The translations under genes and the position numbers were made by a program. The notes beneath the pieces were generated by a model that was not told the origin of the DNA, searched no databases, and saw only the letters and a list, made by a program, of their open reading frames with translations. 64,000 nucleotides of DNA from Gammaproteobacteria bacterium (GTDB lineage: Bacteria > Pseudomonadota > Gammaproteobacteria > Eutrophobiales > Eutrophobiaceae), in assembly GCA_965243205.1 (NCBI GenBank), contig CBDEUK010000001.1, positions 64,001 to 128,000 on the forward strand, written 5' to 3'. Numbering within the stretch: position 1 is the stretch's first letter; the number at the start of each line of letters is the position of its first letter. Shown here piece by piece: positions 1-64,000 of this stretch.

Positions 1-2298
1 ATAGTTCGCATCATTTTTAACTGAACTCACCACATAAACAGAACCGATGATATCCACTTCCGGATAAACAGAACCGCTGCCCTTTGTATAAATATTACTG
101 TCCGTTAATGACTTGTATGAAATAGAGATTGATATGCCAAGAGAATCGGTAATGGAAGTAGCCTGGTCGGAAATATTTCCATCCGCTAAAAATACATACG
201 CCAAACCCTCTTCATTGTGCGACATGATAAAATCCGTTAAACCATCTCCATTCACATCTTGGTAATAACGATCGTACGTCGAATTCCATCCACTCTGTTC
301 AATATCCGTACCCACATAATTTTCTACAAACGAACCATCTCCCTCTCCTAAAAATACATACACCAAACCCTCTTCATTGTGCGACATGATAAAATCCGTT
401 AAACCATCTCCATTCACATCTTGGTAATAACGATCGTACGTTGAATTCCATCCACTCTGTTCAACATCCGTACCCACATAACTTTCTACAAAAGAACCAT
501 CTCCCTCTCCTAAAAATACATAGACGTATCCTTCATCGTTATGCGATAAGATATAATCAATTAAGCCATCTCCATTCACATCTCGAAAATAACGATCGTA
601 CGTTGAATTCCATCCACTCTGTTCAATATCCGTACCCACATAATTTTCTACAAACGAACCGTCTCCTTCTCCTAAAAATACATACACCAAACCCTCTTCA
701 TTGTGCGACATGATAAAATCCGTTAAACCATCTCCATTCACATCTTGGTAATAACGATCGTACGTCGAATTCCATCCACTCTGTTCAATATCCGTACCCA
801 CATAATTTTCTACAAACGAACCATCTCCCTCTCCTAAAAATACATACACCAAACCCTCTTCATTGTGCGACATGATAAAATCCGTTAAACCATCTCCATT
901 CATATCTTGGTAATAACGATCGTACGTTGAATTCCATCCACTCTGTTCAACATCCGTACCCACATAACTTTCTACAAAAGAACCATCTCCCTCTCCTAAA
1001 AATACATAGACGTATCCTTCATCGTTATGCGATAAGATATAATCAATTAAGCCATCTCCATTCACATCTCGAAAATAACGATCGTACGTTGAATTCCATC
1101 CACTCTGTTCAATATCCGTACCCACATAATTTTCTACAAACGAACCGTCTCCTTCTCCTAAAAATACATACACCAAACCCTCTTCATTGTGCGACATGAT
1201 AAAATCCGTTAAACCATCTCCATTCACATCTTGGTAATAACGATCGTACGTCGAATTCCATCCACTCTGTTCAATATCCGTACCCACATAATTTTCTACA
1301 AACGAACCATCGGCTGGATTTTGTTCCCAAGTTATTTCAATCGGCTTAAAACATTTCTGAGTAGTTGAACCATCACATTCGGTAAGATGGGTTATACGTG
1401 AACGACTCGCGGCACCGTTATTGTCATACGTCAGCTGATAATCTCTTACCGGTGTTGTGTAGTCATTATCCGTATACGTCTTTATGTTTGTTAAACGTTC
1501 CGTATTCTTGATAAGAGAACCCGCAAAGTACATCGGTGTAATGTCTGTCCTTGTCTCATACTCAAACTTAACTTTCGCATATGGACTCAAGTTCGAACTG
1601 TTACCCGTATAATTAATCTCGGTTGGCTTGTACGTCCCATTCGTTCCATCTTCACTGTACGTCACCTTCAAGTAGTTACCCACCGTGTCACTGATTTTGT
1701 TCACCGCCCAAAGCCTCACATCCGTTTTGCCTTGTGCTTCTATCCTTGAGTCATTGGTGTATCCATACTCCATCACCTGACCACTCTTCGTCCATGCCTT
1801 AAACTTCTCAGGACCATTCCCCGTATCTCCATAAGAAATGACCTTCGTAAAACTCTCTATCTCAGTCCGATACTCCGTACCCTCTGCTCCATAAACACCA
1901 CTCACTGAAATCAATCGTTGACCATCAATACAAAAACGGTCGTTAGCATCAAAGTCAACGCCATCAATAAAACCATCCACCACGCGATTCGCAGGACAAC
2001 GTGTAATCACAGACAAACCACCCAAACTAAATCCAACTCCCATCAAACCATTACCACTTCGTGAGTTATACGATAACGATAACGAGGGTTGCATACCCGC
2101 TGTACCTGGGGGCACAACAATAGGAACCGAATAGTTCGCACCACCACTCGAATCCACACTGAACTCACCCGCCGTCACACCAGGTTCGGTGGCTTGAATG
2201 GAAAAAGAAATGAATGAAAGAAAAAAAAGAAAAGGAAAAACGGTATGCCTTAACAACACACGACAAAGAATACGAATATCAAACCTTGAATACTCCAT
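1..2298 (-). CDS. Secreted SpvB/TcdB-like (Tc-B/RHS-type) protein with FG-GAP beta-propeller repeats; 5' part only, continues past the left edge
   Basis: Translated by hand from ATG at 2298 (GGGGAGAG RBS just upstream). Hydrophobic signal ...FPFLFFLSFISFSIQA, then SpvB-type motifs GEFSVDSSGGANYSVPIVVPPGTAGMQPSLSLSYNS, GNGLMGVGFSLGGLSVITRC, DRFCIDGQRL and WAVNKISDTVGNY. Seven D(V/M)NGDGL repeats follow, then a TcdB midN-like SITDSLGISISISYKSLT. I found no stop down to position 1. Confidence 0.88.
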   Translation of the reverse strand, partial: MEYSRFDIRILCRVLLRHTVFPFLFFLSFISFSIQATEPGVTAGEFSVDSSGGANYSVPIVVPPGTAGMQPSLSLSYNSRSGNGLMGVGFSLGGLSVITRCPANRVVDGFIDGVDFDANDRFCIDGQRLISVSGVYGAEGTEYRTEIESFTKVISYGDTGNGPEKFKAWTKSGQVMEYGYTNDSRIEAQGKTDVRLWAVNKISDTVGNYLKVTYSEDGTNGTYKPTEINYTGNSSNLSPYAKVKFEYETRTDITPMYFAGSLIKNTERLTNIKTYTDNDYTTPVRDYQLTYDNNGAASRSRITHLTECDGSTTQKCFKPIEITWEQNPADGSFVENYVGTDIEQSGWNSTYDRYYQDVNGDGLTDFIMSHNEEGLVYVFLGEGDGSFVENYVGTDIEQSGWNSTYDRYFRDVNGDGLIDYILSHNDEGYVYVFLGEGDGSFVESYVGTDVEQSGWNSTYDRYYQDMNGDGLTDFIMSHNEEGLVYVFLGEGDGSFVENYVGTDIEQSGWNSTYDRYYQDVNGDGLTDFIMSHNEEGLVYVFLGEGDGSFVENYVGTDIEQSGWNSTYDRYFRDVNGDGLIDYILSHNDEGYVYVFLGEGDGSFVESYVGTDVEQSGWNSTYDRYYQDVNGDGLTDFIMSHNEEGLVYVFLGEGDGSFVENYVGTDIEQSGWNSTYDRYYQDVNGDGLTDFIMSHNEEGLAYVFLADGNISDQATSITDSLGISISISYKSLTDSNIYTKGSGSVYPEVDIIGSVYVVSSVKNDANY
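188..1310 (-). repeat. Seven tandem 162-bp (54-aa) FG-GAP repeats with a 486-bp higher-order period
   Basis: The anchor aaaatccgttaaacc (or its variant ataatcaattaagcc) recurs at 229, 391, 553, 715, 877, 1039 and 1201. The variant unit occurs at 553 and 1039, 486 bp apart. Shadow ORFs 441..713 and 927..1199 are identical. Confidence 0.95.
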
Positions 2299-2635
2299 GC
2301 TCTCCCCTTAGAGCGTATGTTTTTAAACTCCCTTTTAATTTAAGTAACAAAAGGGCTTATTAAAACTGAGGCCCGATTATTACCGATAGTTAATATTTTC
2401 GCATCACCCATTTGGGTGAGGTTTGATGAACTTTTTATGAATAAGGATTATTTCCTAGGTGATGTATCATCGTTAATTGATTGAATAACGATGACATTAT
2501 TCAATCTTGATTACTTTTTATTGATTTAAATAAAACGTGTTTAATTATATAAATTATGAAACAGTTCACAGTTTTAATAACAACATGAACGCAATACGTT
2601 TTATTACTAATACAACTGTTTAAGAAAAGACAAAT

Positions 2636-2668
2636 AAAAAAAGGGTTTCATAACGAAACCCTTTTTTT
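2636..2668 (-). terminator. Rho-independent terminator after galU (could act in both directions)
   Basis: aaaaaaagggtttc-ataac-gaaacccttttttt: perfect stem flanked by A and T tracts, about 22 bp past the galU stop. Confidence 0.88.
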
Positions 2669-2690
2669 ATTTTATAAGTAAACTATTTTT

Positions 2691-3566
2691 TTATAATTTC
2701 ATTGTATTTAAATATTCTTTAAAATCATCTTTTAATTCAGGGTGTTCTAATGCAAGTTCAACGGTAGCTTGTAGATAGCCTAATTTTGAACCACAATCAT
2801 AGCGTTTACCTTGGAATTCTAAACCATAAACTGCTTCAATTTTTAGTAATGAATCAATAGCATCTGTTAATTGGATTTCGCCGCCAGCGCCTTTACCGAT
2901 TGTGCGAATCATTTTAAAGATCGTTGGACTTAATACATATCGTCCCACACTGGCCAATGTAGTTGGCGCTTCTTCAGGTTTTGGTTTTTCAATAATTCCG
3001 GTTACTTTTTGGATATTGGTTGCTAACTTTTCTGAACTTACTATTCCGTATTTAGATGTTTCTTCTCGTGCGACATCCATAACCGCCAATACACTGCCAT
3101 GATGATATTCGAATACATCTACCATTTGTTTTAAACAACCTTGCCCTTGGTTCTTAATTAAATCATCTGCTAATAAAACGGCAAAAGGTTCATCTCCAAC
3201 GGCAGGTTCTGCGCATAGCACTGCATGCCCTAAGCCAAGTGCTTCGGCTTGTCGAATGTAAATACAGTTAACATGTTCAGGTACGATTCCTTGTACAATT
3301 TCTAACATCTTAGTTTTTTGTTTTTTTTCTAATTCCACTTCAAGTTCATATGCTTTATCGAAGTGATCTGCTATTGAACGTTTTGCTCTACCCGTAATAA
3401 AGATAAGATCTGTAATACCAGCTTCTACAGCTTCTTCTACTGCATATTGAATAAGCGGTTTATCAACAATAGGTAACATTTCTTTTGCATTGGCCTTAGT
3501 TGCGGGAAGAAAGCGTGTGCCGAGACCTGCTACTGGAAAAACGGCTTTGGTGATTTTACGTTTCAT
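2691..3566 (-). CDS. galU: UTP--glucose-1-phosphate uridylyltransferase
   Basis: [60 protein letters not shown]. Confidence 0.97.
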
Positions 3567-3575
3567 GACAAAAAA

Positions 3576-5435
3576 CTATCTCGTCGTTAATTGAATTATA
3601 TTATTAGGTTGTGTGGCATCTTTGTCAGCTATAGGAACTAAGATCTGAACCCAATCAGCTAAGCTTTGTTCTTCAAAGTTTTCACATAATTCCTCTAGCT
3701 CATTGAAAAATATTTCAAGTTTTTGAGTATCGAGTTTACATTGTTTCGCTAAAAATATTTTATTATGCTGGGTATGAATTCGTTCTTCATTAGAATAGAA
3801 CAACTCTTCATATAATTTCTCTCCGGGCCGTAAACCAACATATTCTATTTGGATATCTTTTCCAGGTATTTTTCCAGAAAGTTGAATCATTTTTTCTGCT
3901 AAGTATGCAATCCTGACAGTCTTGCCCATATCCAATACAAATATTTCACCACCTTTTCCCATAGAACTTGCTTGTAATATTAACTGACATGCTTCAGGGA
4001 TAGTCATGAAAAAACGTGTAACTTCAGGGTGAGTGACGGTAACAGGCCCACCAGATTGAATTTGTTTTTTAAATAATGGCACAACGCTGCCATCAGAACC
4101 TAAGACGTTTCCAAACCTGACTGTAATAAACTGAGTCTTTGAGATAAGTGATTTTTGTTCACAATAACATTCAGCCAATCGTTTTGACTTACCTAAAATA
4201 TTTGCTGGTTTTACTGCTTTATCAGTCGATATAAAAATAAATTTTTCTAATCCAAATTGATCTGCGGCATCGACTAAAATTTTTGTTCCTAAAACATTGT
4301 TTTTTAATGCTTCACGTAATTGATATTCCAACATGGGAACATGTTTATAAGCTGCAGCATGAAATAATATGTCAGGTTTATAGCTATTTAAAACATGGGA
4401 TATTTTTGCTTTGTCTGTTACATCGCCTAGAACAACAGTATATTTTACATTTGGGAATTTTAAATCAAATTGCTGCTGTAATTGATAAAGACTGAATTCA
4501 CTTTGTTCAAAAAAGATTAAATGTTTAGGCGCAAGCACTGCAATTTGTTCACATAACTCTGAACCTATCGAACCTCCAGCACCTGTAATTAATATAGTTT
4601 TACTGATAATACCTTCTTGTAGAGTATTCCAATCTAATTCAATTTTTTCTCTTCCTAATAAATCTTCAATGGAAATTTCTCGTAAATTACTTAAAGCATC
4701 ATTGCCAACAACCATTTCTTTAAGCTTTGGCAAAGTTTTTACTGGTACTGAAAGCTCATTACACAAATTAAATATTCTTTGCATTTGATCATTGGTTGCA
4801 GAAGGTATTGCAATCACCACATGGTCTACAGAATTTTCTTGTACTATTTCCGTTAACTTATCAATAGACCCTAAAACTTTGATACCATGAATTTGCGCTT
4901 TCTTAATAGTCGGATCATCATCTAAAATACCAACAGGCATATAGGCACCTGTTCTAAGCATTTCACGAATCACCATATCACCGCCTCTTCCTGCACCAAT
5001 AACTAATACTCGTGGACCATTGGAAAGACGTTTAAAACTGAACCCATTATCTTTCCAGAATCGATAAGCTAATCGAGGTGCTCCTAATAAAAAAATCAAA
5101 TACATAGGATATAAAACAGCAACAGAACGCGGGATACCTACTAGGCGAAATACAATGAATAGACTCAAAACAATTATCAATGTACCTATAATGGCTGCAC
5201 GAAAGATATTCCAAAGATCAGGCAAACTAGCAAATCGCCACATGCCTTTATAAAGACGTAAATGCCAAAGTACACCTGCTTGAATTAAAATTACAAAGGG
5301 CAATGTAATGAAACTACTTTGCCATTCCAGATATGGAAAATGAAAATTAAATCGTGATAACCATGCTAATTGCCAAGCTAACGTTATCATGAATAGATCA
5401 TGAAGAATCACAGCTTGTTTTATAGATAATTTCAT
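3576..5435 (-). CDS. Membrane-bound UDP-GlcNAc 4,6-dehydratase (WbpM/PglF/CapD family)
   Basis: N-terminal TM helices, EDLLGR, GAGGSIGSELC, HAAAYKHVP, ISTDKAV, VRFGNVLGS, GLRPGEKLYEEL. Confidence 0.93.
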   Translation of the reverse strand: MKLSIKQAVILHDLFMITLAWQLAWLSRFNFHFPYLEWQSSFITLPFVILIQAGVLWHLRLYKGMWRFASLPDLWNIFRAAIIGTLIIVLSLFIVFRLVGIPRSVAVLYPMYLIFLLGAPRLAYRFWKDNGFSFKRLSNGPRVLVIGAGRGGDMVIREMLRTGAYMPVGILDDDPTIKKAQIHGIKVLGSIDKLTEIVQENSVDHVVIAIPSATNDQMQRIFNLCNELSVPVKTLPKLKEMVVGNDALSNLREISIEDLLGREKIELDWNTLQEGIISKTILITGAGGSIGSELCEQIAVLAPKHLIFFEQSEFSLYQLQQQFDLKFPNVKYTVVLGDVTDKAKISHVLNSYKPDILFHAAAYKHVPMLEYQLREALKNNVLGTKILVDAADQFGLEKFIFISTDKAVKPANILGKSKRLAECYCEQKSLISKTQFITVRFGNVLGSDGSVVPLFKKQIQSGGPVTVTHPEVTRFFMTIPEACQLILQASSMGKGGEIFVLDMGKTVRIAYLAEKMIQLSGKIPGKDIQIEYVGLRPGEKLYEELFYSNEERIHTQHNKIFLAKQCKLDTQKLEIFFNELEELCENFEEQSLADWVQILVPIADKDATQPNNIIQLTTR

Positions 5436-5442
5436 AGTTATT

Positions 5443-6426
5443 TTAAGTATTCTGAATATGTGTTTTTTGTATCTTATACCATAAAATCAATAGGATAGCG
5501 TAATTTAACAAAACTACAATGACAGAATGCTGACTATGCAGATATATCCAATAAGCGAATGGCCAAGTAATTAAAATATTAAACAAAAAAACTAAAATAG
5601 ATACAGTTTTATGTGAATATTCTGTACTAATTAACACTTGATAAGCGTGTTTCTTATGTGCCTGATACCATTTCTCTCCAAAAAAAACTCGTTTAATTAA
5701 TGTAAAACTCGTGTCTGCAATAAATACTGATAGTAAAACTAACCAAATTTCTACTGGAACTTCATATTTTACATATGAAAATATCGCTATCATTGAAAAA
5801 ATTAACCCTAAGGAGCAACTTCCTACATCACCTAAAAAAACTTTTGCTGGTGACCAATTCCATATTAAAAAACCTGCAGTCGAACTAAATAATACTAATG
5901 ATAAATAAAATAATTCTTGTGCTTGTAATTGATGAAAAATAAAAAGAGAAAACAAAGAGACTGATATCGCTTCAATACTAGCAATACCATCAATTCCATC
6001 CATAAAGTTATAAAGATTTATCATCCAAACTATGCATATAGCGATACAAAATAAAATGCCATAGCCCCATTCAAGCTTTAAAAACAATAAAAAGCTAATA
6101 GCAGATATAAAATAAAAAAAAGCACGAATCTTAATTGAAAGAGAAACTCTATCATCTATTAATGCAACAAGCATTGTAATAATCAAAGATAAACTAAATG
6201 CCAAAAATTCATTTAGATTAATTATTTTTAAGACATATAGAATAAAAAAAGCCAACAATATAAATAAAAATATAACGACACCACCGCCTCGTGGAACAGG
6301 TGATTTATGGAGGCTACGATGGTTAGGAATATCAACTAAAGAAAATTTAATTAAATAATTTATAATATGTTTTGTAACTAATACAGAAACAATAAAAACA
6401 CCTAGTGAAATAATAATTGGTATCAT
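5443..6426 (-). CDS. Undecaprenyl-phosphate HexNAc-1-phosphate transferase (WbpL/WecA, MraY-like family); initiating transferase
   Basis: Polytopic; DIPNHRSLH..PVPRGGG, DD, NLYNFMDGIDG, WNWSPAKVFLGDVGS, AHKKHAYQ. Confidence 0.92.
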   Translation of the reverse strand: MIPIIISLGVFIVSVLVTKHIINYLIKFSLVDIPNHRSLHKSPVPRGGGVVIFLFILLAFFILYVLKIINLNEFLAFSLSLIITMLVALIDDRVSLSIKIRAFFYFISAISFLLFLKLEWGYGILFCIAICIVWMINLYNFMDGIDGIASIEAISVSLFSLFIFHQLQAQELFYLSLVLFSSTAGFLIWNWSPAKVFLGDVGSCSLGLIFSMIAIFSYVKYEVPVEIWLVLLSVFIADTSFTLIKRVFFGEKWYQAHKKHAYQVLISTEYSHKTVSILVFLFNILITWPFAYWIYLHSQHSVIVVLLNYAILLILWYKIQKTHIQNT

Positions 6427-7367
6427 GATATGTTATTACTCTTATACCATTTAATAGTTTTTTCTATAGCCATATCAAATGTATAAATTGGATGCCAATT
6501 AAGCTGTTTTATCGTTTTATAATTATCAACTGATAAATTACCAATTAAACGCGATATTTGTTTCCGTTTTTGAAAAATAATAGCTGTTATCTTTAACAGT
6601 AATGAAGGAATTGAAAACATCCGATTTGGTTTATCAAGGTACTTATAAAATATTTTGATTAAATCTGTTGTTGAAACATCATAATCTTTCACTAAAAAAA
6701 TTTGATTTTTTGCATTATAGTCAATAACACATTGCTCAATAAAACTGCATAAATTCTCAACATAGATCATGCTGCGTTTATTATTGATTGAAGCAAATGG
6801 CAAAGGAATTCCTGATTCGGCGAGAGCAATTAAGTTATAAAAATTTGCTTTAACACCTGGTCCATAGACTAATGGTGGTCGAATGATAACGTATTCAAGT
6901 GAGCTATTTTTACTAGCCAATTTTATATTCTCTTCACAACGAGCCTTACTATTCGCATAAGGATCTTCCGGATTGATTATTGAATCTTCTGAAATATTTT
7001 CAAGTTCACCATCACCATGTACTTTGATAGTGCTCAAAAAAATAAAGCGTTTTATTTTAAATTTTACTGCAGCATCAATTAATTGTTGAGTTCCGTTAAC
7101 ATTGATTTGAATATATTCATCTAATGATTGTTGGTTATTTAAATCGTGAACTTTTGAGGCTAGATGTATTACAACATCGATATTATGAAATGCCTCATTT
7201 AATATATTTTCATTATTAGATAAATCGTATTGAAAAACCTTGTTATTTTGTACTTTAGTTGAATGCGTATCTCTTAATAGAATAGATACTATATGCCCAG
7301 AAGCTTCTAGTCTTGGTATTAAGTGAGAGCCAATAAATCCATTAGCTCCTGTAAGAAGAATATTCAA
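6423..7367 (-). CDS. NAD-dependent epimerase/4-reductase (WbpV/WbpK-like; D-QuiNAc/D-FucNAc step)
   Basis: GANGFIG, YANSK, IIRPPLVYGPGVKANF, NKRSMIYVENL; sits next to wbpL/wbpM-like genes; TTG start. Confidence 0.82.
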   Translation of the reverse strand: MNILLTGANGFIGSHLIPRLEASGHIVSILLRDTHSTKVQNNKVFQYDLSNNENILNEAFHNIDVVIHLASKVHDLNNQQSLDEYIQINVNGTQQLIDAAVKFKIKRFIFLSTIKVHGDGELENISEDSIINPEDPYANSKARCEENIKLASKNSSLEYVIIRPPLVYGPGVKANFYNLIALAESGIPLPFASINNKRSMIYVENLCSFIEQCVIDYNAKNQIFLVKDYDVSTTDLIKIFYKYLDKPNRMFSIPSLLLKITAIIFQKRKQISRLIGNLSVDNYKTIKQLNWHPIYTFDMAIEKTIKWYKSNNIS

Positions 7368-7380
7368 ATATTATATATTT

Positions 7381-8826
7381 TTAAGTATTATTAACACGTC
7401 CAAAATCATCATCAAAGCGAACAATATCATCCTCACCAAGATAAGTACCACATTGTACTTCTATCACCTCCAAAGGTTTAGACTGTTTATTTTCGAGACG
7501 ATGCTTAACACCCATAGGAATAAATGTTGATTGATTTTCTTGTAAATTAATAATGTTTTCACCAAGAGTGACCGTAGCTATACCACTTACTACCACCCAA
7601 TGTTCGGCCCGTTTATGATGCATTTGTAGTGAAAGTTTTTTTCCAGGACTTACTATTAAACGTTTTACTTGAAAATTTTCACCATTTTCCAAACCTTCAT
7701 AACTTCCCCATGGACGATAGACTTTACGATGTAATAAACTTTCTTCTCGTTCTTGTTGTTTTAATTCTAAGACCACTTGTTTTATCTTTTGTGCTTGCGA
7801 TTTATTTCCAATCAATACAGCATCCGATGTTTCAACGACGACTAAATCTTTACAACCAACCGTTGCAACAAGCTTATGATTTGCATGTATCAAAGAGTTT
7901 TCTGTATCAATAGTGATCACATCACCATGTATTGCATTAGCATTATCATCTTTATGATTAATATCCCAAACAGATGCCCATGATCCAATATCTGACCAGC
8001 CAACATCTAATGTAACTAAAGCTCCTTTTAATGATTCATCCTCAGATAATTTTTCCATCACTGCATAATCAATGGAATTATCTGGCGAAGCAGAAAAAGC
8101 TTCTTTATCTAATCGAAAAAAATCTCCATCCTCATTACCATTATGGACTGCTTTTACACATTGTTCATACATTACTGGCTCATATTTTTTAATCGCTTCT
8201 AACCAAACTGATGCTTTAAAAACAAATAAACCACTATTCCAAAAGTAATTACCTGATTGTATATATGATTCAGCAACTTCTAATGATGGTTTCTCAACAA
8301 ACTCTTTTATTTCAAATGCATCTTCAGCCAATAAGTTTTGTGTGTTGATATACCCATATCCAATTTCTGGGTGTGTTGGGGTAATACCAAAGGTAACAAG
8401 ATAGTTTTGCTCCGCATAGCTTGCTGCTTTATTAACTTGTTCATGGAATTTTTCTTTATTAGCTACCACATGATCAGAGGGCATGATAAGTAAAATAGTA
8501 TTTTTACTATGGCTTCGTAATGCTGCGACTGTAATAGCTGGAGCCGTATTTCTTCCAATTGGTTCCAGAATAATTTCTTTTAAGTTTTGTTCAATAAGTC
8601 TTGCATGCTCAGCAACAAGAAACCGTTGTTCTTCGTTAGTAATAACGATTGGATTTTGAATAGAACTGGAATCAGATAGATTATCTAATCGCGTTAATGT
8701 TTTTTGTAACATTGATTCTTCATCAATCAATGATAAAAATTGTTTGGGATAATAACTTCGTGATAATGGCCACAATCGAGTACCACCACCACCAGCCAAA
8801 ATTATAGGTTGAATTAAACTATTCAT
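7381..8826 (-). CDS. manC: Mannose-1-phosphate guanylyltransferase / mannose-6-phosphate isomerase
   Basis: ILAGGGGTRLWPLSR..YPKQF, EPIGRNTAPA, FVEKP, WNSG, SIDYAVME, GWSDIGSW; C-terminal cupin RPWG...LSLQMHHKRAEHW. Confidence 0.96.
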   Translation of the reverse strand: MNSLIQPIILAGGGGTRLWPLSRSYYPKQFLSLIDEESMLQKTLTRLDNLSDSSSIQNPIVITNEEQRFLVAEHARLIEQNLKEIILEPIGRNTAPAITVAALRSHSKNTILLIMPSDHVVANKEKFHEQVNKAASYAEQNYLVTFGITPTHPEIGYGYINTQNLLAEDAFEIKEFVEKPSLEVAESYIQSGNYFWNSGLFVFKASVWLEAIKKYEPVMYEQCVKAVHNGNEDGDFFRLDKEAFSASPDNSIDYAVMEKLSEDESLKGALVTLDVGWSDIGSWASVWDINHKDDNANAIHGDVITIDTENSLIHANHKLVATVGCKDLVVVETSDAVLIGNKSQAQKIKQVVLELKQQEREESLLHRKVYRPWGSYEGLENGENFQVKRLIVSPGKKLSLQMHHKRAEHWVVVSGIATVTLGENIINLQENQSTFIPMGVKHRLENKQSKPLEVIEVQCGTYLGEDDIVRFDDDFGRVNNT

Positions 8827-8874
8827 AATTAACTACTCATAACTAACTACGGAAAATATATTTAATTGAAGAGT

Positions 8875-10008
8875 TTAGTTTTTACGCCAAACAGTACGAT
8901 TGACAAAGGAAGTGTAACTCAAAATAATTCTTACTATTTTTTTTGAAACTTGTCCCCCTTCATAATCAGGAACAATTTCATGTTTATAATTACCATTTTT
9001 CTTTTGATTTATGACAGTTTTTATAGCAATGAGAATTTCCTCTTTTATAGTATCCGCCATAATCAAAGTACCAACATCCATTCCTTCAGGCCTTTCATGT
9101 GACTGCCTTATCGTAACTGCAGGAAATCCTAATAATGATGATTCTTCAGCTATTGTTCCACTATCAGAAATCACACATTGTGCATTTTTTTGTAATTGAA
9201 TGTAATCTATGAATCCCATTGCTTTCATAAATCTGACATTGTCATTCAAATTTGAATTTGATAATGATTCAAGACGTTTTTGTGTCCTAGGATGCACCGA
9301 AAATATGACAGGCATATTATATTCGTTAATTAATTCATTTAATGCCTCTAAAAAGCTACTTAATCTCTCATTAGAATCAACATTTTCTTCTCTGTGTGCA
9401 CTCACTAAAAAATATTCATTTTGTTTTAGATTTAGCTTATTCAGAATATCTGACTGGCAAATTTTGTTCTTATAATATTGCAATACTTCCTGCATACAAG
9501 AGCCAGTTTTAATAATAGTATTTGGCTGAATACCTTCTGCAATCAAATATTGCCTTGCATGTTCAGTCAATGGCATATTAATGTCACTTATGTGGTCAAT
9601 TATGCGTCTATTTATCTCTTCTGGTACACGTTCATCGAAACACCGATTACCTGCTTCCATATGAAACACAGGAATTTTCAAACGTTTAGCAGTAATAGCC
9701 GACATACAACTATTTGTATCACCATATAATAATATTGCGTTAGGCTTTTCATTTAAAATAACAGGCTCTATTTTAGAAATAACTTGAGCTATAGTTTCAC
9801 ATGCACTTGTACCTGCTGCATCAAGATATATATCAGGCGATCTTATTTCTAAATCATCAAAAAATATTTTGTTTAATTCATCTGAATAGTTTTGTCCTGT
9901 GTGAACTAAAACATGTTCAATATGTTTATCTAGTTCAGCAATAACACGTGACAACTTAATAAGTTCTGGCCTTGTGCCAACAATAGTCATTACTTTAAAC
10001 CGACTCAT
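8875..10008 (-). CDS. UDP-N-acetylhexosamine 2-epimerase, non-hydrolysing (QnlB/FnlC/WbjD type)
   Basis: VGTRPELIKLS, HTGQNY, GDTNS, HMEAGNRCFD.RVPEEINR, HREEN, SDSGT, ERPEG. Confidence 0.93.
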   Translation of the reverse strand: MSRFKVMTIVGTRPELIKLSRVIAELDKHIEHVLVHTGQNYSDELNKIFFDDLEIRSPDIYLDAAGTSACETIAQVISKIEPVILNEKPNAILLYGDTNSCMSAITAKRLKIPVFHMEAGNRCFDERVPEEINRRIIDHISDINMPLTEHARQYLIAEGIQPNTIIKTGSCMQEVLQYYKNKICQSDILNKLNLKQNEYFLVSAHREENVDSNERLSSFLEALNELINEYNMPVIFSVHPRTQKRLESLSNSNLNDNVRFMKAMGFIDYIQLQKNAQCVISDSGTIAEESSLLGFPAVTIRQSHERPEGMDVGTLIMADTIKEEILIAIKTVINQKKNGNYKHEIVPDYEGGQVSKKIVRIILSYTSFVNRTVWRKN

Positions 10009-11069
10009 GCTAATAATTCACCACCTTCGGATAAATTATCTTCACCAATCATTAATTGATTTTCTGATAATAATTTAATGGTATCGGATAAATTAAGAAC
10101 CGTATCTTCGGAACTAAATTCTTTTGTAAGTACTTTTTCAAAATTTTCTTGATTATTAAGTTCAGGTAACATCGAACGAATTGCGTAGTAGTCCCCTGCA
10201 CGTACTGTATGATGACATTCTTCCTCTGAAACCATAATTTCATGCATTTTCTCACCAGGTCTAATTCCTATAATATTAATATCAATACCACGATCTCCTA
10301 TAAGTGCTTTAGCGATATTTATTACGGTTGCGGAAGGAGCATTAGGAACAAATGTATCACCTGGTTTTGCATCGCGTATACAATTAAACACAGTATCGAC
10401 AGCTTGATCTAAGCTAAGTAAAAAGCGTGTCATTTCTGGGACTGTAATCGTAACAGGACCACCATTCTTTATTTGCTCATGGAACAGCGGTATAACAGAA
10501 CCTCTTGAAGCTAAAACATTACCATAACGTACACATGCAAAACGAGTGTTTTTATTCAGTATATTTGCTGAAGTAAATATACGTTCTTGAATTGATTTAG
10601 ACATTCCCATTACATTAACTGGTTTACATGCTTTATCAGTACTAACACCTATAACAGTCTCTATACTTAAATCTAGTTCACGTATCGCACGAACGATATT
10701 CATCGCACCAATACAATTAGTTAATACTGCTTGTTCTGGAAAATATTCACATGTTGGCACTTGCTTAAGTGCTGCAGCATTAATAACAATATCCACATCA
10801 TTCAATGCCGAGCTCACGTCATGAAAATCTCGAACATCACCTATACGAAATTCTAACACTTGTTTAAAGTTATTAAATATAACTTCATCAGTTGTGACAG
10901 TCCGATTTAAATACGCCACTCTCATGTCATGCTGTTTGCCTTCATCTCTTGACATAACAATTACTTTTTTTGGGACTCCGTTTTCAGAAGATAACAAGCG
11001 CCTAACTAATACTTTACCTAATGAGCCAGTACCACCCGTGACTAGAATTTTTTTCCCCTCAAATAGCAT
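10005..11069 (-). CDS. UDP-GlcNAc 4,6-dehydratase/5-epimerase (FnlA/WbjB/CapE/PseB family)
   Basis: TGGTGSLG, SRDEGKQ, AAALKQVPTCEYFP, STDKAC.PVN.MG.SK, RYGNVLASRGSVIPLF, GIRPGEKMHE. Confidence 0.92.
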   Translation of the reverse strand: MLFEGKKILVTGGTGSLGKVLVRRLLSSENGVPKKVIVMSRDEGKQHDMRVAYLNRTVTTDEVIFNNFKQVLEFRIGDVRDFHDVSSALNDVDIVINAAALKQVPTCEYFPEQAVLTNCIGAMNIVRAIRELDLSIETVIGVSTDKACKPVNVMGMSKSIQERIFTSANILNKNTRFACVRYGNVLASRGSVIPLFHEQIKNGGPVTITVPEMTRFLLSLDQAVDTVFNCIRDAKPGDTFVPNAPSATVINIAKALIGDRGIDINIIGIRPGEKMHEIMVSEEECHHTVRAGDYYAIRSMLPELNNQENFEKVLTKEFSSEDTVLNLSDTIKLLSENQLMIGEDNLSEGGELLA

Positions 11070-11071
11070 GG

Positions 11072-11947
11072 TTAAAATATATCTCCTCGTTGTTTAATTT
11101 GTTCAGCCAATTCAGATAACATTGCATCCCAATCTGGCGGCACATAGCTTGTAATTGAATTAAATTCATTTGCAATCAAACTTCGGTCGCATGCAAACTC
11201 ATCATAAGGGTTAATTTTAACATCACTTCTGTTTAATTTTTCAGATAATTTAGTTAACAATTCATATTTACTAATTGGGTTCGATGCGACATGATAAACA
11301 CCTGATAGATTTGGGTAATGTAATAAAACTCTCTCAATAATCCTTGCCATTTCAATAGTTGTAAACCCACTAAATATGGCATTTGAGTAGCCGTTGACAC
11401 AACCTTTCTGAGATAAAAACCACTCAATCAAACTTTTTTTATAGTTTAATTCAAGACCGATTATAGATGTTCGAAGCGTGATACAATTACTATAACTAAC
11501 TTCACCTAAATATTTAGTTTTTCCATAAATATCTTCTGCATCGACTAAATCAGTTTGTAAATATTGTCCTTTTTTACCTGAAAATACGCAGTCCGTACTC
11601 ATATGAATAAATTTAGAATTTATTTTTGCAGCTAAGATTGCTATTTTGTGTGGAAGTAATGAATTAATTTCTATATATTTTACTGGAGAAGTTTTAACAT
11701 CTCTCTGTTTAATAACCCCTACAGCATTCAAAATGATATCCGGTCGTATATCATTCAATATTGCTTCCATACGATTAAAATCTGTCAGATCAATATTTTG
11801 CACCACATTATTTTCATTAATGATATCTTCTATATTAGAACCAATATATTGATGGTGCAGTAAGCCATACACTTCATATTTAGCAGTAAAATATTTAGCA
11901 AACTGATGACCTAACATACCATTGCATCCTAAAACTAATATTTTCAT
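11072..11947 (-). CDS. RmlD-like 4-keto reductase (QnlA/WbvR type)
   Basis: LGCNGMLG, NAVGVIKQR, INSLLPH, STDCVFSG, YGKTK, RTSIIG; lies in a reductase/dehydratase/2-epimerase triplet. Confidence 0.85.
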   Translation of the reverse strand: MKILVLGCNGMLGHQFAKYFTAKYEVYGLLHHQYIGSNIEDIINENNVVQNIDLTDFNRMEAILNDIRPDIILNAVGVIKQRDVKTSPVKYIEINSLLPHKIAILAAKINSKFIHMSTDCVFSGKKGQYLQTDLVDAEDIYGKTKYLGEVSYSNCITLRTSIIGLELNYKKSLIEWFLSQKGCVNGYSNAIFSGFTTIEMARIIERVLLHYPNLSGVYHVASNPISKYELLTKLSEKLNRSDVKINPYDEFACDRSLIANEFNSITSYVPPDWDAMLSELAEQIKQRGDIF

Positions 11948-11950
11948 ATC

Positions 11951-13174
11951 TTATTTTGAAGTTAATTTATTCATCATACTGACTAATCTATCTAGCAGAA
12001 TGCTTCTATCATAATGTAATTTATAATAATTATATGAGCATTCTCCCATTTTATCTCTTTGTGTTTTATCAAGATTATAAATACTCAATATCGCTTCTGC
12101 TAATGCTTTCTCATCTTCAGCATTAACGGCTACTCCACCTGCAGATTCATTTATGACTCTAGCACCTTCTCCATTCAGTGAACCTATGATAGGTCTTGCG
12201 CATGCCATGTAACTTTGTACTTTAGAAGGAATTGTTTGAGAAAAAACAGTTTCATCTTTCAATGTAACTAATAATGTATCGGCATGCGAAAAATATTTTG
12301 GCATATCCTGTGTTGGCTTACGCCCTAAGAAATACATACATTGTTCAATCCCTAGTTTTTTCACTTCGTTTTCCATCCATTCTTTACGTCGGCCATCGCC
12401 AATAATAACCCAATGTAAGTCTTTTAGATGTTTTAGTCTTAAAGCAGCTGAAGTAATTGTATTTAATGATTGAGCTTCGCCAAGATTTCCTGCAAATAAG
12501 ACTATAAAACCTTTAGGAAATTTATCTGATATATCATTAGTGTTTTCTAAAGATATTGGTTTATAAAAATCTTCAGCCCAATTCGGAAAGTAAAATGTCT
12601 TATTAGGATCTGCACCAGCATCAACCGCTGGTTTTATAAACGATTCTGACTGGACTAAAATTAAATCACAACGATAATATATCCATTTTACCATTTTAGA
12701 AACTAAGTTTAATATGAACTTTGAATCGATTGCACCTGCAGCTTTAATACTTTCAGGCCATAAATCTTGCACCCAGAAAATCATTGGTGCTTTTTTTAAA
12801 AAGCGAAATAGGACACCGGGTATTCCAACAGTAAATGGTGATGGCTCATAAACAAATATAACATCATAGTTATCGCGGCAGTAAAAAGGGCCCAAGATGC
12901 AGGAGGTCAAAACAAAAGATATATAATTAAGAATAAGTTGCCACGATTTACTTTTCATACGCGGTATTAATGGTACTCTATATATTGTTACATTATTATG
13001 CCTATCTTTACCAACAGACTGATAACCATAGCCTTCAGAGATAGCTCCAGATGGATAATTAGGAAGTCCTGTTAATACAGTAATTTCATGCCCCATATCA
13101 TCAAGACTTAATGCTAAATCATTAATACGAAAAGACTCTGGCCAAAAATATTGGCTTATGATTAAAATCTTCAT
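11951..13174 (-). CDS. GT4 glycosyltransferase, WbuB-like (L-QuiNAc/L-FucNAc transferase)
   Basis: SQYFWPE.FRIND, TGLPNYP.G, WVQDLWPES, FAGNLGEAQ, TIPSKVQSYMA. Confidence 0.9.
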   Translation of the reverse strand: MKILIISQYFWPESFRINDLALSLDDMGHEITVLTGLPNYPSGAISEGYGYQSVGKDRHNNVTIYRVPLIPRMKSKSWQLILNYISFVLTSCILGPFYCRDNYDVIFVYEPSPFTVGIPGVLFRFLKKAPMIFWVQDLWPESIKAAGAIDSKFILNLVSKMVKWIYYRCDLILVQSESFIKPAVDAGADPNKTFYFPNWAEDFYKPISLENTNDISDKFPKGFIVLFAGNLGEAQSLNTITSAALRLKHLKDLHWVIIGDGRRKEWMENEVKKLGIEQCMYFLGRKPTQDMPKYFSHADTLLVTLKDETVFSQTIPSKVQSYMACARPIIGSLNGEGARVINESAGGVAVNAEDEKALAEAILSIYNLDKTQRDKMGECSYNYYKLHYDRSILLDRLVSMMNKLTSK

Positions 13175-13250
13175 TTATATTTTCAATATTATTTCTTAAA
13201 TATATATGATTTAACAAATAACTTTATTAGTTACATTTTGTGCTTGAGTA

Positions 13251-14408
13251 TTATTTATCAACTGATTTAAAACTTATATCCTTGTTTAATATAGACTCAT
13301 AACAAAAAATATATTTTCGTGAAATTGATTCCCACGAATATTTCGACGACACGAATATTGATGCTTTACTACCCATTTCAACAAGAGAATTATTATTTAG
13401 TTCTAATAAATTACTAATCCCATATGCAATACTTTCTATAGTAGGAGAAACCTCTATTCCACCTCCAGCTTCTACTAATTCAGGAAACCCACATGCATTA
13501 GTCATTAAAACTGGTTTATTATAAACAGCTGCTTCTAATGCAACTAATGACATTGCTTCTTTTCTTGAGGGTATGACAAGAAAACTACAATCGCGGTAAG
13601 CTAATTTCTTATCGTCACCTCCAATGTATCCTGTTAAAAAAACGCGATTTTCTAAATTATTCTTATCAATAATTTTTTTTAAATCTTGTCCCATGCCATC
13701 ATCTGGACCAGCTAAAACTAAATTAATATCTGGATATTTTTTATTTATTTTTATAAAAGCATTAATTAATAAATCTGGTCCTTTTATAAGATTTAATCTA
13801 CCAACAAATAATATATATGGTTTATCTGGAATATTAAAAATTTTGTTAAAAGTTCGTTCATCCTCAAACGAAACATTACAATCCACTCCATTTGGAATAA
13901 ACTCTACATGCTTATTAGCATTGATTGTATGAAAATATTGCATCTCAGGCTTTGTTATTGCAATTATCCTCGATGCATTTTTTAACATCCTATACCCTAT
14001 TACATAGTTATATATTAATTTAAAGATCTTAGAACGCCCAAAAATCTCTAAAGAACCTGCTGGACAAACCACATAAGGCTTGCCTTGTTTTTTTGCTATT
14101 AAATAGACCCAAATATTTAACACTGTCCAATGATTCATTAAATGAATCACATCAGCCCATTCCACTGTTTCATAAATTTTTTTGTAGTTAAAAGTAGGTA
14201 TATACCATCGTTTTATCAAACATGGTAAAACAACCATGGTATTTTGATCATGTTTAAATACTTTATTATTTAAACCTATGTCTGTTGTAATTACCTTAGC
14301 ATTAGTATTATTTAATTTATTTAGATATGTAATAAGAGCACCGGTTCGTTGTGCAGTACCACCACCAGTTATAGGATCCATACTCATATTCACATGTAAA
14401 ATATTCAT
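13251..14408 (-). CDS. GT4 glycosyltransferase
   Basis: GGGT near the N-terminus, IPNGVD, LFVGRL..IKG.D.LI.AF, PSRKEAMSLVALEA (EX7E). Confidence 0.92.
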   Translation of the reverse strand: MNILHVNMSMDPITGGGTAQRTGALITYLNKLNNTNAKVITTDIGLNNKVFKHDQNTMVVLPCLIKRWYIPTFNYKKIYETVEWADVIHLMNHWTVLNIWVYLIAKKQGKPYVVCPAGSLEIFGRSKIFKLIYNYVIGYRMLKNASRIIAITKPEMQYFHTINANKHVEFIPNGVDCNVSFEDERTFNKIFNIPDKPYILFVGRLNLIKGPDLLINAFIKINKKYPDINLVLAGPDDGMGQDLKKIIDKNNLENRVFLTGYIGGDDKKLAYRDCSFLVIPSRKEAMSLVALEAAVYNKPVLMTNACGFPELVEAGGGIEVSPTIESIAYGISNLLELNNNSLVEMGSKASIFVSSKYSWESISRKYIFCYESILNKDISFKSVDK

Positions 14409-14413
14409 TTTGA

Positions 14414-15385
14414 TTAAGTCTTTTTTATTTTATTGCTCAAATACCAATCAAAATACTTATCCAATCCATCATTGATAGTAATTTTTTTTTGAAACCCTTT
14501 TTCTATTAATTTAGTAGGAAAAAATTTTTTCATAGGCTCTATATTATCTTTACCTTGAATATATAAAATCAGTTTCAAAAAATATATATGAAACTTCCAT
14601 GGTGGAACTTTATGGCGCTTCAATTTAAATTTATCAATAATGTATTTTTCTACAAATTTATAGTTATTATTTGGATCATCATCATCTGTTACAAAATAAA
14701 TTGATTTAGATTCGATTGAATAATCTTCTATAAAAAATAGAATTGAACGCAATAAATTATCTATATATACAAGATTTAACGACCTATTTTGATAAATTAT
14801 TGACCTCATATAATTTAGAGTTGTTTTTTTGCATAAAATATCTTTGATAATTTTATCCAAGCCTATCGTTAAAGGACCAAATACCAAACCAGATCTAAGA
14901 ATGGAAAAACTTTGATATGCTAAAGAATTGTTTTTAATCACTACTTTCTCAAGCTCATATTTTTCTTTTGCATAATCGGAATAAGGTTTAGGTATATCTA
15001 ATTCAGATGGTTTTATAGATTTTAATCGGCCACAAACATCAATCGTGCTAATATGTATAAATTTTTTAACAGATACTTTTTTACATATATCTATAAAATT
15101 GTTTAATAACAATAGATTATAGTCATCATACTTTTTTCTAGAATACGCTAGATTAATAGCTACTACATTATTTTCAAATTCAATTTCCCATTTATTTGAT
15201 TTTGATAAATCAATTTCTATGACTTTAATATTTGAAAATTGATTATATAACTCTAGAGTTTTAGCATCTCTAGTTAAAGCATAGACTTTATATTTTTGAT
15301 CATTTGATAATTTATTCAGAAGTGCTTTTCCAATTACCCCTGATGCTCCAGTTATAATTAAATCTGTAATATCAGAATTTTCCAC
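14414..15385 (-). CDS. NAD-dependent epimerase/dehydratase (divergent extended SDR)
   Basis: ITGASGVIG, FIHIST, YAKEK (YxxxK), LRSGLVFGP; GTG start. Confidence 0.8.
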   Translation of the reverse strand: MENSDITDLIITGASGVIGKALLNKLSNDQKYKVYALTRDAKTLELYNQFSNIKVIEIDLSKSNKWEIEFENNVVAINLAYSRKKYDDYNLLLLNNFIDICKKVSVKKFIHISTIDVCGRLKSIKPSELDIPKPYSDYAKEKYELEKVVIKNNSLAYQSFSILRSGLVFGPLTIGLDKIIKDILCKKTTLNYMRSIIYQNRSLNLVYIDNLLRSILFFIEDYSIESKSIYFVTDDDDPNNNYKFVEKYIIDKFKLKRHKVPPWKFHIYFLKLILYIQGKDNIEPMKKFFPTKLIEKGFQKKITINDGLDKYFDWYLSNKIKKT

Positions 15386-16245
15386 TACTTTGATTTATAA
15401 TTACTAATTAAACGTTTATAAATATAAGAAAGGATGCTCACAATATAAAAAAAATAAATCCTAAAGCTATTGCTTTTCTTTAAACTCATTAAATGACGTC
15501 TAACTTTATAATCACCATAAAGGTTATGAAGCCATTGTTTAAATGTATGTTCTATTGCTTCTACTTTATCTAAATAACATTTAGATTGCTTGTTAACTAA
15601 TAAACGAACTCCATTTTTTTTTAGCCAGAAAGAATGAACAACATCCTCTCCAAAAGCTTTTCCTTTAAAAGGGAAATAATTTTTTAAAACTAAATTTTCC
15701 CTAAAATGCATTACGCAACCACCGGCCAGCCATTCTGTTTCGAAAGTATCATTAAAAAATTCATTTGATGAGATACCAACAGCTGAGCCTGTTTTATCAA
15801 TCTTCCCAGGCTGATATCCTTCTTTCCCATTCATTAAATAATAATAAACAGTCTCAATGTACGGATGATATTTTTTTCTAGAATAAATTGACTGATGAGT
15901 ATCAACATCCAACATAACAGGAGCTACAGCGACTTTGTTATTTTCAGAATTTAATGTATCCATTAATATCTCTATACAATGTCTATCTAATAAAATGTCA
16001 TCATCCATTTGCATTACATATTCACCTAAAGCTGCATTAAATCCAAAAGCTCTCTGAGATACTTGACCTCTATCTTTAGTCATTATTTTTCGAACATTAT
16101 CATCATTAATTTCTATATTGTCTATTTCAGGTTCGGGAGTGCAAATAAGAATTTCATCTGGAATAATCGTGCTTTGATTAATACTTGTTATTGTATCTTT
16201 AAGGGTTCCACCACCTAAAGTTGCTATAACAACACTTAGCTTCAT
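15385..16245 (-). CDS. GT2 glycosyltransferase
   Basis: LSVVIATLG, QRAFGF, MQMDDD (DxD), WLAGGC, GEDV. Confidence 0.88.
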   Translation of the reverse strand: MKLSVVIATLGGGTLKDTITSINQSTIIPDEILICTPEPEIDNIEINDDNVRKIMTKDRGQVSQRAFGFNAALGEYVMQMDDDILLDRHCIEILMDTLNSENNKVAVAPVMLDVDTHQSIYSRKKYHPYIETVYYYLMNGKEGYQPGKIDKTGSAVGISSNEFFNDTFETEWLAGGCVMHFRENLVLKNYFPFKGKAFGEDVVHSFWLKKNGVRLLVNKQSKCYLDKVEAIEHTFKQWLHNLYGDYKVRRHLMSLKKSNSFRIYFFYIVSILSYIYKRLISNYKSK

Positions 16246-16251
16246 TATTAC

Positions 16252-18132
16252 CTAATATCCATTTAAATCTAATAAAGCTCGCCATCTTGGTAGCTTTCTA
16301 TCTAAGTAAAAATAATCTTGGTGACTATTATTATTTTTTTTAGATGTAACGTTAATTATTGTCTCTGCTAATTTATATGAGTTAGTAATATATGTATTAC
16401 TTTCAATATCACGTAAAGGACTTACATTAAAACTATTACCATCAAGAATTTGCAATACAGGCACTCCCATACTATACAAATCAACAGCTGAAGAGGTTAT
16501 ATTACTGGTAAAAGCAACATCACATTTTTTTCCAATACTAGCTAATGTATCATCTGTTAAAATAATATTAAGATCTGAAATGATTTTATGGCTAATTGGT
16601 TGTGCAGGATGTGGCTTCAATATATATCGAGTATTTTTTGGTAATGATTTTGCCGCTATTGCCACCCATGACAATAATTTAAGATTAGTTGAAGAAAGAA
16701 AATCTCCACAAATCAATACTGTAAGATACTCATGATTATTCTCTCTATTGATTGGCTGAGCTAAATGTAAATATCTCAATGCTTCTACTTCAATAATTTC
16801 GTTTTTTGGATATCCAGCTTCAATATAATTTTTTTTTGCAACTTGGCCATTAACAGCTATTTTACTTGGTCTAGGCAAAGAAAGTTTTTCTATATTAGAA
16901 AAATTCCTGTTGTCATAAAAATATCTTAAATCCCAATATCGTACTGTTGAGTGGGGTACACCAATTAGCTCAGACTGTTTATATCTATTCCATATTTGAA
17001 TAAGTGCCATTTCCCATGGTTGATTTTCTTGAATATAAACCCCTACGTTTTGAGACGATAAATTTGAGAATGTTTTGTTGTAGAGCGCTATTCTAATACA
17101 ATTCATCATTGCATCTTGCCCCCTCAAAGAATTAATAAAATCTTTTTGAAAAAAACTTTTATAATCAAACGTACCACCTGATACAAGAAAAAAACCTCTA
17201 TTATTTATTAAAAAAACTGAAAGAAACCATAATTGATAATAAAGTTTAAGTGCCTTTATATATACTATAAGGTTTAAATTAGATTCAATTAATACGTGTT
17301 GTTGATTATCATTTGAAGTTTTATTGATTTCTTCAAGAAATTTTTTGGCAGAAGAAGATTTAAGCAAAGGTTTGTGAGGATAGTAATTATGTAGCCAAAC
17401 CACATTTTTTTTTGATTCATTTAACTTATCAACAAGTTCATGCCAGTAATTAGATTTAAATTTTTTATTAACATAAGAATCTTTATCTAAATGAATTAGC
17501 ACATCTACAATTACAATATCACTACTAATAAAATCTTTTCTCTTTCCAAATATGAGAGGAATATTTTTAAAAAAATACACCATATAAAAAATATGAGCTT
17601 TAACTGTGTATGGTAAAAAATGATAAAGCTTTTTTAGATCAAATTTAAAATGAGATGGTTTCGACTTATAATTAGTATAAAATTTTATTCCATTAATTTT
17701 ACAATAATACTGTATAGTTCTTATTAAAAACTTATTATTTCCTTTATAAATAATATGACTACTTTTATATTTTTTAATAATTTCTTCAAGCAAGAAACAT
17801 TTAATAGTATTGGATATCTGAGAATTATCAGAAATATTGTATCTTTGTGCTATAGAAGTCATCCACCAATAGCTAAAACCCGGATATAATTGAAGATATT
17901 CAACAATTTTTTTATCCTTGATTTTTTTTTCACTTATATCATATATCCAAGCTAAATATTTTGATCTATAGTAGTCACTATTTTCTTCAACTACTTTTGG
18001 AATTGAGATAATATTTTTATCATCTGGTTGTTCGTAACTATTCCAAAGTAAAGTAATATCTTTATTTTTCTTAGGTAATTCTTCTAAATCCCAAATAATA
18101 ATTTTACTATAATTATTGGTATCTTTGTCCAT
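16252..18132 (-). CDS. Surface-carbohydrate biosynthesis protein (resembles TIGR04326/LIC13510 family); putative GT-B transferase
   Basis: YRSKYLAWI, GFSYWWMTS, QENQPWE, GVPHSTVRYWD.RY, VEALRY, LKPHP, SSAVD. The HP and SS motifs are typical of CMP-ulosonate transferases. Family recalled from memory. Confidence 0.65.
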   Translation of the reverse strand: MDKDTNNYSKIIIWDLEELPKKNKDITLLWNSYEQPDDKNIISIPKVVEENSDYYRSKYLAWIYDISEKKIKDKKIVEYLQLYPGFSYWWMTSIAQRYNISDNSQISNTIKCFLLEEIIKKYKSSHIIYKGNNKFLIRTIQYYCKINGIKFYTNYKSKPSHFKFDLKKLYHFLPYTVKAHIFYMVYFFKNIPLIFGKRKDFISSDIVIVDVLIHLDKDSYVNKKFKSNYWHELVDKLNESKKNVVWLHNYYPHKPLLKSSSAKKFLEEINKTSNDNQQHVLIESNLNLIVYIKALKLYYQLWFLSVFLINNRGFFLVSGGTFDYKSFFQKDFINSLRGQDAMMNCIRIALYNKTFSNLSSQNVGVYIQENQPWEMALIQIWNRYKQSELIGVPHSTVRYWDLRYFYDNRNFSNIEKLSLPRPSKIAVNGQVAKKNYIEAGYPKNEIIEVEALRYLHLAQPINRENNHEYLTVLICGDFLSSTNLKLLSWVAIAAKSLPKNTRYILKPHPAQPISHKIISDLNIILTDDTLASIGKKCDVAFTSNITSSAVDLYSMGVPVLQILDGNSFNVSPLRDIESNTYITNSYKLAETIINVTSKKNNNSHQDYFYLDRKLPRWRALLDLNGY

Positions 18133-18140
18133 GGGACGGT

Positions 18141-18887
18141 TTAATATAAGTCCTTCATAAGTTTTTCAACCATAACTAAATCTTCAACTGTATCGACAGC
18201 GTGAGTATTAAATTTCGTGGGCGCCATATAAACAGACATCCCATGCTCTAATACTCGCATCATATCGACAGATTCTGCGACTTCTAATGGAGTTGGAGTG
18301 ATTTCATTATACTGTAATAGAAAATCTCGTTTAAACGGAATAACACAAACTTGTTTATACATAGGCACTTTATCTTCTTTTGCCCGTGTTGGAATAGGCT
18401 CTCTTGAAAAATAAATCGCATTATTATTTAAATCACAGACTACTTTTATACAATTTCTATCTTCAAACTCTTCGATTGTTTTTATCTCAGCAATCAGGTT
18501 AGTAACTTTAATAGTTTCATCTTCTAACATTGGTTGTACAGCTTCAGATATCATATCAGGATGAGTCATTGGTTCATCACCTTGTACCATAACTACAATG
18601 TCGTATTTTATATTATGTTGTTTTTCCAATTTGATTAGAGCTTCTGCACACCTATCTGATGCTCGTTCGTGTGTATTACTCGTCATAACTGCTATTCCAC
18701 CAAGTGATTCTATATAATCGTATATTTCTTGATCACATGTTGCTACAGCTGTCATGGTTAATAATTTTGATTGTGCTACTCGTTCATAAACATGACCGAT
18801 CATGGGTTTCTCTAAAATTTTAGCCATAGGCTTTCCAGGGAAACGACTACTACCCATACGGGCAGGTATTAATGCGAGAATATTCAT
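18141..18887 (-). CDS. KdsB-like 3-deoxy-ulosonate cytidylyltransferase
   Basis: IPARMGSSRFPGKP, VQGDEP, YFSREPIP, PLEVAESVDMMRVLEHG, AVDT.ED. ATG at 18887 is preferred over the ORF-track start at 18938. Confidence 0.88.
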   Translation of the reverse strand: MNILALIPARMGSSRFPGKPMAKILEKPMIGHVYERVAQSKLLTMTAVATCDQEIYDYIESLGGIAVMTSNTHERASDRCAEALIKLEKQHNIKYDIVVMVQGDEPMTHPDMISEAVQPMLEDETIKVTNLIAEIKTIEEFEDRNCIKVVCDLNNNAIYFSREPIPTRAKEDKVPMYKQVCVIPFKRDFLLQYNEITPTPLEVAESVDMMRVLEHGMSVYMAPTKFNTHAVDTVEDLVMVEKLMKDLY

Positions 18888-18915
18888 AATAATTGTATAT
18901 ATCTTAGTGGTGTAG

Positions 18916-19833
18916 TTATGATTTACCAGCCCATTCAATAAAATCTGATAGGCCCTGTTCTAATTCAGTAAACTCAGTTAAATCTAATAATTCTTGAAGT
19001 TTTTTCTTATCCGCATATATTCCAGCTTGATCGCCTAAAGTAGGATCATCTATTGTGATTTTTGTATCATTTACTCTATTACAAATAATATCTAGTAATT
19101 GTTCCACTGTAGTTTTTATTCCAGTACCAATATTAATCATTTGGTTTAATGCTTTTTTTTCTATCGAAGCGCGCCACCAAGCTTCGACAACATCATCAAT
19201 ATAAATAAAATCTCTAAATCGATTAATGCTACCTTTCACTAGTATATGTTGATTCTTGAGCGCTTGTGCAAGATAAATACTAACCATGCCTTGACGTAAA
19301 TTATTCATATCCTGACCAGGCCCATACACATTAAACATTCGCATAGAAACAAAGGGTAAACTTTTTTGATATATTCTTAAGTAATTTTCGGAAGCCATTT
19401 TACCAATCCCATAACAAGACAATGGCTGCAATATCATATCTTCAGATATAGGTTGTTCAGGCACAGAACCATAGACCGACATAGAACTTGCATAAACAAT
19501 ACGCTCTGTTTGATTTTGAATACCATACTGAATTAAATTGAGAGTTGAAACGGTATTTTTATTAAGATCAATTACAGGATTATCAAAACTAATTTCACCA
19601 GATGATTGCCCTGCTAAATGGAGTATTTTATTGCAATTAACAGGTAAAACTTCTAATACTTTGTTATCAGAAAGATCTATTTCAATAAACTCTATATCTT
19701 CTGGAATATTTTTTATATTCCCATTCGATAAATCATCTATACCGATTACTTCATAACCTTCCGATACAAAACGTTGAGCAACATGTGAACCAATAAAACC
19801 AGCAACACCTGTTATAAGTATTCTATTCATCAA
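18916..19833 (-). CDS. NAD-dependent epimerase/dehydratase (GalE-like)
   Basis: GVAGFIGS, HLAGQSSG, YGIGK, RMFNVYGPGQ, RDFIYIDDVV. Confidence 0.9.
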   Translation of the reverse strand: MMNRILITGVAGFIGSHVAQRFVSEGYEVIGIDDLSNGNIKNIPEDIEFIEIDLSDNKVLEVLPVNCNKILHLAGQSSGEISFDNPVIDLNKNTVSTLNLIQYGIQNQTERIVYASSMSVYGSVPEQPISEDMILQPLSCYGIGKMASENYLRIYQKSLPFVSMRMFNVYGPGQDMNNLRQGMVSIYLAQALKNQHILVKGSINRFRDFIYIDDVVEAWWRASIEKKALNQMINIGTGIKTTVEQLLDIICNRVNDTKITIDDPTLGDQAGIYADKKKLQELLDLTEFTELEQGLSDFIEWAGKS

Positions 19834-20747
19834 TCGTTGGTAATTATTGCAATTAATGTATCACAACGTTTTTGTCGTATTAATTCTTGTTTATACATTT
19901 CTTCTAATTCATTGCCTAATATGTCAGTATATTTCCCCATACCACCAGGCTTACCATCTCTTGCCCAAGTCATATGATTGGAAAAATCATAACGTTGGTC
20001 TAATAGAATTTGAAATGGCTTATCCAGTTGTTTCAAAAGATAATTTAATGAATCTTCACTAAAGTACCAAGGATGTGCAATAGACCAATAAAATCTTTCA
20101 AACTCTGGTATATCATATACTGAATATAAAGGATCAGCGGCATTTGGAATTTCAAATACTATCTTGCCTCCAGTATTCAAAAGACTAAGTTGTTTTTTTA
20201 AAAAATCCAAAGGTTCTGAGATATGTTCTAATACAAAATAATGTTGAATTAAATCGAACTTAGTTTCTAAATCACGATTAACGAGTTCATCTAATGAATT
20301 ATGTACTACAATATTTTGTTGTTTCAAAAAATTAGTAAATAAGTTTGAGGGTTCAATTCCTGAGCAAGTATGTCCCATCTTGATCTGAGGAAATAACATA
20401 AATCCTGACGAACATCCAACCTCAAGGATATTTTTTTCACCAGTAAGGTGTTCAGAAAGATATTTAGAACGGCGTAAGTAAGTATGGTGGTTTGCTTTTA
20501 TATGTTGTTCGGCCTCCATCCATCCACCAGATTCACCACTCCTGCTTTGCATAAAGCCCTCAAATTCAGCGGCATAAAACTTCTCTTCGTCCTCTTTAGA
20601 AAGGCCTGGATATTGGTATCTAACATCACATTTATTGCAATGATAAAATGCTCTTATTTGATGTTTATCGCCAAAAACATGAGGTGTAACGATAGATTGG
20701 TATTTATGATTAGCGCCACACAAGGGACAATTTGAAGGTATTGGCAT
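19830..20747 (-). CDS. Class I SAM-dependent methyltransferase with N-terminal Zn-ribbon
   Basis: CPLC...CNKC, ILEVGCSSG, GIEPS, VLEHI.EP, IVFEIPN. Confidence 0.88.
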   Translation of the reverse strand: MPIPSNCPLCGANHKYQSIVTPHVFGDKHQIRAFYHCNKCDVRYQYPGLSKEDEEKFYAAEFEGFMQSRSGESGGWMEAEQHIKANHHTYLRRSKYLSEHLTGEKNILEVGCSSGFMLFPQIKMGHTCSGIEPSNLFTNFLKQQNIVVHNSLDELVNRDLETKFDLIQHYFVLEHISEPLDFLKKQLSLLNTGGKIVFEIPNAADPLYSVYDIPEFERFYWSIAHPWYFSEDSLNYLLKQLDKPFQILLDQRYDFSNHMTWARDGKPGGMGKYTDILGNELEEMYKQELIRQKRCDTLIAIITND

Positions 20748-20789
20748 ATGACTATTTAATATTTTTTTTAATTATATTCAAAAGATATT

Positions 20790-21365
20790 TTATATTATTC
20801 GTTTTACTATTTTAGCTGGATTACCTGCAACTATGACATCGCTAGGAACGTCGTTTGTTACGACCGAACCAGCAGCAATAATAGCTCGACTTCCAATATT
20901 AACGCCTCTTAATATAATTGAATTCGCAGATAATAATACATCATCACCAATAGATATTTTTTTTGGATCTAACTCAATTTGTTGAGGAAAAGGATAACCG
21001 AACTTTGCTTTATACTGCATATGTCGAATTTCATGATTAAGAGGATGCGTTCGATTATCCATTATCGTAACATTATGAGATATTAATACTCTATTTCCTA
21101 TATCAATTGATTCTAATGCCCAAATACGTGTATTAACTCCAATATAAGAATAGTCACCGATAGAAATATTTCCTTTATTTAAAAAACAATATAATTCACC
21201 AAAACATTTCACATAATCTCCAATTATAATTTTTCCATGTGAATTCTTATTAAGAAGAATTTTTGAAAAATCAACTGTTGTATTTTTCCCCTGTTGTAGA
21301 TTCACTCCAAATTTTCGGTATTTGAAGTATTGTTTTTTTAAAAAATAATTTATATCACTTAGCAA
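20790..21365 (-). CDS. Hexapeptide-repeat (LbH) O-/N-acyltransferase
   Basis: [41 protein letters not shown]...VAGNPAK. Confidence 0.9.
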
Positions 21366-21368
21366 TGT

Positions 21369-22130
21369 TTATATATCAGGTTTTAAACAATTTTTATTTA
21401 AAAATACTGTATCTATTGAATATGCAATAAAACAGTATCCTTCATCAATTTTTTTTATTAATTCATTTTTATCCGGTTCCACTATATGTATACCGCATGG
21501 TATTTTATATTTAATAGCGGTTGATTTAATTTTATTAATCACATCAATAAATTCGTTAGTATCAAACTCACCCACTCGATTCATCGAAGCAGAAAGATCA
21601 TAAGGTCCTATTAAAATTGCATCTAAACCTTTAACTTTTAAAATATCATCTAGATTATCAAGAGCAGAGATATGTTCAATCATTGCAACCAAAATTGGTG
21701 ATTGAGCTTCTTCATTATATTCACTGAAATATTTTCCAAATAAATTAGCCCTAGAAAATGCCACGCCTCTTTCTCCAGATGGAGGCCAACAGCAATAATC
21801 TTTAATATCAGCTAGCTGTTTAGCTGAATGTACCATCGGAATGATCACACCACCGGCGCCAGCGTCTAATGCTTGTTTACATTCTTTTTGACAACCTTGA
21901 GCCAGCCTTACTAAGGGTAAGGTATCACCTAATTCCAATGCACGAAATAAGTTAGGTAATGATTGATTGTTTATTGCACCATGTTCAAGGTCAATTGCCA
22001 CCCAATCGTATCCAGCATCTCCCATTATTTCTGCTACAGACGCATCAGGCAATTGCATCCAGCTTCCAATTGATGGCAAATCATTAGCAAGAGTTTGTCT
22101 TATAACTTTAATTTTATCTATTCGATTCAT
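21369..22130 (-). CDS. HpcH/HpaI-family class II pyruvate aldolase
   Basis: GYDWVAIDLEHG, LVR, ALDAGAGGVIIPMV, PPSGERG, MIE, IGPYDLSASM. Confidence 0.92.
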   Translation of the reverse strand: MNRIDKIKVIRQTLANDLPSIGSWMQLPDASVAEIMGDAGYDWVAIDLEHGAINNQSLPNLFRALELGDTLPLVRLAQGCQKECKQALDAGAGGVIIPMVHSAKQLADIKDYCCWPPSGERGVAFSRANLFGKYFSEYNEEAQSPILVAMIEHISALDNLDDILKVKGLDAILIGPYDLSASMNRVGEFDTNEFIDVINKIKSTAIKYKIPCGIHIVEPDKNELIKKIDEGYCFIAYSIDTVFLNKNCLKPDI

Positions 22131-22771
22131 AAACTAGTAAAATCTTTAATATTCATACCTTGAAAATCTTTAAATACTTCTTGATTTGAATTATGTCGTC
22201 TAAGAATAAAGTTTATATTATTTAATTCAGCAGCTTGTTGGTCAGCTATTGCATCACCTATCATTACACATTCATTGGAAGCAATATTTTTATTAGATAA
22301 TACAGTTTTAATTGCTTCTTTTTTACTTGTAGATGATCCAAAAACATCAGAAAAACATTTTATGAGTTTAAGCTCATTAAGAATAATATCCAATTCATTA
22401 TCTGGTGTAGCTGAAACTAAAATAAACTCCTGTTGAAACTGATTATTTCGAATATATTTCTCAACACCTGGAACCCAAGAAGATTTAATAACATTATTTA
22501 GTACTATCCTACTAAACTTATCAAATAACTTATCCAATACTTGCTGATTACAATCTTCACCTGCCCATTCCATATATAATGGAATTTTTTTAAAGCGCGA
22601 CATACCACCATTCGCTTCATGATGTTTTTTTACTTTTTGTACAATATTATCACCATAAGACTCAAATAATTGCATAAATGCTCTTGTTTTAACATCGACA
22701 GAATCTTTTATTACACCATCAAAATCCCAAAATATAATTTTTGATTCTACTAGAATAGTATTTACATTCAT
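22127..22771 (-). CDS. HAD-family phosphatase
   Basis: WDFDGVIKDS (motif I), VSATP, K, MIGDAIAD. The ATG at 22771 overlaps the upstream stop (ATGA); the ORF-track start is 22783. Confidence 0.88.
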   Translation of the reverse strand: MNVNTILVESKIIFWDFDGVIKDSVDVKTRAFMQLFESYGDNIVQKVKKHHEANGGMSRFKKIPLYMEWAGEDCNQQVLDKLFDKFSRIVLNNVIKSSWVPGVEKYIRNNQFQQEFILVSATPDNELDIILNELKLIKCFSDVFGSSTSKKEAIKTVLSNKNIASNECVMIGDAIADQQAAELNNINFILRRHNSNQEVFKDFQGMNIKDFTSL

Positions 22772-23616
22772 GGCCTTTTCCATATTTGATTATATGAATT
22801 TTGAAACCCTGTAGTAGAAGATGCAATCATGTCAGAATGTAATTTTCCTTCCAGAACTAAACCCGACTCTTGTAATATTTTTTCACAATTATCTGCTTGT
22901 TCTTTAAAGTCATCATTGACTTCTATTAATATTTGTTTCACATTTTTTAAAATCTCTTTACATCCCATTAATATATAATGTTCTAATCCATCGACATCCA
23001 TTTTTATATATTCGGGTGCTGGAATAGACAGTATATTGAAAGCATCATCTCCTTTTAAACCATATGTTTGATATTCGAATATTTTTTTAATTTCTTTACC
23101 ATCCCAACCAAAAGCTCTGTCAAATGTTGATAGAGCACCACCCCATTCAGTAGTTGTTAATTGCATTTGACTAATACCATTCTTGTCACATAACGCAAAT
23201 GGGAGAATAGATATTTTATTAGAAAGTTTATTAAGATTAATATTTCTAGCCAATATCTCTAAATTAAACACTGAAGGTTCAAATGCCCATACATCTATAT
23301 TTCTAGTCTTTGCAGCATAAATAGAATATAAACCGACATTTGCTCCTATGTCCCATAATATAGATGCTTCGGGTAACGAATCTATCCAATTTAATGTCTC
23401 AGGTTCTTTTTTTGAAAAAGTCTCTGCTCGCCATGAACATAATCTATTTGGTGTAGAAAATATAAAATCCATATTATTATGTGTTAGTTCTTTCGTATCA
23501 TTAATAGAAATATCTATTATCTGATTATGTATGTACGAGCCTATACTAAAGCTTCTACTACTCTTTATTAGTGCATTAATAATCGTTTTAAGTAAAGACT
23601 TTATGTATTTAATCAT
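22768..23616 (-). CDS. FkbM-family methyltransferase
   Basis: KEPETL.WI, WDIGANVGLYS, AFEPS..N, YIKMDVDGLE. Confidence 0.9.
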   Translation of the reverse strand: MIKYIKSLLKTIINALIKSSRSFSIGSYIHNQIIDISINDTKELTHNNMDFIFSTPNRLCSWRAETFSKKEPETLNWIDSLPEASILWDIGANVGLYSIYAAKTRNIDVWAFEPSVFNLEILARNINLNKLSNKISILPFALCDKNGISQMQLTTTEWGGALSTFDRAFGWDGKEIKKIFEYQTYGLKGDDAFNILSIPAPEYIKMDVDGLEHYILMGCKEILKNVKQILIEVNDDFKEQADNCEKILQESGLVLEGKLHSDMIASSTTGFQNSYNQIWKRP

Positions 23617-23628
23617 TTAACAATCTAA

Positions 23629-24531
23629 TTAATTCTCTTGTTTTTCTTTAATTTCGGCTATTAACTCTAATAAACCTTGTCCTAAGTCAACATGCATAGG
23701 ATGAACATACTTTCTACCTAACTTTGGCTGATATGCATAAGGAGTTCTAATATAATGTCCTGTATGTTCGCTTTCATTGAATTTAACATTTTGATCCAGA
23801 CCTAATATTTCAGCAATCATCTTTAAGAAATCTAAAACTCGCATAGGCTCTTGGCCAGTTAGTACAACATGTTGATTACAAAACTCATCGTTTAATGCAG
23901 CAACACTAGCTATAGCTGCATCGACAACATGTATATATTCCCTCATTGCTTCTATACTGCCTTCGTAACTAACTTCTGATGTATCCAATGCACGTTTAAT
24001 TACTCTCCATACTCCATTATGATGATCCGATCGTGGTCCATATAAAGAACCATAACGCAATACCGTATAATCCAGATCAAAGTTACGTTTATATTCTTCA
24101 ATATAATTTTCAGCAGCAATTTTACTACAACGATAAAAACCACCTTCTCTGCTATGGACATAAACCGTACTTGCAAACATATAACGTTGAACATTATTTT
24201 TTACACAAGCATCTAGCACTTGTGCATTACCCAATATATTGACTTTCGCTGTCTCAACAGGCATTTTCATTGCAACATCTAAATCAGCAATTGCCGCAAA
24301 ATTATAAACTATGTCACAACCTTTAATTGCTTGGTCTAATTTCTCAACATTGAGTACATCATCAATAATTATTTCTTGATCTTTGCTAATATAAGGAGAG
24401 TCTTCTTTATCAAATATTCTAACTTCATAATCGTCATTACATAGGGCATCAACTACATGGCTCCCAAGAAAACCTGAACCGCCAATTACTAAAACTTTTT
24501 TTGCATCATCATTTTTCATTTTAATACTCAT
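23629..24531 (-). CDS. NAD-dependent epimerase/dehydratase
   Basis: GGSGFLGSH, NFAAIAD, FASTVYV, YRCSK, RYGSLYGP. Confidence 0.88.
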   Translation of the reverse strand: MSIKMKNDDAKKVLVIGGSGFLGSHVVDALCNDDYEVRIFDKEDSPYISKDQEIIIDDVLNVEKLDQAIKGCDIVYNFAAIADLDVAMKMPVETAKVNILGNAQVLDACVKNNVQRYMFASTVYVHSREGGFYRCSKIAAENYIEEYKRNFDLDYTVLRYGSLYGPRSDHHNGVWRVIKRALDTSEVSYEGSIEAMREYIHVVDAAIASVAALNDEFCNQHVVLTGQEPMRVLDFLKMIAEILGLDQNVKFNESEHTGHYIRTPYAYQPKLGRKYVHPMHVDLGQGLLELIAEIKEKQEN

Positions 24532-24545
24532 CTGAATATTTTATT

Positions 24546-25475
24546 TTATAATAGACCATGCTCTTGCAAACCAACTATTAACCTAGCACATGCTTCCTGT
24601 TCCATCATACTTCTAGATTCAGCAGCATATGAACCCATATGAGCAGAAAATTGAATGTTATCTAATTCAAGTAATTTACCTTCGTATGGCTCATCAACAA
24701 AGCAATCAAAAGCAGCACCGCGTATTCGATTTTCATTTAAAGCGATATATAAAGCATCTTCATCAACAAGACCTCCTCTTGCCACGTTAATTAAAATAGC
24801 ATTATCTTTTAGTTTTTTAAAAACATCAGCATTAATAATATTATGTGATTCAGAACTATAAGGAACATGTAGGCTAATAATATCGCTATTTTGATAAATA
24901 TAATCTAAAGATACTTTTTCTATCTCTTCTGAAGCTTCTACATCATCGACATCATAGACGATAACTCTTTTAGCAAGAGGATGTAACATATTTGCAACTA
25001 AACGCCCTATACGGCCATAACCTATAATACCTATTGTTTGTTTTGATATTAAATTTCCCATCAATGGTTGCCATTCCCCTTTTCTTATTATTCGATCAGT
25101 TTCAGGTAAACGCCTAGCTAGAGAAAAGATATGAGCTAGTGTTAATTCAGCTACTGAACGACTTGGCGCATCAGGAGTATTAAAGATACTTATATTATTA
25201 TCTTTAGCATAGGTTAAATCGACATTATCTATTCCAATTCCACATCTTGAAATTACTTTTATATTTGGCGCTTTATTTAGAACAGATTCTGTTAAAGGTT
25301 CAACTCCAGCAACCATTCCGAATACGTCATCATCCATCAGTTCGGAAACTGTTTCTTCTGTCAATCGTTTTCCATATGGATTTGTTATAAGTTCATATCC
25401 TTTTGATTCAACTTTCTCTTTATCTATAAAATTATTTAAATTAAATGTTGATGTTGTAAATAGTAATTTTGGCAT
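24546..25475 (-). CDS. D-2-hydroxyacid dehydrogenase (phosphoglycerate dehydrogenase-like, no ACT domain)
   Basis: ISRCGIGIDNVD, SVAEL, GIIGYGRIG, ISLHVP, INVARGGLVDE, D.F..EP, SAHMGS. Confidence 0.9.
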   Translation of the reverse strand: MPKLLFTTSTFNLNNFIDKEKVESKGYELITNPYGKRLTEETVSELMDDDVFGMVAGVEPLTESVLNKAPNIKVISRCGIGIDNVDLTYAKDNNISIFNTPDAPSRSVAELTLAHIFSLARRLPETDRIIRKGEWQPLMGNLISKQTIGIIGYGRIGRLVANMLHPLAKRVIVYDVDDVEASEEIEKVSLDYIYQNSDIISLHVPYSSESHNIINADVFKKLKDNAILINVARGGLVDEDALYIALNENRIRGAAFDCFVDEPYEGKLLELDNIQFSAHMGSYAAESRSMMEQEACARLIVGLQEHGLL

Positions 25476-25492
25476 AATTATTTGCTACTGAT

Positions 25493-26161
25493 TTAGTTTG
25501 ATGGGCAATAAAATATAAGTGTCTGTTCTTTTCCTTTAATCGTATTTGCAGGCATTTTTTCATTATTATTATATGATTCTATAATTTTTTTCTTATTAAG
25601 CCCTTTTGCAAGAAAAATAACAATTCGAGATCGATTTAATCTTTGTGATGATAATGTAACTCTTTCAGCTGGATATTTAGGTGAGTTCTTAACCTCGAGA
25701 ACATCTGGGGCTTTTGGGTTATTCCCTATATCATTATCTGGAAATAAACTAGCTGTATGCCCATCTTCTCCGATACCAAGAAGAGTAATATCAAAAATCG
25801 GTATATCTTTAAGTTTAGTTCTATACAGATTTGTAGCCTTATGTACTCCTAGTTCGCCTTTTATTCGATGAACATTTGGATTTTGAATGGGCAGGTAAGA
25901 AAAAAGAAAATCTTCGGCCATAATACTATTTAAGTTTTTATCTGTTAATTTCAAGCACCGTTCATCACTGAACCAAAAATGCCATGCATTCCAATCTGTA
26001 TCTATTTGACTAAAAAACGGATATATTGATTTTGGTGTATCTCCACCGGCTAGCACGATATTAAAAACTGATTGTTTTTTTAAAGTACTTGATGCAATAG
26101 TCGAAATATAATTTATCACTTTATCTGCTAACTGCTCTAAATTTGAAACTGTTATAAGCAA
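25493..26161 (-). CDS. pgl: 6-phosphogluconolactonase
   Basis: LAGGDTP, FSDER, LLGIGEDGHTASLFP, SPKYPAERVTLS. Confidence 0.9.
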   Translation of the reverse strand: MLITVSNLEQLADKVINYISTIASSTLKKQSVFNIVLAGGDTPKSIYPFFSQIDTDWNAWHFWFSDERCLKLTDKNLNSIMAEDFLFSYLPIQNPNVHRIKGELGVHKATNLYRTKLKDIPIFDITLLGIGEDGHTASLFPDNDIGNNPKAPDVLEVKNSPKYPAERVTLSSQRLNRSRIVIFLAKGLNKKKIIESYNNNEKMPANTIKGKEQTLIFYCPSN

Positions 26162-26182
26162 TGTTTTATTAGTAAATTAATT

Positions 26183-27223
26183 TTAATTTACTAATTCCCA
26201 TGTAACAGGTGTGCCGCGAGTAACATTTTGATTTAATTTCTTTCCAATAATATCTGAAAGATATTTAGGTTCTAAACCGCTACCTGGCCTTAATGATTTC
26301 ACATCTTTTTCTGTAAGCATCTGACCTTTTTTAAGATCATTAATAATGAATAATGAACGACGATATTGTTTAAAGCTGTTCTCAATTTCACTTTTATTAT
26401 AAGTAACATCACCTAATGATAAAAATGTATTTCTACAACTTCGAGTTAAAGTAAATAATTCATTAGGCTCAATTGAGAAATCTGAATCAACTCCTCCGTC
26501 TGTTCTAGCAAGTGTAAAATGTTTTTCAATAATAGACGCACCTAAGGCAACTGCAGCAATCGAAACTTCGATACCTAGAGTATGATCAGATAAACCAGCC
26601 AAGGTATTAAATCGCTCTGTTAAATCCGGAATTGTTTTTAAATTCATATCTTGGTATGGGGCTGGGTAAGCACTGGTACATTTTAACAAAGCAATATCCT
26701 TAGCCCCTGCAGAGTTAGCTACATCCATAGCTTCAGAAATTTCTTCCAAAGAGGCCATCCCTGTTGACATAATTATTGGCTTTCCAGTGCTCACGCATTT
26801 TTTTATTAATTCGTGATCAACTAGTTCAAATGAGGCTATTTTATACGCTGGAGCATTTAGAGATTCTAGGAAATCTACTGCTGTTGAATCGAAAGGACTA
26901 CTAAAAATTGTAATTCCTATTTCTCTACCTAGATTAAACAATTCTTCATGCCATTCCCAAGGCGTGGAAGCTTTTCTATATAATTCATATAGATGTTCGC
27001 CATCCCATGGATTTTCTCCTGCAACTCTAAAACGAGGGTGTTCAACATTTAAAGTCATGGTATCAGCAGTATATGTCTGTAATTTCACTGCATCCGCACC
27101 AGATTTTTTAGCTTGTTTTATAATCGAAATTGCTCTATCTATTGAACCATTATGATTACCGGACATTTCTGCAATAATATATGGAGGAAATCCCTTTCCT
27201 ATTTCTCTGCCATTAATATACAT
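26183..27223 (-). CDS. pseI: Pseudaminic acid synthase (NeuB family)
   Basis: IIAEMSGNHNG, KLQTYTADTMT, TPWEWH, FSSPFD, YKIASFE, LKCTSAYPA, GLSDHT, IEKHF, DSDFS; C-terminal AFP/SAF domain. Confidence 0.92.
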   Translation of the reverse strand: MYINGREIGKGFPPYIIAEMSGNHNGSIDRAISIIKQAKKSGADAVKLQTYTADTMTLNVEHPRFRVAGENPWDGEHLYELYRKASTPWEWHEELFNLGREIGITIFSSPFDSTAVDFLESLNAPAYKIASFELVDHELIKKCVSTGKPIIMSTGMASLEEISEAMDVANSAGAKDIALLKCTSAYPAPYQDMNLKTIPDLTERFNTLAGLSDHTLGIEVSIAAVALGASIIEKHFTLARTDGGVDSDFSIEPNELFTLTRSCRNTFLSLGDVTYNKSEIENSFKQYRRSLFIINDLKKGQMLTEKDVKSLRPGSGLEPKYLSDIIGKKLNQNVTRGTPVTWELVN

Positions 27224-27231
27224 TGGTTTAG

Positions 27232-29172
27232 TTATACTCTATTTAGCGCCCAAGTTGTGTTTTTAGTGTTGTCATCAATTTTAATAAATCCCGCATTGGC
27301 TGCTATTTTTTCAGATATTGTATTTCCTTTTAATATTCTAGCAATCAGTGTTTTATCAATTTTATTAACTGCAGCTTTGAGCATCTCTTTTCCTATACCT
27401 CTTTCTCGAAATAATGGAGCAATAGTCCATGAGATCTCCCATTCTGAATTTGAACTCATTTTATCGAGTCTGATCATACCCACTGCGTCATTATGTTTAA
27501 TAGCTAGGTATAATAATCTTTCATTATTATCTAACTGTTTTTTAAACCATGAATGATGTTCATCCCATCTTAATATTTGTTTATTGAAAGAATTCTGCCT
27601 AGTCTCTGGATCATTCCTCCATTCAAATAAACATCTAGCATCATTTAAACATGCTTCTCTGAAATGTATGTCTGATTTACCTGAATTTTCTTTTAACCAG
27701 AGTTTAAGTTCATCAATGTTATTTATATATTCCGTATTATATATTTTCTGATTTAATTTTATCTTTCCAGTCGGATCGTAATATGCTGATGGTACTCCCA
27801 AAAGTTGGGCAATATATGCAGTCGACGTAAACGGCATTGATATAACAGCATCAGCACTTTTAATTACCCTATATAAATCGGATGTCACTTCCAGCAAATT
27901 AATTTGTTGTTGTTTTGCCAATGTCTCTATAAAATTCCAATACCTCATATCATGAGAATCAGAGTTACCTCGTTTACTTTTCAAACTAAGTAATTTATTT
28001 GCTGGTGTCGATTCAATGATATCAATTAAAAATTGTCGGCAGTTTTCAAACGTATACAGTTGAGTACCACGTAAATAAGTATATTTTCGTAACCAATCTA
28101 AATCACAAGGAATCACATCAAAAACCAGCACCCCTCCTGTTAAATTTGGTCGGTTATCATTATTGGAATTAAATAATACTGGGCCAGTTACTTCTGTTCT
28201 GCCTGAATAATTTTCTATACTATTAAGCCATTCGGCATGAAAATCATTCCAAACATAAGATATATCACAGTCGTAATATCGATATGGTGGAAAATTCACA
28301 GCCTCTATATCTTTTTCAAATTGAAATGGAACTGAATTTGTTGAATACCAATATATTCCATATATAAATGATTTGTTATTTAAAGAAACTAAAGGCATCA
28401 ACTGCGAATTGTAATTTGAATTACTGTCGAGATAATATTCAATTAATTTTTTATTATTTAAAAAATTTAATAATGGATGAATTGCTATATCTCTATAAAG
28501 CAAACTCAGTATCGGGTAACGTGAAAAAAAATATAAATAAATTACATTATTAACAATAATGGATAATGCTACTTGAAATCTCTCATGAAATCGAACTCTT
28601 CTATCTTTCAATATTTCATAAATCGGATTTCTCACATAAGAGATGGTGCCATATTCATCCTTAAGATCACTACCAATTAATATATTGTTTGATTCATTTA
28701 GAAATTTTAATGGCCCTTCATTACAAAACTCCTCAAAATGTTTGGCTTTTGATCCACCCACTTGTTTTTCAAATCCAAAACAATTCATTATTGAATATTT
28801 TCCTGTTTTAGTTTTGCTCGTAAATGGAAATAACCTAACGATTATTAATAAGGATAATACTATGAATCTTGATACATTATAGAGCCATAAATAAACAGTA
28901 GGCCTGATAATACTGGAATCCAGTTCTAATATTATGTCCCCGTATTTTTTCTTAGAATAATCCTCTTTTTTAGATTCTATAAATGGTATAAATATATCAT
29001 TTGTAATCAATTGCCCTAATCTTCTTACAATACTGGAATTGTCATACCCTAAAAAAGAATAATTATATCCTTCTAAAATTGCATCTATATCAATCTGTAA
29101 ATGACTGAAAGCACGATTTATCTGATTCTGTAAAGATTCACCTTTGAACACATTATCTTTTTGCAACATCAT
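27232..29172 (-). CDS. PFTS-motif polysaccharide biosynthesis protein (putative GT-B transferase) fused to a C-terminal PseH-like GNAT domain
   Basis: YWYSTN, VFDVIP, LKSKR and VISMPFTSTAYIA..GVPSAYYDP (PFTS motif), followed in frame by FREACLNDARCLFEWRND...HHSWF...VGMIRLD...FRERGIGK...N..SEKI...AGF (GNAT). Confidence 0.75.
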   Translation of the reverse strand: MMLQKDNVFKGESLQNQINRAFSHLQIDIDAILEGYNYSFLGYDNSSIVRRLGQLITNDIFIPFIESKKEDYSKKKYGDIILELDSSIIRPTVYLWLYNVSRFIVLSLLIIVRLFPFTSKTKTGKYSIMNCFGFEKQVGGSKAKHFEEFCNEGPLKFLNESNNILIGSDLKDEYGTISYVRNPIYEILKDRRVRFHERFQVALSIIVNNVIYLYFFSRYPILSLLYRDIAIHPLLNFLNNKKLIEYYLDSNSNYNSQLMPLVSLNNKSFIYGIYWYSTNSVPFQFEKDIEAVNFPPYRYYDCDISYVWNDFHAEWLNSIENYSGRTEVTGPVLFNSNNDNRPNLTGGVLVFDVIPCDLDWLRKYTYLRGTQLYTFENCRQFLIDIIESTPANKLLSLKSKRGNSDSHDMRYWNFIETLAKQQQINLLEVTSDLYRVIKSADAVISMPFTSTAYIAQLLGVPSAYYDPTGKIKLNQKIYNTEYINNIDELKLWLKENSGKSDIHFREACLNDARCLFEWRNDPETRQNSFNKQILRWDEHHSWFKKQLDNNERLLYLAIKHNDAVGMIRLDKMSSNSEWEISWTIAPLFRERGIGKEMLKAAVNKIDKTLIARILKGNTISEKIAANAGFIKIDDNTKNTTWALNRV

Positions 29173-29174
29173 AA

Positions 29175-29699
29175 TTACAGCTTTAACCGCATCCGAAAAA
29201 CATTCACATCATAATCTTCTGCTATGACTTTGAAGCCTGATTTGATGTAAGATTGGACAGCAGCTTGATTATCTTTTTCAACACCTAGATAGATGGTATT
29301 GATACCATACAATAAATTCAATTTTCTAGAAGTTGTAGTAATTATTTCGGAACTGACTCCTTTCCCTCTCCATTTTTTTTCTCCAATTAATATACCCATC
29401 GTTGCTGAGGAATTATCAAAATCAATAGGCTCATACTTAATATTGCCTATGTGCTCCATATTTTTTTTGGAAAAAATGCCTAGAAATAGACAATTATTAT
29501 TACTTTTTTTATCAACTATATATTTTTTTAAATTCTCTAAATCATCACTATTTGTTTTATATTGTATATATTTTTCTACTTGTTCATCACGAAACCAATC
29601 TAAATATTTTTTTGTCGCATGGGCTTCGTTGAGTTCTTTGAGCATAAAACGCTCTGACTCAATAATTAATTCATCCAGTTGCCCTTTTAAACTACACAT
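29175..29699 (-). CDS. GNAT N-acyltransferase (RimJ/RimL-like)
   Basis: YLDWFRD, HIGNIK, GILIGEKKWRGKG, LGV..DN.AA...Y.K.GF. Confidence 0.88.
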   Translation of the reverse strand: MCSLKGQLDELIIESERFMLKELNEAHATKKYLDWFRDEQVEKYIQYKTNSDDLENLKKYIVDKKSNNNCLFLGIFSKKNMEHIGNIKYEPIDFDNSSATMGILIGEKKWRGKGVSSEIITTTSRKLNLLYGINTIYLGVEKDNQAAVQSYIKSGFKVIAEDYDVNVFRMRLKL

Positions 29700-29756
29700 C
29701 TATTTCTATAAAATAACAAAACAAATACATTATATACTGCACATATATGAGGATGG

Positions 29757-30812
29757 TTATAAATTGTTATTACTGATTATGTATTCAAGCGATGGATGAA
29801 AATTATTTTTTTGTGCAGCAACAATGTTGAACGAAATATCGGACATTTTTTTGACTTGTTGAGGGTTATTGAATAATTCCAAAAAAGCATTCTTATAATC
29901 GTCCTTGGATAGTTCATCTATATATCCAAGATATCGTATTGCGCCACTCTCAGCTAAATCTTCTGTCGTTTGCCGTTGGTTTTCAGCAAAAGCTACAGTA
30001 ATTGATGGCAAACCAAGATAACAACGCTCCCAGGTTGTAGCACCACCTGCTCCAAATGCGAGGTCTGCGTCATTCATTAATTTTGAAATATTGCTGACTT
30101 GCTGATGATACACAACATTATTCATTTCAAGACACAGGTTACGTATGTTATTTTTATTAGGATTAGATTCCCCTACAACAACATCTATTTTTATGTTTAT
30201 ATTATTTAATTCAGATAATTCTGTGAGAACTATTTCTGTCTGGTTAGTGGGATCTGATGAACCAAAAAAAACTAATATATGGTTTATCTTGCCAGTTCTA
30301 TCTTTGAGTTTTTCTTTGACTAAATAAAACTCTTTTCTTAATAGCGCATAAGCAGGACCTAACAATTTGATACATTTAGGTGAAACCAATTCGTTATAAC
30401 GAGTTTTCTGATTTTCATAATAATTTTGATCGAGCAAGATATCACAGTCGTGTTTTCTATCAGCCAGGTCATCTATAGCCATAATTTTACCAACAAAATT
30501 ACGTATCTTTGATTCCCATTCAACATCAAGTAAATAATGATCCACTATCAACCAATCGATTTTTTGATGTTCACTTGCAATAACTTCCATGTCTTCAATA
30601 TCTTCTGACCAAGTAAAATTCGATACATTATTCAATGGTATCAACTCAAACCCTTCAAAACGTATCTGCTGATATGCATTACCATCAAATTCCCTAGAAA
30701 CAAAAAATACGTTATCTCCTCGTTCCCTTAAATCATTTGCCAGAGTTAAACAACGCATAACATGTCCTGAACCTATATCAATAGAGGCATCTACCCGAAA
30801 ACAAATATTCAA
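29757..30812 (-). CDS. pseG: UDP-2,4-diacetamido-2,4,6-trideoxy-beta-L-altropyranose hydrolase
   Basis: FRVDAS..IGSGHVMRCLTLA, IVDHY, IDDLADR.HDCDILLDQN, FGSSD, GAGGATTWERC.LGLP, AENQ. Confidence 0.93.
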   Translation of the reverse strand: MNICFRVDASIDIGSGHVMRCLTLANDLRERGDNVFFVSREFDGNAYQQIRFEGFELIPLNNVSNFTWSEDIEDMEVIASEHQKIDWLIVDHYLLDVEWESKIRNFVGKIMAIDDLADRKHDCDILLDQNYYENQKTRYNELVSPKCIKLLGPAYALLRKEFYLVKEKLKDRTGKINHILVFFGSSDPTNQTEIVLTELSELNNINIKIDVVVGESNPNKNNIRNLCLEMNNVVYHQQVSNISKLMNDADLAFGAGGATTWERCYLGLPSITVAFAENQRQTTEDLAESGAIRYLGYIDELSKDDYKNAFLELFNNPQQVKKMSDISFNIVAAQKNNFHPSLEYIISNNNL

Positions 30813-30814
30813 AA

Positions 30815-32131
30815 TTAACGTAACTTAAATAAGGGTTGTAATGGTTCTGCTTCCAGTTTTTGAGAAAGTATACCTTTTTCTATCGTATCTCTTACTAAAG
30901 GAAATACTTCGTCGTAAACATTCAATAAAACTTCAGTATCATGCTCGGTATGTGCATAACTGATATTATGAGAGCCAATAGTAAAGATGCCGCGCTTAAA
31001 TATTTCCTGAAGAAAATAAGTTTTGATCTCCCAACTACTGTATTCTTTAATATCTGTTATGGAAAATATTGACCACGATGGATGTCCATGAATAGACATA
31101 AATGTATTGATATCATGCTTGACCAATAATTCACTAACACCGTCTTGTACTATCTTACCTATATCGTGAATTTTTTTTATAACTGGCTGAGTCATGATCT
31201 TATTTAATACGACTTTAGCAGCAGCAAGAGATAATGTCTCACCACCAAATGTACCTGAGAAAAAAATATCTTCCATTTTCTTCATGATTTCTTTCTTCCC
31301 AGTAATCACCGATAAAGGATAACCATTTCCAAGACCTTTACCTAAAGTCGTCAAATCTGGAATCACATTAAATAATTCTTGTGCACCTCCATTTGCAAAA
31401 CGACATCCTGTTATTGTTTCATCAAAGATGAAAATTGCCTCGTTTTTATGTGTTAGTTCTTTTGCATTTTCAAGAAAATGCTCCTTAGGCCATTCGAGAT
31501 TCATGGGCTCAAGTATCACCGCTGCAACATTATTTTGATATTCATTGAATAATGTTTCTAAACTTGCAAGGTCATTATATTGGAAACTATGTGTCAACTG
31601 TTTAACCGTTTTGGGAACACCTAAATCACGCGAGGTTGATCCTATGTACCAATCCTGCCAGCCATGATAGCCACAAACTAATACATGTTCTTTACCTGTG
31701 TACGCTCTGGATAAACGAATAGCTGCAGAAGTAGCATCAGTACCATTTTTTCCAAACCGTACCATTTCTGCACTAGGAATGAGGTCTATAATTAATTCTG
31801 CAACTTCAGCTTCAAGCCGATGTGGTAATGAAAAAGTTACACCATTTTCCATTTGTTGCTTAACTGCTTTATCAATATCAACATCACAATAACCGATGGT
31901 TATGCATGCTAAAGCATTTACAAAATCAATGTACTCATTACCATCAATATCCCAAATTTTACTTCCTTTTGCATGGTCCACAAAAAAAGGCGAAACGCCT
32001 AATGGTAATTGAGTTTTACTTTTACTAAATGTTTGAGAACCCAATGGAATTGAGTTTAATGCTCGTTCCAAAAATTTCTCTGAATACTTATAACGCCCTA
32101 ATTTATTACTAATTGTTATCTCCTCAGACAT
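30815..32131 (-). CDS. Class III PLP aminotransferase (glutamate-1-semialdehyde aminomutase-like)
   Basis: SQTFSKS, WDIDGNEYID, FGKNGTDAT, GYHGWQDW, ILEP, FDETITG.R, GKGLGNG.P, GTFGGE. Confidence 0.9.
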   Translation of the reverse strand: MSEEITISNKLGRYKYSEKFLERALNSIPLGSQTFSKSKTQLPLGVSPFFVDHAKGSKIWDIDGNEYIDFVNALACITIGYCDVDIDKAVKQQMENGVTFSLPHRLEAEVAELIIDLIPSAEMVRFGKNGTDATSAAIRLSRAYTGKEHVLVCGYHGWQDWYIGSTSRDLGVPKTVKQLTHSFQYNDLASLETLFNEYQNNVAAVILEPMNLEWPKEHFLENAKELTHKNEAIFIFDETITGCRFANGGAQELFNVIPDLTTLGKGLGNGYPLSVITGKKEIMKKMEDIFFSGTFGGETLSLAAAKVVLNKIMTQPVIKKIHDIGKIVQDGVSELLVKHDINTFMSIHGHPSWSIFSITDIKEYSSWEIKTYFLQEIFKRGIFTIGSHNISYAHTEHDTEVLLNVYDEVFPLVRDTIEKGILSQKLEAEPLQPLFKLR

Positions 32132-32882
32132 ACATAGTTGAATATCCAGTTTCTGTATAAGGTGCAGTAAGTTCTATTAACTTTGGATTCCTATCTAAAA
32201 ACTCAACCACATCTAACACCGATATCATCGGAGCCTGTTCAGAAAATTGATTATAAACAATACGGCAAACAGCAAGATCTTCAGGATTATCTACTGTTAA
32301 CCTCAAATCTCTTCTAACTAATTTTTCAGGAGGGGTGTCTTTAATGATCTTGAACAGTGTCTGATGTTCTCGAATATATAAACTACAGAGTTCAGAACGA
32401 TGTTTTACACCACCATCTTTATGCGATGTCTCAAGCGCATTTAATTTAATGATCTCATATCCACAGCCATCGATCACATCATCCATAAAAGTTGCATCCG
32501 CATTTCCATTTTGATGATGGTTCCAAGATTTTTCAACTGTCTGATAATAAAGAAACGGAGATTCACTTGTAACACGGAATACGTCAGTAGCATTAACTAG
32601 TTTTCCACAATCTATCAATCTCTGCAGAACATCTATCTGATCTCCGATGATATACTTTAGTCCTTTCTCTTCAGCAATGATTTTAAATATTTCGTTTTCA
32701 ATTCCTTCTGAGATACCAAGTACAACTTCATCTATACAATCGATATTGTTTAAGCATGAAATGATATTATCAATAATACGGATTCCATGATTTACATCTA
32801 GATTTTGTATTGGTTTACCATATAATCTTGAGCCTTGGTTGCGACAAGCAAGTGCAGCGACTAATTTTCTATCGTTACTCAA
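32124..32882 (-). CDS. SpsF/NeuA-like acylneuraminate cytidylyltransferase (divergent)
   Basis: ACRNQGSRLYGKP, GDQIDVLQR, RVTSESPF, RLTVDNPEDL. Confidence 0.82.
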   Translation of the reverse strand: MSNDRKLVAALACRNQGSRLYGKPIQNLDVNHGIRIIDNIISCLNNIDCIDEVVLGISEGIENEIFKIIAEEKGLKYIIGDQIDVLQRLIDCGKLVNATDVFRVTSESPFLYYQTVEKSWNHHQNGNADATFMDDVIDGCGYEIIKLNALETSHKDGGVKHRSELCSLYIREHQTLFKIIKDTPPEKLVRRDLRLTVDNPEDLAVCRIVYNQFSEQAPMISVLDVVEFLDRNPKLIELTAPYTETGYSTMYV

Positions 32883-33880
32883 TTTATATCATCCGGTTTA
32901 ACAGGCGCGTTTTTTTTAATATCCTGAATTACTGTCTTATTATAAACTTTTTCAAGGTGGGTTATATTCGACTCTGCAGATGTCCTTTTTAAACCAACAT
33001 CCTCTGGTTGAATGATCGTACCGTTTTTCAATTGCTTTGTAGTAACGACATGACGTCTTATCATTTCACGATATTGATACTCAGACTCGCTCATACCAAA
33101 ATCGTTTTTATTTTTTGAATTACCATATGCGGCAACACAACTTCGGACAGTTTCGGTAAATACAGAAAATTCATCTGGATTCAGTGCTGATTCATGATCT
33201 TCTAACTTCATAGATTTACCCAGAGTTAAATGTTTTTCAATTACTTCTGCTCCAGCTCCAATCGCTGTTGCAGCAAGAGAATAAGCTAATTCAGTATTTG
33301 GCTCTGCATGATCAGCAAATCCAACTTTTACATCTAAATCTTTCTCATTAAATATTTTATTGAAAAGCTGAATTCTAGATATCTGATTAGTATCATTTGG
33401 TGTTGGATATCCCTGAAACCCAAACAATACGATGATTGTTTTTTTATTTAATATCGCCAAAGCCTGTTTTATCTCATTAATAAACGCACCACCTGCACCT
33501 AAAATAACTTTTTGAACTCTACAATTTGCTACTTTTTCTAATAAACCAATATTGGCTATATCTGTTCCATGAAGTTTAATAGCATCAGCTTCAATTTTTT
33601 CAGCAAGTATAAGACTTTGTTCACCAAATATATCTAGATGCAGGTTAATACCAAGCTCAATCGCATAATCAGCGAGTTCTTTCCATACTTCGTCCGGCAT
33701 TTCTAATGATTTAAACAAATCGTAATACTGGTAATCTGGTGTCGCTAGTTCATCAGCGTAGACCAATTGATATTTAACACTATCTGCATTAGCCGAATTC
33801 GCGGCCTGCATCAATAACTTCGCTTGTTCAGGTTTACCTTCAAAACCCTGAGCTAATTCTGCAATAATTTCTACATTCAT
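32879..33880 (-). CDS. Divergent NeuB/SpsE-family nonulosonate synthase
   Basis: IIAELAQG, VKYQL, GYPT, GFADH, VIEKHLT, DHESALNP; C-terminal SAF domain. Lacks the canonical GxNHNG. Confidence 0.85.
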   Translation of the reverse strand: MNVEIIAELAQGFEGKPEQAKLLMQAANSANADSVKYQLVYADELATPDYQYYDLFKSLEMPDEVWKELADYAIELGINLHLDIFGEQSLILAEKIEADAIKLHGTDIANIGLLEKVANCRVQKVILGAGGAFINEIKQALAILNKKTIIVLFGFQGYPTPNDTNQISRIQLFNKIFNEKDLDVKVGFADHAEPNTELAYSLAATAIGAGAEVIEKHLTLGKSMKLEDHESALNPDEFSVFTETVRSCVAAYGNSKNKNDFGMSESEYQYREMIRRHVVTTKQLKNGTIIQPEDVGLKRTSAESNITHLEKVYNKTVIQDIKKNAPVKPDDIN

Positions 33881-33907
33881 ATCGTTATCCTGATATTAGT
33901 TATGCTG

Positions 33908-34765
33908 TCACCACTTAGATGGATTCAATAAATTGATATCCTCTGAATTAAAATCAATTGATTCTGTATCTATTTTTGTATTGTAGGCACTAATTATTTC
34001 TTTTAAATGTTTTAAACTATCTACACCAATAATAATTTTATTAATCTCTGAATAAGCTGTCACAAAACCCAAGCAAGCCTGTAATGCCGTCAATTTATAT
34101 TTCTTCAACCATCGTTCATATAATTGCCAATTTTTTTCCCATAACTTAAATTTATCTGGACGCTGTTCAGAGTTCATCAATAATAAACCCTGTAAAAAAA
34201 CAGAACGAACATGTACCTCGATACCCATACTACTCAGTGAATTAAGCCAACCGGAGGTAACAAGCCTATGATCGAATATATTGAAAGGCGCTTGTACAAT
34301 ATCTATATCGAAATTATCTAATAATGTATGTAACTCGGATGGGTCATAAACAGAAACACCTATCTTATTGATAAATTTTTGCTGTTTAAGATCAAGTAAG
34401 GTTTGATAAAGTTCTTTTCCTTGTTCAGAAAAGAGCATTTCAGGTTTATGTAATAATAGCCCAAATAATTTATCTGTATTCAACTTACTAATTGAATCCA
34501 ATATGGAACTTCTTGCCCACGTTTTTATATCCTCACATTCTTGTGGTACAGCTGGTAGTTTGGTTATCAATTCCCAATCATTAACTCCTATTTTACCAAG
34601 TATTTCCTCTGCATTACCGTAAGCAACTGCTGTATCCAAAGTATGAATGCCATTATCCGATGAATAGCTAAGGATTTCTTTAACATCACTAAATGGAATA
34701 ATCCCATGTTGATTAGCAATACCATATTCAGTACCGAATTGAACTGTACCCAAAGCTAGTTTCAA
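33908..34765 (-). CDS. Aldo/keto reductase
   Basis: LALGTVQFG..YG, LDTAVAYG.AE..LG, ITK, LLH, IGVSVY, VQAPFNIFD, RSVFLQGLL. Confidence 0.9.
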   Translation of the reverse strand: MKLALGTVQFGTEYGIANQHGIIPFSDVKEILSYSSDNGIHTLDTAVAYGNAEEILGKIGVNDWELITKLPAVPQECEDIKTWARSSILDSISKLNTDKLFGLLLHKPEMLFSEQGKELYQTLLDLKQQKFINKIGVSVYDPSELHTLLDNFDIDIVQAPFNIFDHRLVTSGWLNSLSSMGIEVHVRSVFLQGLLLMNSEQRPDKFKLWEKNWQLYERWLKKYKLTALQACLGFVTAYSEINKIIIGVDSLKHLKEIISAYNTKIDTESIDFNSEDINLLNPSKW

Positions 34766-34780
34766 TATATAAAGTAATTC

Positions 34781-35986
34781 CTATTTTTCTAATGTATTTT
34801 TTAGAGCAAAGAGTACTTCTGACAACATATCATCCTTTAGCTCATAGTAAATTGGGATAGATAACGCCTGATAGTAATAATCCTTTGTTATGGGATAATC
34901 ATCCCGTTTAAATCCACGCTCTGCATAATAAGGATGAAATGGCACAGGTATATAATGTACTTGAGTACCAATATTTTTATCAAACAACTCTCGCATGACT
35001 TGGCCACGTGATTTGCCCAGTTTTTCGAAGTCAATACGAATCACATATAGATGTAGTGAACTATTATTACGTGATGAAGTTTGAGTTAATGTAACAAAAG
35101 GTAATTTCGCAAGTTCTTTGTCATAGATTTCTGCAATTTTTTTTCTGCGCTCTATAAATTTATTTATTTTTTTTAGCTGTGATAAAGCTAAAGCACATTG
35201 GAAGTCTGTAATACGATAATTAAACCCCAACTCCTGCATCTCATAATACCATGGGTTCAGCTTTCCTTTATCTATAGCTTCTTCTTGGTATATCAACGCA
35301 TCATCACCTTCGCTAATCCCAGGAATATCAAAATTACCTTTACATATTCCGTGACTTCGGAGTTGTAAAAGTCTTAGATAAATCGAATAATCATTCGTTG
35401 TGATCACACCTCCTTCACCTGCTGTAACACCTTTAACAGGGTGTAATGAAAATACTGTCATATCAGAATACTCACAACTTCCAACATATTTTCCAGAAGG
35501 ATAGATAGCACCGAGTGCATGTGATGCGTCTTCAATTATTTTTGCATTATGTTTTCTTGCAATATAATTTATTGACTCCATGTCACAAGGTAAACCAGCA
35601 AAATGTACTGGGATCACAGCATCTATTCCTGGTTCATTTGTAACATGGGATAAAAGTGACTCTGGAGACATATTAAGTGTATCAGGATCAATATCGGTAA
35701 ATTGCGGTTTTCCACCTGTATATAGAACAGAATTCGCACTAGCAACAAACGTATTCGCTGACGTATAAACTTTATTGTTTGGACCAATATCTGCTGCCAT
35801 GCACGCAAGATGTAAAGCTGCTGTTCCACTTGAGACTGCTACAGCATATTTTGAACCAACCTGCTTTGCTAAAGTCTTTTCAAATTCATATATGACAGGA
35901 CCTTGAGTCAGGGTACCGGACTTTAGTACTTTAATGACTTCCTCTATGTCATCCTCATCAATGTAATGTTGTCCGTAAGGAATCAT
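34781..35986 (-). CDS. pseC: UDP-4-amino-4,6-dideoxy-N-acetyl-beta-L-altrosamine transaminase
   Basis: MIPYGQH.I, LTQGP, SSGTAALH, EDASHALGA, FSLHPVK..TAGEGG, WYYEMQELGFNYRITD.QCAL, QVHYIP. Confidence 0.92.
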   Translation of the reverse strand: MIPYGQHYIDEDDIEEVIKVLKSGTLTQGPVIYEFEKTLAKQVGSKYAVAVSSGTAALHLACMAADIGPNNKVYTSANTFVASANSVLYTGGKPQFTDIDPDTLNMSPESLLSHVTNEPGIDAVIPVHFAGLPCDMESINYIARKHNAKIIEDASHALGAIYPSGKYVGSCEYSDMTVFSLHPVKGVTAGEGGVITTNDYSIYLRLLQLRSHGICKGNFDIPGISEGDDALIYQEEAIDKGKLNPWYYEMQELGFNYRITDFQCALALSQLKKINKFIERRKKIAEIYDKELAKLPFVTLTQTSSRNNSSLHLYVIRIDFEKLGKSRGQVMRELFDKNIGTQVHYIPVPFHPYYAERGFKRDDYPITKDYYYQALSIPIYYELKDDMLSEVLFALKNTLEK

Positions 35987-36897
35987 AGTTTATAAAGTTT
36001 TGTAGCTAGCCCTTCTTGTTCTTGTTCATACAATCTATGCAGATGTTGCTCTACATTACCAAGTTTTTTACCCAATAAAGTACAGGTTTTCTTATTAGAT
36101 AGGCTCATATCGAGTGGTCGTTTTACCAAATCTGTTTTATTTTTTAATAATCCTGGCTTTATATATTGTTCATCAAAATTAAATACATTGGCTAATTTTT
36201 TACCAAACTCATATTTTGACAAACGCTCATCACCTACTACATGATAAATACCCGTAGCATTTTTATCCAGTAACTCGTGTACCGTCTGAACAAGTGTTTC
36301 AATTAAAATTGGTGTGTAAAATACATCTTGAAATAAATAGATATCCTTGTTATTTCGCAAAGCATTTATGATCTGATCACTAAATGATTGCCGATATGAT
36401 GTGCCCCAACCGTAAAAATTAGTACGAATGATTAACGTTTCAGGATTTGCTTCTAATACTAATTTTTCAGCCTCTGCTTTAGTACGAGCATATTCATTAA
36501 GTGGAAATATATCTGAGCTTTCTTTTACACATGCTTCATCACCGGAAAATAAATGATCAGTTGATATATGGACTAATTTTATATTTCGTTGAGAACAAGA
36601 TCTGGCGATATTTGCTGAAAGTTCTGCGTTTACATGATAGGAATCATCTTTATTGGATTCACATATCTCCACATTTGCTAAACCTGCACTATGAATTATG
36701 ATATCAGGATTATTTAATTCCAAATATGAATTTAATTCTTGATTCGATCCTAAATCTACTAAACTAGCATTAGCGCCTTGAAAATATATTTCACGTTTAT
36801 GTAAAGCGAGTTGAACTAAAAATTTATCTAATACAGTAAAAGCCCAATTCAAAGCTAACAAGCCAGAACCACCAGTCAGCAGTATCTTTTTATCCAT
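35983..36897 (-). CDS. RmlD-like SDR reductase
   Basis: TGGSGLL, HSAGLANVEICE, HISTDHLF.G, YARTK, IRTNFYG, RPLDMSL. Confidence 0.87.
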   Translation of the reverse strand: MDKKILLTGGSGLLALNWAFTVLDKFLVQLALHKREIYFQGANASLVDLGSNQELNSYLELNNPDIIIHSAGLANVEICESNKDDSYHVNAELSANIARSCSQRNIKLVHISTDHLFSGDEACVKESSDIFPLNEYARTKAEAEKLVLEANPETLIIRTNFYGWGTSYRQSFSDQIINALRNNKDIYLFQDVFYTPILIETLVQTVHELLDKNATGIYHVVGDERLSKYEFGKKLANVFNFDEQYIKPGLLKNKTDLVKRPLDMSLSNKKTCTLLGKKLGNVEQHLHRLYEQEQEGLATKLYKL

Positions 36898-37037
36898 ATT
36901 TTTAAGAAAATTGCAATTGTATATTTAGTATCTTAATCATTACACCAACACTTTATATAAAAATATTTTCGGCAAAATTTAATTGATGATAAATCTATGA
37001 ATAATTGATAATGAAATTTAAACAGAAATATCTCATA

Positions 37038-38093
37038 CTAATCATGATTAAGAGCGGGAGGTATTTTCTTATTTAACAACTTTCTAAGAATTTTTGATTT
37101 AGATAATTTTTTTCGCGTTTTTAAATACATCGTTCTAGACAATCGTAAAAACCAATATAATGGATAAGATATTATTGAGCTCAATATTTTTACTATTAAA
37201 ACGATATATCGATTAGCAATAAAGAAAAAATAATTAAAAAAATTCGAGAATTCAGTTGTAGCCATAGTAGGTAATAGCCCAATCATACGGTTTAACAATA
37301 TGATTTCATATCTCATAATCGGAAGATTCATCGCTATTAACCTTGACTTCCACTCATCAATAAACCTTATCAATAGAAAGTCTCTTTCTCCCAAATAGGG
37401 ACTTACTCGCCCAAAAAAATCATGTTTATGTTCCAAATGCATAAAACTTCTATGTAAAACATCTGAAATAAACGCAGCATTTCTACTATACATAAGCCAA
37501 ATTAAGACAACATACATATCACCTGAATGGAATACTGGGTTAGAGTAATTATTAACAGCAAGTAATTGTCTCCTAAAGAGAACGGTTGTAACTCTAAAAT
37601 TTGTAGCTTCTTTATCTTTAAATAATGCATCTATGGTCAATGGCGCTGGCATAATATTTTGTTCGGGCCACTTTAAATCAAAACTCACAATCTCACCGGC
37701 ATCAGTCTCAAAATCATATCCACACCAAACTAGGTCAACTTCATGATCACTCTCTAGCAAATCTACTCGTCGAGATAAACTATCTTCACCGATTAAAAAC
37801 TCATCACATGAAATAAAGATTATGTATTTACCTCTAGCAACTTTTAAACCGCTATTAAAATTATTGACCATACCAATATTAGTATCATGTCGAATATATA
37901 CTATTCTAGTATCATCATAACTTTGTACAATAGATTCAGTATCATCAGTACTATTATTATTACATATAATTATTTCAATTCTTTTTTCTGATTGCATCAA
38001 AAAAGAGTCTATTGCTCTCGATAAGAATTGTCCCATATTGTAAACAGGGACAACAATAGAAACCATTGGTGTGTTTTGCACTTTACTTATCAC
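37038..38093 (-). CDS. GT2 glycosyltransferase
   Basis: VSIVVPVYN, NNNSTDDT, NIG...NFN.GL..ARGKYI, SCDE. Confidence 0.88.
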   Translation of the reverse strand: MISKVQNTPMVSIVVPVYNMGQFLSRAIDSFLMQSEKRIEIIICNNNSTDDTESIVQSYDDTRIVYIRHDTNIGMVNNFNSGLKVARGKYIIFISCDEFLIGEDSLSRRVDLLESDHEVDLVWCGYDFETDAGEIVSFDLKWPEQNIMPAPLTIDALFKDKEATNFRVTTVLFRRQLLAVNNYSNPVFHSGDMYVVLIWLMYSRNAAFISDVLHRSFMHLEHKHDFFGRVSPYLGERDFLLIRFIDEWKSRLIAMNLPIMRYEIILLNRMIGLLPTMATTEFSNFFNYFFFIANRYIVLIVKILSSIISYPLYWFLRLSRTMYLKTRKKLSKSKILRKLLNKKIPPALNHD

Positions 38094-38138
38094 TCACTAA
38101 TTTTACGGTATTAATTAAATATAAAAATAAATTTCGCA

Positions 38139-38918
38139 TTATGCGATCCTTTTTAAATAACCATCAGGTGCAACAGTAATTTGCAATTTATTCGCTATAT
38201 CTTTATCTATTTGGAATTCAGGATGTGATTTAATAAACTCCCAAACAGCAGTCTTAGGATTATCCCCTTTACCCCAAGGCCTATCAGGAAACATATCTGC
38301 TGGCATATCTTCTATGACAGTATCAAATACAACACAATAGCTATCTAAAGTAGTTAAATCTGCATAAGCATTTAATTCTTTTAAAACATGATCATGGGTA
38401 TGATTTGAATCTAAAACAACTAATATAGAACTATAATTTTTTGCAATACCATAAACTTTATCAACTACTTCTTGACTTATACTCGAACCCTCAATCATCT
38501 CAATGTATGAAGATAATGGATGATTATTAATCTCTTTCTTATTATGTTCTCTAATATCGATATCAATTCCTAATATTTTCCTTCTAGACGCTTGTGGGTT
38601 AATACTTTCATTTTTTTCAGCCGCTTCTACCACATCTAACATAGCCAACATGGATGCACTAAAAATTAATGAACCACCATGTGCTATACCTGTTTCAATA
38701 ATAAGGTCCGGCCTTATCTTCCATATTAACTCCTGCATACAAACAATATCTTGAGGATATTGTATAATCGGTCTACCCATCCATGTAAAATTATATGAGT
38801 ATTTATAAGGAGCTGACTTTAAAAGCCAATGATTAGAAAGTTCATGTAAGTCACTGTCCTTGCCGATTCTTTCAATATTTTTATTAACTTCATCTTTAAA
38901 TTTTTGTATGGCATCCAT
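38139..38918 (-). CDS. CmcI ('cephalosporin hydroxylase') family SAM-dependent sugar O-methyltransferase
   Basis: YSYNFTWMGRPIIQYPQD, IIETGIAHGGS, GIDIDIR, LDSNHTHDHV..EL, VFDT, PWGKGDNPKTAV, APDGYLKR. Confidence 0.88.
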   Translation of the reverse strand: MDAIQKFKDEVNKNIERIGKDSDLHELSNHWLLKSAPYKYSYNFTWMGRPIIQYPQDIVCMQELIWKIRPDLIIETGIAHGGSLIFSASMLAMLDVVEAAEKNESINPQASRRKILGIDIDIREHNKKEINNHPLSSYIEMIEGSSISQEVVDKVYGIAKNYSSILVVLDSNHTHDHVLKELNAYADLTTLDSYCVVFDTVIEDMPADMFPDRPWGKGDNPKTAVWEFIKSHPEFQIDKDIANKLQITVAPDGYLKRIA

Positions 38919-38947
38919 TGATTGTTTCTATACCTATTTCTTGCGTT

Positions 38948-40084
38948 TTAAGATTTATTGAGTGATTTTATTTTTTGGGAATATTCGACCATTAATACCG
39001 AATCTGAATCTATATTTTCTCTGATTACTGCACCAGATGAAATTACAACATCACTACTAATTTTAATATTTGGCTCAACAACGATACCTGTTGCAAACCT
39101 TATTCTATTTCCTATCGTAACATTTCCTGATGTTGTAACATTTGGTCCAAAAGCACAATGACTACCTAATATATTGCCATGTTCTAAGCAAACATTACTA
39201 CTTATAAAATTATTATCACCGATAAAGGAACAAGCTCCAATATACGTATTTCCTAAAATAACATTTCCTTCTCCTATCTCTACTAATGAACGTATATTAG
39301 AAGAATCGTCAATAACATTTGCAAAAGGTATTTCCATAGATTTTATTTCATTAAATACTTTTTCGCGTTCTTTAAGATCACCATTAAAAGCAATCACAAC
39401 TGAATCTATTATTTTGTTAGCAAATAAATCCCCTAATTTATCTATTGTCCCAACAACAGGAACACCCAGTATAGTTTTATTATGATAGTAAGGATTTTTA
39501 TCTAATACAGCCACAGGGCTTTGATTCTTACTTCGTAATAAAGAATCAATAATAATTAATGCGCCTCCACCTCCAGCACCACCAATAATCGCAACACGCT
39601 CTAAATTCGCAAATCCTAGTAAGCGATTTTTATTTTGTTCATATTCGATATATTCAAGAACATGATTTTCTTTTATTTTTGTAATCGAGGGATATTGTTT
39701 TGAAATTTCTTCGAGAAGAATATTATTCTTTTTTGCTATTAGTTCAGCTTTTTTAGTAAACGATATTTCATCAGAAGAAATTAACTTTTCGCTATCATTC
39801 TCTTGCTTAAATATTTTATCAACTTCACTATCAGATAAATTCTTATTAGAAAGAATTCCCATAATTGCATTCACAGAAAGTTCATCAGAAATTTCTACAT
39901 TCCAGTAAATATATCCATCAGATTCAGACACCACATCAATTGCAGTTTTGGTAGTTTCTACTACTGCAATAATATCATCATTATTTATGAAACTATCATT
40001 TTCATAAAGTTTGCTAACAAGGTTACATGATTGATCATTAACGCCTAAGAATGGCACTCGAATTAAAGTATATTCATCTTTCAT
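38948..40084 (-). CDS. Lipoyl-domain / subunit-binding-like / PglD(NeuD)-type sugar N-acyltransferase fusion
   Basis: aa 1-80 lipoyl/biotinyl-carrier fold with VVETTK46TAIDV..DGY. aa ~108-145 TKKAELIAKKNNI..I..I...HV resembles a PSBD. Then GGAGGGG Rossmann-like PglD_N domain and hexapeptide repeats with catalytic EH (CLEHG). Confidence 0.8.
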   Translation of the reverse strand: MKDEYTLIRVPFLGVNDQSCNLVSKLYENDSFINNDDIIAVVETTKTAIDVVSESDGYIYWNVEISDELSVNAIMGILSNKNLSDSEVDKIFKQENDSEKLISSDEISFTKKAELIAKKNNILLEEISKQYPSITKIKENHVLEYIEYEQNKNRLLGFANLERVAIIGGAGGGGALIIIDSLLRSKNQSPVAVLDKNPYYHNKTILGVPVVGTIDKLGDLFANKIIDSVVIAFNGDLKEREKVFNEIKSMEIPFANVIDDSSNIRSLVEIGEGNVILGNTYIGACSFIGDNNFISSNVCLEHGNILGSHCAFGPNVTTSGNVTIGNRIRFATGIVVEPNIKISSDVVISSGAVIRENIDSDSVLMVEYSQKIKSLNKS

Positions 40085-41085
40085 TGAATTAGTTCGTTTA
40101 TAGCCAGTTTAATATTATCTATATTTACAAGTACTTTTTCTTCTAATTCTTTAGCCGCAGGTATAATAGAATTATCTGAAGATAAACAGATTATTTTTTT
40201 ATCCATAGAAAAATTTTTACTTTCATAAATTGCCTTTAACACATCAGCATTCCAGCCGAATGCTCCAGCGCCAGGTTCACATATTATATACCCATATGAA
40301 GGACAATTGAGTTGATTAATCTCTTTAATAAAGTCTAAATTATTTATTATAGATGGATAAAATACTCTTATATTGATTTCTTCATCGATAAAATCTTCTA
40401 AAATTTTATTCACCATTTGACTCATTGAACCATACGAAAATATACAAATATCAGGATTCAATCCTGAAGAAAAGTTATCTACTATGGCAATAGAATTTTT
40501 TCCAATCTGTTTTTCATTAATATTTAAAGAACCACTTTTATTATTAATTAACGGACATGTATATATATCTTTACCTTCAATAAATATTGTTACTTCATCA
40601 TCTTCTACTGATTCAATGAAGAGTTTTTTTACATCATGAGCAAGACTCGGAGAAACTACAGTAACCCCCGGCATTCCAAAAAAAAGCTTTTCAATACTCT
40701 GGCTATGAGTAGGCCCATAGCCTCTTCCGCCTCCCATAGGCGTACGAATCAAAAGCGGTACATTTACTTCTTCTCCATACATAAGTCCAAACTTCGAAGC
40801 ACTGTTTAATACTTGATCAACAGTCAAACTCATGAAGTCACCAAACATTATTTCTACAATTGGTCTGTATCCTTGTAATGCTAAACCAATCCCTACTCCA
40901 ACAATTGCCGCTTCACTAATAGGTGTGGCTATCACTTTTTCAGGAAATTTATCAGATAACCCTTTTGTAACTTTAAAGGCACCTCCATATGGATCTAGTA
41001 TATCTTCACCAAGAATTAAAACGTTATCTTTCTGTTCAAATACTTCAAAAAAACCTTTATTTATTGAATTAAGATAAGTTTCCAA
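40081..41085 (-). CDS. 2-oxoacid dehydrogenase E1 beta / transketolase C-terminal subunit
   Basis: GEDI.DPYGGAFKVTKGL, TPISEAAIVG...GLA..G.RPIVEIMF.DF, GYGPTHSQS. Confidence 0.93.
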   Translation of the reverse strand: METYLNSINKGFFEVFEQKDNVLILGEDILDPYGGAFKVTKGLSDKFPEKVIATPISEAAIVGVGIGLALQGYRPIVEIMFGDFMSLTVDQVLNSASKFGLMYGEEVNVPLLIRTPMGGGRGYGPTHSQSIEKLFFGMPGVTVVSPSLAHDVKKLFIESVEDDEVTIFIEGKDIYTCPLINNKSGSLNINEKQIGKNSIAIVDNFSSGLNPDICIFSYGSMSQMVNKILEDFIDEEINIRVFYPSIINNLDFIKEINQLNCPSYGYIICEPGAGAFGWNADVLKAIYESKNFSMDKKIICLSSDNSIIPAAKELEEKVLVNIDNIKLAINELIQ

Positions 41086-41088
41086 AAT

Positions 41089-41967
41089 TTACCCTACTAG
41101 TTTATCAACAACTAATTTAATCTCTTTTTGCACCTCAGATTCGATTTCGTTAAAGAGATCTTTATTTAAAATATTTTTCATTTTATCTATTGGGTCTTGC
41201 AATTTATAACTATCAATTTCTTCTTTAGCACGAAAATCATCACCTTTACTATGAGGAGAAAAACGATAGGTATTGAGTATTAACATTTTTGGTTTGCTTG
41301 TTTCTCTAACTTTATTTACAAGTTCGATAGCCGAACTGTGGACTGTTTCTAACTCCATACCATCGATAACTTTTGTTTCTATTTGAAATGCATTTGCTCG
41401 TTCTTCGAATGAACCGATATGTTGCATATGAGAGGGAGTTGATTGAGCGTATTTGTTATGCTCAACAACAATAAGAACTGGTAAATTCCACAATGAAGCA
41501 ATGTTAAATGTTTCATATATAATACCTTCTCCGAACGTTCCATCTCCTATAAAAGCAACAGCAATAGCTCCAGATTTTTTTAATTTTTCAGCTAAAGCCA
41601 TCCCTGCAACGATCGGAACTCCTGCTCCCTGTATTCCATTAGAATAATAATTATTTTTATGTAAATGCTGACTACCACCAATACCTAAACACACTCCGTC
41701 CTTTCTACCCATAACTTCTGCTATTAAGCCATAGACATCATTACTGTAAGCTAGATAATGACCATGTCCTCTATGGTTAGAAAATAAGATATCTTTTTTT
41801 TTGTCTAAAGCATTTACAACACCAACTGCACAAGCTTCTTGGCCAATACAAGTATGCACAGTTCCTCTTAAAAGCCCTTTAGAAAACAGTTCAAGCAAGC
41901 TTTCTTCAACGCGACGTATAAGTAACATTTGCCGAGTAAGATCATAAAAATCAGGTGAAGTTGTCAT
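41089..41967 (-). CDS. ThDP-dependent dehydrogenase E1 alpha subunit
   Basis: GTVHTCIGQEA, SNHRGHGH, GIGGSQH, ThDP motif GDGTFGEG...EHNKYA, DGM, TYRF.PHSKGD. Confidence 0.93.
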   Translation of the reverse strand: MTTSPDFYDLTRQMLLIRRVEESLLELFSKGLLRGTVHTCIGQEACAVGVVNALDKKKDILFSNHRGHGHYLAYSNDVYGLIAEVMGRKDGVCLGIGGSQHLHKNNYYSNGIQGAGVPIVAGMALAEKLKKSGAIAVAFIGDGTFGEGIIYETFNIASLWNLPVLIVVEHNKYAQSTPSHMQHIGSFEERANAFQIETKVIDGMELETVHSSAIELVNKVRETSKPKMLILNTYRFSPHSKGDDFRAKEEIDSYKLQDPIDKMKNILNKDLFNEIESEVQKEIKLVVDKLVG

Positions 41968-43085
41968 TAATCGCTTAATTTTCTATATGTATTGAGTATC
42001 ACTTCTATTACTCGATCTTGATCAGAGAATGTCATTTCATGATAAGAAGGTAAATTTATTGCTCTTTCTGGAATTGAATAGGCATTATAATTTGAAGAAA
42101 CTTCATCGAACATATCTAAGCTGCTTAAAGGCCAGAAAAAAACTCTTGCATCGATATTTTCTTTACCAAAATTTGATTGTAACTCTTCTCTCGTTATACC
42201 TATTTCATCATCGAAAACAACTGTAGGCATCCAAACACCATTTTGTGTTCCAGCCTTCTCTGGATTCATCGAAAGACCTTTTACTTCACCTAAATGTTTT
42301 TGATAATAATGAAATATCTCTCTCTTTTTACATATCAATTCATCGATACGCTCTAATTGCGCGCAACCTATTGCTGCTTGTATGTTTGACATTTTATATT
42401 TAAACCCTACTTTATCAGGCCAAAATTGTTTTTTTTGGCTACGTGCTCGTCCGTGATTTGAAAGGGTTAAAGCTGTTTCATAAAGCTGGGAGTTACTGGT
42501 TACAAATATACCTCCCTCACCAGTTGTTAATGTCTTAGTTCCATGAAAAGAAAATGTACCAAATTCTCCAATCGAACCTGCACGTTTTCCATGATAAATC
42601 GAACCAATAGCCTCTGCTGAGTCTTCAATTATCGGAATACCATACTTATTACCAATTGAATTTAACTCAGCCATTTCACATAAATTTCCATATAAATGTA
42701 CCGCAATAATAGCTTTGGTTTTAGGTGTAATAGCTTTTTCAACTAATTCAGGATTAATACACCAGCTATCTTCTAAAATATCAACAAATACTGGTGTTGC
42801 ATTAAGATAAGTAATTGGTGCAGCCGTTGCAATCCAATTGGTGTCTGCCAAAATGATTTCATCTCCTGCTCCTATACCAAGCGATGCTAATCCAAGATGT
42901 AATGCACCAGTACAACTTGAAGTAGCAATAGCATATTCAACATCTAGATGTTCTTTAAAATTTTTCTCAAACCGATTGATATAATCATAACAATGCTTTC
43001 CCCAACCATTAGTTGTAGCATCAACGGCATATTCAACCTCTTTTTCTGAAATAGAAGGCTTTGTGTAAAATATTTTTGATTTCAC
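41967..43085 (-). CDS. DegT/DnrJ/EryC1 sugar 4-aminotransferase (perosamine-synthase-like)
   Basis: SSCTGALHL, VHLYG, IEDSAEAIGS, FSFHGTKTLTTGEGG, GFKYKMSN.QAAIG.AQLE, INLPS. Confidence 0.92.
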   Translation of the reverse strand: MKSKIFYTKPSISEKEVEYAVDATTNGWGKHCYDYINRFEKNFKEHLDVEYAIATSSCTGALHLGLASLGIGAGDEIILADTNWIATAAPITYLNATPVFVDILEDSWCINPELVEKAITPKTKAIIAVHLYGNLCEMAELNSIGNKYGIPIIEDSAEAIGSIYHGKRAGSIGEFGTFSFHGTKTLTTGEGGIFVTSNSQLYETALTLSNHGRARSQKKQFWPDKVGFKYKMSNIQAAIGCAQLERIDELICKKREIFHYYQKHLGEVKGLSMNPEKAGTQNGVWMPTVVFDDEIGITREELQSNFGKENIDARVFFWPLSSLDMFDEVSSNYNAYSIPERAINLPSYHEMTFSDQDRVIEVILNTYRKLSD

Positions 43086-43169
43086 TTATGAAGGAAGAAA
43101 TTATTTAATTTTTTTAATGCAAAGTTTTTGGATAAAAACTTTAAAATTAGCCTGAATATATAATTATTT

Positions 43170-43943
43170 TTATTCCAATACAGCGTATGAAATAGAGGGA
43201 GTAGTTGGGAATCTTTTAATTTTTAAATTGGATATTCCTATCTCTTCTAAGACCGCAGTTGTTTCACCAGGCCATTGTTTTTGATTAAGTTCATCAAAAG
43301 CAATCACCCCACCCTTTGGAATTCGAGGATATAAATATTTCAAAGCAGCTTTGGTTGGTTCATATAGATCAAAATCTAAATATAGTAATGAAATTACAAG
43401 GTGTGGATTCTCTTCTACATAAGCTTTAATTGTTTGAACAGCATCACCTTCAACTAGTTCTAACTTAGGTATATGACCAATAGCTCTATTTAAATCATGT
43501 ATTTCAGCACAATTTAATAATTCCTGTTTGCCATTAAAAGAGTATGCCCCTTTATATTTATGCTCTTTATCAGCTTCTACCGAAGATTTATCGTTTTCAG
43601 CTAACGAAGGAAAACCTTCAAATGAATCAAAACCAATAATCTTTCGACCATGATTCACTGGTTCATAAATTGAACTCAATTGAAACCAAGTAAAAATTCC
43701 GCCACCTGTAAAAACACCACACTCTACAATGCTCCCATGTACTGGTAGGATTTCTTTAAATATTTCATGTTTTGCAATAAATTGACTTAAACTTTGTCTT
43801 GATACAAACCTTGGAAAAATATTTAACTTATCATTCACTGTACCAGATGCAGTATTGAAATGTTCTTCAATAGACTGCCTAAATTCCTGATCTAAATTCG
43901 TTTGAGTTGATTGGTTTTTTAAGGAAAATTTTTCAGTTTTCAT
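43170..43943 (-). CDS. TylF/MycF/NovP-family O-methyltransferase (copy 2)
   Basis: GSIVECGV..G, GFDSFEGFP, ISLLYLDFDLYEPT, GGVIAFDE, WPGE. Confidence 0.87.
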   Translation of the reverse strand: MKTEKFSLKNQSTQTNLDQEFRQSIEEHFNTASGTVNDKLNIFPRFVSRQSLSQFIAKHEIFKEILPVHGSIVECGVFTGGGIFTWFQLSSIYEPVNHGRKIIGFDSFEGFPSLAENDKSSVEADKEHKYKGAYSFNGKQELLNCAEIHDLNRAIGHIPKLELVEGDAVQTIKAYVEENPHLVISLLYLDFDLYEPTKAALKYLYPRIPKGGVIAFDELNQKQWPGETTAVLEEIGISNLKIKRFPTTPSISYAVLE

Positions 43944-44817
43944 TTTTTATACACTCAGGGTGAATATCTTCAAATTGACTCCCTTCTATCATGCCTCCAG
44001 GCCAGCCTTTTTCAACAGCAGTTTTATTTTGAAAATTTGCATACCTTAATTGTGTTGACCATCTAACATCCCCTTTACTCATTGGGACACTTTTATGAAG
44101 CAACAATGTATTAAAAACTAAAACATCTGTTAAATTAACTTCTACAGTATAAGCATCATAGTCATCAAATTTATCAGAGCCTATAATTTCAATCGTATGC
44201 GCCCCATTCTTATTTTTATTCTCAGGGTCAATTAATCTAACATCACAAATGCCGTTTTTATGGCTTTCAGGAATAATTTTAACTCCACCAAACCCTTCTT
44301 TCATTTCCATTAAAGGCATCCATAAAACTACTCCATCAGGAGAGCCTTGAATATAAGGATAATCTTGATGCCAACCAAATAAATATTTTTCTTCTCCTTT
44401 AATATCTATTCGAATAGGGATATAAGGTAATAAATTTACAAATTCAGTCTCCATCAAAAAACCAGCAAAATTTAGATTTTTTGTCTTTGATAGTAGTTGA
44501 AATAAAGATGGCAAATGTCTTGTAGCCCTATAAATTTCACCCGCTTTTGAACGATCAATTTTACAAAGTTCAATAAAGTTTTCCGAATGAATTCTATCGT
44601 CAGCATCATTTTTGTATTGTTTAAAATTAGATTCTTCTAACTTTAGTCTGATTAAATTATTTACTTCTCTAAAAACAGGTTTTAAATCTTTATCTAAATC
44701 AAAAAAATTTCTTATTAAAACCCATCCTTTTGATTGATAATGTTCTTTACAATCATTAGACATGCATTGCGTAACATCATAAATTCCATAATCATCTTTA
44801 TATTTTGTTACAGGCAT
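43933..44817 (-). CDS. PhyH-family Fe(II)/2-oxoglutarate dioxygenase
   Basis: WHQDYPY (HxD), W.PL, IPESHK, FN.LLLHKS (distal H), RWS. Confidence 0.88.
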   Translation of the reverse strand: MPVTKYKDDYGIYDVTQCMSNDCKEHYQSKGWVLIRNFFDLDKDLKPVFREVNNLIRLKLEESNFKQYKNDADDRIHSENFIELCKIDRSKAGEIYRATRHLPSLFQLLSKTKNLNFAGFLMETEFVNLLPYIPIRIDIKGEEKYLFGWHQDYPYIQGSPDGVVLWMPLMEMKEGFGGVKIIPESHKNGICDVRLIDPENKNKNGAHTIEIIGSDKFDDYDAYTVEVNLTDVLVFNTLLLHKSVPMSKGDVRWSTQLRYANFQNKTAVEKGWPGGMIEGSQFEDIHPECIKNEN

Positions 44818-44833
44818 TTCTGTATTATTCCAG

Positions 44834-45601
44834 TTATTTTTTTATGAAAAAACCGCCAGGAGTTGAAGTCCATGGAAACTTATTAAGTACAGGCATTTCA
44901 TCTTTAAAATAATCCTCAAAAGCAGAACTCTCACCACCCCACTCTGTCATTGCATATTCATCTAAAACAACTAATCCTCCAGGCACAACTCTAGGATATA
45001 AGTTTTCTAATGCAGCTAAATTTGGCTCATATATATCAACATCTAAATGCAATAATGAAATTCTAAGTCCAGGGTGCTGTTCAACATATTTTGGAACCGT
45101 TTCCAAGATATTACCTTCAACTATTTGAACTCGCTTAGCTTGAGGAACAAACATATCAGAATGATAAATATCAACAAACTCATAAAATGCGTCTTTGAAT
45201 TCTCCAGCACTCCAACCGCCTACAACTTTAGAACGGTTTTCATACATCGGGCCATCCTTGTCATTAAAATCTTGTAAGCCTTGAAAACTATCAAAACCGA
45301 TTACATTCCTTATCCTATCCCCTGGATGAAAAATTTCTAAAAACTTGGCAAATGCAAATAAACTATTACCTTGATAAACACCACATTCCACAATACAACC
45401 GGGTATATCTTGGATCATCTTATAAAGTTCATAATGAGCTAAAAAACGAGTAATATTTATTCTTCGAGCATATATAGCAAATGACTCCAAAACATCCTTC
45501 ATAGGAATATTTTCTTTTTCAATTACATCGACAATATTTTGCATCACATCCATGCCAGCTTGATTTTGTCCACCGTACATTTCTGATCTTTTTTTATCCA
45601 T
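44834..45601 (-). CDS. TylF/MycF/NovP-family O-methyltransferase (copy 1)
   Basis: PGCIVECGVYQG, GFDSFQG, ISLLHLDVDIYEP, PGGLVVLDEY, WGGE. Confidence 0.87.
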   Translation of the reverse strand: MDKKRSEMYGGQNQAGMDVMQNIVDVIEKENIPMKDVLESFAIYARRINITRFLAHYELYKMIQDIPGCIVECGVYQGNSLFAFAKFLEIFHPGDRIRNVIGFDSFQGLQDFNDKDGPMYENRSKVVGGWSAGEFKDAFYEFVDIYHSDMFVPQAKRVQIVEGNILETVPKYVEQHPGLRISLLHLDVDIYEPNLAALENLYPRVVPGGLVVLDEYAMTEWGGESSAFEDYFKDEMPVLNKFPWTSTPGGFFIKK

Positions 45602-45648
45602 AGCCTTTACCTTAGTTTTAATTTCTTAATATTGAAAAAACACATTAT

Positions 45649-46869
45649 TTATACTATCTCCAGTTGAGGTATAGTTACCACAAAATACCCACCCCAGTCA
45701 CGAATATAATCCAATTGTTCAGTTAACTCTGTTTTTAAATTCCAGGGTAAAATAACCACATAGTTAGGCTTGTCATTTTTAAGTCTAGCACCCTCTACTA
45801 TAGGTATGTGGCTACCAGGCATAAACTTACCTTGTTTAACTGCATTATTATCAACAATATATGATATTAAATCAGATTTAACGCCTAAATAATTTAATAA
45901 GGTATTACCTTTAGCAGCGGCACCATATGCAACAATCTTTTTTCCTTTTCTATTTTGTTCTAATAAAAAACTTAAAAAATCATTTTTAATTTTATTTACC
46001 CGATTTTGAAAATTAGTATAAGTAGAAAGTTCTCTACACCTTTCTTTTTCTTCTTGGTCAATAATTTCATATACAATTTCATTAACACTTCTACTATCAT
46101 CTACATGACATCCATATATTCTCAGGCTACCACCATGGGTAGGAAGCTTTTCAACATCAAAAATCTTCAAACCAGATTCTGTAAAAATTTTATTTACAGT
46201 ATAAAGAGATAAATATGAAAAATGTTCATGATATATAGTATCAAATTGACTGAGATTTATAAGATTCAGTAGATGTGGAAATTCTAATGTTACTACGCCA
46301 TCATCTTTGAGCATAGCCTTGAGGCCATTAGTAAAATTATTGATATCAGGCACATGAGCATATACATTGTTACCAATGATTAAATCTGCTTTTTTTTGTT
46401 TCGATAATTGTAATGCCAGATCATGACTAAAAAATTCACGAATTACTGAGACACCGAGTTTCTCAGCAGCATCAGCAGTACTATTAGTTGGTTCTATACC
46501 TACACAAGGAATTTCCAATTCCACAAAATTCTTTAGTAGATACCCATCATTTGAAGCAATCTCTATAACATAACTATCTTTATTAAGCTTCAATTTTTGT
46601 TTAATCATATAGACATAGTTTTTTGCATGTTCAAGCCAACTTTTTGAAATAGAAGAAAAATAAGCATAATCTGAAGAAAAAAGTTCTTCAGCATCAGAGT
46701 AGTCAATTGTTTGTACTAACCAACAACTTTCACATACATAAGTTTTAAGAGGGTACGTTGTTTCAGGTTTATTTAAATCTTCTAAATTTAAATACGCATT
46801 TGAAGGTGGAGCAAAACCTAAATCTAAAAAAACATGTTTAAGATTATTCTTACAATGACGACACTTCAT
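45649..46869 (-). CDS. NDP-4-keto-6-deoxyhexose C-methyltransferase (TylCIII/EryBIII-like)
   Basis: CRHC...CESC Zn site, YAYFSS, EIASNDGYLL, FDTIYHEH.SY, THGGSLR, YGAAAKGNTLLN, PGSHIPI, LPWN. Confidence 0.9.
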   Translation of the reverse strand: MKCRHCKNNLKHVFLDLGFAPPSNAYLNLEDLNKPETTYPLKTYVCESCWLVQTIDYSDAEELFSSDYAYFSSISKSWLEHAKNYVYMIKQKLKLNKDSYVIEIASNDGYLLKNFVELEIPCVGIEPTNSTADAAEKLGVSVIREFFSHDLALQLSKQKKADLIIGNNVYAHVPDINNFTNGLKAMLKDDGVVTLEFPHLLNLINLSQFDTIYHEHFSYLSLYTVNKIFTESGLKIFDVEKLPTHGGSLRIYGCHVDDSRSVNEIVYEIIDQEEKERCRELSTYTNFQNRVNKIKNDFLSFLLEQNRKGKKIVAYGAAAKGNTLLNYLGVKSDLISYIVDNNAVKQGKFMPGSHIPIVEGARLKNDKPNYVVILPWNLKTELTEQLDYIRDWGGYFVVTIPQLEIV

Positions 46870-47423
46870 ATCATAATCCCAGAAAACTCAGATTGAATTA
46901 AGGGATGATTCAAATCACGTTCAGATATATCTGTTACAGGCAAAGGCCAAGTTATGTTGAGTATTGGATCATTGAATCTAAACCCTGCCTCATGTTCTGG
47001 GTTATAGTATTCAGTATGACAATAATATAACTCAGAATTTTCTTCTAACACTTGAAAGCCATGAGCACATCCTTCAGGAACAACCATCATTTTATAATTT
47101 TCTTTTGAAATTTCCTCAGCATGCCACTTCAAAAACGTTGGAGAATCTTTACGCAAATCAACAGCGACATCCCATACTTTACCTTTAATACATCTAATTA
47201 ATTTCATCTCAGAATAAGGAGGGTATTGTAAATGTAAGCCTCTAATAGAACCAATTGAATGAGTGAGTGAGTAATTCATTTGTACAATCTGTTTTTTTGC
47301 TAAAATATTATCTAATTCATTTTTGCAAATTAATCGGCTAAAACTTCCACGCTCATCAGAACGCACACTACTTTCAATTATCGATACACCATCAATTACA
47401 GTATTAGTAATTTTCAATGTCAT
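46866..47423 (-). CDS. rmlC: NDP-4-keto-6-deoxyglucose 3,5-epimerase
   Basis: DERGSF, RGLHLQ, KLIRCIKG..WDVAVDLR..SPTF..W, VPEGCAHGFQ, WP. Confidence 0.92.
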   Translation of the reverse strand: MTLKITNTVIDGVSIIESSVRSDERGSFSRLICKNELDNILAKKQIVQMNYSLTHSIGSIRGLHLQYPPYSEMKLIRCIKGKVWDVAVDLRKDSPTFLKWHAEEISKENYKMMVVPEGCAHGFQVLEENSELYYCHTEYYNPEHEAGFRFNDPILNITWPLPVTDISERDLNHPLIQSEFSGIMI

Positions 47424-47436
47424 ATCGATATATTTT

Positions 47437-48525
47437 CTAAACTAATAGATTTGAATAATACGTTAATTGTTCTTCACTAATAATTTTGTTATTAGTTTTA
47501 AATGTTTTATACCATTCTGCAGTTAGTTTCACAGTTTCTGAAAATTCAAGAATGGGTTTCCATCCAAGTATTTCCCTTGATTTAGTTGAATCTAAATGGA
47601 GTAATTGGGCTTCATGAGGTTGATTGCTTTCATTAGATTGCCATTCTATTTCAGGCCAATACTTTTTAAACTCTGTTAAAACAGAAGATACTGTTTTATT
47701 TGAATTTTTATTTGGCCCAAAATTCCATGCTGCAGCAAATTCATTTTTTCCTTGTAATAGTTTCTCACCAAGTTGGAGATATCCATTCAGAGATTCTAAA
47801 ACATGTTGCCATGGCCGCGTCGCATTAGGATATCGAATATTTAAAGTTTGATTTTCTCTATTAGATTTTACAAGGTCAGGTATAAGCCTATCTTCAGACC
47901 AATCACCTCCACCTATAACATTACCCGCACGTGCAGAAGCAACTAAAGCGGAGTTATTATCTGAGTAAAATGATTTTCTATAACTGGCAGCAACCAGTTC
48001 GGTGGCTGCTTTTGATGCACTATATGGATCATGTCCCCCTAAAGGGTCAGTTTCTACATAAGCTGTTTCTTGCTCATAATTTTCATAGCATTTATCTGAT
48101 GTAATAATAATTATAGCTTTTAGATCTAATAATTCTCTAGAGACATCAAGCAAATTAGCTGAACCTATAACATTAGTAGTCCAAGTTAATAAAGGATTAT
48201 TATATGAGCGTCTAACTAAAGGTTGTGCAGCAAGATGAAAAATAATTTCAGGAGAAAACTTTTGAATTATAGTTCCTAACTTATCTTTATCCCGAATATC
48301 TTGATAGTGATTTTCTATATTAAGATCTAATAATTGCCAATGATTTGGATATACTTCAGGAGGTAATGAAATACCGCAAACATTTGCTCCTAATTTTTTT
48401 AACCATAATGATAACCAACTTCCTTTAAAGCCACTATGTCCTGTGACCAAAACTCGTTTATCTTTATAAATATTTGAAAATAATTTTATTTCCAAACCCT
48501 CCATGGAGCTTCGCCTGAACTCCAT
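47437..48525 (-). CDS. rfbG: CDP-glucose 4,6-dehydratase
   Basis: [63 protein letters not shown]. The true start may be the ATG at 48504. Confidence 0.95.
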
Positions 48526-49256
48526 AATTCATCTAAGGTAATTTTATCTCGCAGTGTATCCATCGGCTTCCAAAACCCTTTATGGATATACGATGATAAT
48601 TCACCATTTTGAGCAAGTCTTTCTAATGGCTCTCGTTCCCAAACTGTATCATCACCATCAATATAGTTAAGCGCTTCAGGTTTTAATACAAAAAAACCGC
48701 CACTGATCCATGAGCCATCTCCTTTAGGTTTTTCCTCAAATGTTTCGATCTTATTATCCTTAATATTAAGAGAACCAAAACGACCTGGAGGCTGAACAGC
48801 TGTAACCGTTGCTTTGGTGTTTTGTTTTTTATGAAATTGGATTAGTTCCGCAATATTGATATCGCTAACTCCATCTCCATAAGTAAAACAAAAATCCTCT
48901 TCATCGATGTATTCGGCAACACGTTTTAATCGGCCTCCAGTCATCGTATTCTCACCCGTATCAACTAACGTAACTTTCCAAGGCTCAGCATTTTGATGAT
49001 GTACTTGCATATTATTATTTGTCATATCAAAAGTTACATCTGACATATGTAAAAAATAATTCGCGAAATATTCTTTTATTACATAACCTTTATAACCACA
49101 ACATATAATAAATTCGTTAACATCATAGGACGAATACATTTTCATAATATGCCAGAGAACTGGTTTACCACCTATTTCAATCATTGGTTTAGGCTTAAGA
49201 TGAGATTCTTCAGAAATTCGTGTTCCTAAACCCCCAGCTAAAATTATTGCTTTCAT
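48486..49256 (-). CDS. rfbF: Glucose-1-phosphate cytidylyltransferase
   Basis: [55 protein letters not shown]....APW. Confidence 0.96.
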
Positions 49257-49301
49257 AAGTAGCTCACGTTTAGAATTTCATAAAATAATATTTATTAATT
49301 A

Positions 49302-51062
49302 TCATTGCTTTGTATCTAATATCTCTTCAGGCTGTCCTTGACTTATTATTTTACCTTGTTCGATCTTATATAAATAATCGCAGTCCCTAACAGTAGAAAG
49401 CCTATGAGCAACAATAATTACTGTTTTCTTTCCATGTAATTTACTTACAGAGTTCATGACTTCTGTTTCGGTATTAGTATCTAATGAACTTGTCGCCTCA
49501 TCTAACACTAATACGTCTGGATCATGATATAACGCTCTAGCAATACCAATCCTCTGTCTTTGTCCACCTGATAACTTAATACCTCTTTCTCCAACAATAG
49601 CATCTATCCCATCAGCACAATTATTTATAAAATCTTCTAACTGAGCAGACTCTGCAGCCTTAACTACTTTATTATTATCAATTTCTAAATCAGGTATTCC
49701 CAAAGCAATGTTCTGTCGAAGAGTATCATCAGTTAAATAGATAGTTTGTGGAACATATCCTATTAATTTCTGCCATCCTCTTGCATTAGATACCACATCA
49801 ATACCATCTACTTCCAATTTTCCACTGTCTGCCTCTAATAACCCTAGAATTATATCAATTAATGTACTCTTTCCAGCACCGCTTGCTCCTATGATTCCAA
49901 CAGTTAATCCATTTGGAATTGTCATCGAAATATTATCTAGAGAAAGTCTATCCGTGTTGGGATATGAATAACTGATATTATTAAGAGAAATTTCTTTTTT
50001 AAAAAGAAATTTCTCTTCGGTGGTTAAAGTCTTTTGAGGTTCTCTTATTTCCTTAAGTTCAGTATGTATCGTGTTAATAACAGGAAGTGAATAACGGAGG
50101 CTTTGATATGCATTTAGTAATCTATTAACAGAGGGCATCATTCTAAATGCTGCTGCTGCAAACACACCTAAAACGGGTATTAATGAATCTAATGGCTTAC
50201 TTTTTTCTACCATAAAGATAACTAGCACCAATAAACTTAATATTGCTAATAACTCTAATAAAAATCTAGGTAATGCCATAAATGTTGATTGCATTTTACT
50301 TACATAAGCAGAACCTGAGTTGTGTATTTCATATCGACGAAGAAATTCCTGTTCTCGACCTAGTATTTTGATATCTTTTATACCACCAAGGCCTTGTTGT
50401 AAGTGTTGAAATCGTAACCCTTCATGAGACTGCCTTGCTTCACCCCAATGTAATATATATCCTCGAACAAAACTATAATAACTAAGACCAGCAATTCCAA
50501 ACAATATCATTACCAATAGAGCTCCGATAGGTTCTACGAGAAGTAATAATGTTAATATTCCTATATATACTAGCACCTCAGTAATAATAATTAGTATTGA
50601 TTGTATAACAGTACTTAACATACCAACTTCACTAACAATATTTCGTATTAATTCAGCAGAGTTTTTTTGTAAATGAAATGTATAAGGCTGATAGAGATAC
50701 CCTTTGAACAATCTATGCGAAAAGTTTGCTTGAACTCCAAATGTATATTTAGCTTGTTGCCAAGTTAAAAAACTTAAAAAGATAGATTTTAAAGTATATA
50801 CCATTGCTAGTATTAACATTGTATATATGACTAATTCGTGTTGAGAAGGGCTACCAACAAATTCTAAATATTCTTTTAGGTCTGGGTAACTAAAATAGAG
50901 ATCTTTATTCGTCACTGTTGTTAAAACAGGAATTATTAAACCAATACCTAGCATCTCAAACAACATTCCACATAACATCAAAAGCATTAAAATGATCGCG
51001 CTTTTGCGTTGAGGCTTACTTAAAGTGCTCCATAACTTATGAAATAGTGTATTAGAAAACAT
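49302..51062 (-). CDS. ABC transporter, fused permease/ATPase (PglK/Wzk-like lipid-linked oligosaccharide flippase)
   Basis: TMD with extracellular helix after TM1, AAFRMMPS.NR, Walker A GASGAGKST, GYVPQ, LSGGQRQRIGIARALY, LDEATSSLD, AHRLST. Confidence 0.85.
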   Translation of the reverse strand: MFSNTLFHKLWSTLSKPQRKSAIILMLLMLCGMLFEMLGIGLIIPVLTTVTNKDLYFSYPDLKEYLEFVGSPSQHELVIYTMLILAMVYTLKSIFLSFLTWQQAKYTFGVQANFSHRLFKGYLYQPYTFHLQKNSAELIRNIVSEVGMLSTVIQSILIIITEVLVYIGILTLLLLVEPIGALLVMILFGIAGLSYYSFVRGYILHWGEARQSHEGLRFQHLQQGLGGIKDIKILGREQEFLRRYEIHNSGSAYVSKMQSTFMALPRFLLELLAILSLLVLVIFMVEKSKPLDSLIPVLGVFAAAAFRMMPSVNRLLNAYQSLRYSLPVINTIHTELKEIREPQKTLTTEEKFLFKKEISLNNISYSYPNTDRLSLDNISMTIPNGLTVGIIGASGAGKSTLIDIILGLLEADSGKLEVDGIDVVSNARGWQKLIGYVPQTIYLTDDTLRQNIALGIPDLEIDNNKVVKAAESAQLEDFINNCADGIDAIVGERGIKLSGGQRQRIGIARALYHDPDVLVLDEATSSLDTNTETEVMNSVSKLHGKKTVIIVAHRLSTVRDCDYLYKIEQGKIISQGQPEEILDTKQ

Positions 51063-51083
51063 TAAAATATATAAAAAATTAGA

Positions 51084-51094
51084 ACGCTACCGCC
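51084..51094 (-). promoter_or_regulatory. ops element (RfaH recruitment site, JUMPStart-like)
   Basis: Minus strand reads GGCGGTAGCGT about 22 nt upstream of the flippase ATG. It is preceded by an imperfect hairpin GCGGGGTTAT-GTTT-ATAACACTGC (51097-51120). Confidence 0.9.
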
Positions 51095-51145
51095 CTGCAG
51101 TGTTATAAACATAACCCCGCATAGACAATAACAAACTAATTTTCA

Positions 51146-51748
51146 CTAAATATTTAATCCTAAAAAACTTGGGATAAATACATTCTCTTGATTAACTTCT
51201 AGGCTAATTTTTTTATAAATATCTTCTGCTTGGTCCAATGCAGTTATTAAACATGCATCGAAATGTTGAGAGTTATTTATAGTTCGACAAATTGGTTTTC
51301 CGAGGTAGTTATTTTTTTTTGTTTGCTGATCAAATGTTGCCGTATGTATTAACTCATGCTCATGTAAACGTACTGATGCAATCTCTGCTAACTCGGAAAC
51401 TCCACAAAATAAAATTTTCTTATGACCTAGCTGATGGCAAATATTAAAGGTCTCATTTACGGACTGACTGGCCTTACGATAAAAGTCAAAAGAATATGAA
51501 AGGTACTGTGCTGTCAGACGACTTTTTTCAGCAAAGCCTTTTGGAGTTAGATAGTAGAGATAGCGATTTGCCGGTATATGTTGAATTTTGATCAGGCCTT
51601 TATTGGCACAACGCTTTAAGTAGGAATTGGCCAAGCCAAGTGCCACGCCAAGATTATCGGCAAGATGACGCTGAGTAACCTCTTGATTTTCTTCAATAGT
51701 TTGAAGAATCTCTAAAGTCATTGCATCTTCTTTTTCCTTAGCGTTCAT
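51146..51748 (-). CDS. Winged-helix (MarR-like, EPS-associated) transcriptional regulator with Rossmann-like C-terminal domain
   Basis: TQRHLADNLGVALGLANSYLKRC..KGLIK and RYLYYLTPKGFAEKSRLT; C-terminal FCGVSELAEI. The ATG at 51748 is preferred; the ORF track starts at 51778. Confidence 0.88.
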   Translation of the reverse strand: MNAKEKEDAMTLEILQTIEENQEVTQRHLADNLGVALGLANSYLKRCANKGLIKIQHIPANRYLYYLTPKGFAEKSRLTAQYLSYSFDFYRKASQSVNETFNICHQLGHKKILFCGVSELAEIASVRLHEHELIHTATFDQQTKKNNYLGKPICRTINNSQHFDACLITALDQAEDIYKKISLEVNQENVFIPSFLGLNI

Positions 51749-51787
51749 AATATGAACATTATATATCAGCATGTTCATAAAATGAAC
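51743..51787. promoter_or_regulatory. Twin palindromes GTTCAT-N3-ATGAAC (putative operators)
   Basis: gttcataatatgaac at 51743-51757 and gttcataaaatgaac at 51773-51787, 30 bp apart, overlapping and upstream of the regulator start. Confidence 0.7.
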
Positions 51788-51807
51788 TACTATATGTAGT
51801 AGTAGAC

Positions 51808-52326
51808 TTAATCTAGCCTTTCAATCGATTGGGCTTCAATCTTGAGTTTGGCGTAATTTTCGGCAATTTTGAGTAAAATCAACACCCTATCATTGGAATC
51901 CTTAGCAGAAAAAATCGCTTCGTAACCTTCGAACGGCCCTTCAGCAATTCGGACTTTATCGCCCTCTTCAAACTCTAGGATCTTCATAGGATGAATATCA
52001 GGTTCAACTTCTTGAGATTTTAAATTCTGCACTAAGATATCTGGCACCTTAGCTGGCTCCATTCCAAAACGAACCAAAGCAGCAACACCTAAGGTTGAAC
52101 GAATAGGTCCCCAATTATCAATTTCATCACTGAGATATATAAATATGTATCGAGGAAATAGAGGGCCAATCTTGCGAACTGACTTACCACGGTGTCTTTT
52201 TAATAATGATGTCAGAGGTAAATAAGTTTCATACCCCTGACGTTCTAGATTTTCTTTTGCAGTCTGTTCCTGATTCGGCTTTGTATGAATCAAGTACCAA
52301 CTGCGGGAAATATTTTGTTCATTCAA
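51808..52326 (-). CDS. rfaH: Transcription/translation antitermination factor RfaH
   Basis: WYLIHTKP.QE..A..NLERQG...YLP, PLFPRYIFI, IRSTLGV..LVRFG, KOW GDKVRI.EGPFEG; TTG start. Confidence 0.93.
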   Translation of the reverse strand: MNEQNISRSWYLIHTKPNQEQTAKENLERQGYETYLPLTSLLKRHRGKSVRKIGPLFPRYIFIYLSDEIDNWGPIRSTLGVAALVRFGMEPAKVPDILVQNLKSQEVEPDIHPMKILEFEEGDKVRIAEGPFEGYEAIFSAKDSNDRVLILLKIAENYAKLKIEAQSIERLD

Positions 52327-52331
52327 AACGA

Positions 52332-52940
52332 CTAAGAGGAAAGGATATCCTTTTCCAACATGGCAACTAATTGATCAACGCATTCTGGAACTTGAGACTT
52401 TGAAGTATTGACTGTCAACTCAGGGTTCTCTGGTGCTTCATATGGAGAAGATATACCTGTAAATTCAGGGATTTCACCCGCTCTGGCTTTTTTATATAAA
52501 CCTTTAGGGTCACGTTCTTCACAAGTCGCTAAGTCCGCATCAACAAATATTTCAAAAAACTCTCCATCATTTACTAAACTACGAACAATATCACGGTCTT
52601 CTTTGAAAGGAGAAATGAAAGCTGTCATCACAATAATACCCGCATCTAACATGAGTTTACTCACTTCACCAATACGACGAATGTTTTCAACTCGATCTTC
52701 ATCAGAAAAACCTAAGTCTTTATTCAAACCTTTACGAACATTATCACCATCTAAAACATAGGTACGTTTACCTAATTTATTCAGTCGATCTTCCAAAGCA
52801 TTTGCTAAAGTCGATTTACCTGAACCAGATAAACCAGTAAACCAAATGATCGCTCCTTTATGATTATTTAAAGCTTCACGTTCCTGACGTGTGACTGTAT
52901 GTTCATGCCATACCGTATTTTCATTCGTTATCTTTGTCAT
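52332..52940 (-). CDS. cysC: Adenylyl-sulfate kinase
   Basis: [59 protein letters not shown]. Confidence 0.96.
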
Positions 52941-52964
52941 TATATATTTTCTCTTTTATAAATT

Positions 52965-54269
52965 TTAACGGCCAACACATACGTATTTAAAACCAAGCTC
53001 TTTCATAGCATCAGGCTCATAAACATTTCTGAGGTCTATAAAGATATTACCGTTCATTTGATTTAAGATCTTCTTTAAATCTAAACCGCGATAAGCATTC
53101 CATTCAGTTAACAAAATAACAGCATCCGCATTATCGAAAATAGAATAAATATCTTCATAATAATTAACTGATTCTGGTAGAAGTTCCTTTGCTTCTTCAA
53201 CACCTTGAGGATCATGCGCATTTACTATAGCACCATTCTCTATTAATTTTGGAAGGATCGCTAATGAAGGCGAATCACGCATATCATCGGTTTCTGGTTT
53301 GAATGTTAAACCTAAAACAGCAAAGGTTTTAGCCGATTCATCTCCACCTATTGCTGCACGAATTTTTTTGATCATTCTTGCCTTCTGTGCTTCGTTGACC
53401 TCAATCACAGATTCCACAATACGACTTGAAGTACCATTTTCTTGCGCGATTCTAACTAACGCTTTGGTATCTTTTGGAAAACAGGAACCACCATAACCAG
53501 GCCCAGGGTGTAAAAACTTTTTGCCAATACGACCATCAAGTCCCATACCCTTAGCCACTGCATGAACGTCCGCACCTACAGCCTCACATAGCATTGACAT
53601 TTCATTAATAAAACTGATCTTCGTAGCTAAGAACGCATTAGATGCGTATTTGATTAACTCAGCACTTTCTAATCCGGTAGTTAGAATTGGTGTCTCGATT
53701 AAATTTAATGGTCGATAAAGTTCGTGTAATAAGTTTTTTGCGCGTTCTGATTCCAAACCTAATACCACGCGATCAGGCCTCATAAAGTCTGATATCGCAG
53801 CACCTTCTCTTAAGAATTCAGGGTTTGAGGCCACATCAAAATCCGCATTTGGATTTTCTTCTTTAATAATGCGATGAACATTACGAGCAGTTCCAACTGG
53901 TACCGTCGATTTGTCCACGATAACGGTATAACCTTTTAGATGTGGAGCAATATCTTTTGCTGCTTGATAGACATACGATAAATCAGCATAGCCTTCACCT
54001 CGACGTGAAGGTGTACCTACGGCAATAAATACTAAATCACTTTCTGCAATAACTTCATCATAAGAAGTTGTAAAAGTTAAACGCCCCTGCTCAACATTCT
54101 TTTTAACTAAATCATCAAGGCCAGGCTCATAGATTGGTATTTCACCATTTTCTAATTTTTGAATTTTAGATTCATCAATGTCTAAACAACAAACATCTGC
54201 ACCAAACTCGGCAAAGCAAGTCCCAGAAACCAAGCCAACATAGCCGGTGCCTATCATTGTAACTTTCAT
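52965..54269 (-). CDS. ugd: UDP-glucose 6-dehydrogenase
   Basis: GTGYVGL, PIYEPGL, KSTVPVGT, SNPEFLREG, AELIKYASNAFLATKISF.NE, GYGGSCFPKD, GLTFKPETDDMR. Confidence 0.94.
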   Translation of the reverse strand: MKVTMIGTGYVGLVSGTCFAEFGADVCCLDIDESKIQKLENGEIPIYEPGLDDLVKKNVEQGRLTFTTSYDEVIAESDLVFIAVGTPSRRGEGYADLSYVYQAAKDIAPHLKGYTVIVDKSTVPVGTARNVHRIIKEENPNADFDVASNPEFLREGAAISDFMRPDRVVLGLESERAKNLLHELYRPLNLIETPILTTGLESAELIKYASNAFLATKISFINEMSMLCEAVGADVHAVAKGMGLDGRIGKKFLHPGPGYGGSCFPKDTKALVRIAQENGTSSRIVESVIEVNEAQKARMIKKIRAAIGGDESAKTFAVLGLTFKPETDDMRDSPSLAILPKLIENGAIVNAHDPQGVEEAKELLPESVNYYEDIYSIFDNADAVILLTEWNAYRGLDLKKILNQMNGNIFIDLRNVYEPDAMKELGFKYVCVGR

Positions 54270-54327
54270 TCAGTAAAACCTATTAATGTATTTTATTGTA
54301 TGGCGAACGAATACTAATGGATAAATA

Positions 54328-55614
54328 TTACAATCTAAATAATTCAATTCCGTCTGGTTTAGTATCGCGTGGTAACACCGATTTCACATCGTAAACTACA
54401 CCTTTTCCATCTTTTAGTAGTGCTTGAATCCCAGACCATCCCATCTCAAGATAGTGATTGTGTGGAACGGCTAAAATAACAGCATCGGCTTTTTGTAAGT
54501 GTTTTTCTTCGGTTAAATCTATACCGTATTCGTCGTGTGCTTCTTCTGGGAACGCCTCAGGATCCGTGATTTGAATATTAGCTTCATAACTTTCAAGTTC
54601 TTGGGCGATATCTATCACTCGAGTATTACGCAAGTCGGGTACATTCTCTTTAAAGGTAAAACCTAGCATAGTTATAGTACTGCCTTTAATTGCTAGACCA
54701 GATTTTATTAATGCTTTAATAATGCGACTGGCAACAAAACTACCCATGCCATCATTGATAGCCCGCGCATCTAAAATCATATCGGGGATATAACCTAAGA
54801 TGGATGCTTTATGAGTTAGATAATACGGATCAACACCAATACAATGTCCGCCCACTAAACCAGGACTGAACTTTAAAAAGTTCCATTTAGTACCTGCAGC
54901 ATCTAAAACATCTTTAGTATCAATACCCATACGTTGAAAGATCATCGCCAATTCATTCATCAAAGCAATATTTAAATCACGCTGAGTGTTTTCAATTACC
55001 TTACAAGCTTCCGCAACTTTAATCGTAGCAGCTCTATGCACACCTGCGGTCACAACTGACTCATAAACTTGTGCAACAATCTCTAAAATTTCAGGTGTTT
55101 GCCCTGAAACCACTTTGGTAATTGTTGTAAAGGTATGTTCTTTATCACCTGGGTTGATTCGTTCTGGTGAGTAGCCAACAAAAAAATCCTTACCACATAC
55201 CAAACCTGACTCTCGTTCTAATACTGGAACACAATCTTCTTCAGTAGCACCTGGATAAACAGTCGATTCATAAACGACAATGTCACCTTTTTTAAGTTGT
55301 TTACCAACCGTTTCAGATGCTTTTAAAACTGGCGTTAAATCAGGGTTTTTTGCAGAGTTAACTGGGGTAGGCACCGCAACGATATGAAAATCTGCTTTAG
55401 GAATTTCACTAGGATCATTTGTATAAATGACAGCAGCTGTTCTCAATTGCTCAATATCAGCTTCATTAGTACTATCTTCACCACGTTTTAATTCATCAAT
55501 TCTCGATTGATTAATATCAAAACCAATGACTTGTTCAGTTTGACCAAAGGCAACTGCAACAGGAAGGCCTACATATCCAAGACCAATAACAGAAATTTTA
55601 CGACCGTGCGACAT
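54328..55614 (-). CDS. UDP-N-acetylhexosamine 6-dehydrogenase (WbpO/TviB family)
   Basis: GLGYVGLP, ESTVYPG.TE, YSPERINPGD, KVIENTQRD.NIALMNE, PGLVGGHCIGVDPYYL, TFKEN.PD.RN. Confidence 0.92.
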   Translation of the reverse strand: MSHGRKISVIGLGYVGLPVAVAFGQTEQVIGFDINQSRIDELKRGEDSTNEADIEQLRTAAVIYTNDPSEIPKADFHIVAVPTPVNSAKNPDLTPVLKASETVGKQLKKGDIVVYESTVYPGATEEDCVPVLERESGLVCGKDFFVGYSPERINPGDKEHTFTTITKVVSGQTPEILEIVAQVYESVVTAGVHRAATIKVAEACKVIENTQRDLNIALMNELAMIFQRMGIDTKDVLDAAGTKWNFLKFSPGLVGGHCIGVDPYYLTHKASILGYIPDMILDARAINDGMGSFVASRIIKALIKSGLAIKGSTITMLGFTFKENVPDLRNTRVIDIAQELESYEANIQITDPEAFPEEAHDEYGIDLTEEKHLQKADAVILAVPHNHYLEMGWSGIQALLKDGKGVVYDVKSVLPRDTKPDGIELFRL

Positions 55615-56627
55615 TATGATTCGACTCCATAGTATTCTTTATACCAATTAATAAATTTCTCTATACCCTCTTCGATAGGAGTGTCTGGCTTATAATTCAT
55701 ATCTCTCACCAAGTCATCGACATCGGCATAAGTTGTCTCAACATCACCGGGCTGCATGGGGAGATAATTTTTTTGCGCCTCTTTTCCGAGGTTCTTTTCG
55801 ATGGTTTCAATAAAATGCATTAATTCTACTGGATTATTATTGCCGATATTATAAATACGATACGGGGCTTTACTAGTCCCAGGGTCAGGAGAATTACTAT
55901 TCCATTGTGAATTCGTCTCTGGCTCAGTATCCAATGTTTTTATAACGCCGGCTACAATATCATCAATATATGTAAAGTCACGTTTATGTTTACCATTATT
56001 AAATACATTTATCGGTTCTTCTTCCAAAATCTTTTTCGTGAAAGAAAAATAAGCCATATCGGGGCGTCCCCAAGGACCATAAACAGTAAAAAATCGTAAC
56101 CCAGTAGTAGGGATTCCATATAAATGACTATATGTATGCGCCATTAACTCATTGGATTTTTTACTCGCTGCATATAGGGAAACAGGGTGATCGACATTAT
56201 CATGAACAGAAAAAGGCATGGAAGTATTTGCGCCATATACAGAACTGGAAGACGCATAGACTAAATGTTCTACTTGGTTGTTTCGACAGCCCTCTAATAT
56301 ATTTAATGTACCAAGAATATTCGAATCTACATAAGCATGAGGATTTTCCAAGGAATAACGAACTCCTGCTTGTGCGGCTAAATGAACCACGCGCTCAGGT
56401 TCGAAATCATTGAATAGGTCTTCCACCTCACGGCGATCAGCAATATCAATTTGCTCAAATATAAAATCATCATAAGGTTCAAGTTGTTCCAGTCGATCTT
56501 CCTTCAAAGAAACATCATAATAATCATTGAGATTATCAATACCATAAACTTGGTCGCCACGCTCTAATAATGCTTTCGCTACATGAAACCCAATAAAACC
56601 GGCCGAACCTGAAAGAAGTATTTTCAT
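55614..56627 (-). CDS. UDP-glucuronate 4-epimerase (Uge/CapI type)
   Basis: [67 protein letters not shown]. Confidence 0.93.
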
Positions 56628-56866
56628 AATAATTTTAAATATCCATGTACAAATGAAATACAGATTGAATAAACTTTGGTAAAGTTATGTAAGTGATTTG
56701 ACAAAAATAGGTATTATTTCACAGAAATTGATATGTAGCATAAAAATACAACAAAAGCGTATTGATTTAGAACATAATTTTAGTTTTAATTGATAAATAT
56801 ATAATAAAAATCATCTTATTCATACATCATTCGAATCTAGGAAAATCAATATGATACAAATTATAA

Positions 56867-59800
56867 ATGGAAATCTTTTTGATGGTTCTAGAATTAACTA
56901 CAAAATTAAATGAATTCACTACAGCGCAAAAAAAATTATCGTCAGCGTTTTATAAGCTATTTTTATTTGCCGCTCTAATTATTCCTTTCTGCTCTAACGC
57001 AGATACTTTAAATGTTCCTGGTGATCATGCGACTATACAAGCCGCAGTCACAGCAGCTACAAATGGTGATACTGTTCTGGTTGCTCCAGGCACATACCTT
57101 GAAAATATAACAATTGAAGGCAAACAATTAATTTTAGAATCAGCAGAAGGACCAAGCGTTACCGTCATTGAAGGCCCTCCTAATGGAACTCCCTCTTCAC
57201 TTACTGATGCGATTATTAGAATTAATGGCAATAGCACTATCGTACGAGGTTTCACCATCCAAAAAGGAAATAGTTTTCCTTTTGCATCTCAAGGTGGTGG
57301 CGCTATTACTATTAGGGCAGGTACCCCAACAATTGAAAACAATATAATTAGAGAAACACTTGATGGTGTAGCAATTGAAGTTGGAAACAATGCTAGTCCT
57401 ATAATTCGTAATAATATTATAGAGGATAATACATCAAATGATGTTCCATTCCTGATTCATTTATATTCTGTAACAGCCCCCGTAATTGAATCAAATATAT
57501 TTAGAAACAATACTTCTCAGCCCATCAATGATGTTTTTGCAAGCAGTTCTGACATCATAACGATTATAAATAATCGTTTTGAAAATAATAATTTTTCAGG
57601 TTGTGGTTCTATTGATGCAGATGAGAATACTACTTATAAAATTATTCAAAATGTTTTTAGTAACAATACGGCAAATGGAGCAACCGCTGGAATTTGTATA
57701 GAAGAATCAGCAGATGCGGAAATTGAGAACAACACTTTTTTTAATAATCAAGCAGGAACCACTTCGACAAGTGCCCTTGGTGCTGATATTTATTTCTCTA
57801 GTAACATCGGTGGAGTATCAAATGTTACTAATAATATTTTTTATAATTCAAGCAGCTTAGCCTCAATTGCTTGTAATGGCCCTGGGTCACAAACCTTTTT
57901 AAATAATAATATCTATAACACAACAGGGCCCGCATCTGCTGGTGTATGTTCAAGTATAGTTGGAACAAATAATAATATTTCACAAAACCCTTTGTTTACG
58001 GATTCATCCAACTCGGACTTTAATCTAACATCAGGTTCCCCTTCGATTGATACTGGGGATAATACGGCCACCAATATTCAAGCTACAGATATTATTGGCG
58101 CAACTAGAATCATTGATGGTAACAATGATGTAACAGCAACTGTTGACATGGGCGCGCTCGAATTTAATGCCAATGGCTTCTTGCAATTTGAAACGCCTAG
58201 TATTGTTGCTCAAGAAAACGACACAAATGCGTCGATAAATATCTGCCGTATTGGTGGCAATTCAGGTGCTGTGGGTGTTAATTACCTAACTGCGAATGGA
58301 ACTGCGTTAGATAGTGTCAATTACACTCTTACATCCGGAACTACAACATTTACTAATGGCGAAAGTGGCTGTAAACCTGTATTAATTCCATTAATCGACA
58401 ATAACTCTATTGATCCAGATGTTAATTTTACAATCTCACTGTCGAGTCCCTCTGGAGGAGCGTTACTAACGACACAAAATCAGGCCACTATCGAAATTAA
58501 TAACGATGATAACCTTCTAGCACTAAATGTTTCTCCTAACAAAAGTTCATATGACTTTGAAGAAACAGTCACTCTAACTATTCAGGTTACTAATTCTGGT
58601 GTTCCCTCTAATGCCACTACAGCCCAGAACGTTACATTAACAAACGTGCTACCATCTGATTCTCCTTCACCATTTGGTGTGACTTTTTCTTCGGTCTCTG
58701 CTTCCCAAGGAAGTTGTTCTGGAACCCAAACAATCGATTGTAATCTTGGTAACATAGCCGTTGGTAATACGGCAACCGTTACTATAACGGGTACAGCAAC
58801 CAAGGCTGGAACATTTACAAACCTAGCTGCAGTAACAGCCGATCCAGTCAATACCGTACCGACAAATTTAACTGACTTAACGACTATTACGGTTGCAGGC
58901 TTACCAACAGCACAAGAATTATTTCCAATCGTACCGTTAACGAAATATAACTATCGATTAAATAACAGCCCATCATTAACTAGTAGTGTGTTCATCTTAC
59001 CTCAAACAGTAAATGTAAATGGCGTTGAAACCTATGGCTTCCAATTTTCTGAGGGCAGTGTTGAATACTTCACGAATGATAGTGAAGGTGTTAAAAGTTA
59101 TGGTGAAGTCGATGTTGATGGTTATTTACAATACATTCCACCAAGTAAACAAATAAACGCTCAGCCTATTTTAGGTGAAACAGTCAATTCTAATGGTACA
59201 TTAAGACTGTCTATTACTGGTCTTGGAATTTTTGATCTTTCATATTCAAGAGCATGTACTTTAAATTCTATTCAATCAACATCTGTCCCTTATGGAACAT
59301 TTAATGCCATTAGAATAGTTTGTACCTTAACTTCATCAGGAGTGATCAACGGCCAGACAATAACATTTGATGGTTCTCAAACTAACTGGTTTGTAAAAAA
59401 TGTTGGCTTAATAAAACAAACTCAAACACTAACAGCTCGAGTTAATGGTGCTATAAATCAAACTGAAACTCGTACTCTAGATCTCATATCAATAGAACCT
59501 CCTCCAGAAATATCATCACCTGCAGCGAACTCTACTCTAACCAGTGGTTCGGCTACTGTGAACTGGAACCCGAATGGCGCAACCCCACAAAACTGGGTCG
59601 TCACCGCAGGCACCTCTAATATTGCTGGACCTGCTGCCTATAATATTTTACTACCTGAGAACGCAGGGCCTTCAGCCACCAGTCAAACCTTATCTGACTT
59701 ACCGGTCGATGGCAGTTCGTTTTATATAAATTTATATATGTTAATTGATGGCACATGGTCTATCGTCGATTCCATTAGCGTCAATGCCTTCGATGCACCA

Positions 59801-62281
59801 TCGCCGGCCATTACCTCACCGACAGCAAGTACTCTCACCAGCGGGTCAGTTACGGTCAATTGGGATCCCATGGGTAATGTAGCGCAAGATTGGGTTGCCA
59901 CAGCCGGAACAGGAACTTCGGGAGCTGCTGCTTATAACTTAGTCTTACCTGCTTATGCGGGAGCTTCTGCCACCAGCCAAACCTTATCGGGCTTACCTGT
60001 CGATGGCTCAGGATTTAACATCAATCTGTTCGCCTTAATCGATGGGGTCTGGACTGTGGTTGATACGGTAGCCGTTACTGCCTTTACCGCGCCATCACCA
60101 GCCATTACTTCACCGACCGGTGGCAGTACTCTAACCAGTGGCTCCGTCACCGTGAACTGGAACCCGAATGGCACCGCCCCTCAAAACTGGGTGGCCACAG
60201 CCGGAACAGGAACTTCGGGAGCTGCTGCTTATAACTTAGTCTTACCTGCTTATGCGGGAGCTTCTGCCACCAGCCAAACCTTATCGGGCTTACCTGTCGA
60301 TGGCTCAGGATTTAACATCAATCTGTTCGCCTTAATCGATGGGGTCTGGACTGTGGTTGATACGGTAGCCGTTACTGCCTTTACCGCACCATCACCAGCC
60401 ATTACTTCGCCGACCGGTGGCAGTACTCTAACCAGTGGCTCCGTCACCGTGAACTGGAACCCGAATGGCACCGCCCCTCAAAACTGGGTCGTTACCGCGG
60501 GTACCTCTAATGTCGCAGGGACCGCTGCCTATAACATTCTTTTACCATCAGTGGTTGGTACCAGTGCGACTAGCCAGACCTTATCGGGTTTACCAGTTGA
60601 TGGTTCTAATTTCTTTATTAATCTTTATGCGTTAGAGAACGGCGTGTGGAGCATCGTTGACTCGATTTCCGTCACTGCCTTTACCGCGCCATCACCAGCC
60701 ATTACTTCACCGACCGGTGGCAGTACTCTAACCAGTGGCTCCGTCACCGTGAACTGGAACCCGAATGGCAACACCCCTCAAAACTGGGTGGCCACAGCCG
60801 GAACAGGAACTTCGGGAGCTGCTGCTTATAACTTAGTCTTACCTGCTTATGCGGGAGCTTCTGCCACCAGCCAAACCTTATCGGGCTTACCTGTCGATGG
60901 CTCAGGATTTAACATCAATCTGTTCGCCTTAATCGATGGGGTCTGGACTGTGGTTGATACGGTAGCCGTTACTGCCTTTACCGCACCATCACCAGCCATT
61001 ACTTCGCCGACCGGTGGCAGTACTCTAACCAGTGGCTCCGTCACCGTGAACTGGAACCCGAATGGCACCGCCCCTCAAAACTGGGTCGTTACCGCGGGTA
61101 CCTCTAATGTCGCAGGGACCGCTGCCTATAACATTCTTTTACCATCAGTGGTTGGTACCAGTGCGACTAGCCAGACCTTATCGGGTTTACCAGTTGATGG
61201 TTCTAATTTCTTTATTAATCTTTATGCGTTAGAGAACGGCGTGTGGAGCATCGTTGACTCGATTTCCGTCACTGCCTTTACCGCACCATCACCAGCCATT
61301 ACTTCACCGACCGGTGGCAGTACTCTAACCAGTGGCTCCGTCACCGTGAACTGGAACCCGAATGGCACCGCCCCTCAAAACTGGGTCGTTACCGCGGGTA
61401 CCTCTAATGTCGCAGGGACCGCTGCCTATAACATTCTTTTACCATCAGTGGTTGGTACCAGTGCGACTAGCCAGACCTTATCGGGTTTACCAGTTGATGG
61501 TTCTAATTTCTTTATTAATCTTTATGCGTTAGAGAACGGCGTGTGGAGCATCGTTGACTCGATTTCCGTCACTGCCTTTACCGCGCCATCACCAGCCATT
61601 ACTTCACCGACCGGTGGCAGTACTCTAACCAGTGGCTCCGTCACCGTGAACTGGAACCCGAATGGCAACACCCCAGACAACTGGGTCGTCGCCGCAGGCA
61701 CCTCCAATGTGGCAGGACCTGCTGCTTATAACATCTTGCTACCTGCTCATGCAGGACCGTCGGCCAGCAGCCAAACTCTCTCTGGTCTGCCAACCGATGG
61801 CTCAAGCTTTTATCTCAACTTATATGCTCTTGATAACGGGGTTTGGACCATAGTCGACTCCATTAGCGTAACCTCGCCTTCCTGGATCTCAGGCTTGTTT
61901 AATGTTTCTGGATCTTTTTCATACTCTGGCTGCTCTAATCCATCATTGAATGTAACCCGATCATTCACAGGTACCTATAACTCAAACGCACAAGATGGTA
62001 ATGCATATAGTGGTTATCTATCCTTGGCAACGTTAAACGGGTTTAATCTGGCTTCTCTAGGCTTAGCCGTTAACTCATCATTCTCAGGCACTCATAGTCA
62101 AACCAGCTCATCAGGCAGTTACACCTTAGACGCCTACGAGCAAGGTGGTTTACAATCGAGAAATCAAGGCAATTTCAGTGCTAATTTATCTGGCAATTCC
62201 ATTTCTGTCAGTGGCTCTGGCAATGATGTCTTTGGCGAAACCTGTTCTATTAGTTATAACTTCTCCGGAACTAGACAGTAG
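56867..62281 (+). CDS. Large secreted multidomain surface protein: right-handed beta-helix, choice-of-anchor-Q-like segment, Calx-beta, DUF11, a VPxGTF domain and eight Ig/FN3-like repeats
   Basis: Signal peptide (..LFLFAALIIPFCSNA/D), TIQAAV...GDTVLVAPGTY.E, NN-rich coils, DFNLTSGSPSIDTG..DMGALEF, Calx-beta (FTISLSSPSGG...IEINNDD), DUF11 (TIQVTNSG...CNLGNIAVG), then TSP..STL.SGSVTVNW repeats. Confidence 0.9.
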   Translation: MEIFLMVLELTTKLNEFTTAQKKLSSAFYKLFLFAALIIPFCSNADTLNVPGDHATIQAAVTAATNGDTVLVAPGTYLENITIEGKQLILESAEGPSVTVIEGPPNGTPSSLTDAIIRINGNSTIVRGFTIQKGNSFPFASQGGGAITIRAGTPTIENNIIRETLDGVAIEVGNNASPIIRNNIIEDNTSNDVPFLIHLYSVTAPVIESNIFRNNTSQPINDVFASSSDIITIINNRFENNNFSGCGSIDADENTTYKIIQNVFSNNTANGATAGICIEESADAEIENNTFFNNQAGTTSTSALGADIYFSSNIGGVSNVTNNIFYNSSSLASIACNGPGSQTFLNNNIYNTTGPASAGVCSSIVGTNNNISQNPLFTDSSNSDFNLTSGSPSIDTGDNTATNIQATDIIGATRIIDGNNDVTATVDMGALEFNANGFLQFETPSIVAQENDTNASINICRIGGNSGAVGVNYLTANGTALDSVNYTLTSGTTTFTNGESGCKPVLIPLIDNNSIDPDVNFTISLSSPSGGALLTTQNQATIEINNDDNLLALNVSPNKSSYDFEETVTLTIQVTNSGVPSNATTAQNVTLTNVLPSDSPSPFGVTFSSVSASQGSCSGTQTIDCNLGNIAVGNTATVTITGTATKAGTFTNLAAVTADPVNTVPTNLTDLTTITVAGLPTAQELFPIVPLTKYNYRLNNSPSLTSSVFILPQTVNVNGVETYGFQFSEGSVEYFTNDSEGVKSYGEVDVDGYLQYIPPSKQINAQPILGETVNSNGTLRLSITGLGIFDLSYSRACTLNSIQSTSVPYGTFNAIRIVCTLTSSGVINGQTITFDGSQTNWFVKNVGLIKQTQTLTARVNGAINQTETRTLDLISIEPPPEISSPAANSTLTSGSATVNWNPNGATPQNWVVTAGTSNIAGPAAYNILLPENAGPSATSQTLSDLPVDGSSFYINLYMLIDGTWSIVDSISVNAFDAPSPAITSPTASTLTSGSVTVNWDPMGNVAQDWVATAGTGTSGAAAYNLVLPAYAGASATSQTLSGLPVDGSGFNINLFALIDGVWTVVDTVAVTAFTAPSPAITSPTGGSTLTSGSVTVNWNPNGTAPQNWVATAGTGTSGAAAYNLVLPAYAGASATSQTLSGLPVDGSGFNINLFALIDGVWTVVDTVAVTAFTAPSPAITSPTGGSTLTSGSVTVNWNPNGTAPQNWVVTAGTSNVAGTAAYNILLPSVVGTSATSQTLSGLPVDGSNFFINLYALENGVWSIVDSISVTAFTAPSPAITSPTGGSTLTSGSVTVNWNPNGNTPQNWVATAGTGTSGAAAYNLVLPAYAGASATSQTLSGLPVDGSGFNINLFALIDGVWTVVDTVAVTAFTAPSPAITSPTGGSTLTSGSVTVNWNPNGTAPQNWVVTAGTSNVAGTAAYNILLPSVVGTSATSQTLSGLPVDGSNFFINLYALENGVWSIVDSISVTAFTAPSPAITSPTGGSTLTSGSVTVNWNPNGTAPQNWVVTAGTSNVAGTAAYNILLPSVVGTSATSQTLSGLPVDGSNFFINLYALENGVWSIVDSISVTAFTAPSPAITSPTGGSTLTSGSVTVNWNPNGNTPDNWVVAAGTSNVAGPAAYNILLPAHAGPSASSQTLSGLPTDGSSFYLNLYALDNGVWTIVDSISVTSPSWISGLFNVSGSFSYSGCSNPSLNVTRSFTGTYNSNAQDGNAYSGYLSLATLNGFNLASLGLAVNSSFSGTHSQTSSSGSYTLDAYEQGGLQSRNQGNFSANLSGNSISVSGSGNDVFGETCSISYNFSGTRQ
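59505..61875 (+). repeat. Eight tandem 297/300-bp coding repeats, order C-A-A-B-A-B-B-C'
   Basis: The actct(a/c)accag anchor occurs at 59534, 59831, 60128, 60425, 60725, 61022, 61322 and 61622. A-type units are 99 aa (GTGTSGAAAYNLVLP) and B-type units 100 aa (GTSNVAGTAAYNILLP). Confidence 0.95.
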
Positions 62282-62346
62282 TTCGAGAACAACATTCGCT
62301 CTGTGGTTGATTTTATTAATCTAACTCCATCAAATTAATGGGACTA

Positions 62347-62383
62347 TGAAAGATAGGTTTCTTCATAAGAAACCTATCTTTCA
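62347..62383. terminator. Perfect 17-bp inverted repeat between the two surface-protein genes (terminator or mRNA-stabilising hairpin)
   Basis: tgaaagataggtttctt-cat-aagaaacctatctttca; no long U-tract. Confidence 0.65.
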
Positions 62384-62477
62384 ATTCAATGAAGGCGCTT
62401 TTCAAATTATTTCATTCGAATTAAAATAGCGGAAAAAACAATACAATCTATCTAGGGGTTTAATATAAGCAAGGAAA

Positions 62478-64000
62478 ATGGGAAGGATGAAGTTCGCTTT
62501 ATTAAATTTCACATCGAAGAACGATAGTAATAATTTCTGTAATTTGTATTGCCGTAAGATCTTACAATGTATTTGTTGTTTTATATTTCTTATAGCACCT
62601 ATCAAGTCAATCGCTGACACACTAAACGTTCCATCAGAGTACTCAACCATTCAAGGTGCCATTGATGCTGCTAATGATGGGGATACTGTGTTGGTTGCAC
62701 CAGGGACGTATTTTGAAAATATCAACATGGATGACTTTGTTAACAAGAATATTATTCTTGAGTCATCTAATGGACCAGAAGTTACCATTATTGATGGTGG
62801 TAGTGATGGCACTACTATAACTGGGCCTGTAATCAGTATCACAACTTCTCTACCAGAAAATAGTTCTCCAATTTCCTCTTCAACTATCATCAAGGGGTTT
62901 ACTATACAAAATGGTCGAAATAATGTTAGAGGTCCTGGAGGAATTCATATAGTAGCTACTTCGCCGACCATTGAAAATAACATCATAAAGATTAATAACT
63001 CAGCGATTGAAATTCGAGCTAGTTCTTCTTTAATTAAAGATAATATTATTGAAAATAATACGGCCTGCTGTGGAAGCGGTTTATCAAGCGCCCTTTTGGT
63101 ACATTATTATGCCGATTCTAATTTTTCTTTTTCTCCTAGAATAGAAGGAAATATATTCAAAAATAATAATGCCACAGCTATTAAAATTCTCGGTCAGATA
63201 AACGGAAACCCTGAGCTTTTCCCCAATGCAATAATAAATATATCTGATAATGAATTTATTGAAAATACTTCGAATAATTGTGGAGCCATATATTCTTTAA
63301 GTAATAGTAATTTAAATATCATTCAAAATATTTTTGTCAGTAATGCAGCTATCCATAAAAGTGGTGGGGTATGTATTGAAAATAATTCTGGCACTATTTC
63401 AATAGAAAATAATACTTTTTTTAAAAACAAGGTTAATCTTAGCAATGGGAATTTCCCACCTTCTACTAACAAAGGCTCTGATCTTTACTTAAATACACGA
63501 ATAACAAATCAAGGGCCAATTAATTTAACTATTCAAAACAATAATTCTTTTTCTGAATATACGGAAACCTCAATTTATTGTGACGGAACTGATCAACCTA
63601 GTTTTAATAACAATAATTTTTATAATTCTAATGGAGATGTTTTCGGAGGCGTTTGTTCTATTAACTCAATCTCAAACGATAATATTTCAGAAGATCCATT
63701 ATATATAGATCCAGAAAATAACAACTTTAGGCTTACTATAAATTCTCCTTCAATTGATACAGGAAACAATAACGCCCCGAATTTAACCACTAATGATATT
63801 ACTGGTGTTACTAGAATCTTAGATGGGAATAACGATAACGTTGATGTAGTTGATATTGGCGCATTTGAATATAATCCAAATGGCATCATGGAGTTCTCTT
63901 CAAATTCACTCACATTTCAAGAAAACTCAAACACTGCCTCCATTGATGTATGTCGAATAGGCGGAACTATCGGAAATGTATCTGCAGATTATCTAACTTC
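62478..64000 (+). CDS. Paralogous secreted beta-helix/Calx-beta surface protein; 5' part only, continues past the right edge
   Basis: Translated by hand from ATG 62478 (or 62487): ...ICCFIFLIAPIKSIA/DTLNVPSEYSTIQGAIDAANDGDTVLVAPGTYFENI...NFRLTINSPSIDTG...DIGAFEYNPNG.MEF...DVCRIGG. Collinear with 56867..62281. Confidence 0.9.
   Translation, partial: MGRMKFALLNFTSKNDSNNFCNLYCRKILQCICCFIFLIAPIKSIADTLNVPSEYSTIQGAIDAANDGDTVLVAPGTYFENINMDDFVNKNIILESSNGPEVTIIDGGSDGTTITGPVISITTSLPENSSPISSSTIIKGFTIQNGRNNVRGPGGIHIVATSPTIENNIIKINNSAIEIRASSSLIKDNIIENNTACCGSGLSSALLVHYYADSNFSFSPRIEGNIFKNNNATAIKILGQINGNPELFPNAIINISDNEFIENTSNNCGAIYSLSNSNLNIIQNIFVSNAAIHKSGGVCIENNSGTISIENNTFFKNKVNLSNGNFPPSTNKGSDLYLNTRITNQGPINLTIQNNNSFSEYTETSIYCDGTDQPSFNNNNFYNSNGDVFGGVCSINSISNDNISEDPLYIDPENNNFRLTINSPSIDTGNNNAPNLTTNDITGVTRILDGNNDNVDVVDIGAFEYNPNGIMEFSSNSLTFQENSNTASIDVCRIGGTIGNVSADYLT

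What the first reader, a model, noticed from the sequence alone, without database searches (positions are those of the whole stretch)
38948..43085. 2-oxoacid-dehydrogenase machinery re-wired onto an amino-sugar N-acyltransferase (candidate lipoyl-relay, CoA-independent glycan acylation)
Seen: four tightly coupled genes encode a DegT-type 4-aminotransferase, E1-alpha, E1-beta and a 378-aa protein. That protein starts like an E2 subunit, with a lipoyl-type domain (ETTK46, closer to lipoyl E[T/S]DK than to biotinyl AMKM), a linker and a PSBD-like segment. Where the E2 catalytic core should be, it has a PglD/PerB/NeuD-type sugar N-acyltransferase (GGAGGG N-domain plus LbH with catalytic EH). Its C-terminus reads VLMVEYSQK rather than the GxPA motif that contacts CoA in PglD-like enzymes; the other LbH gene here (20790) keeps GNPAK. 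No E2 core or E3 is encoded in the window. Established: E1 reductively acylates lipoyl arms, and in quinocarcin/naphthyridinomycin pathways E1-like proteins load a glycolyl unit from ketoses onto a lipoyl carrier. Inference: E1 generates an acyl group (acetyl, glycolyl or another 2-oxoacid-derived acyl) on the lipoyl arm, which passes it directly to the 4-amino NDP-sugar. Housekeeping E3 would re-oxidise the arm. I do not know of this architecture being characterised.
Basis: partly seen in the sequence, partly recalled or inferred. Interest (0 to 1): 0.9.

Follow-up and report, generated by a model that had tools for sequence, protein, structure and literature searches.

The report
Lipoyl-armed amino-sugar N-acyltransferase with own E1
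A sugar-modifying enzyme in a bacterial surface-glycan gene cluster carries the swinging lipoyl arm and docking helix of a pyruvate-dehydrogenase E2 subunit and always travels with its own E1 enzyme, which suggests a so far undescribed way of putting acyl groups on amino sugars without coenzyme A.

Summary
Window 38948-43085 (minus strand) holds four translationally coupled genes: a DegT aminotransferase, E1-alpha, E1-beta, and a 378-aa protein. That protein consists of a lipoyl domain (ETTK46), a PSBD-like helix pair and a PerB/VioB-type N-acyltransferase (catalytic H302).

The fusion is a large, uncharacterised family: 833 representatives at E<=1e-30, from many phyla.
- The lipoyl lysine is kept in 238 of 239 sequences that have that column.
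- The catalytic His is kept in 258 of 258.
- The C-terminal G-x-P-A turn of CoA-using relatives is absent in 258 of 258.
- Several CoA-phosphate contacts of VioB are replaced, one by an invariant Glu.

A family-type E1 lies directly upstream in 46 of 51 loci and elsewhere in the genome in the other 5. The E1 residues needed to acylate a lipoyl arm are invariant (41 of 41).

The genome has no other alpha/beta-type E1. Its E2 cores, E3 and LipA/LipB lie elsewhere.

Best reading (about 0.6): E1 loads an acyl group onto lipoyl-K46 and the beta-helix domain passes it to a CDP-4-amino-6-deoxyhexose. Housekeeping E3 would then re-oxidise the arm. Direct transfer, independence from CoA and the identity of the acyl group are all inferred.

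Ten literature searches found no description of this fusion.

The parts
41967..43085 (-). DegT/DnrJ/EryC1-type PLP sugar aminotransferase (372 aa). It would make the amino sugar that is to be acylated.
   Evidence: PF01041 398.6 bits. The best NCBIfam hits (LegC, PseC, others) are all under their cut-offs, so the regiochemistry is not assigned.
41089..41967 (-). E1-alpha (292 aa), the ThDP-binding subunit of a heterotetrameric 2-oxoacid dehydrogenase-type E1.
   Evidence: PF00676 194.8 bits. TIGR03182 scores 256.9, under its cut-off of 393.85. The closest solved structure is human PDH E1-alpha, E 5e-43. GDG, N171 and R235/H239-S-K-G-D-D are kept in 41 of 41 family members. It is the only alpha/beta-type E1-alpha in the genome.
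40081..41085 (-). E1-beta (334 aa).
   Evidence: Transket_pyr 101.8 bits; NF006667 scores 157.9, under its cut-off of 321. E58, F84 and H127 align with G. stearothermophilus E59-beta, F85-beta and H128-beta and are kept in 41 of 41.
38948..40084 (-). The 378-aa fusion protein: lipoyl domain, PSBD-like segment, PglD_N-like domain and left-handed beta-helix.
39845..40075 (-). Lipoyl domain (residues about 4-80). The K46 codon is at 39947-39949.
   Evidence: ETTKTAI is read at 39938-39958. The family profile hits E2 lipoyl domains at 6.4e-25, against 4.5e-6 for the best biotin carrier. Fold match to 1gjx, TMt 0.79. K46 is kept in 116 of 116 and 122 of 123 sequences.
39620..39763 (-). PSBD-like helix pair (residues about 108-155; motif TKKAE...I.E.DV).
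   Evidence: Helices 111-119, 124-130 and 139-155 in the model. It aligns colinearly with the PSBDs of this genome's own SucB and AceF. K112 and A113 are kept in 118 of 118. E3_binding is matched by 8 of 30 members at E<=1.
39320..39601 (-). PglD_N-like nucleotide-sugar-binding domain (residues about 162-255; GGAGGGG loop).
   Evidence: Aligns with PerB and VioB from their N-termini. Fold TM 0.87. Atlas clusters carry PF17836.
38990..39319 (-). Left-handed beta-helix acyltransferase domain (residues about 256-365). The catalytic H302 codon is at 39179-39181.
   Evidence: Hexapep 33.3 bits. H302 aligns with VioB His135 and with the PerB residue mutated in H141N/A. It is kept in 258 of 258 sequences.
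48486..49256 (-). Glucose-1-phosphate cytidylyltransferase (start of the sugar pathway).
   Evidence: TIGR02623 477.8 bits, over its cut-off of 300.25.
47437..48525 (-). CDP-glucose 4,6-dehydratase.
   Evidence: TIGR02622 475.8 bits, over its cut-off of 278.45.
46866..47423 (-). RmlC-type 3,5-epimerase.
   Evidence: TIGR01221 158.2 bits, over its cut-off of 155.75.
45649..46869 (-). NDP-sugar C-methyltransferase (zinc-binding domain, SAM methyltransferase domain and C-terminal domain).
   Evidence: PF08484 206.4 bits and PF08421 84.1 bits.
43170..45601 (-). TylF-like methyltransferase (44834-45601), PhyH-type Fe/2OG dioxygenase (43933-44817) and a second TylF-like methyltransferase (43170-43943).
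   Evidence: TylF1 follows the fusion in the related cassettes L001-L009. TylF2 plus PhyH appear together in L003 and L007, and PhyH alone in L004.
38139..38918 (-). CmcI/rhamnosyl O-methyltransferase-family protein, just downstream of the fusion.
   Evidence: PF04989 315 bits. Conserved in the cassettes of L001-L009.
37038..38093 (-). GT2 glycosyltransferase.
   Evidence: PF00535 90.3 bits.

Best explanation
The four genes encode a small 2-oxoacid-dehydrogenase-like machine in which the E2 catalytic core has been replaced by a sugar N-acyltransferase.

Proposed steps:
1. The pathway CDP-glucose -> 4-keto-6-deoxy sugar -> epimerised and C-methylated sugar gives a keto sugar. DegT transaminates it. 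(Inferred from family assignments.)
2. E1-alpha/beta, held on the fusion protein by its PSBD-like helices, decarboxylates a small 2-oxoacid, or cleaves an acyloin or ketose, on ThDP. It then reductively acylates the lipoyl group on K46. (Inferred. The residues for this step are conserved.)
3. The acyl-dihydrolipoyl arm swings into the active site between subunits of the beta-helix trimer. H302 deprotonates the sugar amine, which attacks the thioester and gives the N-acyl sugar without a CoA intermediate. (Inferred.)
4. Housekeeping dihydrolipoyl dehydrogenase re-oxidises the arm. (Inferred. The enzyme is present in the genome.)

The acyl group is not known. The E1 is closest to pyruvate-type E1s, so a C2 or C3 unit (acetyl, glycolyl or propionyl) is most likely. 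The methyltransferases and the dioxygenase beside the module may modify the sugar or the acyl group further.
For: (a) Architecture. The protein has an E2-type lipoyl domain and a PSBD-like segment in E2 order. They are fused to a PerB/VioB-fold N-acyltransferase.

(b) Purifying selection on the arm.
- K46 is kept in 116 of 116 sequences and in 122 of 123 further representatives.
- E43 is kept in 116 of 116, and K112/A113 of the PSBD helix in 118 of 118.

(c) The acyltransferase centre is kept. H302 is found in 258 of 258 sequences. S319-G320, which align with VioB Ser152-Gly153 (the oxyanion site), are retained.

(d) The features that hold CoA in relatives are changed across the whole family.
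- G-x-P-A turn: 0 of 258.
- VioB Arg170 -> E337, Glu in 119 of 119.
- VioB Glu171 -> P338.
- VioB Gly182 -> A/G/S at 349.
- VioB Arg189 -> not conserved.
- The strictly conserved Asn128 -> S295, with a new invariant N292-F293.

(e) A dedicated E1.
- It lies directly upstream on the same strand in 46 of 51 loci that have enough flank (L055 judged by eye).
- The 5 exceptions all have a family-type E1-alpha/beta elsewhere in the genome, at 230-350 bits against 195 bits or less for other E1s.
- In some Chloroflexi, E1-alpha and E1-beta are one ORF.

(f) The E1 residues for the lipoyl half-reaction are invariant. The equivalents of beta-H128, beta-E59 and beta-F85, and the alpha H239-S-K-G-D-D loop, are kept in 41 of 41.

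(g) In this genome the cluster's E1 is the only alpha/beta-type E1. No 2-oxoacid_dh core lies in the window, while Lpd, LipA and a LipB-like gene exist elsewhere.

(h) The fusion sits where the N-acetyltransferase is expected. In L043 the order is sugar phosphotransferase, GFO oxidoreductase, E1a, E1b, fusion, DegT, GT2. In L001-L009 the conserved cassette holds no other gene matching the LbH N-acyltransferase (the fusion); other acyltransferase families such as GNAT were not among the queries.
Against: - Nothing here shows that K46 is lipoylated, that E1 binds the fusion, or what the acyl donor is.
- The loss of CoA contacts is not diagnostic. PerB uses acetyl-CoA, yet it has Ile at the Arg170 position and Pro at the Glu171 position. 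The pantetheine-side elements (G351, the oxyanion Gly) are kept, as they would be for either donor.
- For the window protein alone, the lipoyl domain scores under Pfam's cut-off and the PSBD is not detected.
- Only 22 of 55 loci show a DegT homologue within the fetched flank.
- Some Chloroflexi loci (L014, L011) are not in an obvious glycan context, so the acceptor may not always be a nucleotide sugar.
- No E3 is linked to the module.
- If the acyl group were plain acetyl, the module would seem needless.
Confidence: 0.6

Rival explanations
1. Conventional donor. The beta-helix domain uses an acyl-CoA like PerB or VioB. The lipoyl/PSBD part only tethers it to E1. E1, with a housekeeping E2 or by some other route, supplies the acyl-CoA locally.
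For: - The catalytic His, the oxyanion Gly and the pantetheine-side turn glycine (G351) are kept.
- All characterised Type I sugar N-acetyltransferases use acetyl-CoA (PMC9271549, passages).
- PerB also lacks some of the VioB phosphate contacts.
Against: - A tether would not need an invariant lipoyl lysine (238 of 239).
- The module has no E2 core to make acyl-CoA.
- The G-x-P-A turn is absent in 258 of 258.
- An invariant Glu sits where VioB places a phosphate-binding Arg.
Confidence: 0.15
2. E2-core surrogate. The beta-helix domain moves the acyl group from the lipoyl arm to CoA or another carrier, not to a sugar. It would make an unusual acyl thioester for a separate transferase.
For: - This is the logic of ordinary E2, and of QncL, whose acyltransferase domain passes a glycolicacyl unit from lipoyl to an ACP (PMC6335953, passages).
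- Some Chloroflexi loci lack an evident sugar context.
Against: - The domain has the PglD_N nucleotide-sugar-binding half and superposes on PerB and VioB at TM 0.87.
- The fusion is the only LbH-type N-acyltransferase detected in the conserved proteobacterial cassette; the only acyltransferase query was the fusion itself.
- Pfam scans of the window's neighbouring genes show no ACP.
- The CoA-nucleotide contacts are the part that is lost.
Confidence: 0.1
3. Branching, not N-acylation. Like the proposed AviB1/AviB2 and Pau11/Pau12 pairs, the E1 adds a two-carbon branch from pyruvate to the 4-keto sugar. The fusion protein acts independently.
For: - E1-like pairs are proposed to install C-4 acetyl branches on deoxysugars (PMC4753412, passages).
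- The window cassette makes a 4-keto-6-deoxy sugar.
Against: - The E1 is tied to a lipoyl/PSBD protein in 51 of 51 cases.
- The E1 histidines used for lipoyl acylation are invariant.
- An aminotransferase in the same operon competes for the same keto group.
- E1-beta and the fusion are translationally coupled.
Confidence: 0.05
4. The N-terminal domain carries biotin, or is an unmodified relic, with a role unrelated to acyl transfer.
For: - Pfam's Biotin_lipoyl family covers both cofactors.
- The window protein scores under the cut-off.
Against: - The profile matches E2 lipoyl domains far better than biotin carriers (6.4e-25 against 4.5e-6).
- The motif is ETTK, not the (A/V)MKM that I recall for biotin carriers.
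- GCV_H is matched by 12 of 30 members.
- No carboxylase partner is present, whereas an E1 partner always is.
Confidence: 0.03

Closest known systems
E2 (dihydrolipoyl acyltransferase) subunits of 2-oxoacid dehydrogenase complexes, e.g. G. stearothermophilus PDH E2 with alpha2beta2 E1
   Same: - N-terminal lipoyl domain with the lysine in an E-T-x-K turn, then a linker and a peripheral-subunit-binding-type helix pair, in the same order.
- The partner is an alpha/beta E1 with the conserved lipoyl-acylation histidines.
   Different: - No 2-oxoacid_dh (CAT-like) catalytic core. Its place is taken by a PglD_N plus left-handed beta-helix sugar N-acyltransferase.
- The predicted acceptor is an amino sugar, not CoA.
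- The PSBD joins the catalytic domain through only about six residues.
Type I sugar N-acetyltransferases PerB (4ea7), VioB (7txp), PglD, PglB-ATD
   Same: - Two-domain fold (TM 0.87, rmsd 1.5 A to PerB).
- Catalytic His (H302 = VioB His135).
- Ser-Gly at the oxyanion position.
- 30-32% identity to PerB.
   Different: - A 160-residue lipoyl/PSBD extension.
- Scores under the TIGR03570 cut-off.
- Lacks the conserved G-x-P-A cis-proline turn (0 of 258).
- Lacks the strictly conserved Asn at the aligned position (Ser295).
- Lacks VioB's Arg170 and Arg189 phosphate contacts; E337 is invariant at the first.
QncN/QncL/QncM (quinocarcin) and SclQ1-4 (scleric acid) glycolicacyl-loading system
   Same: An E1-like ThDP enzyme plus a lipoyl attachment domain is used in secondary metabolism to build an acyl unit on a lipoyl arm and hand it on for an amide or ester product (PMC6335953, passages).
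   Different: - There the lipoyl domain is fused to an E2-type acyltransferase domain and the acceptor is an ACP.
- Here the acyltransferase is a beta-helix sugar N-acyltransferase. No ACP is seen among the neighbours.
AviB1/AviB2 and Pau11/Pau12 E1-like pairs of deoxysugar pathways
   Same: E1-alpha/beta-like genes embedded in a deoxysugar pathway and acting near a 4-keto-6-deoxy intermediate (PMC4753412, passages).
   Different: - Those are proposed to make a C-C bond (a C-4 acetyl branch), and the passages I read mention no lipoyl protein.
- Here a lipoyl carrier is fused to an N-acyltransferase and an aminotransferase is co-transcribed.

Membership tests
E2 dihydrolipoyl acyltransferase (2-oxoacid dehydrogenase complexes) | Lipoyl domain with a modifiable lysine | tested here: met
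   By sequence and fold only. ETTK46 aligns on ETDK of E2p. Fold TMt 0.79 to 1gjx. K is kept in 238 of 239 sequences. Actual lipoylation cannot be tested here.
E2 dihydrolipoyl acyltransferase (2-oxoacid dehydrogenase complexes) | Peripheral-subunit-binding domain | tested here: inconclusive
   Colinear hhalign with the PSBDs of the genome's own SucB and AceF, and the predicted helices fit. But PF02817 is matched by only 8 of 30 members at E<=1 and not by the window protein.
E2 dihydrolipoyl acyltransferase (2-oxoacid dehydrogenase complexes) | 2-oxoacid_dh (chloramphenicol-acetyltransferase-like) catalytic core, PF00198 | tested here: not met
   No PF00198 match in the protein. The genome's two PF00198 matches lie outside the window. 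The C-half is an LbH fold.
NeuD/PglB/VioB (Type I) sugar N-acetyltransferases | PglD_N-like domain plus left-handed beta-helix, with the catalytic histidine | tested here: met
   TM 0.87 to PerB and VioB. H302 aligns with VioB His135. Kept in 258 of 258.
NeuD/PglB/VioB (Type I) sugar N-acetyltransferases | Score over the curated family cut-off (TIGR03570) | tested here: not met
   124.6 bits against a cut-off of 160.8.
NeuD/PglB/VioB (Type I) sugar N-acetyltransferases | Strictly conserved Asn (VioB Asn128) and C-terminal Gly-x-Pro-Ala turn (VioB Gly199-Pro201), as described in PMC9271549 | tested here: not met
   The aligned residues are S295 and V366-E-Y-S369. The G.PA pattern is found in 0 of 258 family C-termini. 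S/T/A occupy position 295 in 120 of 120.
NeuD/PglB/VioB (Type I) sugar N-acetyltransferases | Acetyl-CoA as acyl donor | not testable with these tools
   Needs an enzyme assay.
Heterotetrameric (alpha2beta2) 2-oxoacid dehydrogenase E1 | ThDP motif, the cofactor-activating Glu, and the two histidines of the lipoyl half-reaction | tested here: met
   Alpha: GDG and N171. Beta: E58, F84 and H127, equal to Gst E59, F85 and H128. Alpha H239 lies in the R-x-x-P-H-S-K-G-D-D loop; its equivalence to Gst H271-alpha is recalled, not aligned here. All are kept in 41 of 41.
Pyruvate dehydrogenase E1 (equivalog models) | Score over the curated cut-offs TIGR03182 and NF006667 | tested here: not met
   256.9 against 393.85, and 157.9 against 321. 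The substrate is therefore not assigned.
QncN/L/M-type glycolicacyl loaders | E2-type acyltransferase domain and a dedicated ACP acceptor | tested here: not met
   Pfam scans of the fusion and its neighbours show neither.

The most novel reading that the evidence does not exclude
This is a CoA-free '2-oxoacid : amino-sugar N-acyltransferase complex'. A trimeric beta-helix transferase takes the place of the E2 core, docks E1 through a PSBD and receives its acyl group from its own lipoyl arm. Surface-glycan N-acyl groups, possibly unusual ones such as glycolyl or propionyl that are later hydroxylated or O-methylated, would then be made straight from a central-metabolism 2-oxoacid or ketose. The system would be widespread: 833 representative clusters across Pseudomonadota, Chloroflexota, Planctomycetota, Acidobacteriota, Bacillota and others.
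Probability: 0.5. Interest if true: 0.9.

Novelty: new variant of a known kind. Interest (0 to 1): 0.8.

Why it matters
If the relay works as proposed, it would be the first case known to me (by recall and by ten searches of the held library) in which a lipoyl arm delivers an acyl group to a final small-molecule acceptor through a left-handed beta-helix enzyme. In known systems the acyl group goes to CoA or an ACP through an E2-type core.

It would add a third solution to the question of what sits at the centre of a 2-oxoacid dehydrogenase-like assembly. It would also give a new acyl-donor class for the large LbH transferase superfamily.

It would explain E1 genes that are routinely annotated as 'pyruvate dehydrogenase' inside O-antigen or capsule loci.

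It offers a route to N-acyl sugar diversity that does not depend on acyl-CoA pools. That bears on glycan antigen prediction and on enzymatic synthesis of modified nucleotide sugars.

The family is large and entirely uncharacterised. Its automatic names are 'hypothetical protein' and 'biotin/lipoyl-containing protein'. One experiment would therefore annotate many genes.

Tried and rejected
**Docking.** Complex prediction with three copies of residues 158-378 plus the lipoyl domain 1-90 as partner gave 'no answer' (score 0.00, controls not run). It counts neither for nor against binding.

**Split forms.** A search for shorter relatives of the beta-helix half gave only 2 proteins at E<=1e-10 among 95 candidates. 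Both may be fragments, so nothing can be said about natural split forms. Among the 150 best representatives, 19 cover only part of the profile. I could not tell fragments from stand-alone forms.

**Literature.** Ten searches found no paper on a lipoyl-LbH fusion or on E1 genes coupled to sugar N-acylation.
- The library lacks most subscription journals, and supplements were closed. Absence in print is therefore not shown.
- PMC4875605 uses 'lipoyl' to mean fatty acylation and is irrelevant.
- I recalled that Coxiella O-antigen loci hold E1 genes. I could not confirm this: no mention in PMC5843353 or PMC13552124. I dropped it.

**Identity of the sugar.** The cassette reminded me of N-acylkansosamine (C-methyl, O-methyl, 4-amino-6-deoxy, methoxy-acyl). 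That structure is recalled. only shows that the sugar exists in M. kansasii LOS and says nothing about E1 or lipoyl genes. It remains a lead.

**E1 substrate.** I did not attempt to assign it from pocket residues, because I had no reliable residue map.

**Organism.** A housekeeping Lpd has its best named relatives among uncultured 'Gammaproteobacteria bacterium' MAGs at 65-68% identity. No species was assigned.

Full report
**What is there**

Window 38948-43085 carries four minus-strand ORFs.
- A DegT/DnrJ/EryC1 aminotransferase, 41967-43085 (PF01041, 398.6 bits).
- E1-alpha, 41089-41967 (PF00676, 194.8 bits).
- E1-beta, 40081-41085 (Transket_pyr, 101.8 bits).
- A 378-aa protein, 38948-40084.

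DegT and E1-alpha share one base. The E1-beta stop and the start of the last gene overlap in an ATGA. The four genes are therefore built to be translated together.

They sit in a run of about 50 kb of minus-strand glycan genes. Directly upstream lie:
- glucose-1-phosphate cytidylyltransferase (TIGR02623, 477.8 bits, over cut-off);
- CDP-glucose 4,6-dehydratase (TIGR02622, 475.8 bits, over cut-off);
- an RmlC-type epimerase;
- a sugar C-methyltransferase;
- two TylF-like methyltransferases flanking a PhyH-type dioxygenase.

Downstream lie a CmcI-family methyltransferase and a GT2 transferase. The acceptor is thus most likely a CDP-linked, C-methylated 4-amino-6-deoxyhexose. The position of the amino group was not tested.

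**The 378-aa protein**

*N-terminal part.* ETTK46 is read directly.
- Alone, the N-terminus scores just under Pfam's Biotin_lipoyl cut-off (20.0 against 22.1).
- I built a profile of 30 family N-termini: the window plus 29 of the 55 loci (A2). It hits E2 lipoyl domains at E 6.4e-25, with the best single domain at 1.1e-10 and ETTK aligned on ETDK. The best biotin carrier reaches only 4.5e-6.
- All 30 members match PF00364, 12 match GCV_H, and 8 match E3_binding at E<=1.
- hhalign places the same profile colinearly on this genome's own SucB (residues 2-162, 97.6%) and AceF (110-277, 96.2%). The alignment runs through lipoyl domain, linker and PSBD.

*C-terminal part.* It matches PerB (E 2e-22) and VioB.
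- An AlphaFold model from a 45-sequence alignment has mean pLDDT 93.4.
- The model superposes on PerB and VioB at target-normalised TM 0.87. Its N-terminus superposes on lipoyl domains (1gjx 0.79, 1y8n_B 0.71).
- The model shows helices at 111-119, 124-130 and 139-155. Only about six residues lie between the last helix and the first strand of the transferase.

**A family, not a one-off**

- The word-indexed search found 152 relatives.
- The exhaustive profile search found 833 cluster representatives at E<=1e-30. Of the 150 best, 131 cover the profile end to end (my count from the table).
- ESM Atlas clusters of 51 to 339 members carry Hexapep plus Biotin_lipoyl, with or without PglD_N. Their automatic names are 'hypothetical protein' or 'biotin/lipoyl-containing protein'.
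- Records come from Gamma- and Alphaproteobacteria, Chloroflexota, Planctomycetota, Acidobacteriota, Verrucomicrobiota, Desulfuromonadaceae, Desulfotomaculaceae and others.

Conservation in the 120 listed relatives:
- K46 and E43: 116 of 116 sequences that have the column.
- K112 and A113: 118 of 118.
- N292, F293, E301, H302 and F312-G313-P314: 120 of 120.
- E337 and P338: 119 of 119.

In 138 further, more distant representatives:
- K46: 122 of 123.
- H302: 138 of 138.

**Comparison with CoA-using relatives**

The VioB paper (PMC9271549, passages read) names these features:
- His135 as the catalytic base;
- the Gly153 amide as the oxyanion site;
- Arg170, Arg189 and Lys206 as phosphate contacts;
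- Glu171 on the cysteamine nitrogen;
- the Gly182-Met183-Gly184 turn on pantothenate and adenine;
- a conserved Gly199-x-Pro201 turn that changes on CoA binding in relatives;
- a strictly conserved Asn128.

In the ungapped block, VioB residue n aligns with fusion residue n+167.
- Kept: His135 = H302, Ser152-Gly153 = S319-G320, Gly184 = G351.
- Changed: Arg170 = E337 (invariant Glu), Glu171 = P338, Gly182 = S349 (A/G/S in the family).
- Changed: Arg189 = E356 (not conserved) and Asn128 = S295 (S/T/A in 120 of 120). Gly199-Asn-Pro-Ala = V366-E-Y-S.
- No family member has G.PA in its last 40 residues: 0 of 120 and 0 of 138.

So the chemistry end of the site is kept and the nucleotide end of the CoA site is not.

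Caveat: PerB, which uses acetyl-CoA, also has Ile and Pro at the positions of Arg170 and Glu171. It does keep G-V-P-A-K.

**The E1 partner**

Of the 64 loci fetched from one genome per species, 55 carry the fusion at 100 bits or more.
- 46 of the 51 loci with usable upstream sequence have E1-alpha/beta directly upstream on the same strand. The script counted 45. L055 was added by eye, because a long stop-to-stop frame hid it.
- 4 loci have under 150 bases upstream.
- 5 loci (L011, L030, L041, L044, L052) have no E1 nearby.
- All 5 of those genomes hold an E1-alpha at 230-350 bits (46-58% identity) elsewhere. Their other E1s score 195 bits or less. E1-beta is adjacent or fused.
- In the two genomes where downstream sequence could be fetched, no second fusion gene follows.
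- In several Chloroflexi, E1-alpha and E1-beta form one 650-700-aa ORF.

Across 41 E1 pairs the following are invariant (numbering):
- the ThDP motif;
- beta-E58, F84 and H127 (G. stearothermophilus E59, F85 and H128; H128-beta is the proposed acid/base of reductive acetylation);
- the alpha R-x-x-P-H239-S-K-G-D-D loop.

The equivalence of H239 with Gst H271-alpha is recalled, not aligned here.

The E1 is nearest to pyruvate-type E1s (human E1-alpha, E 5e-43). It scores under the equivalog cut-offs, so its substrate is open.

**Genome context**

- The window's E1-alpha is the only alpha/beta-type E1 in the 2.79-Mb genome.
- The two E2 cores and the best Lpd lie far outside the window.
- LipA (422.7 bits) sits beside a BPL_LplA_LipB-family gene, so lipoylation is available.
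- In L043 the fusion stands in the order oxidoreductase, E1a, E1b, fusion, DegT, beside an initiating sugar transferase and a GT2. That is the place of the N-acetyltransferase in keto-amino-acetamido sugar pathways.
- In the close cassettes L001-L009 the whole set is conserved: cytidylyltransferase, dehydratase, epimerase, C-methyltransferase, DegT, E1a, E1b, fusion, TylF, CmcI. No other homologue of the LbH N-acyltransferase appears there; only relatives of the 13 window genes used as queries could be detected.

**Interpretation**

A lipoyl lysine that is conserved across phyla, a dedicated E1 that keeps the lipoyl half-reaction residues, and the absence of any E2 core leave the beta-helix domain as the only candidate to unload the arm. 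Its fold, its nucleotide-sugar domain and its gene neighbours point to an amino sugar as acceptor.

I therefore favour direct, CoA-independent N-acylation from acyl-dihydrolipoyl-K46 (about 0.6). Housekeeping E3 would close the cycle.

What is shown: the architecture, the conservation, the co-occurrence and the changed CoA-site residues.

What is inferred: lipoylation, E1 docking, direct transfer, the need for E3, and the acyl group.

The rivals are a conventional acyl-CoA donor (0.15), transfer to CoA or a carrier (0.10), AviB-like C-branching (0.05) and a biotin or relic domain (0.03).

**Novelty**

The closest known systems are ordinary E2 subunits, the PerB/VioB/PglD transferases, the QncN/L/M glycolicacyl loader and the AviB1/B2-type E1 pairs. 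The protein fails a defining feature of both parent families: it has no PF00198 core, and it lacks the G-x-P-A turn, the conserved Asn and the TIGR03570 cut-off score. It works like a hybrid of the two.

Ten searches of the held library found no description (calls listed under Tried and rejected). Subscription journals and supplements were out of reach.

I rate it a new variant of a known kind, of high interest.

Noticed in passing
window 26183-35986 (-): The same cluster holds two NeuB-family synthases (26183-27223, 303 bits; 32879-33880, 130 bits) and a PseC equivalog aminotransferase (34781-35986, TIGR03588 477 bits, over cut-off). It also has a class-III aminotransferase, cytidylyltransferases and GNAT acetyltransferases, one of them on a 646-aa protein. 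This suggests that one or two nonulosonic-acid (pseudaminic-like) pathways share the cluster with the CDP-sugar pathway.
   Followed up: partly
window 21369-26161 (-): An unusual block: an HpcH/HpaI aldolase, a HAD hydrolase, an FkbM methyltransferase, an NAD epimerase, a D-2-hydroxyacid dehydrogenase and a glucosamine-6-P-isomerase-like protein. It could make a further modified sugar or a side chain.
   Followed up: no
window 16252-18132 (-): A 626-aa ORF inside the glycan cluster has no Pfam match at E<=1e-4.
   Followed up: no
window 56867-62281 (+), especially 60001-62000: An 1804-aa ORF on the opposite strand contains a stretch of 52% G+C, in a window that is otherwise about 30-34%. It was not analysed.
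   Followed up: no
window 51146-52940 (-): A NusG/RfaH-like protein (51808-52326), a winged-helix protein (51146-51778) and an APS kinase (52332-52940) lie in the upstream part of the glycan cluster, with further sugar-nucleotide genes beyond them at 52965-56627. A possible operon antiterminator for the long cluster.
   Followed up: no
L013 5844-7799; also L014, L017, L019, L025-L027, L031, L047, L050, L054: In many Chloroflexi loci and one Chitinophagaceae locus (L054), E1-alpha and E1-beta are fused into one ORF. The L013 ORF is 652 aa with E1_dh, Transket_pyr and Transketolase_C. It lies directly before the lipoyl-LbH gene.
   Followed up: partly
L030 6277-7947 and L041 1423-2811: Where the fusion gene is unlinked from its E1, a DAO-family FAD oxidoreductase lies directly upstream. 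L030 also has an amidase there, and L041 an enoyl-CoA hydratase. I have no explanation. The acceptor or donor may differ in these loci.
   Followed up: partly
L023 1658-13041: In a Desulfuromonadaceae MAG the E1a-E1b-fusion triad is embedded among radical-SAM genes: two B12-binding ones, two SPASM ones and one weakly matching one. A GT9 transferase and a DegT aminotransferase are also there.
   Followed up: no
window 43933-45601 (-); L003, L007, L004: The PhyH-type dioxygenase with the second TylF-like methyltransferase forms an optional pair. It is present in the window, L003 and L007 (PhyH alone in L004) and absent from L001, L002, L006, L008 and L009. It looks like a hydroxylate-then-methylate add-on to the same sugar or its acyl group.
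   Followed up: partly
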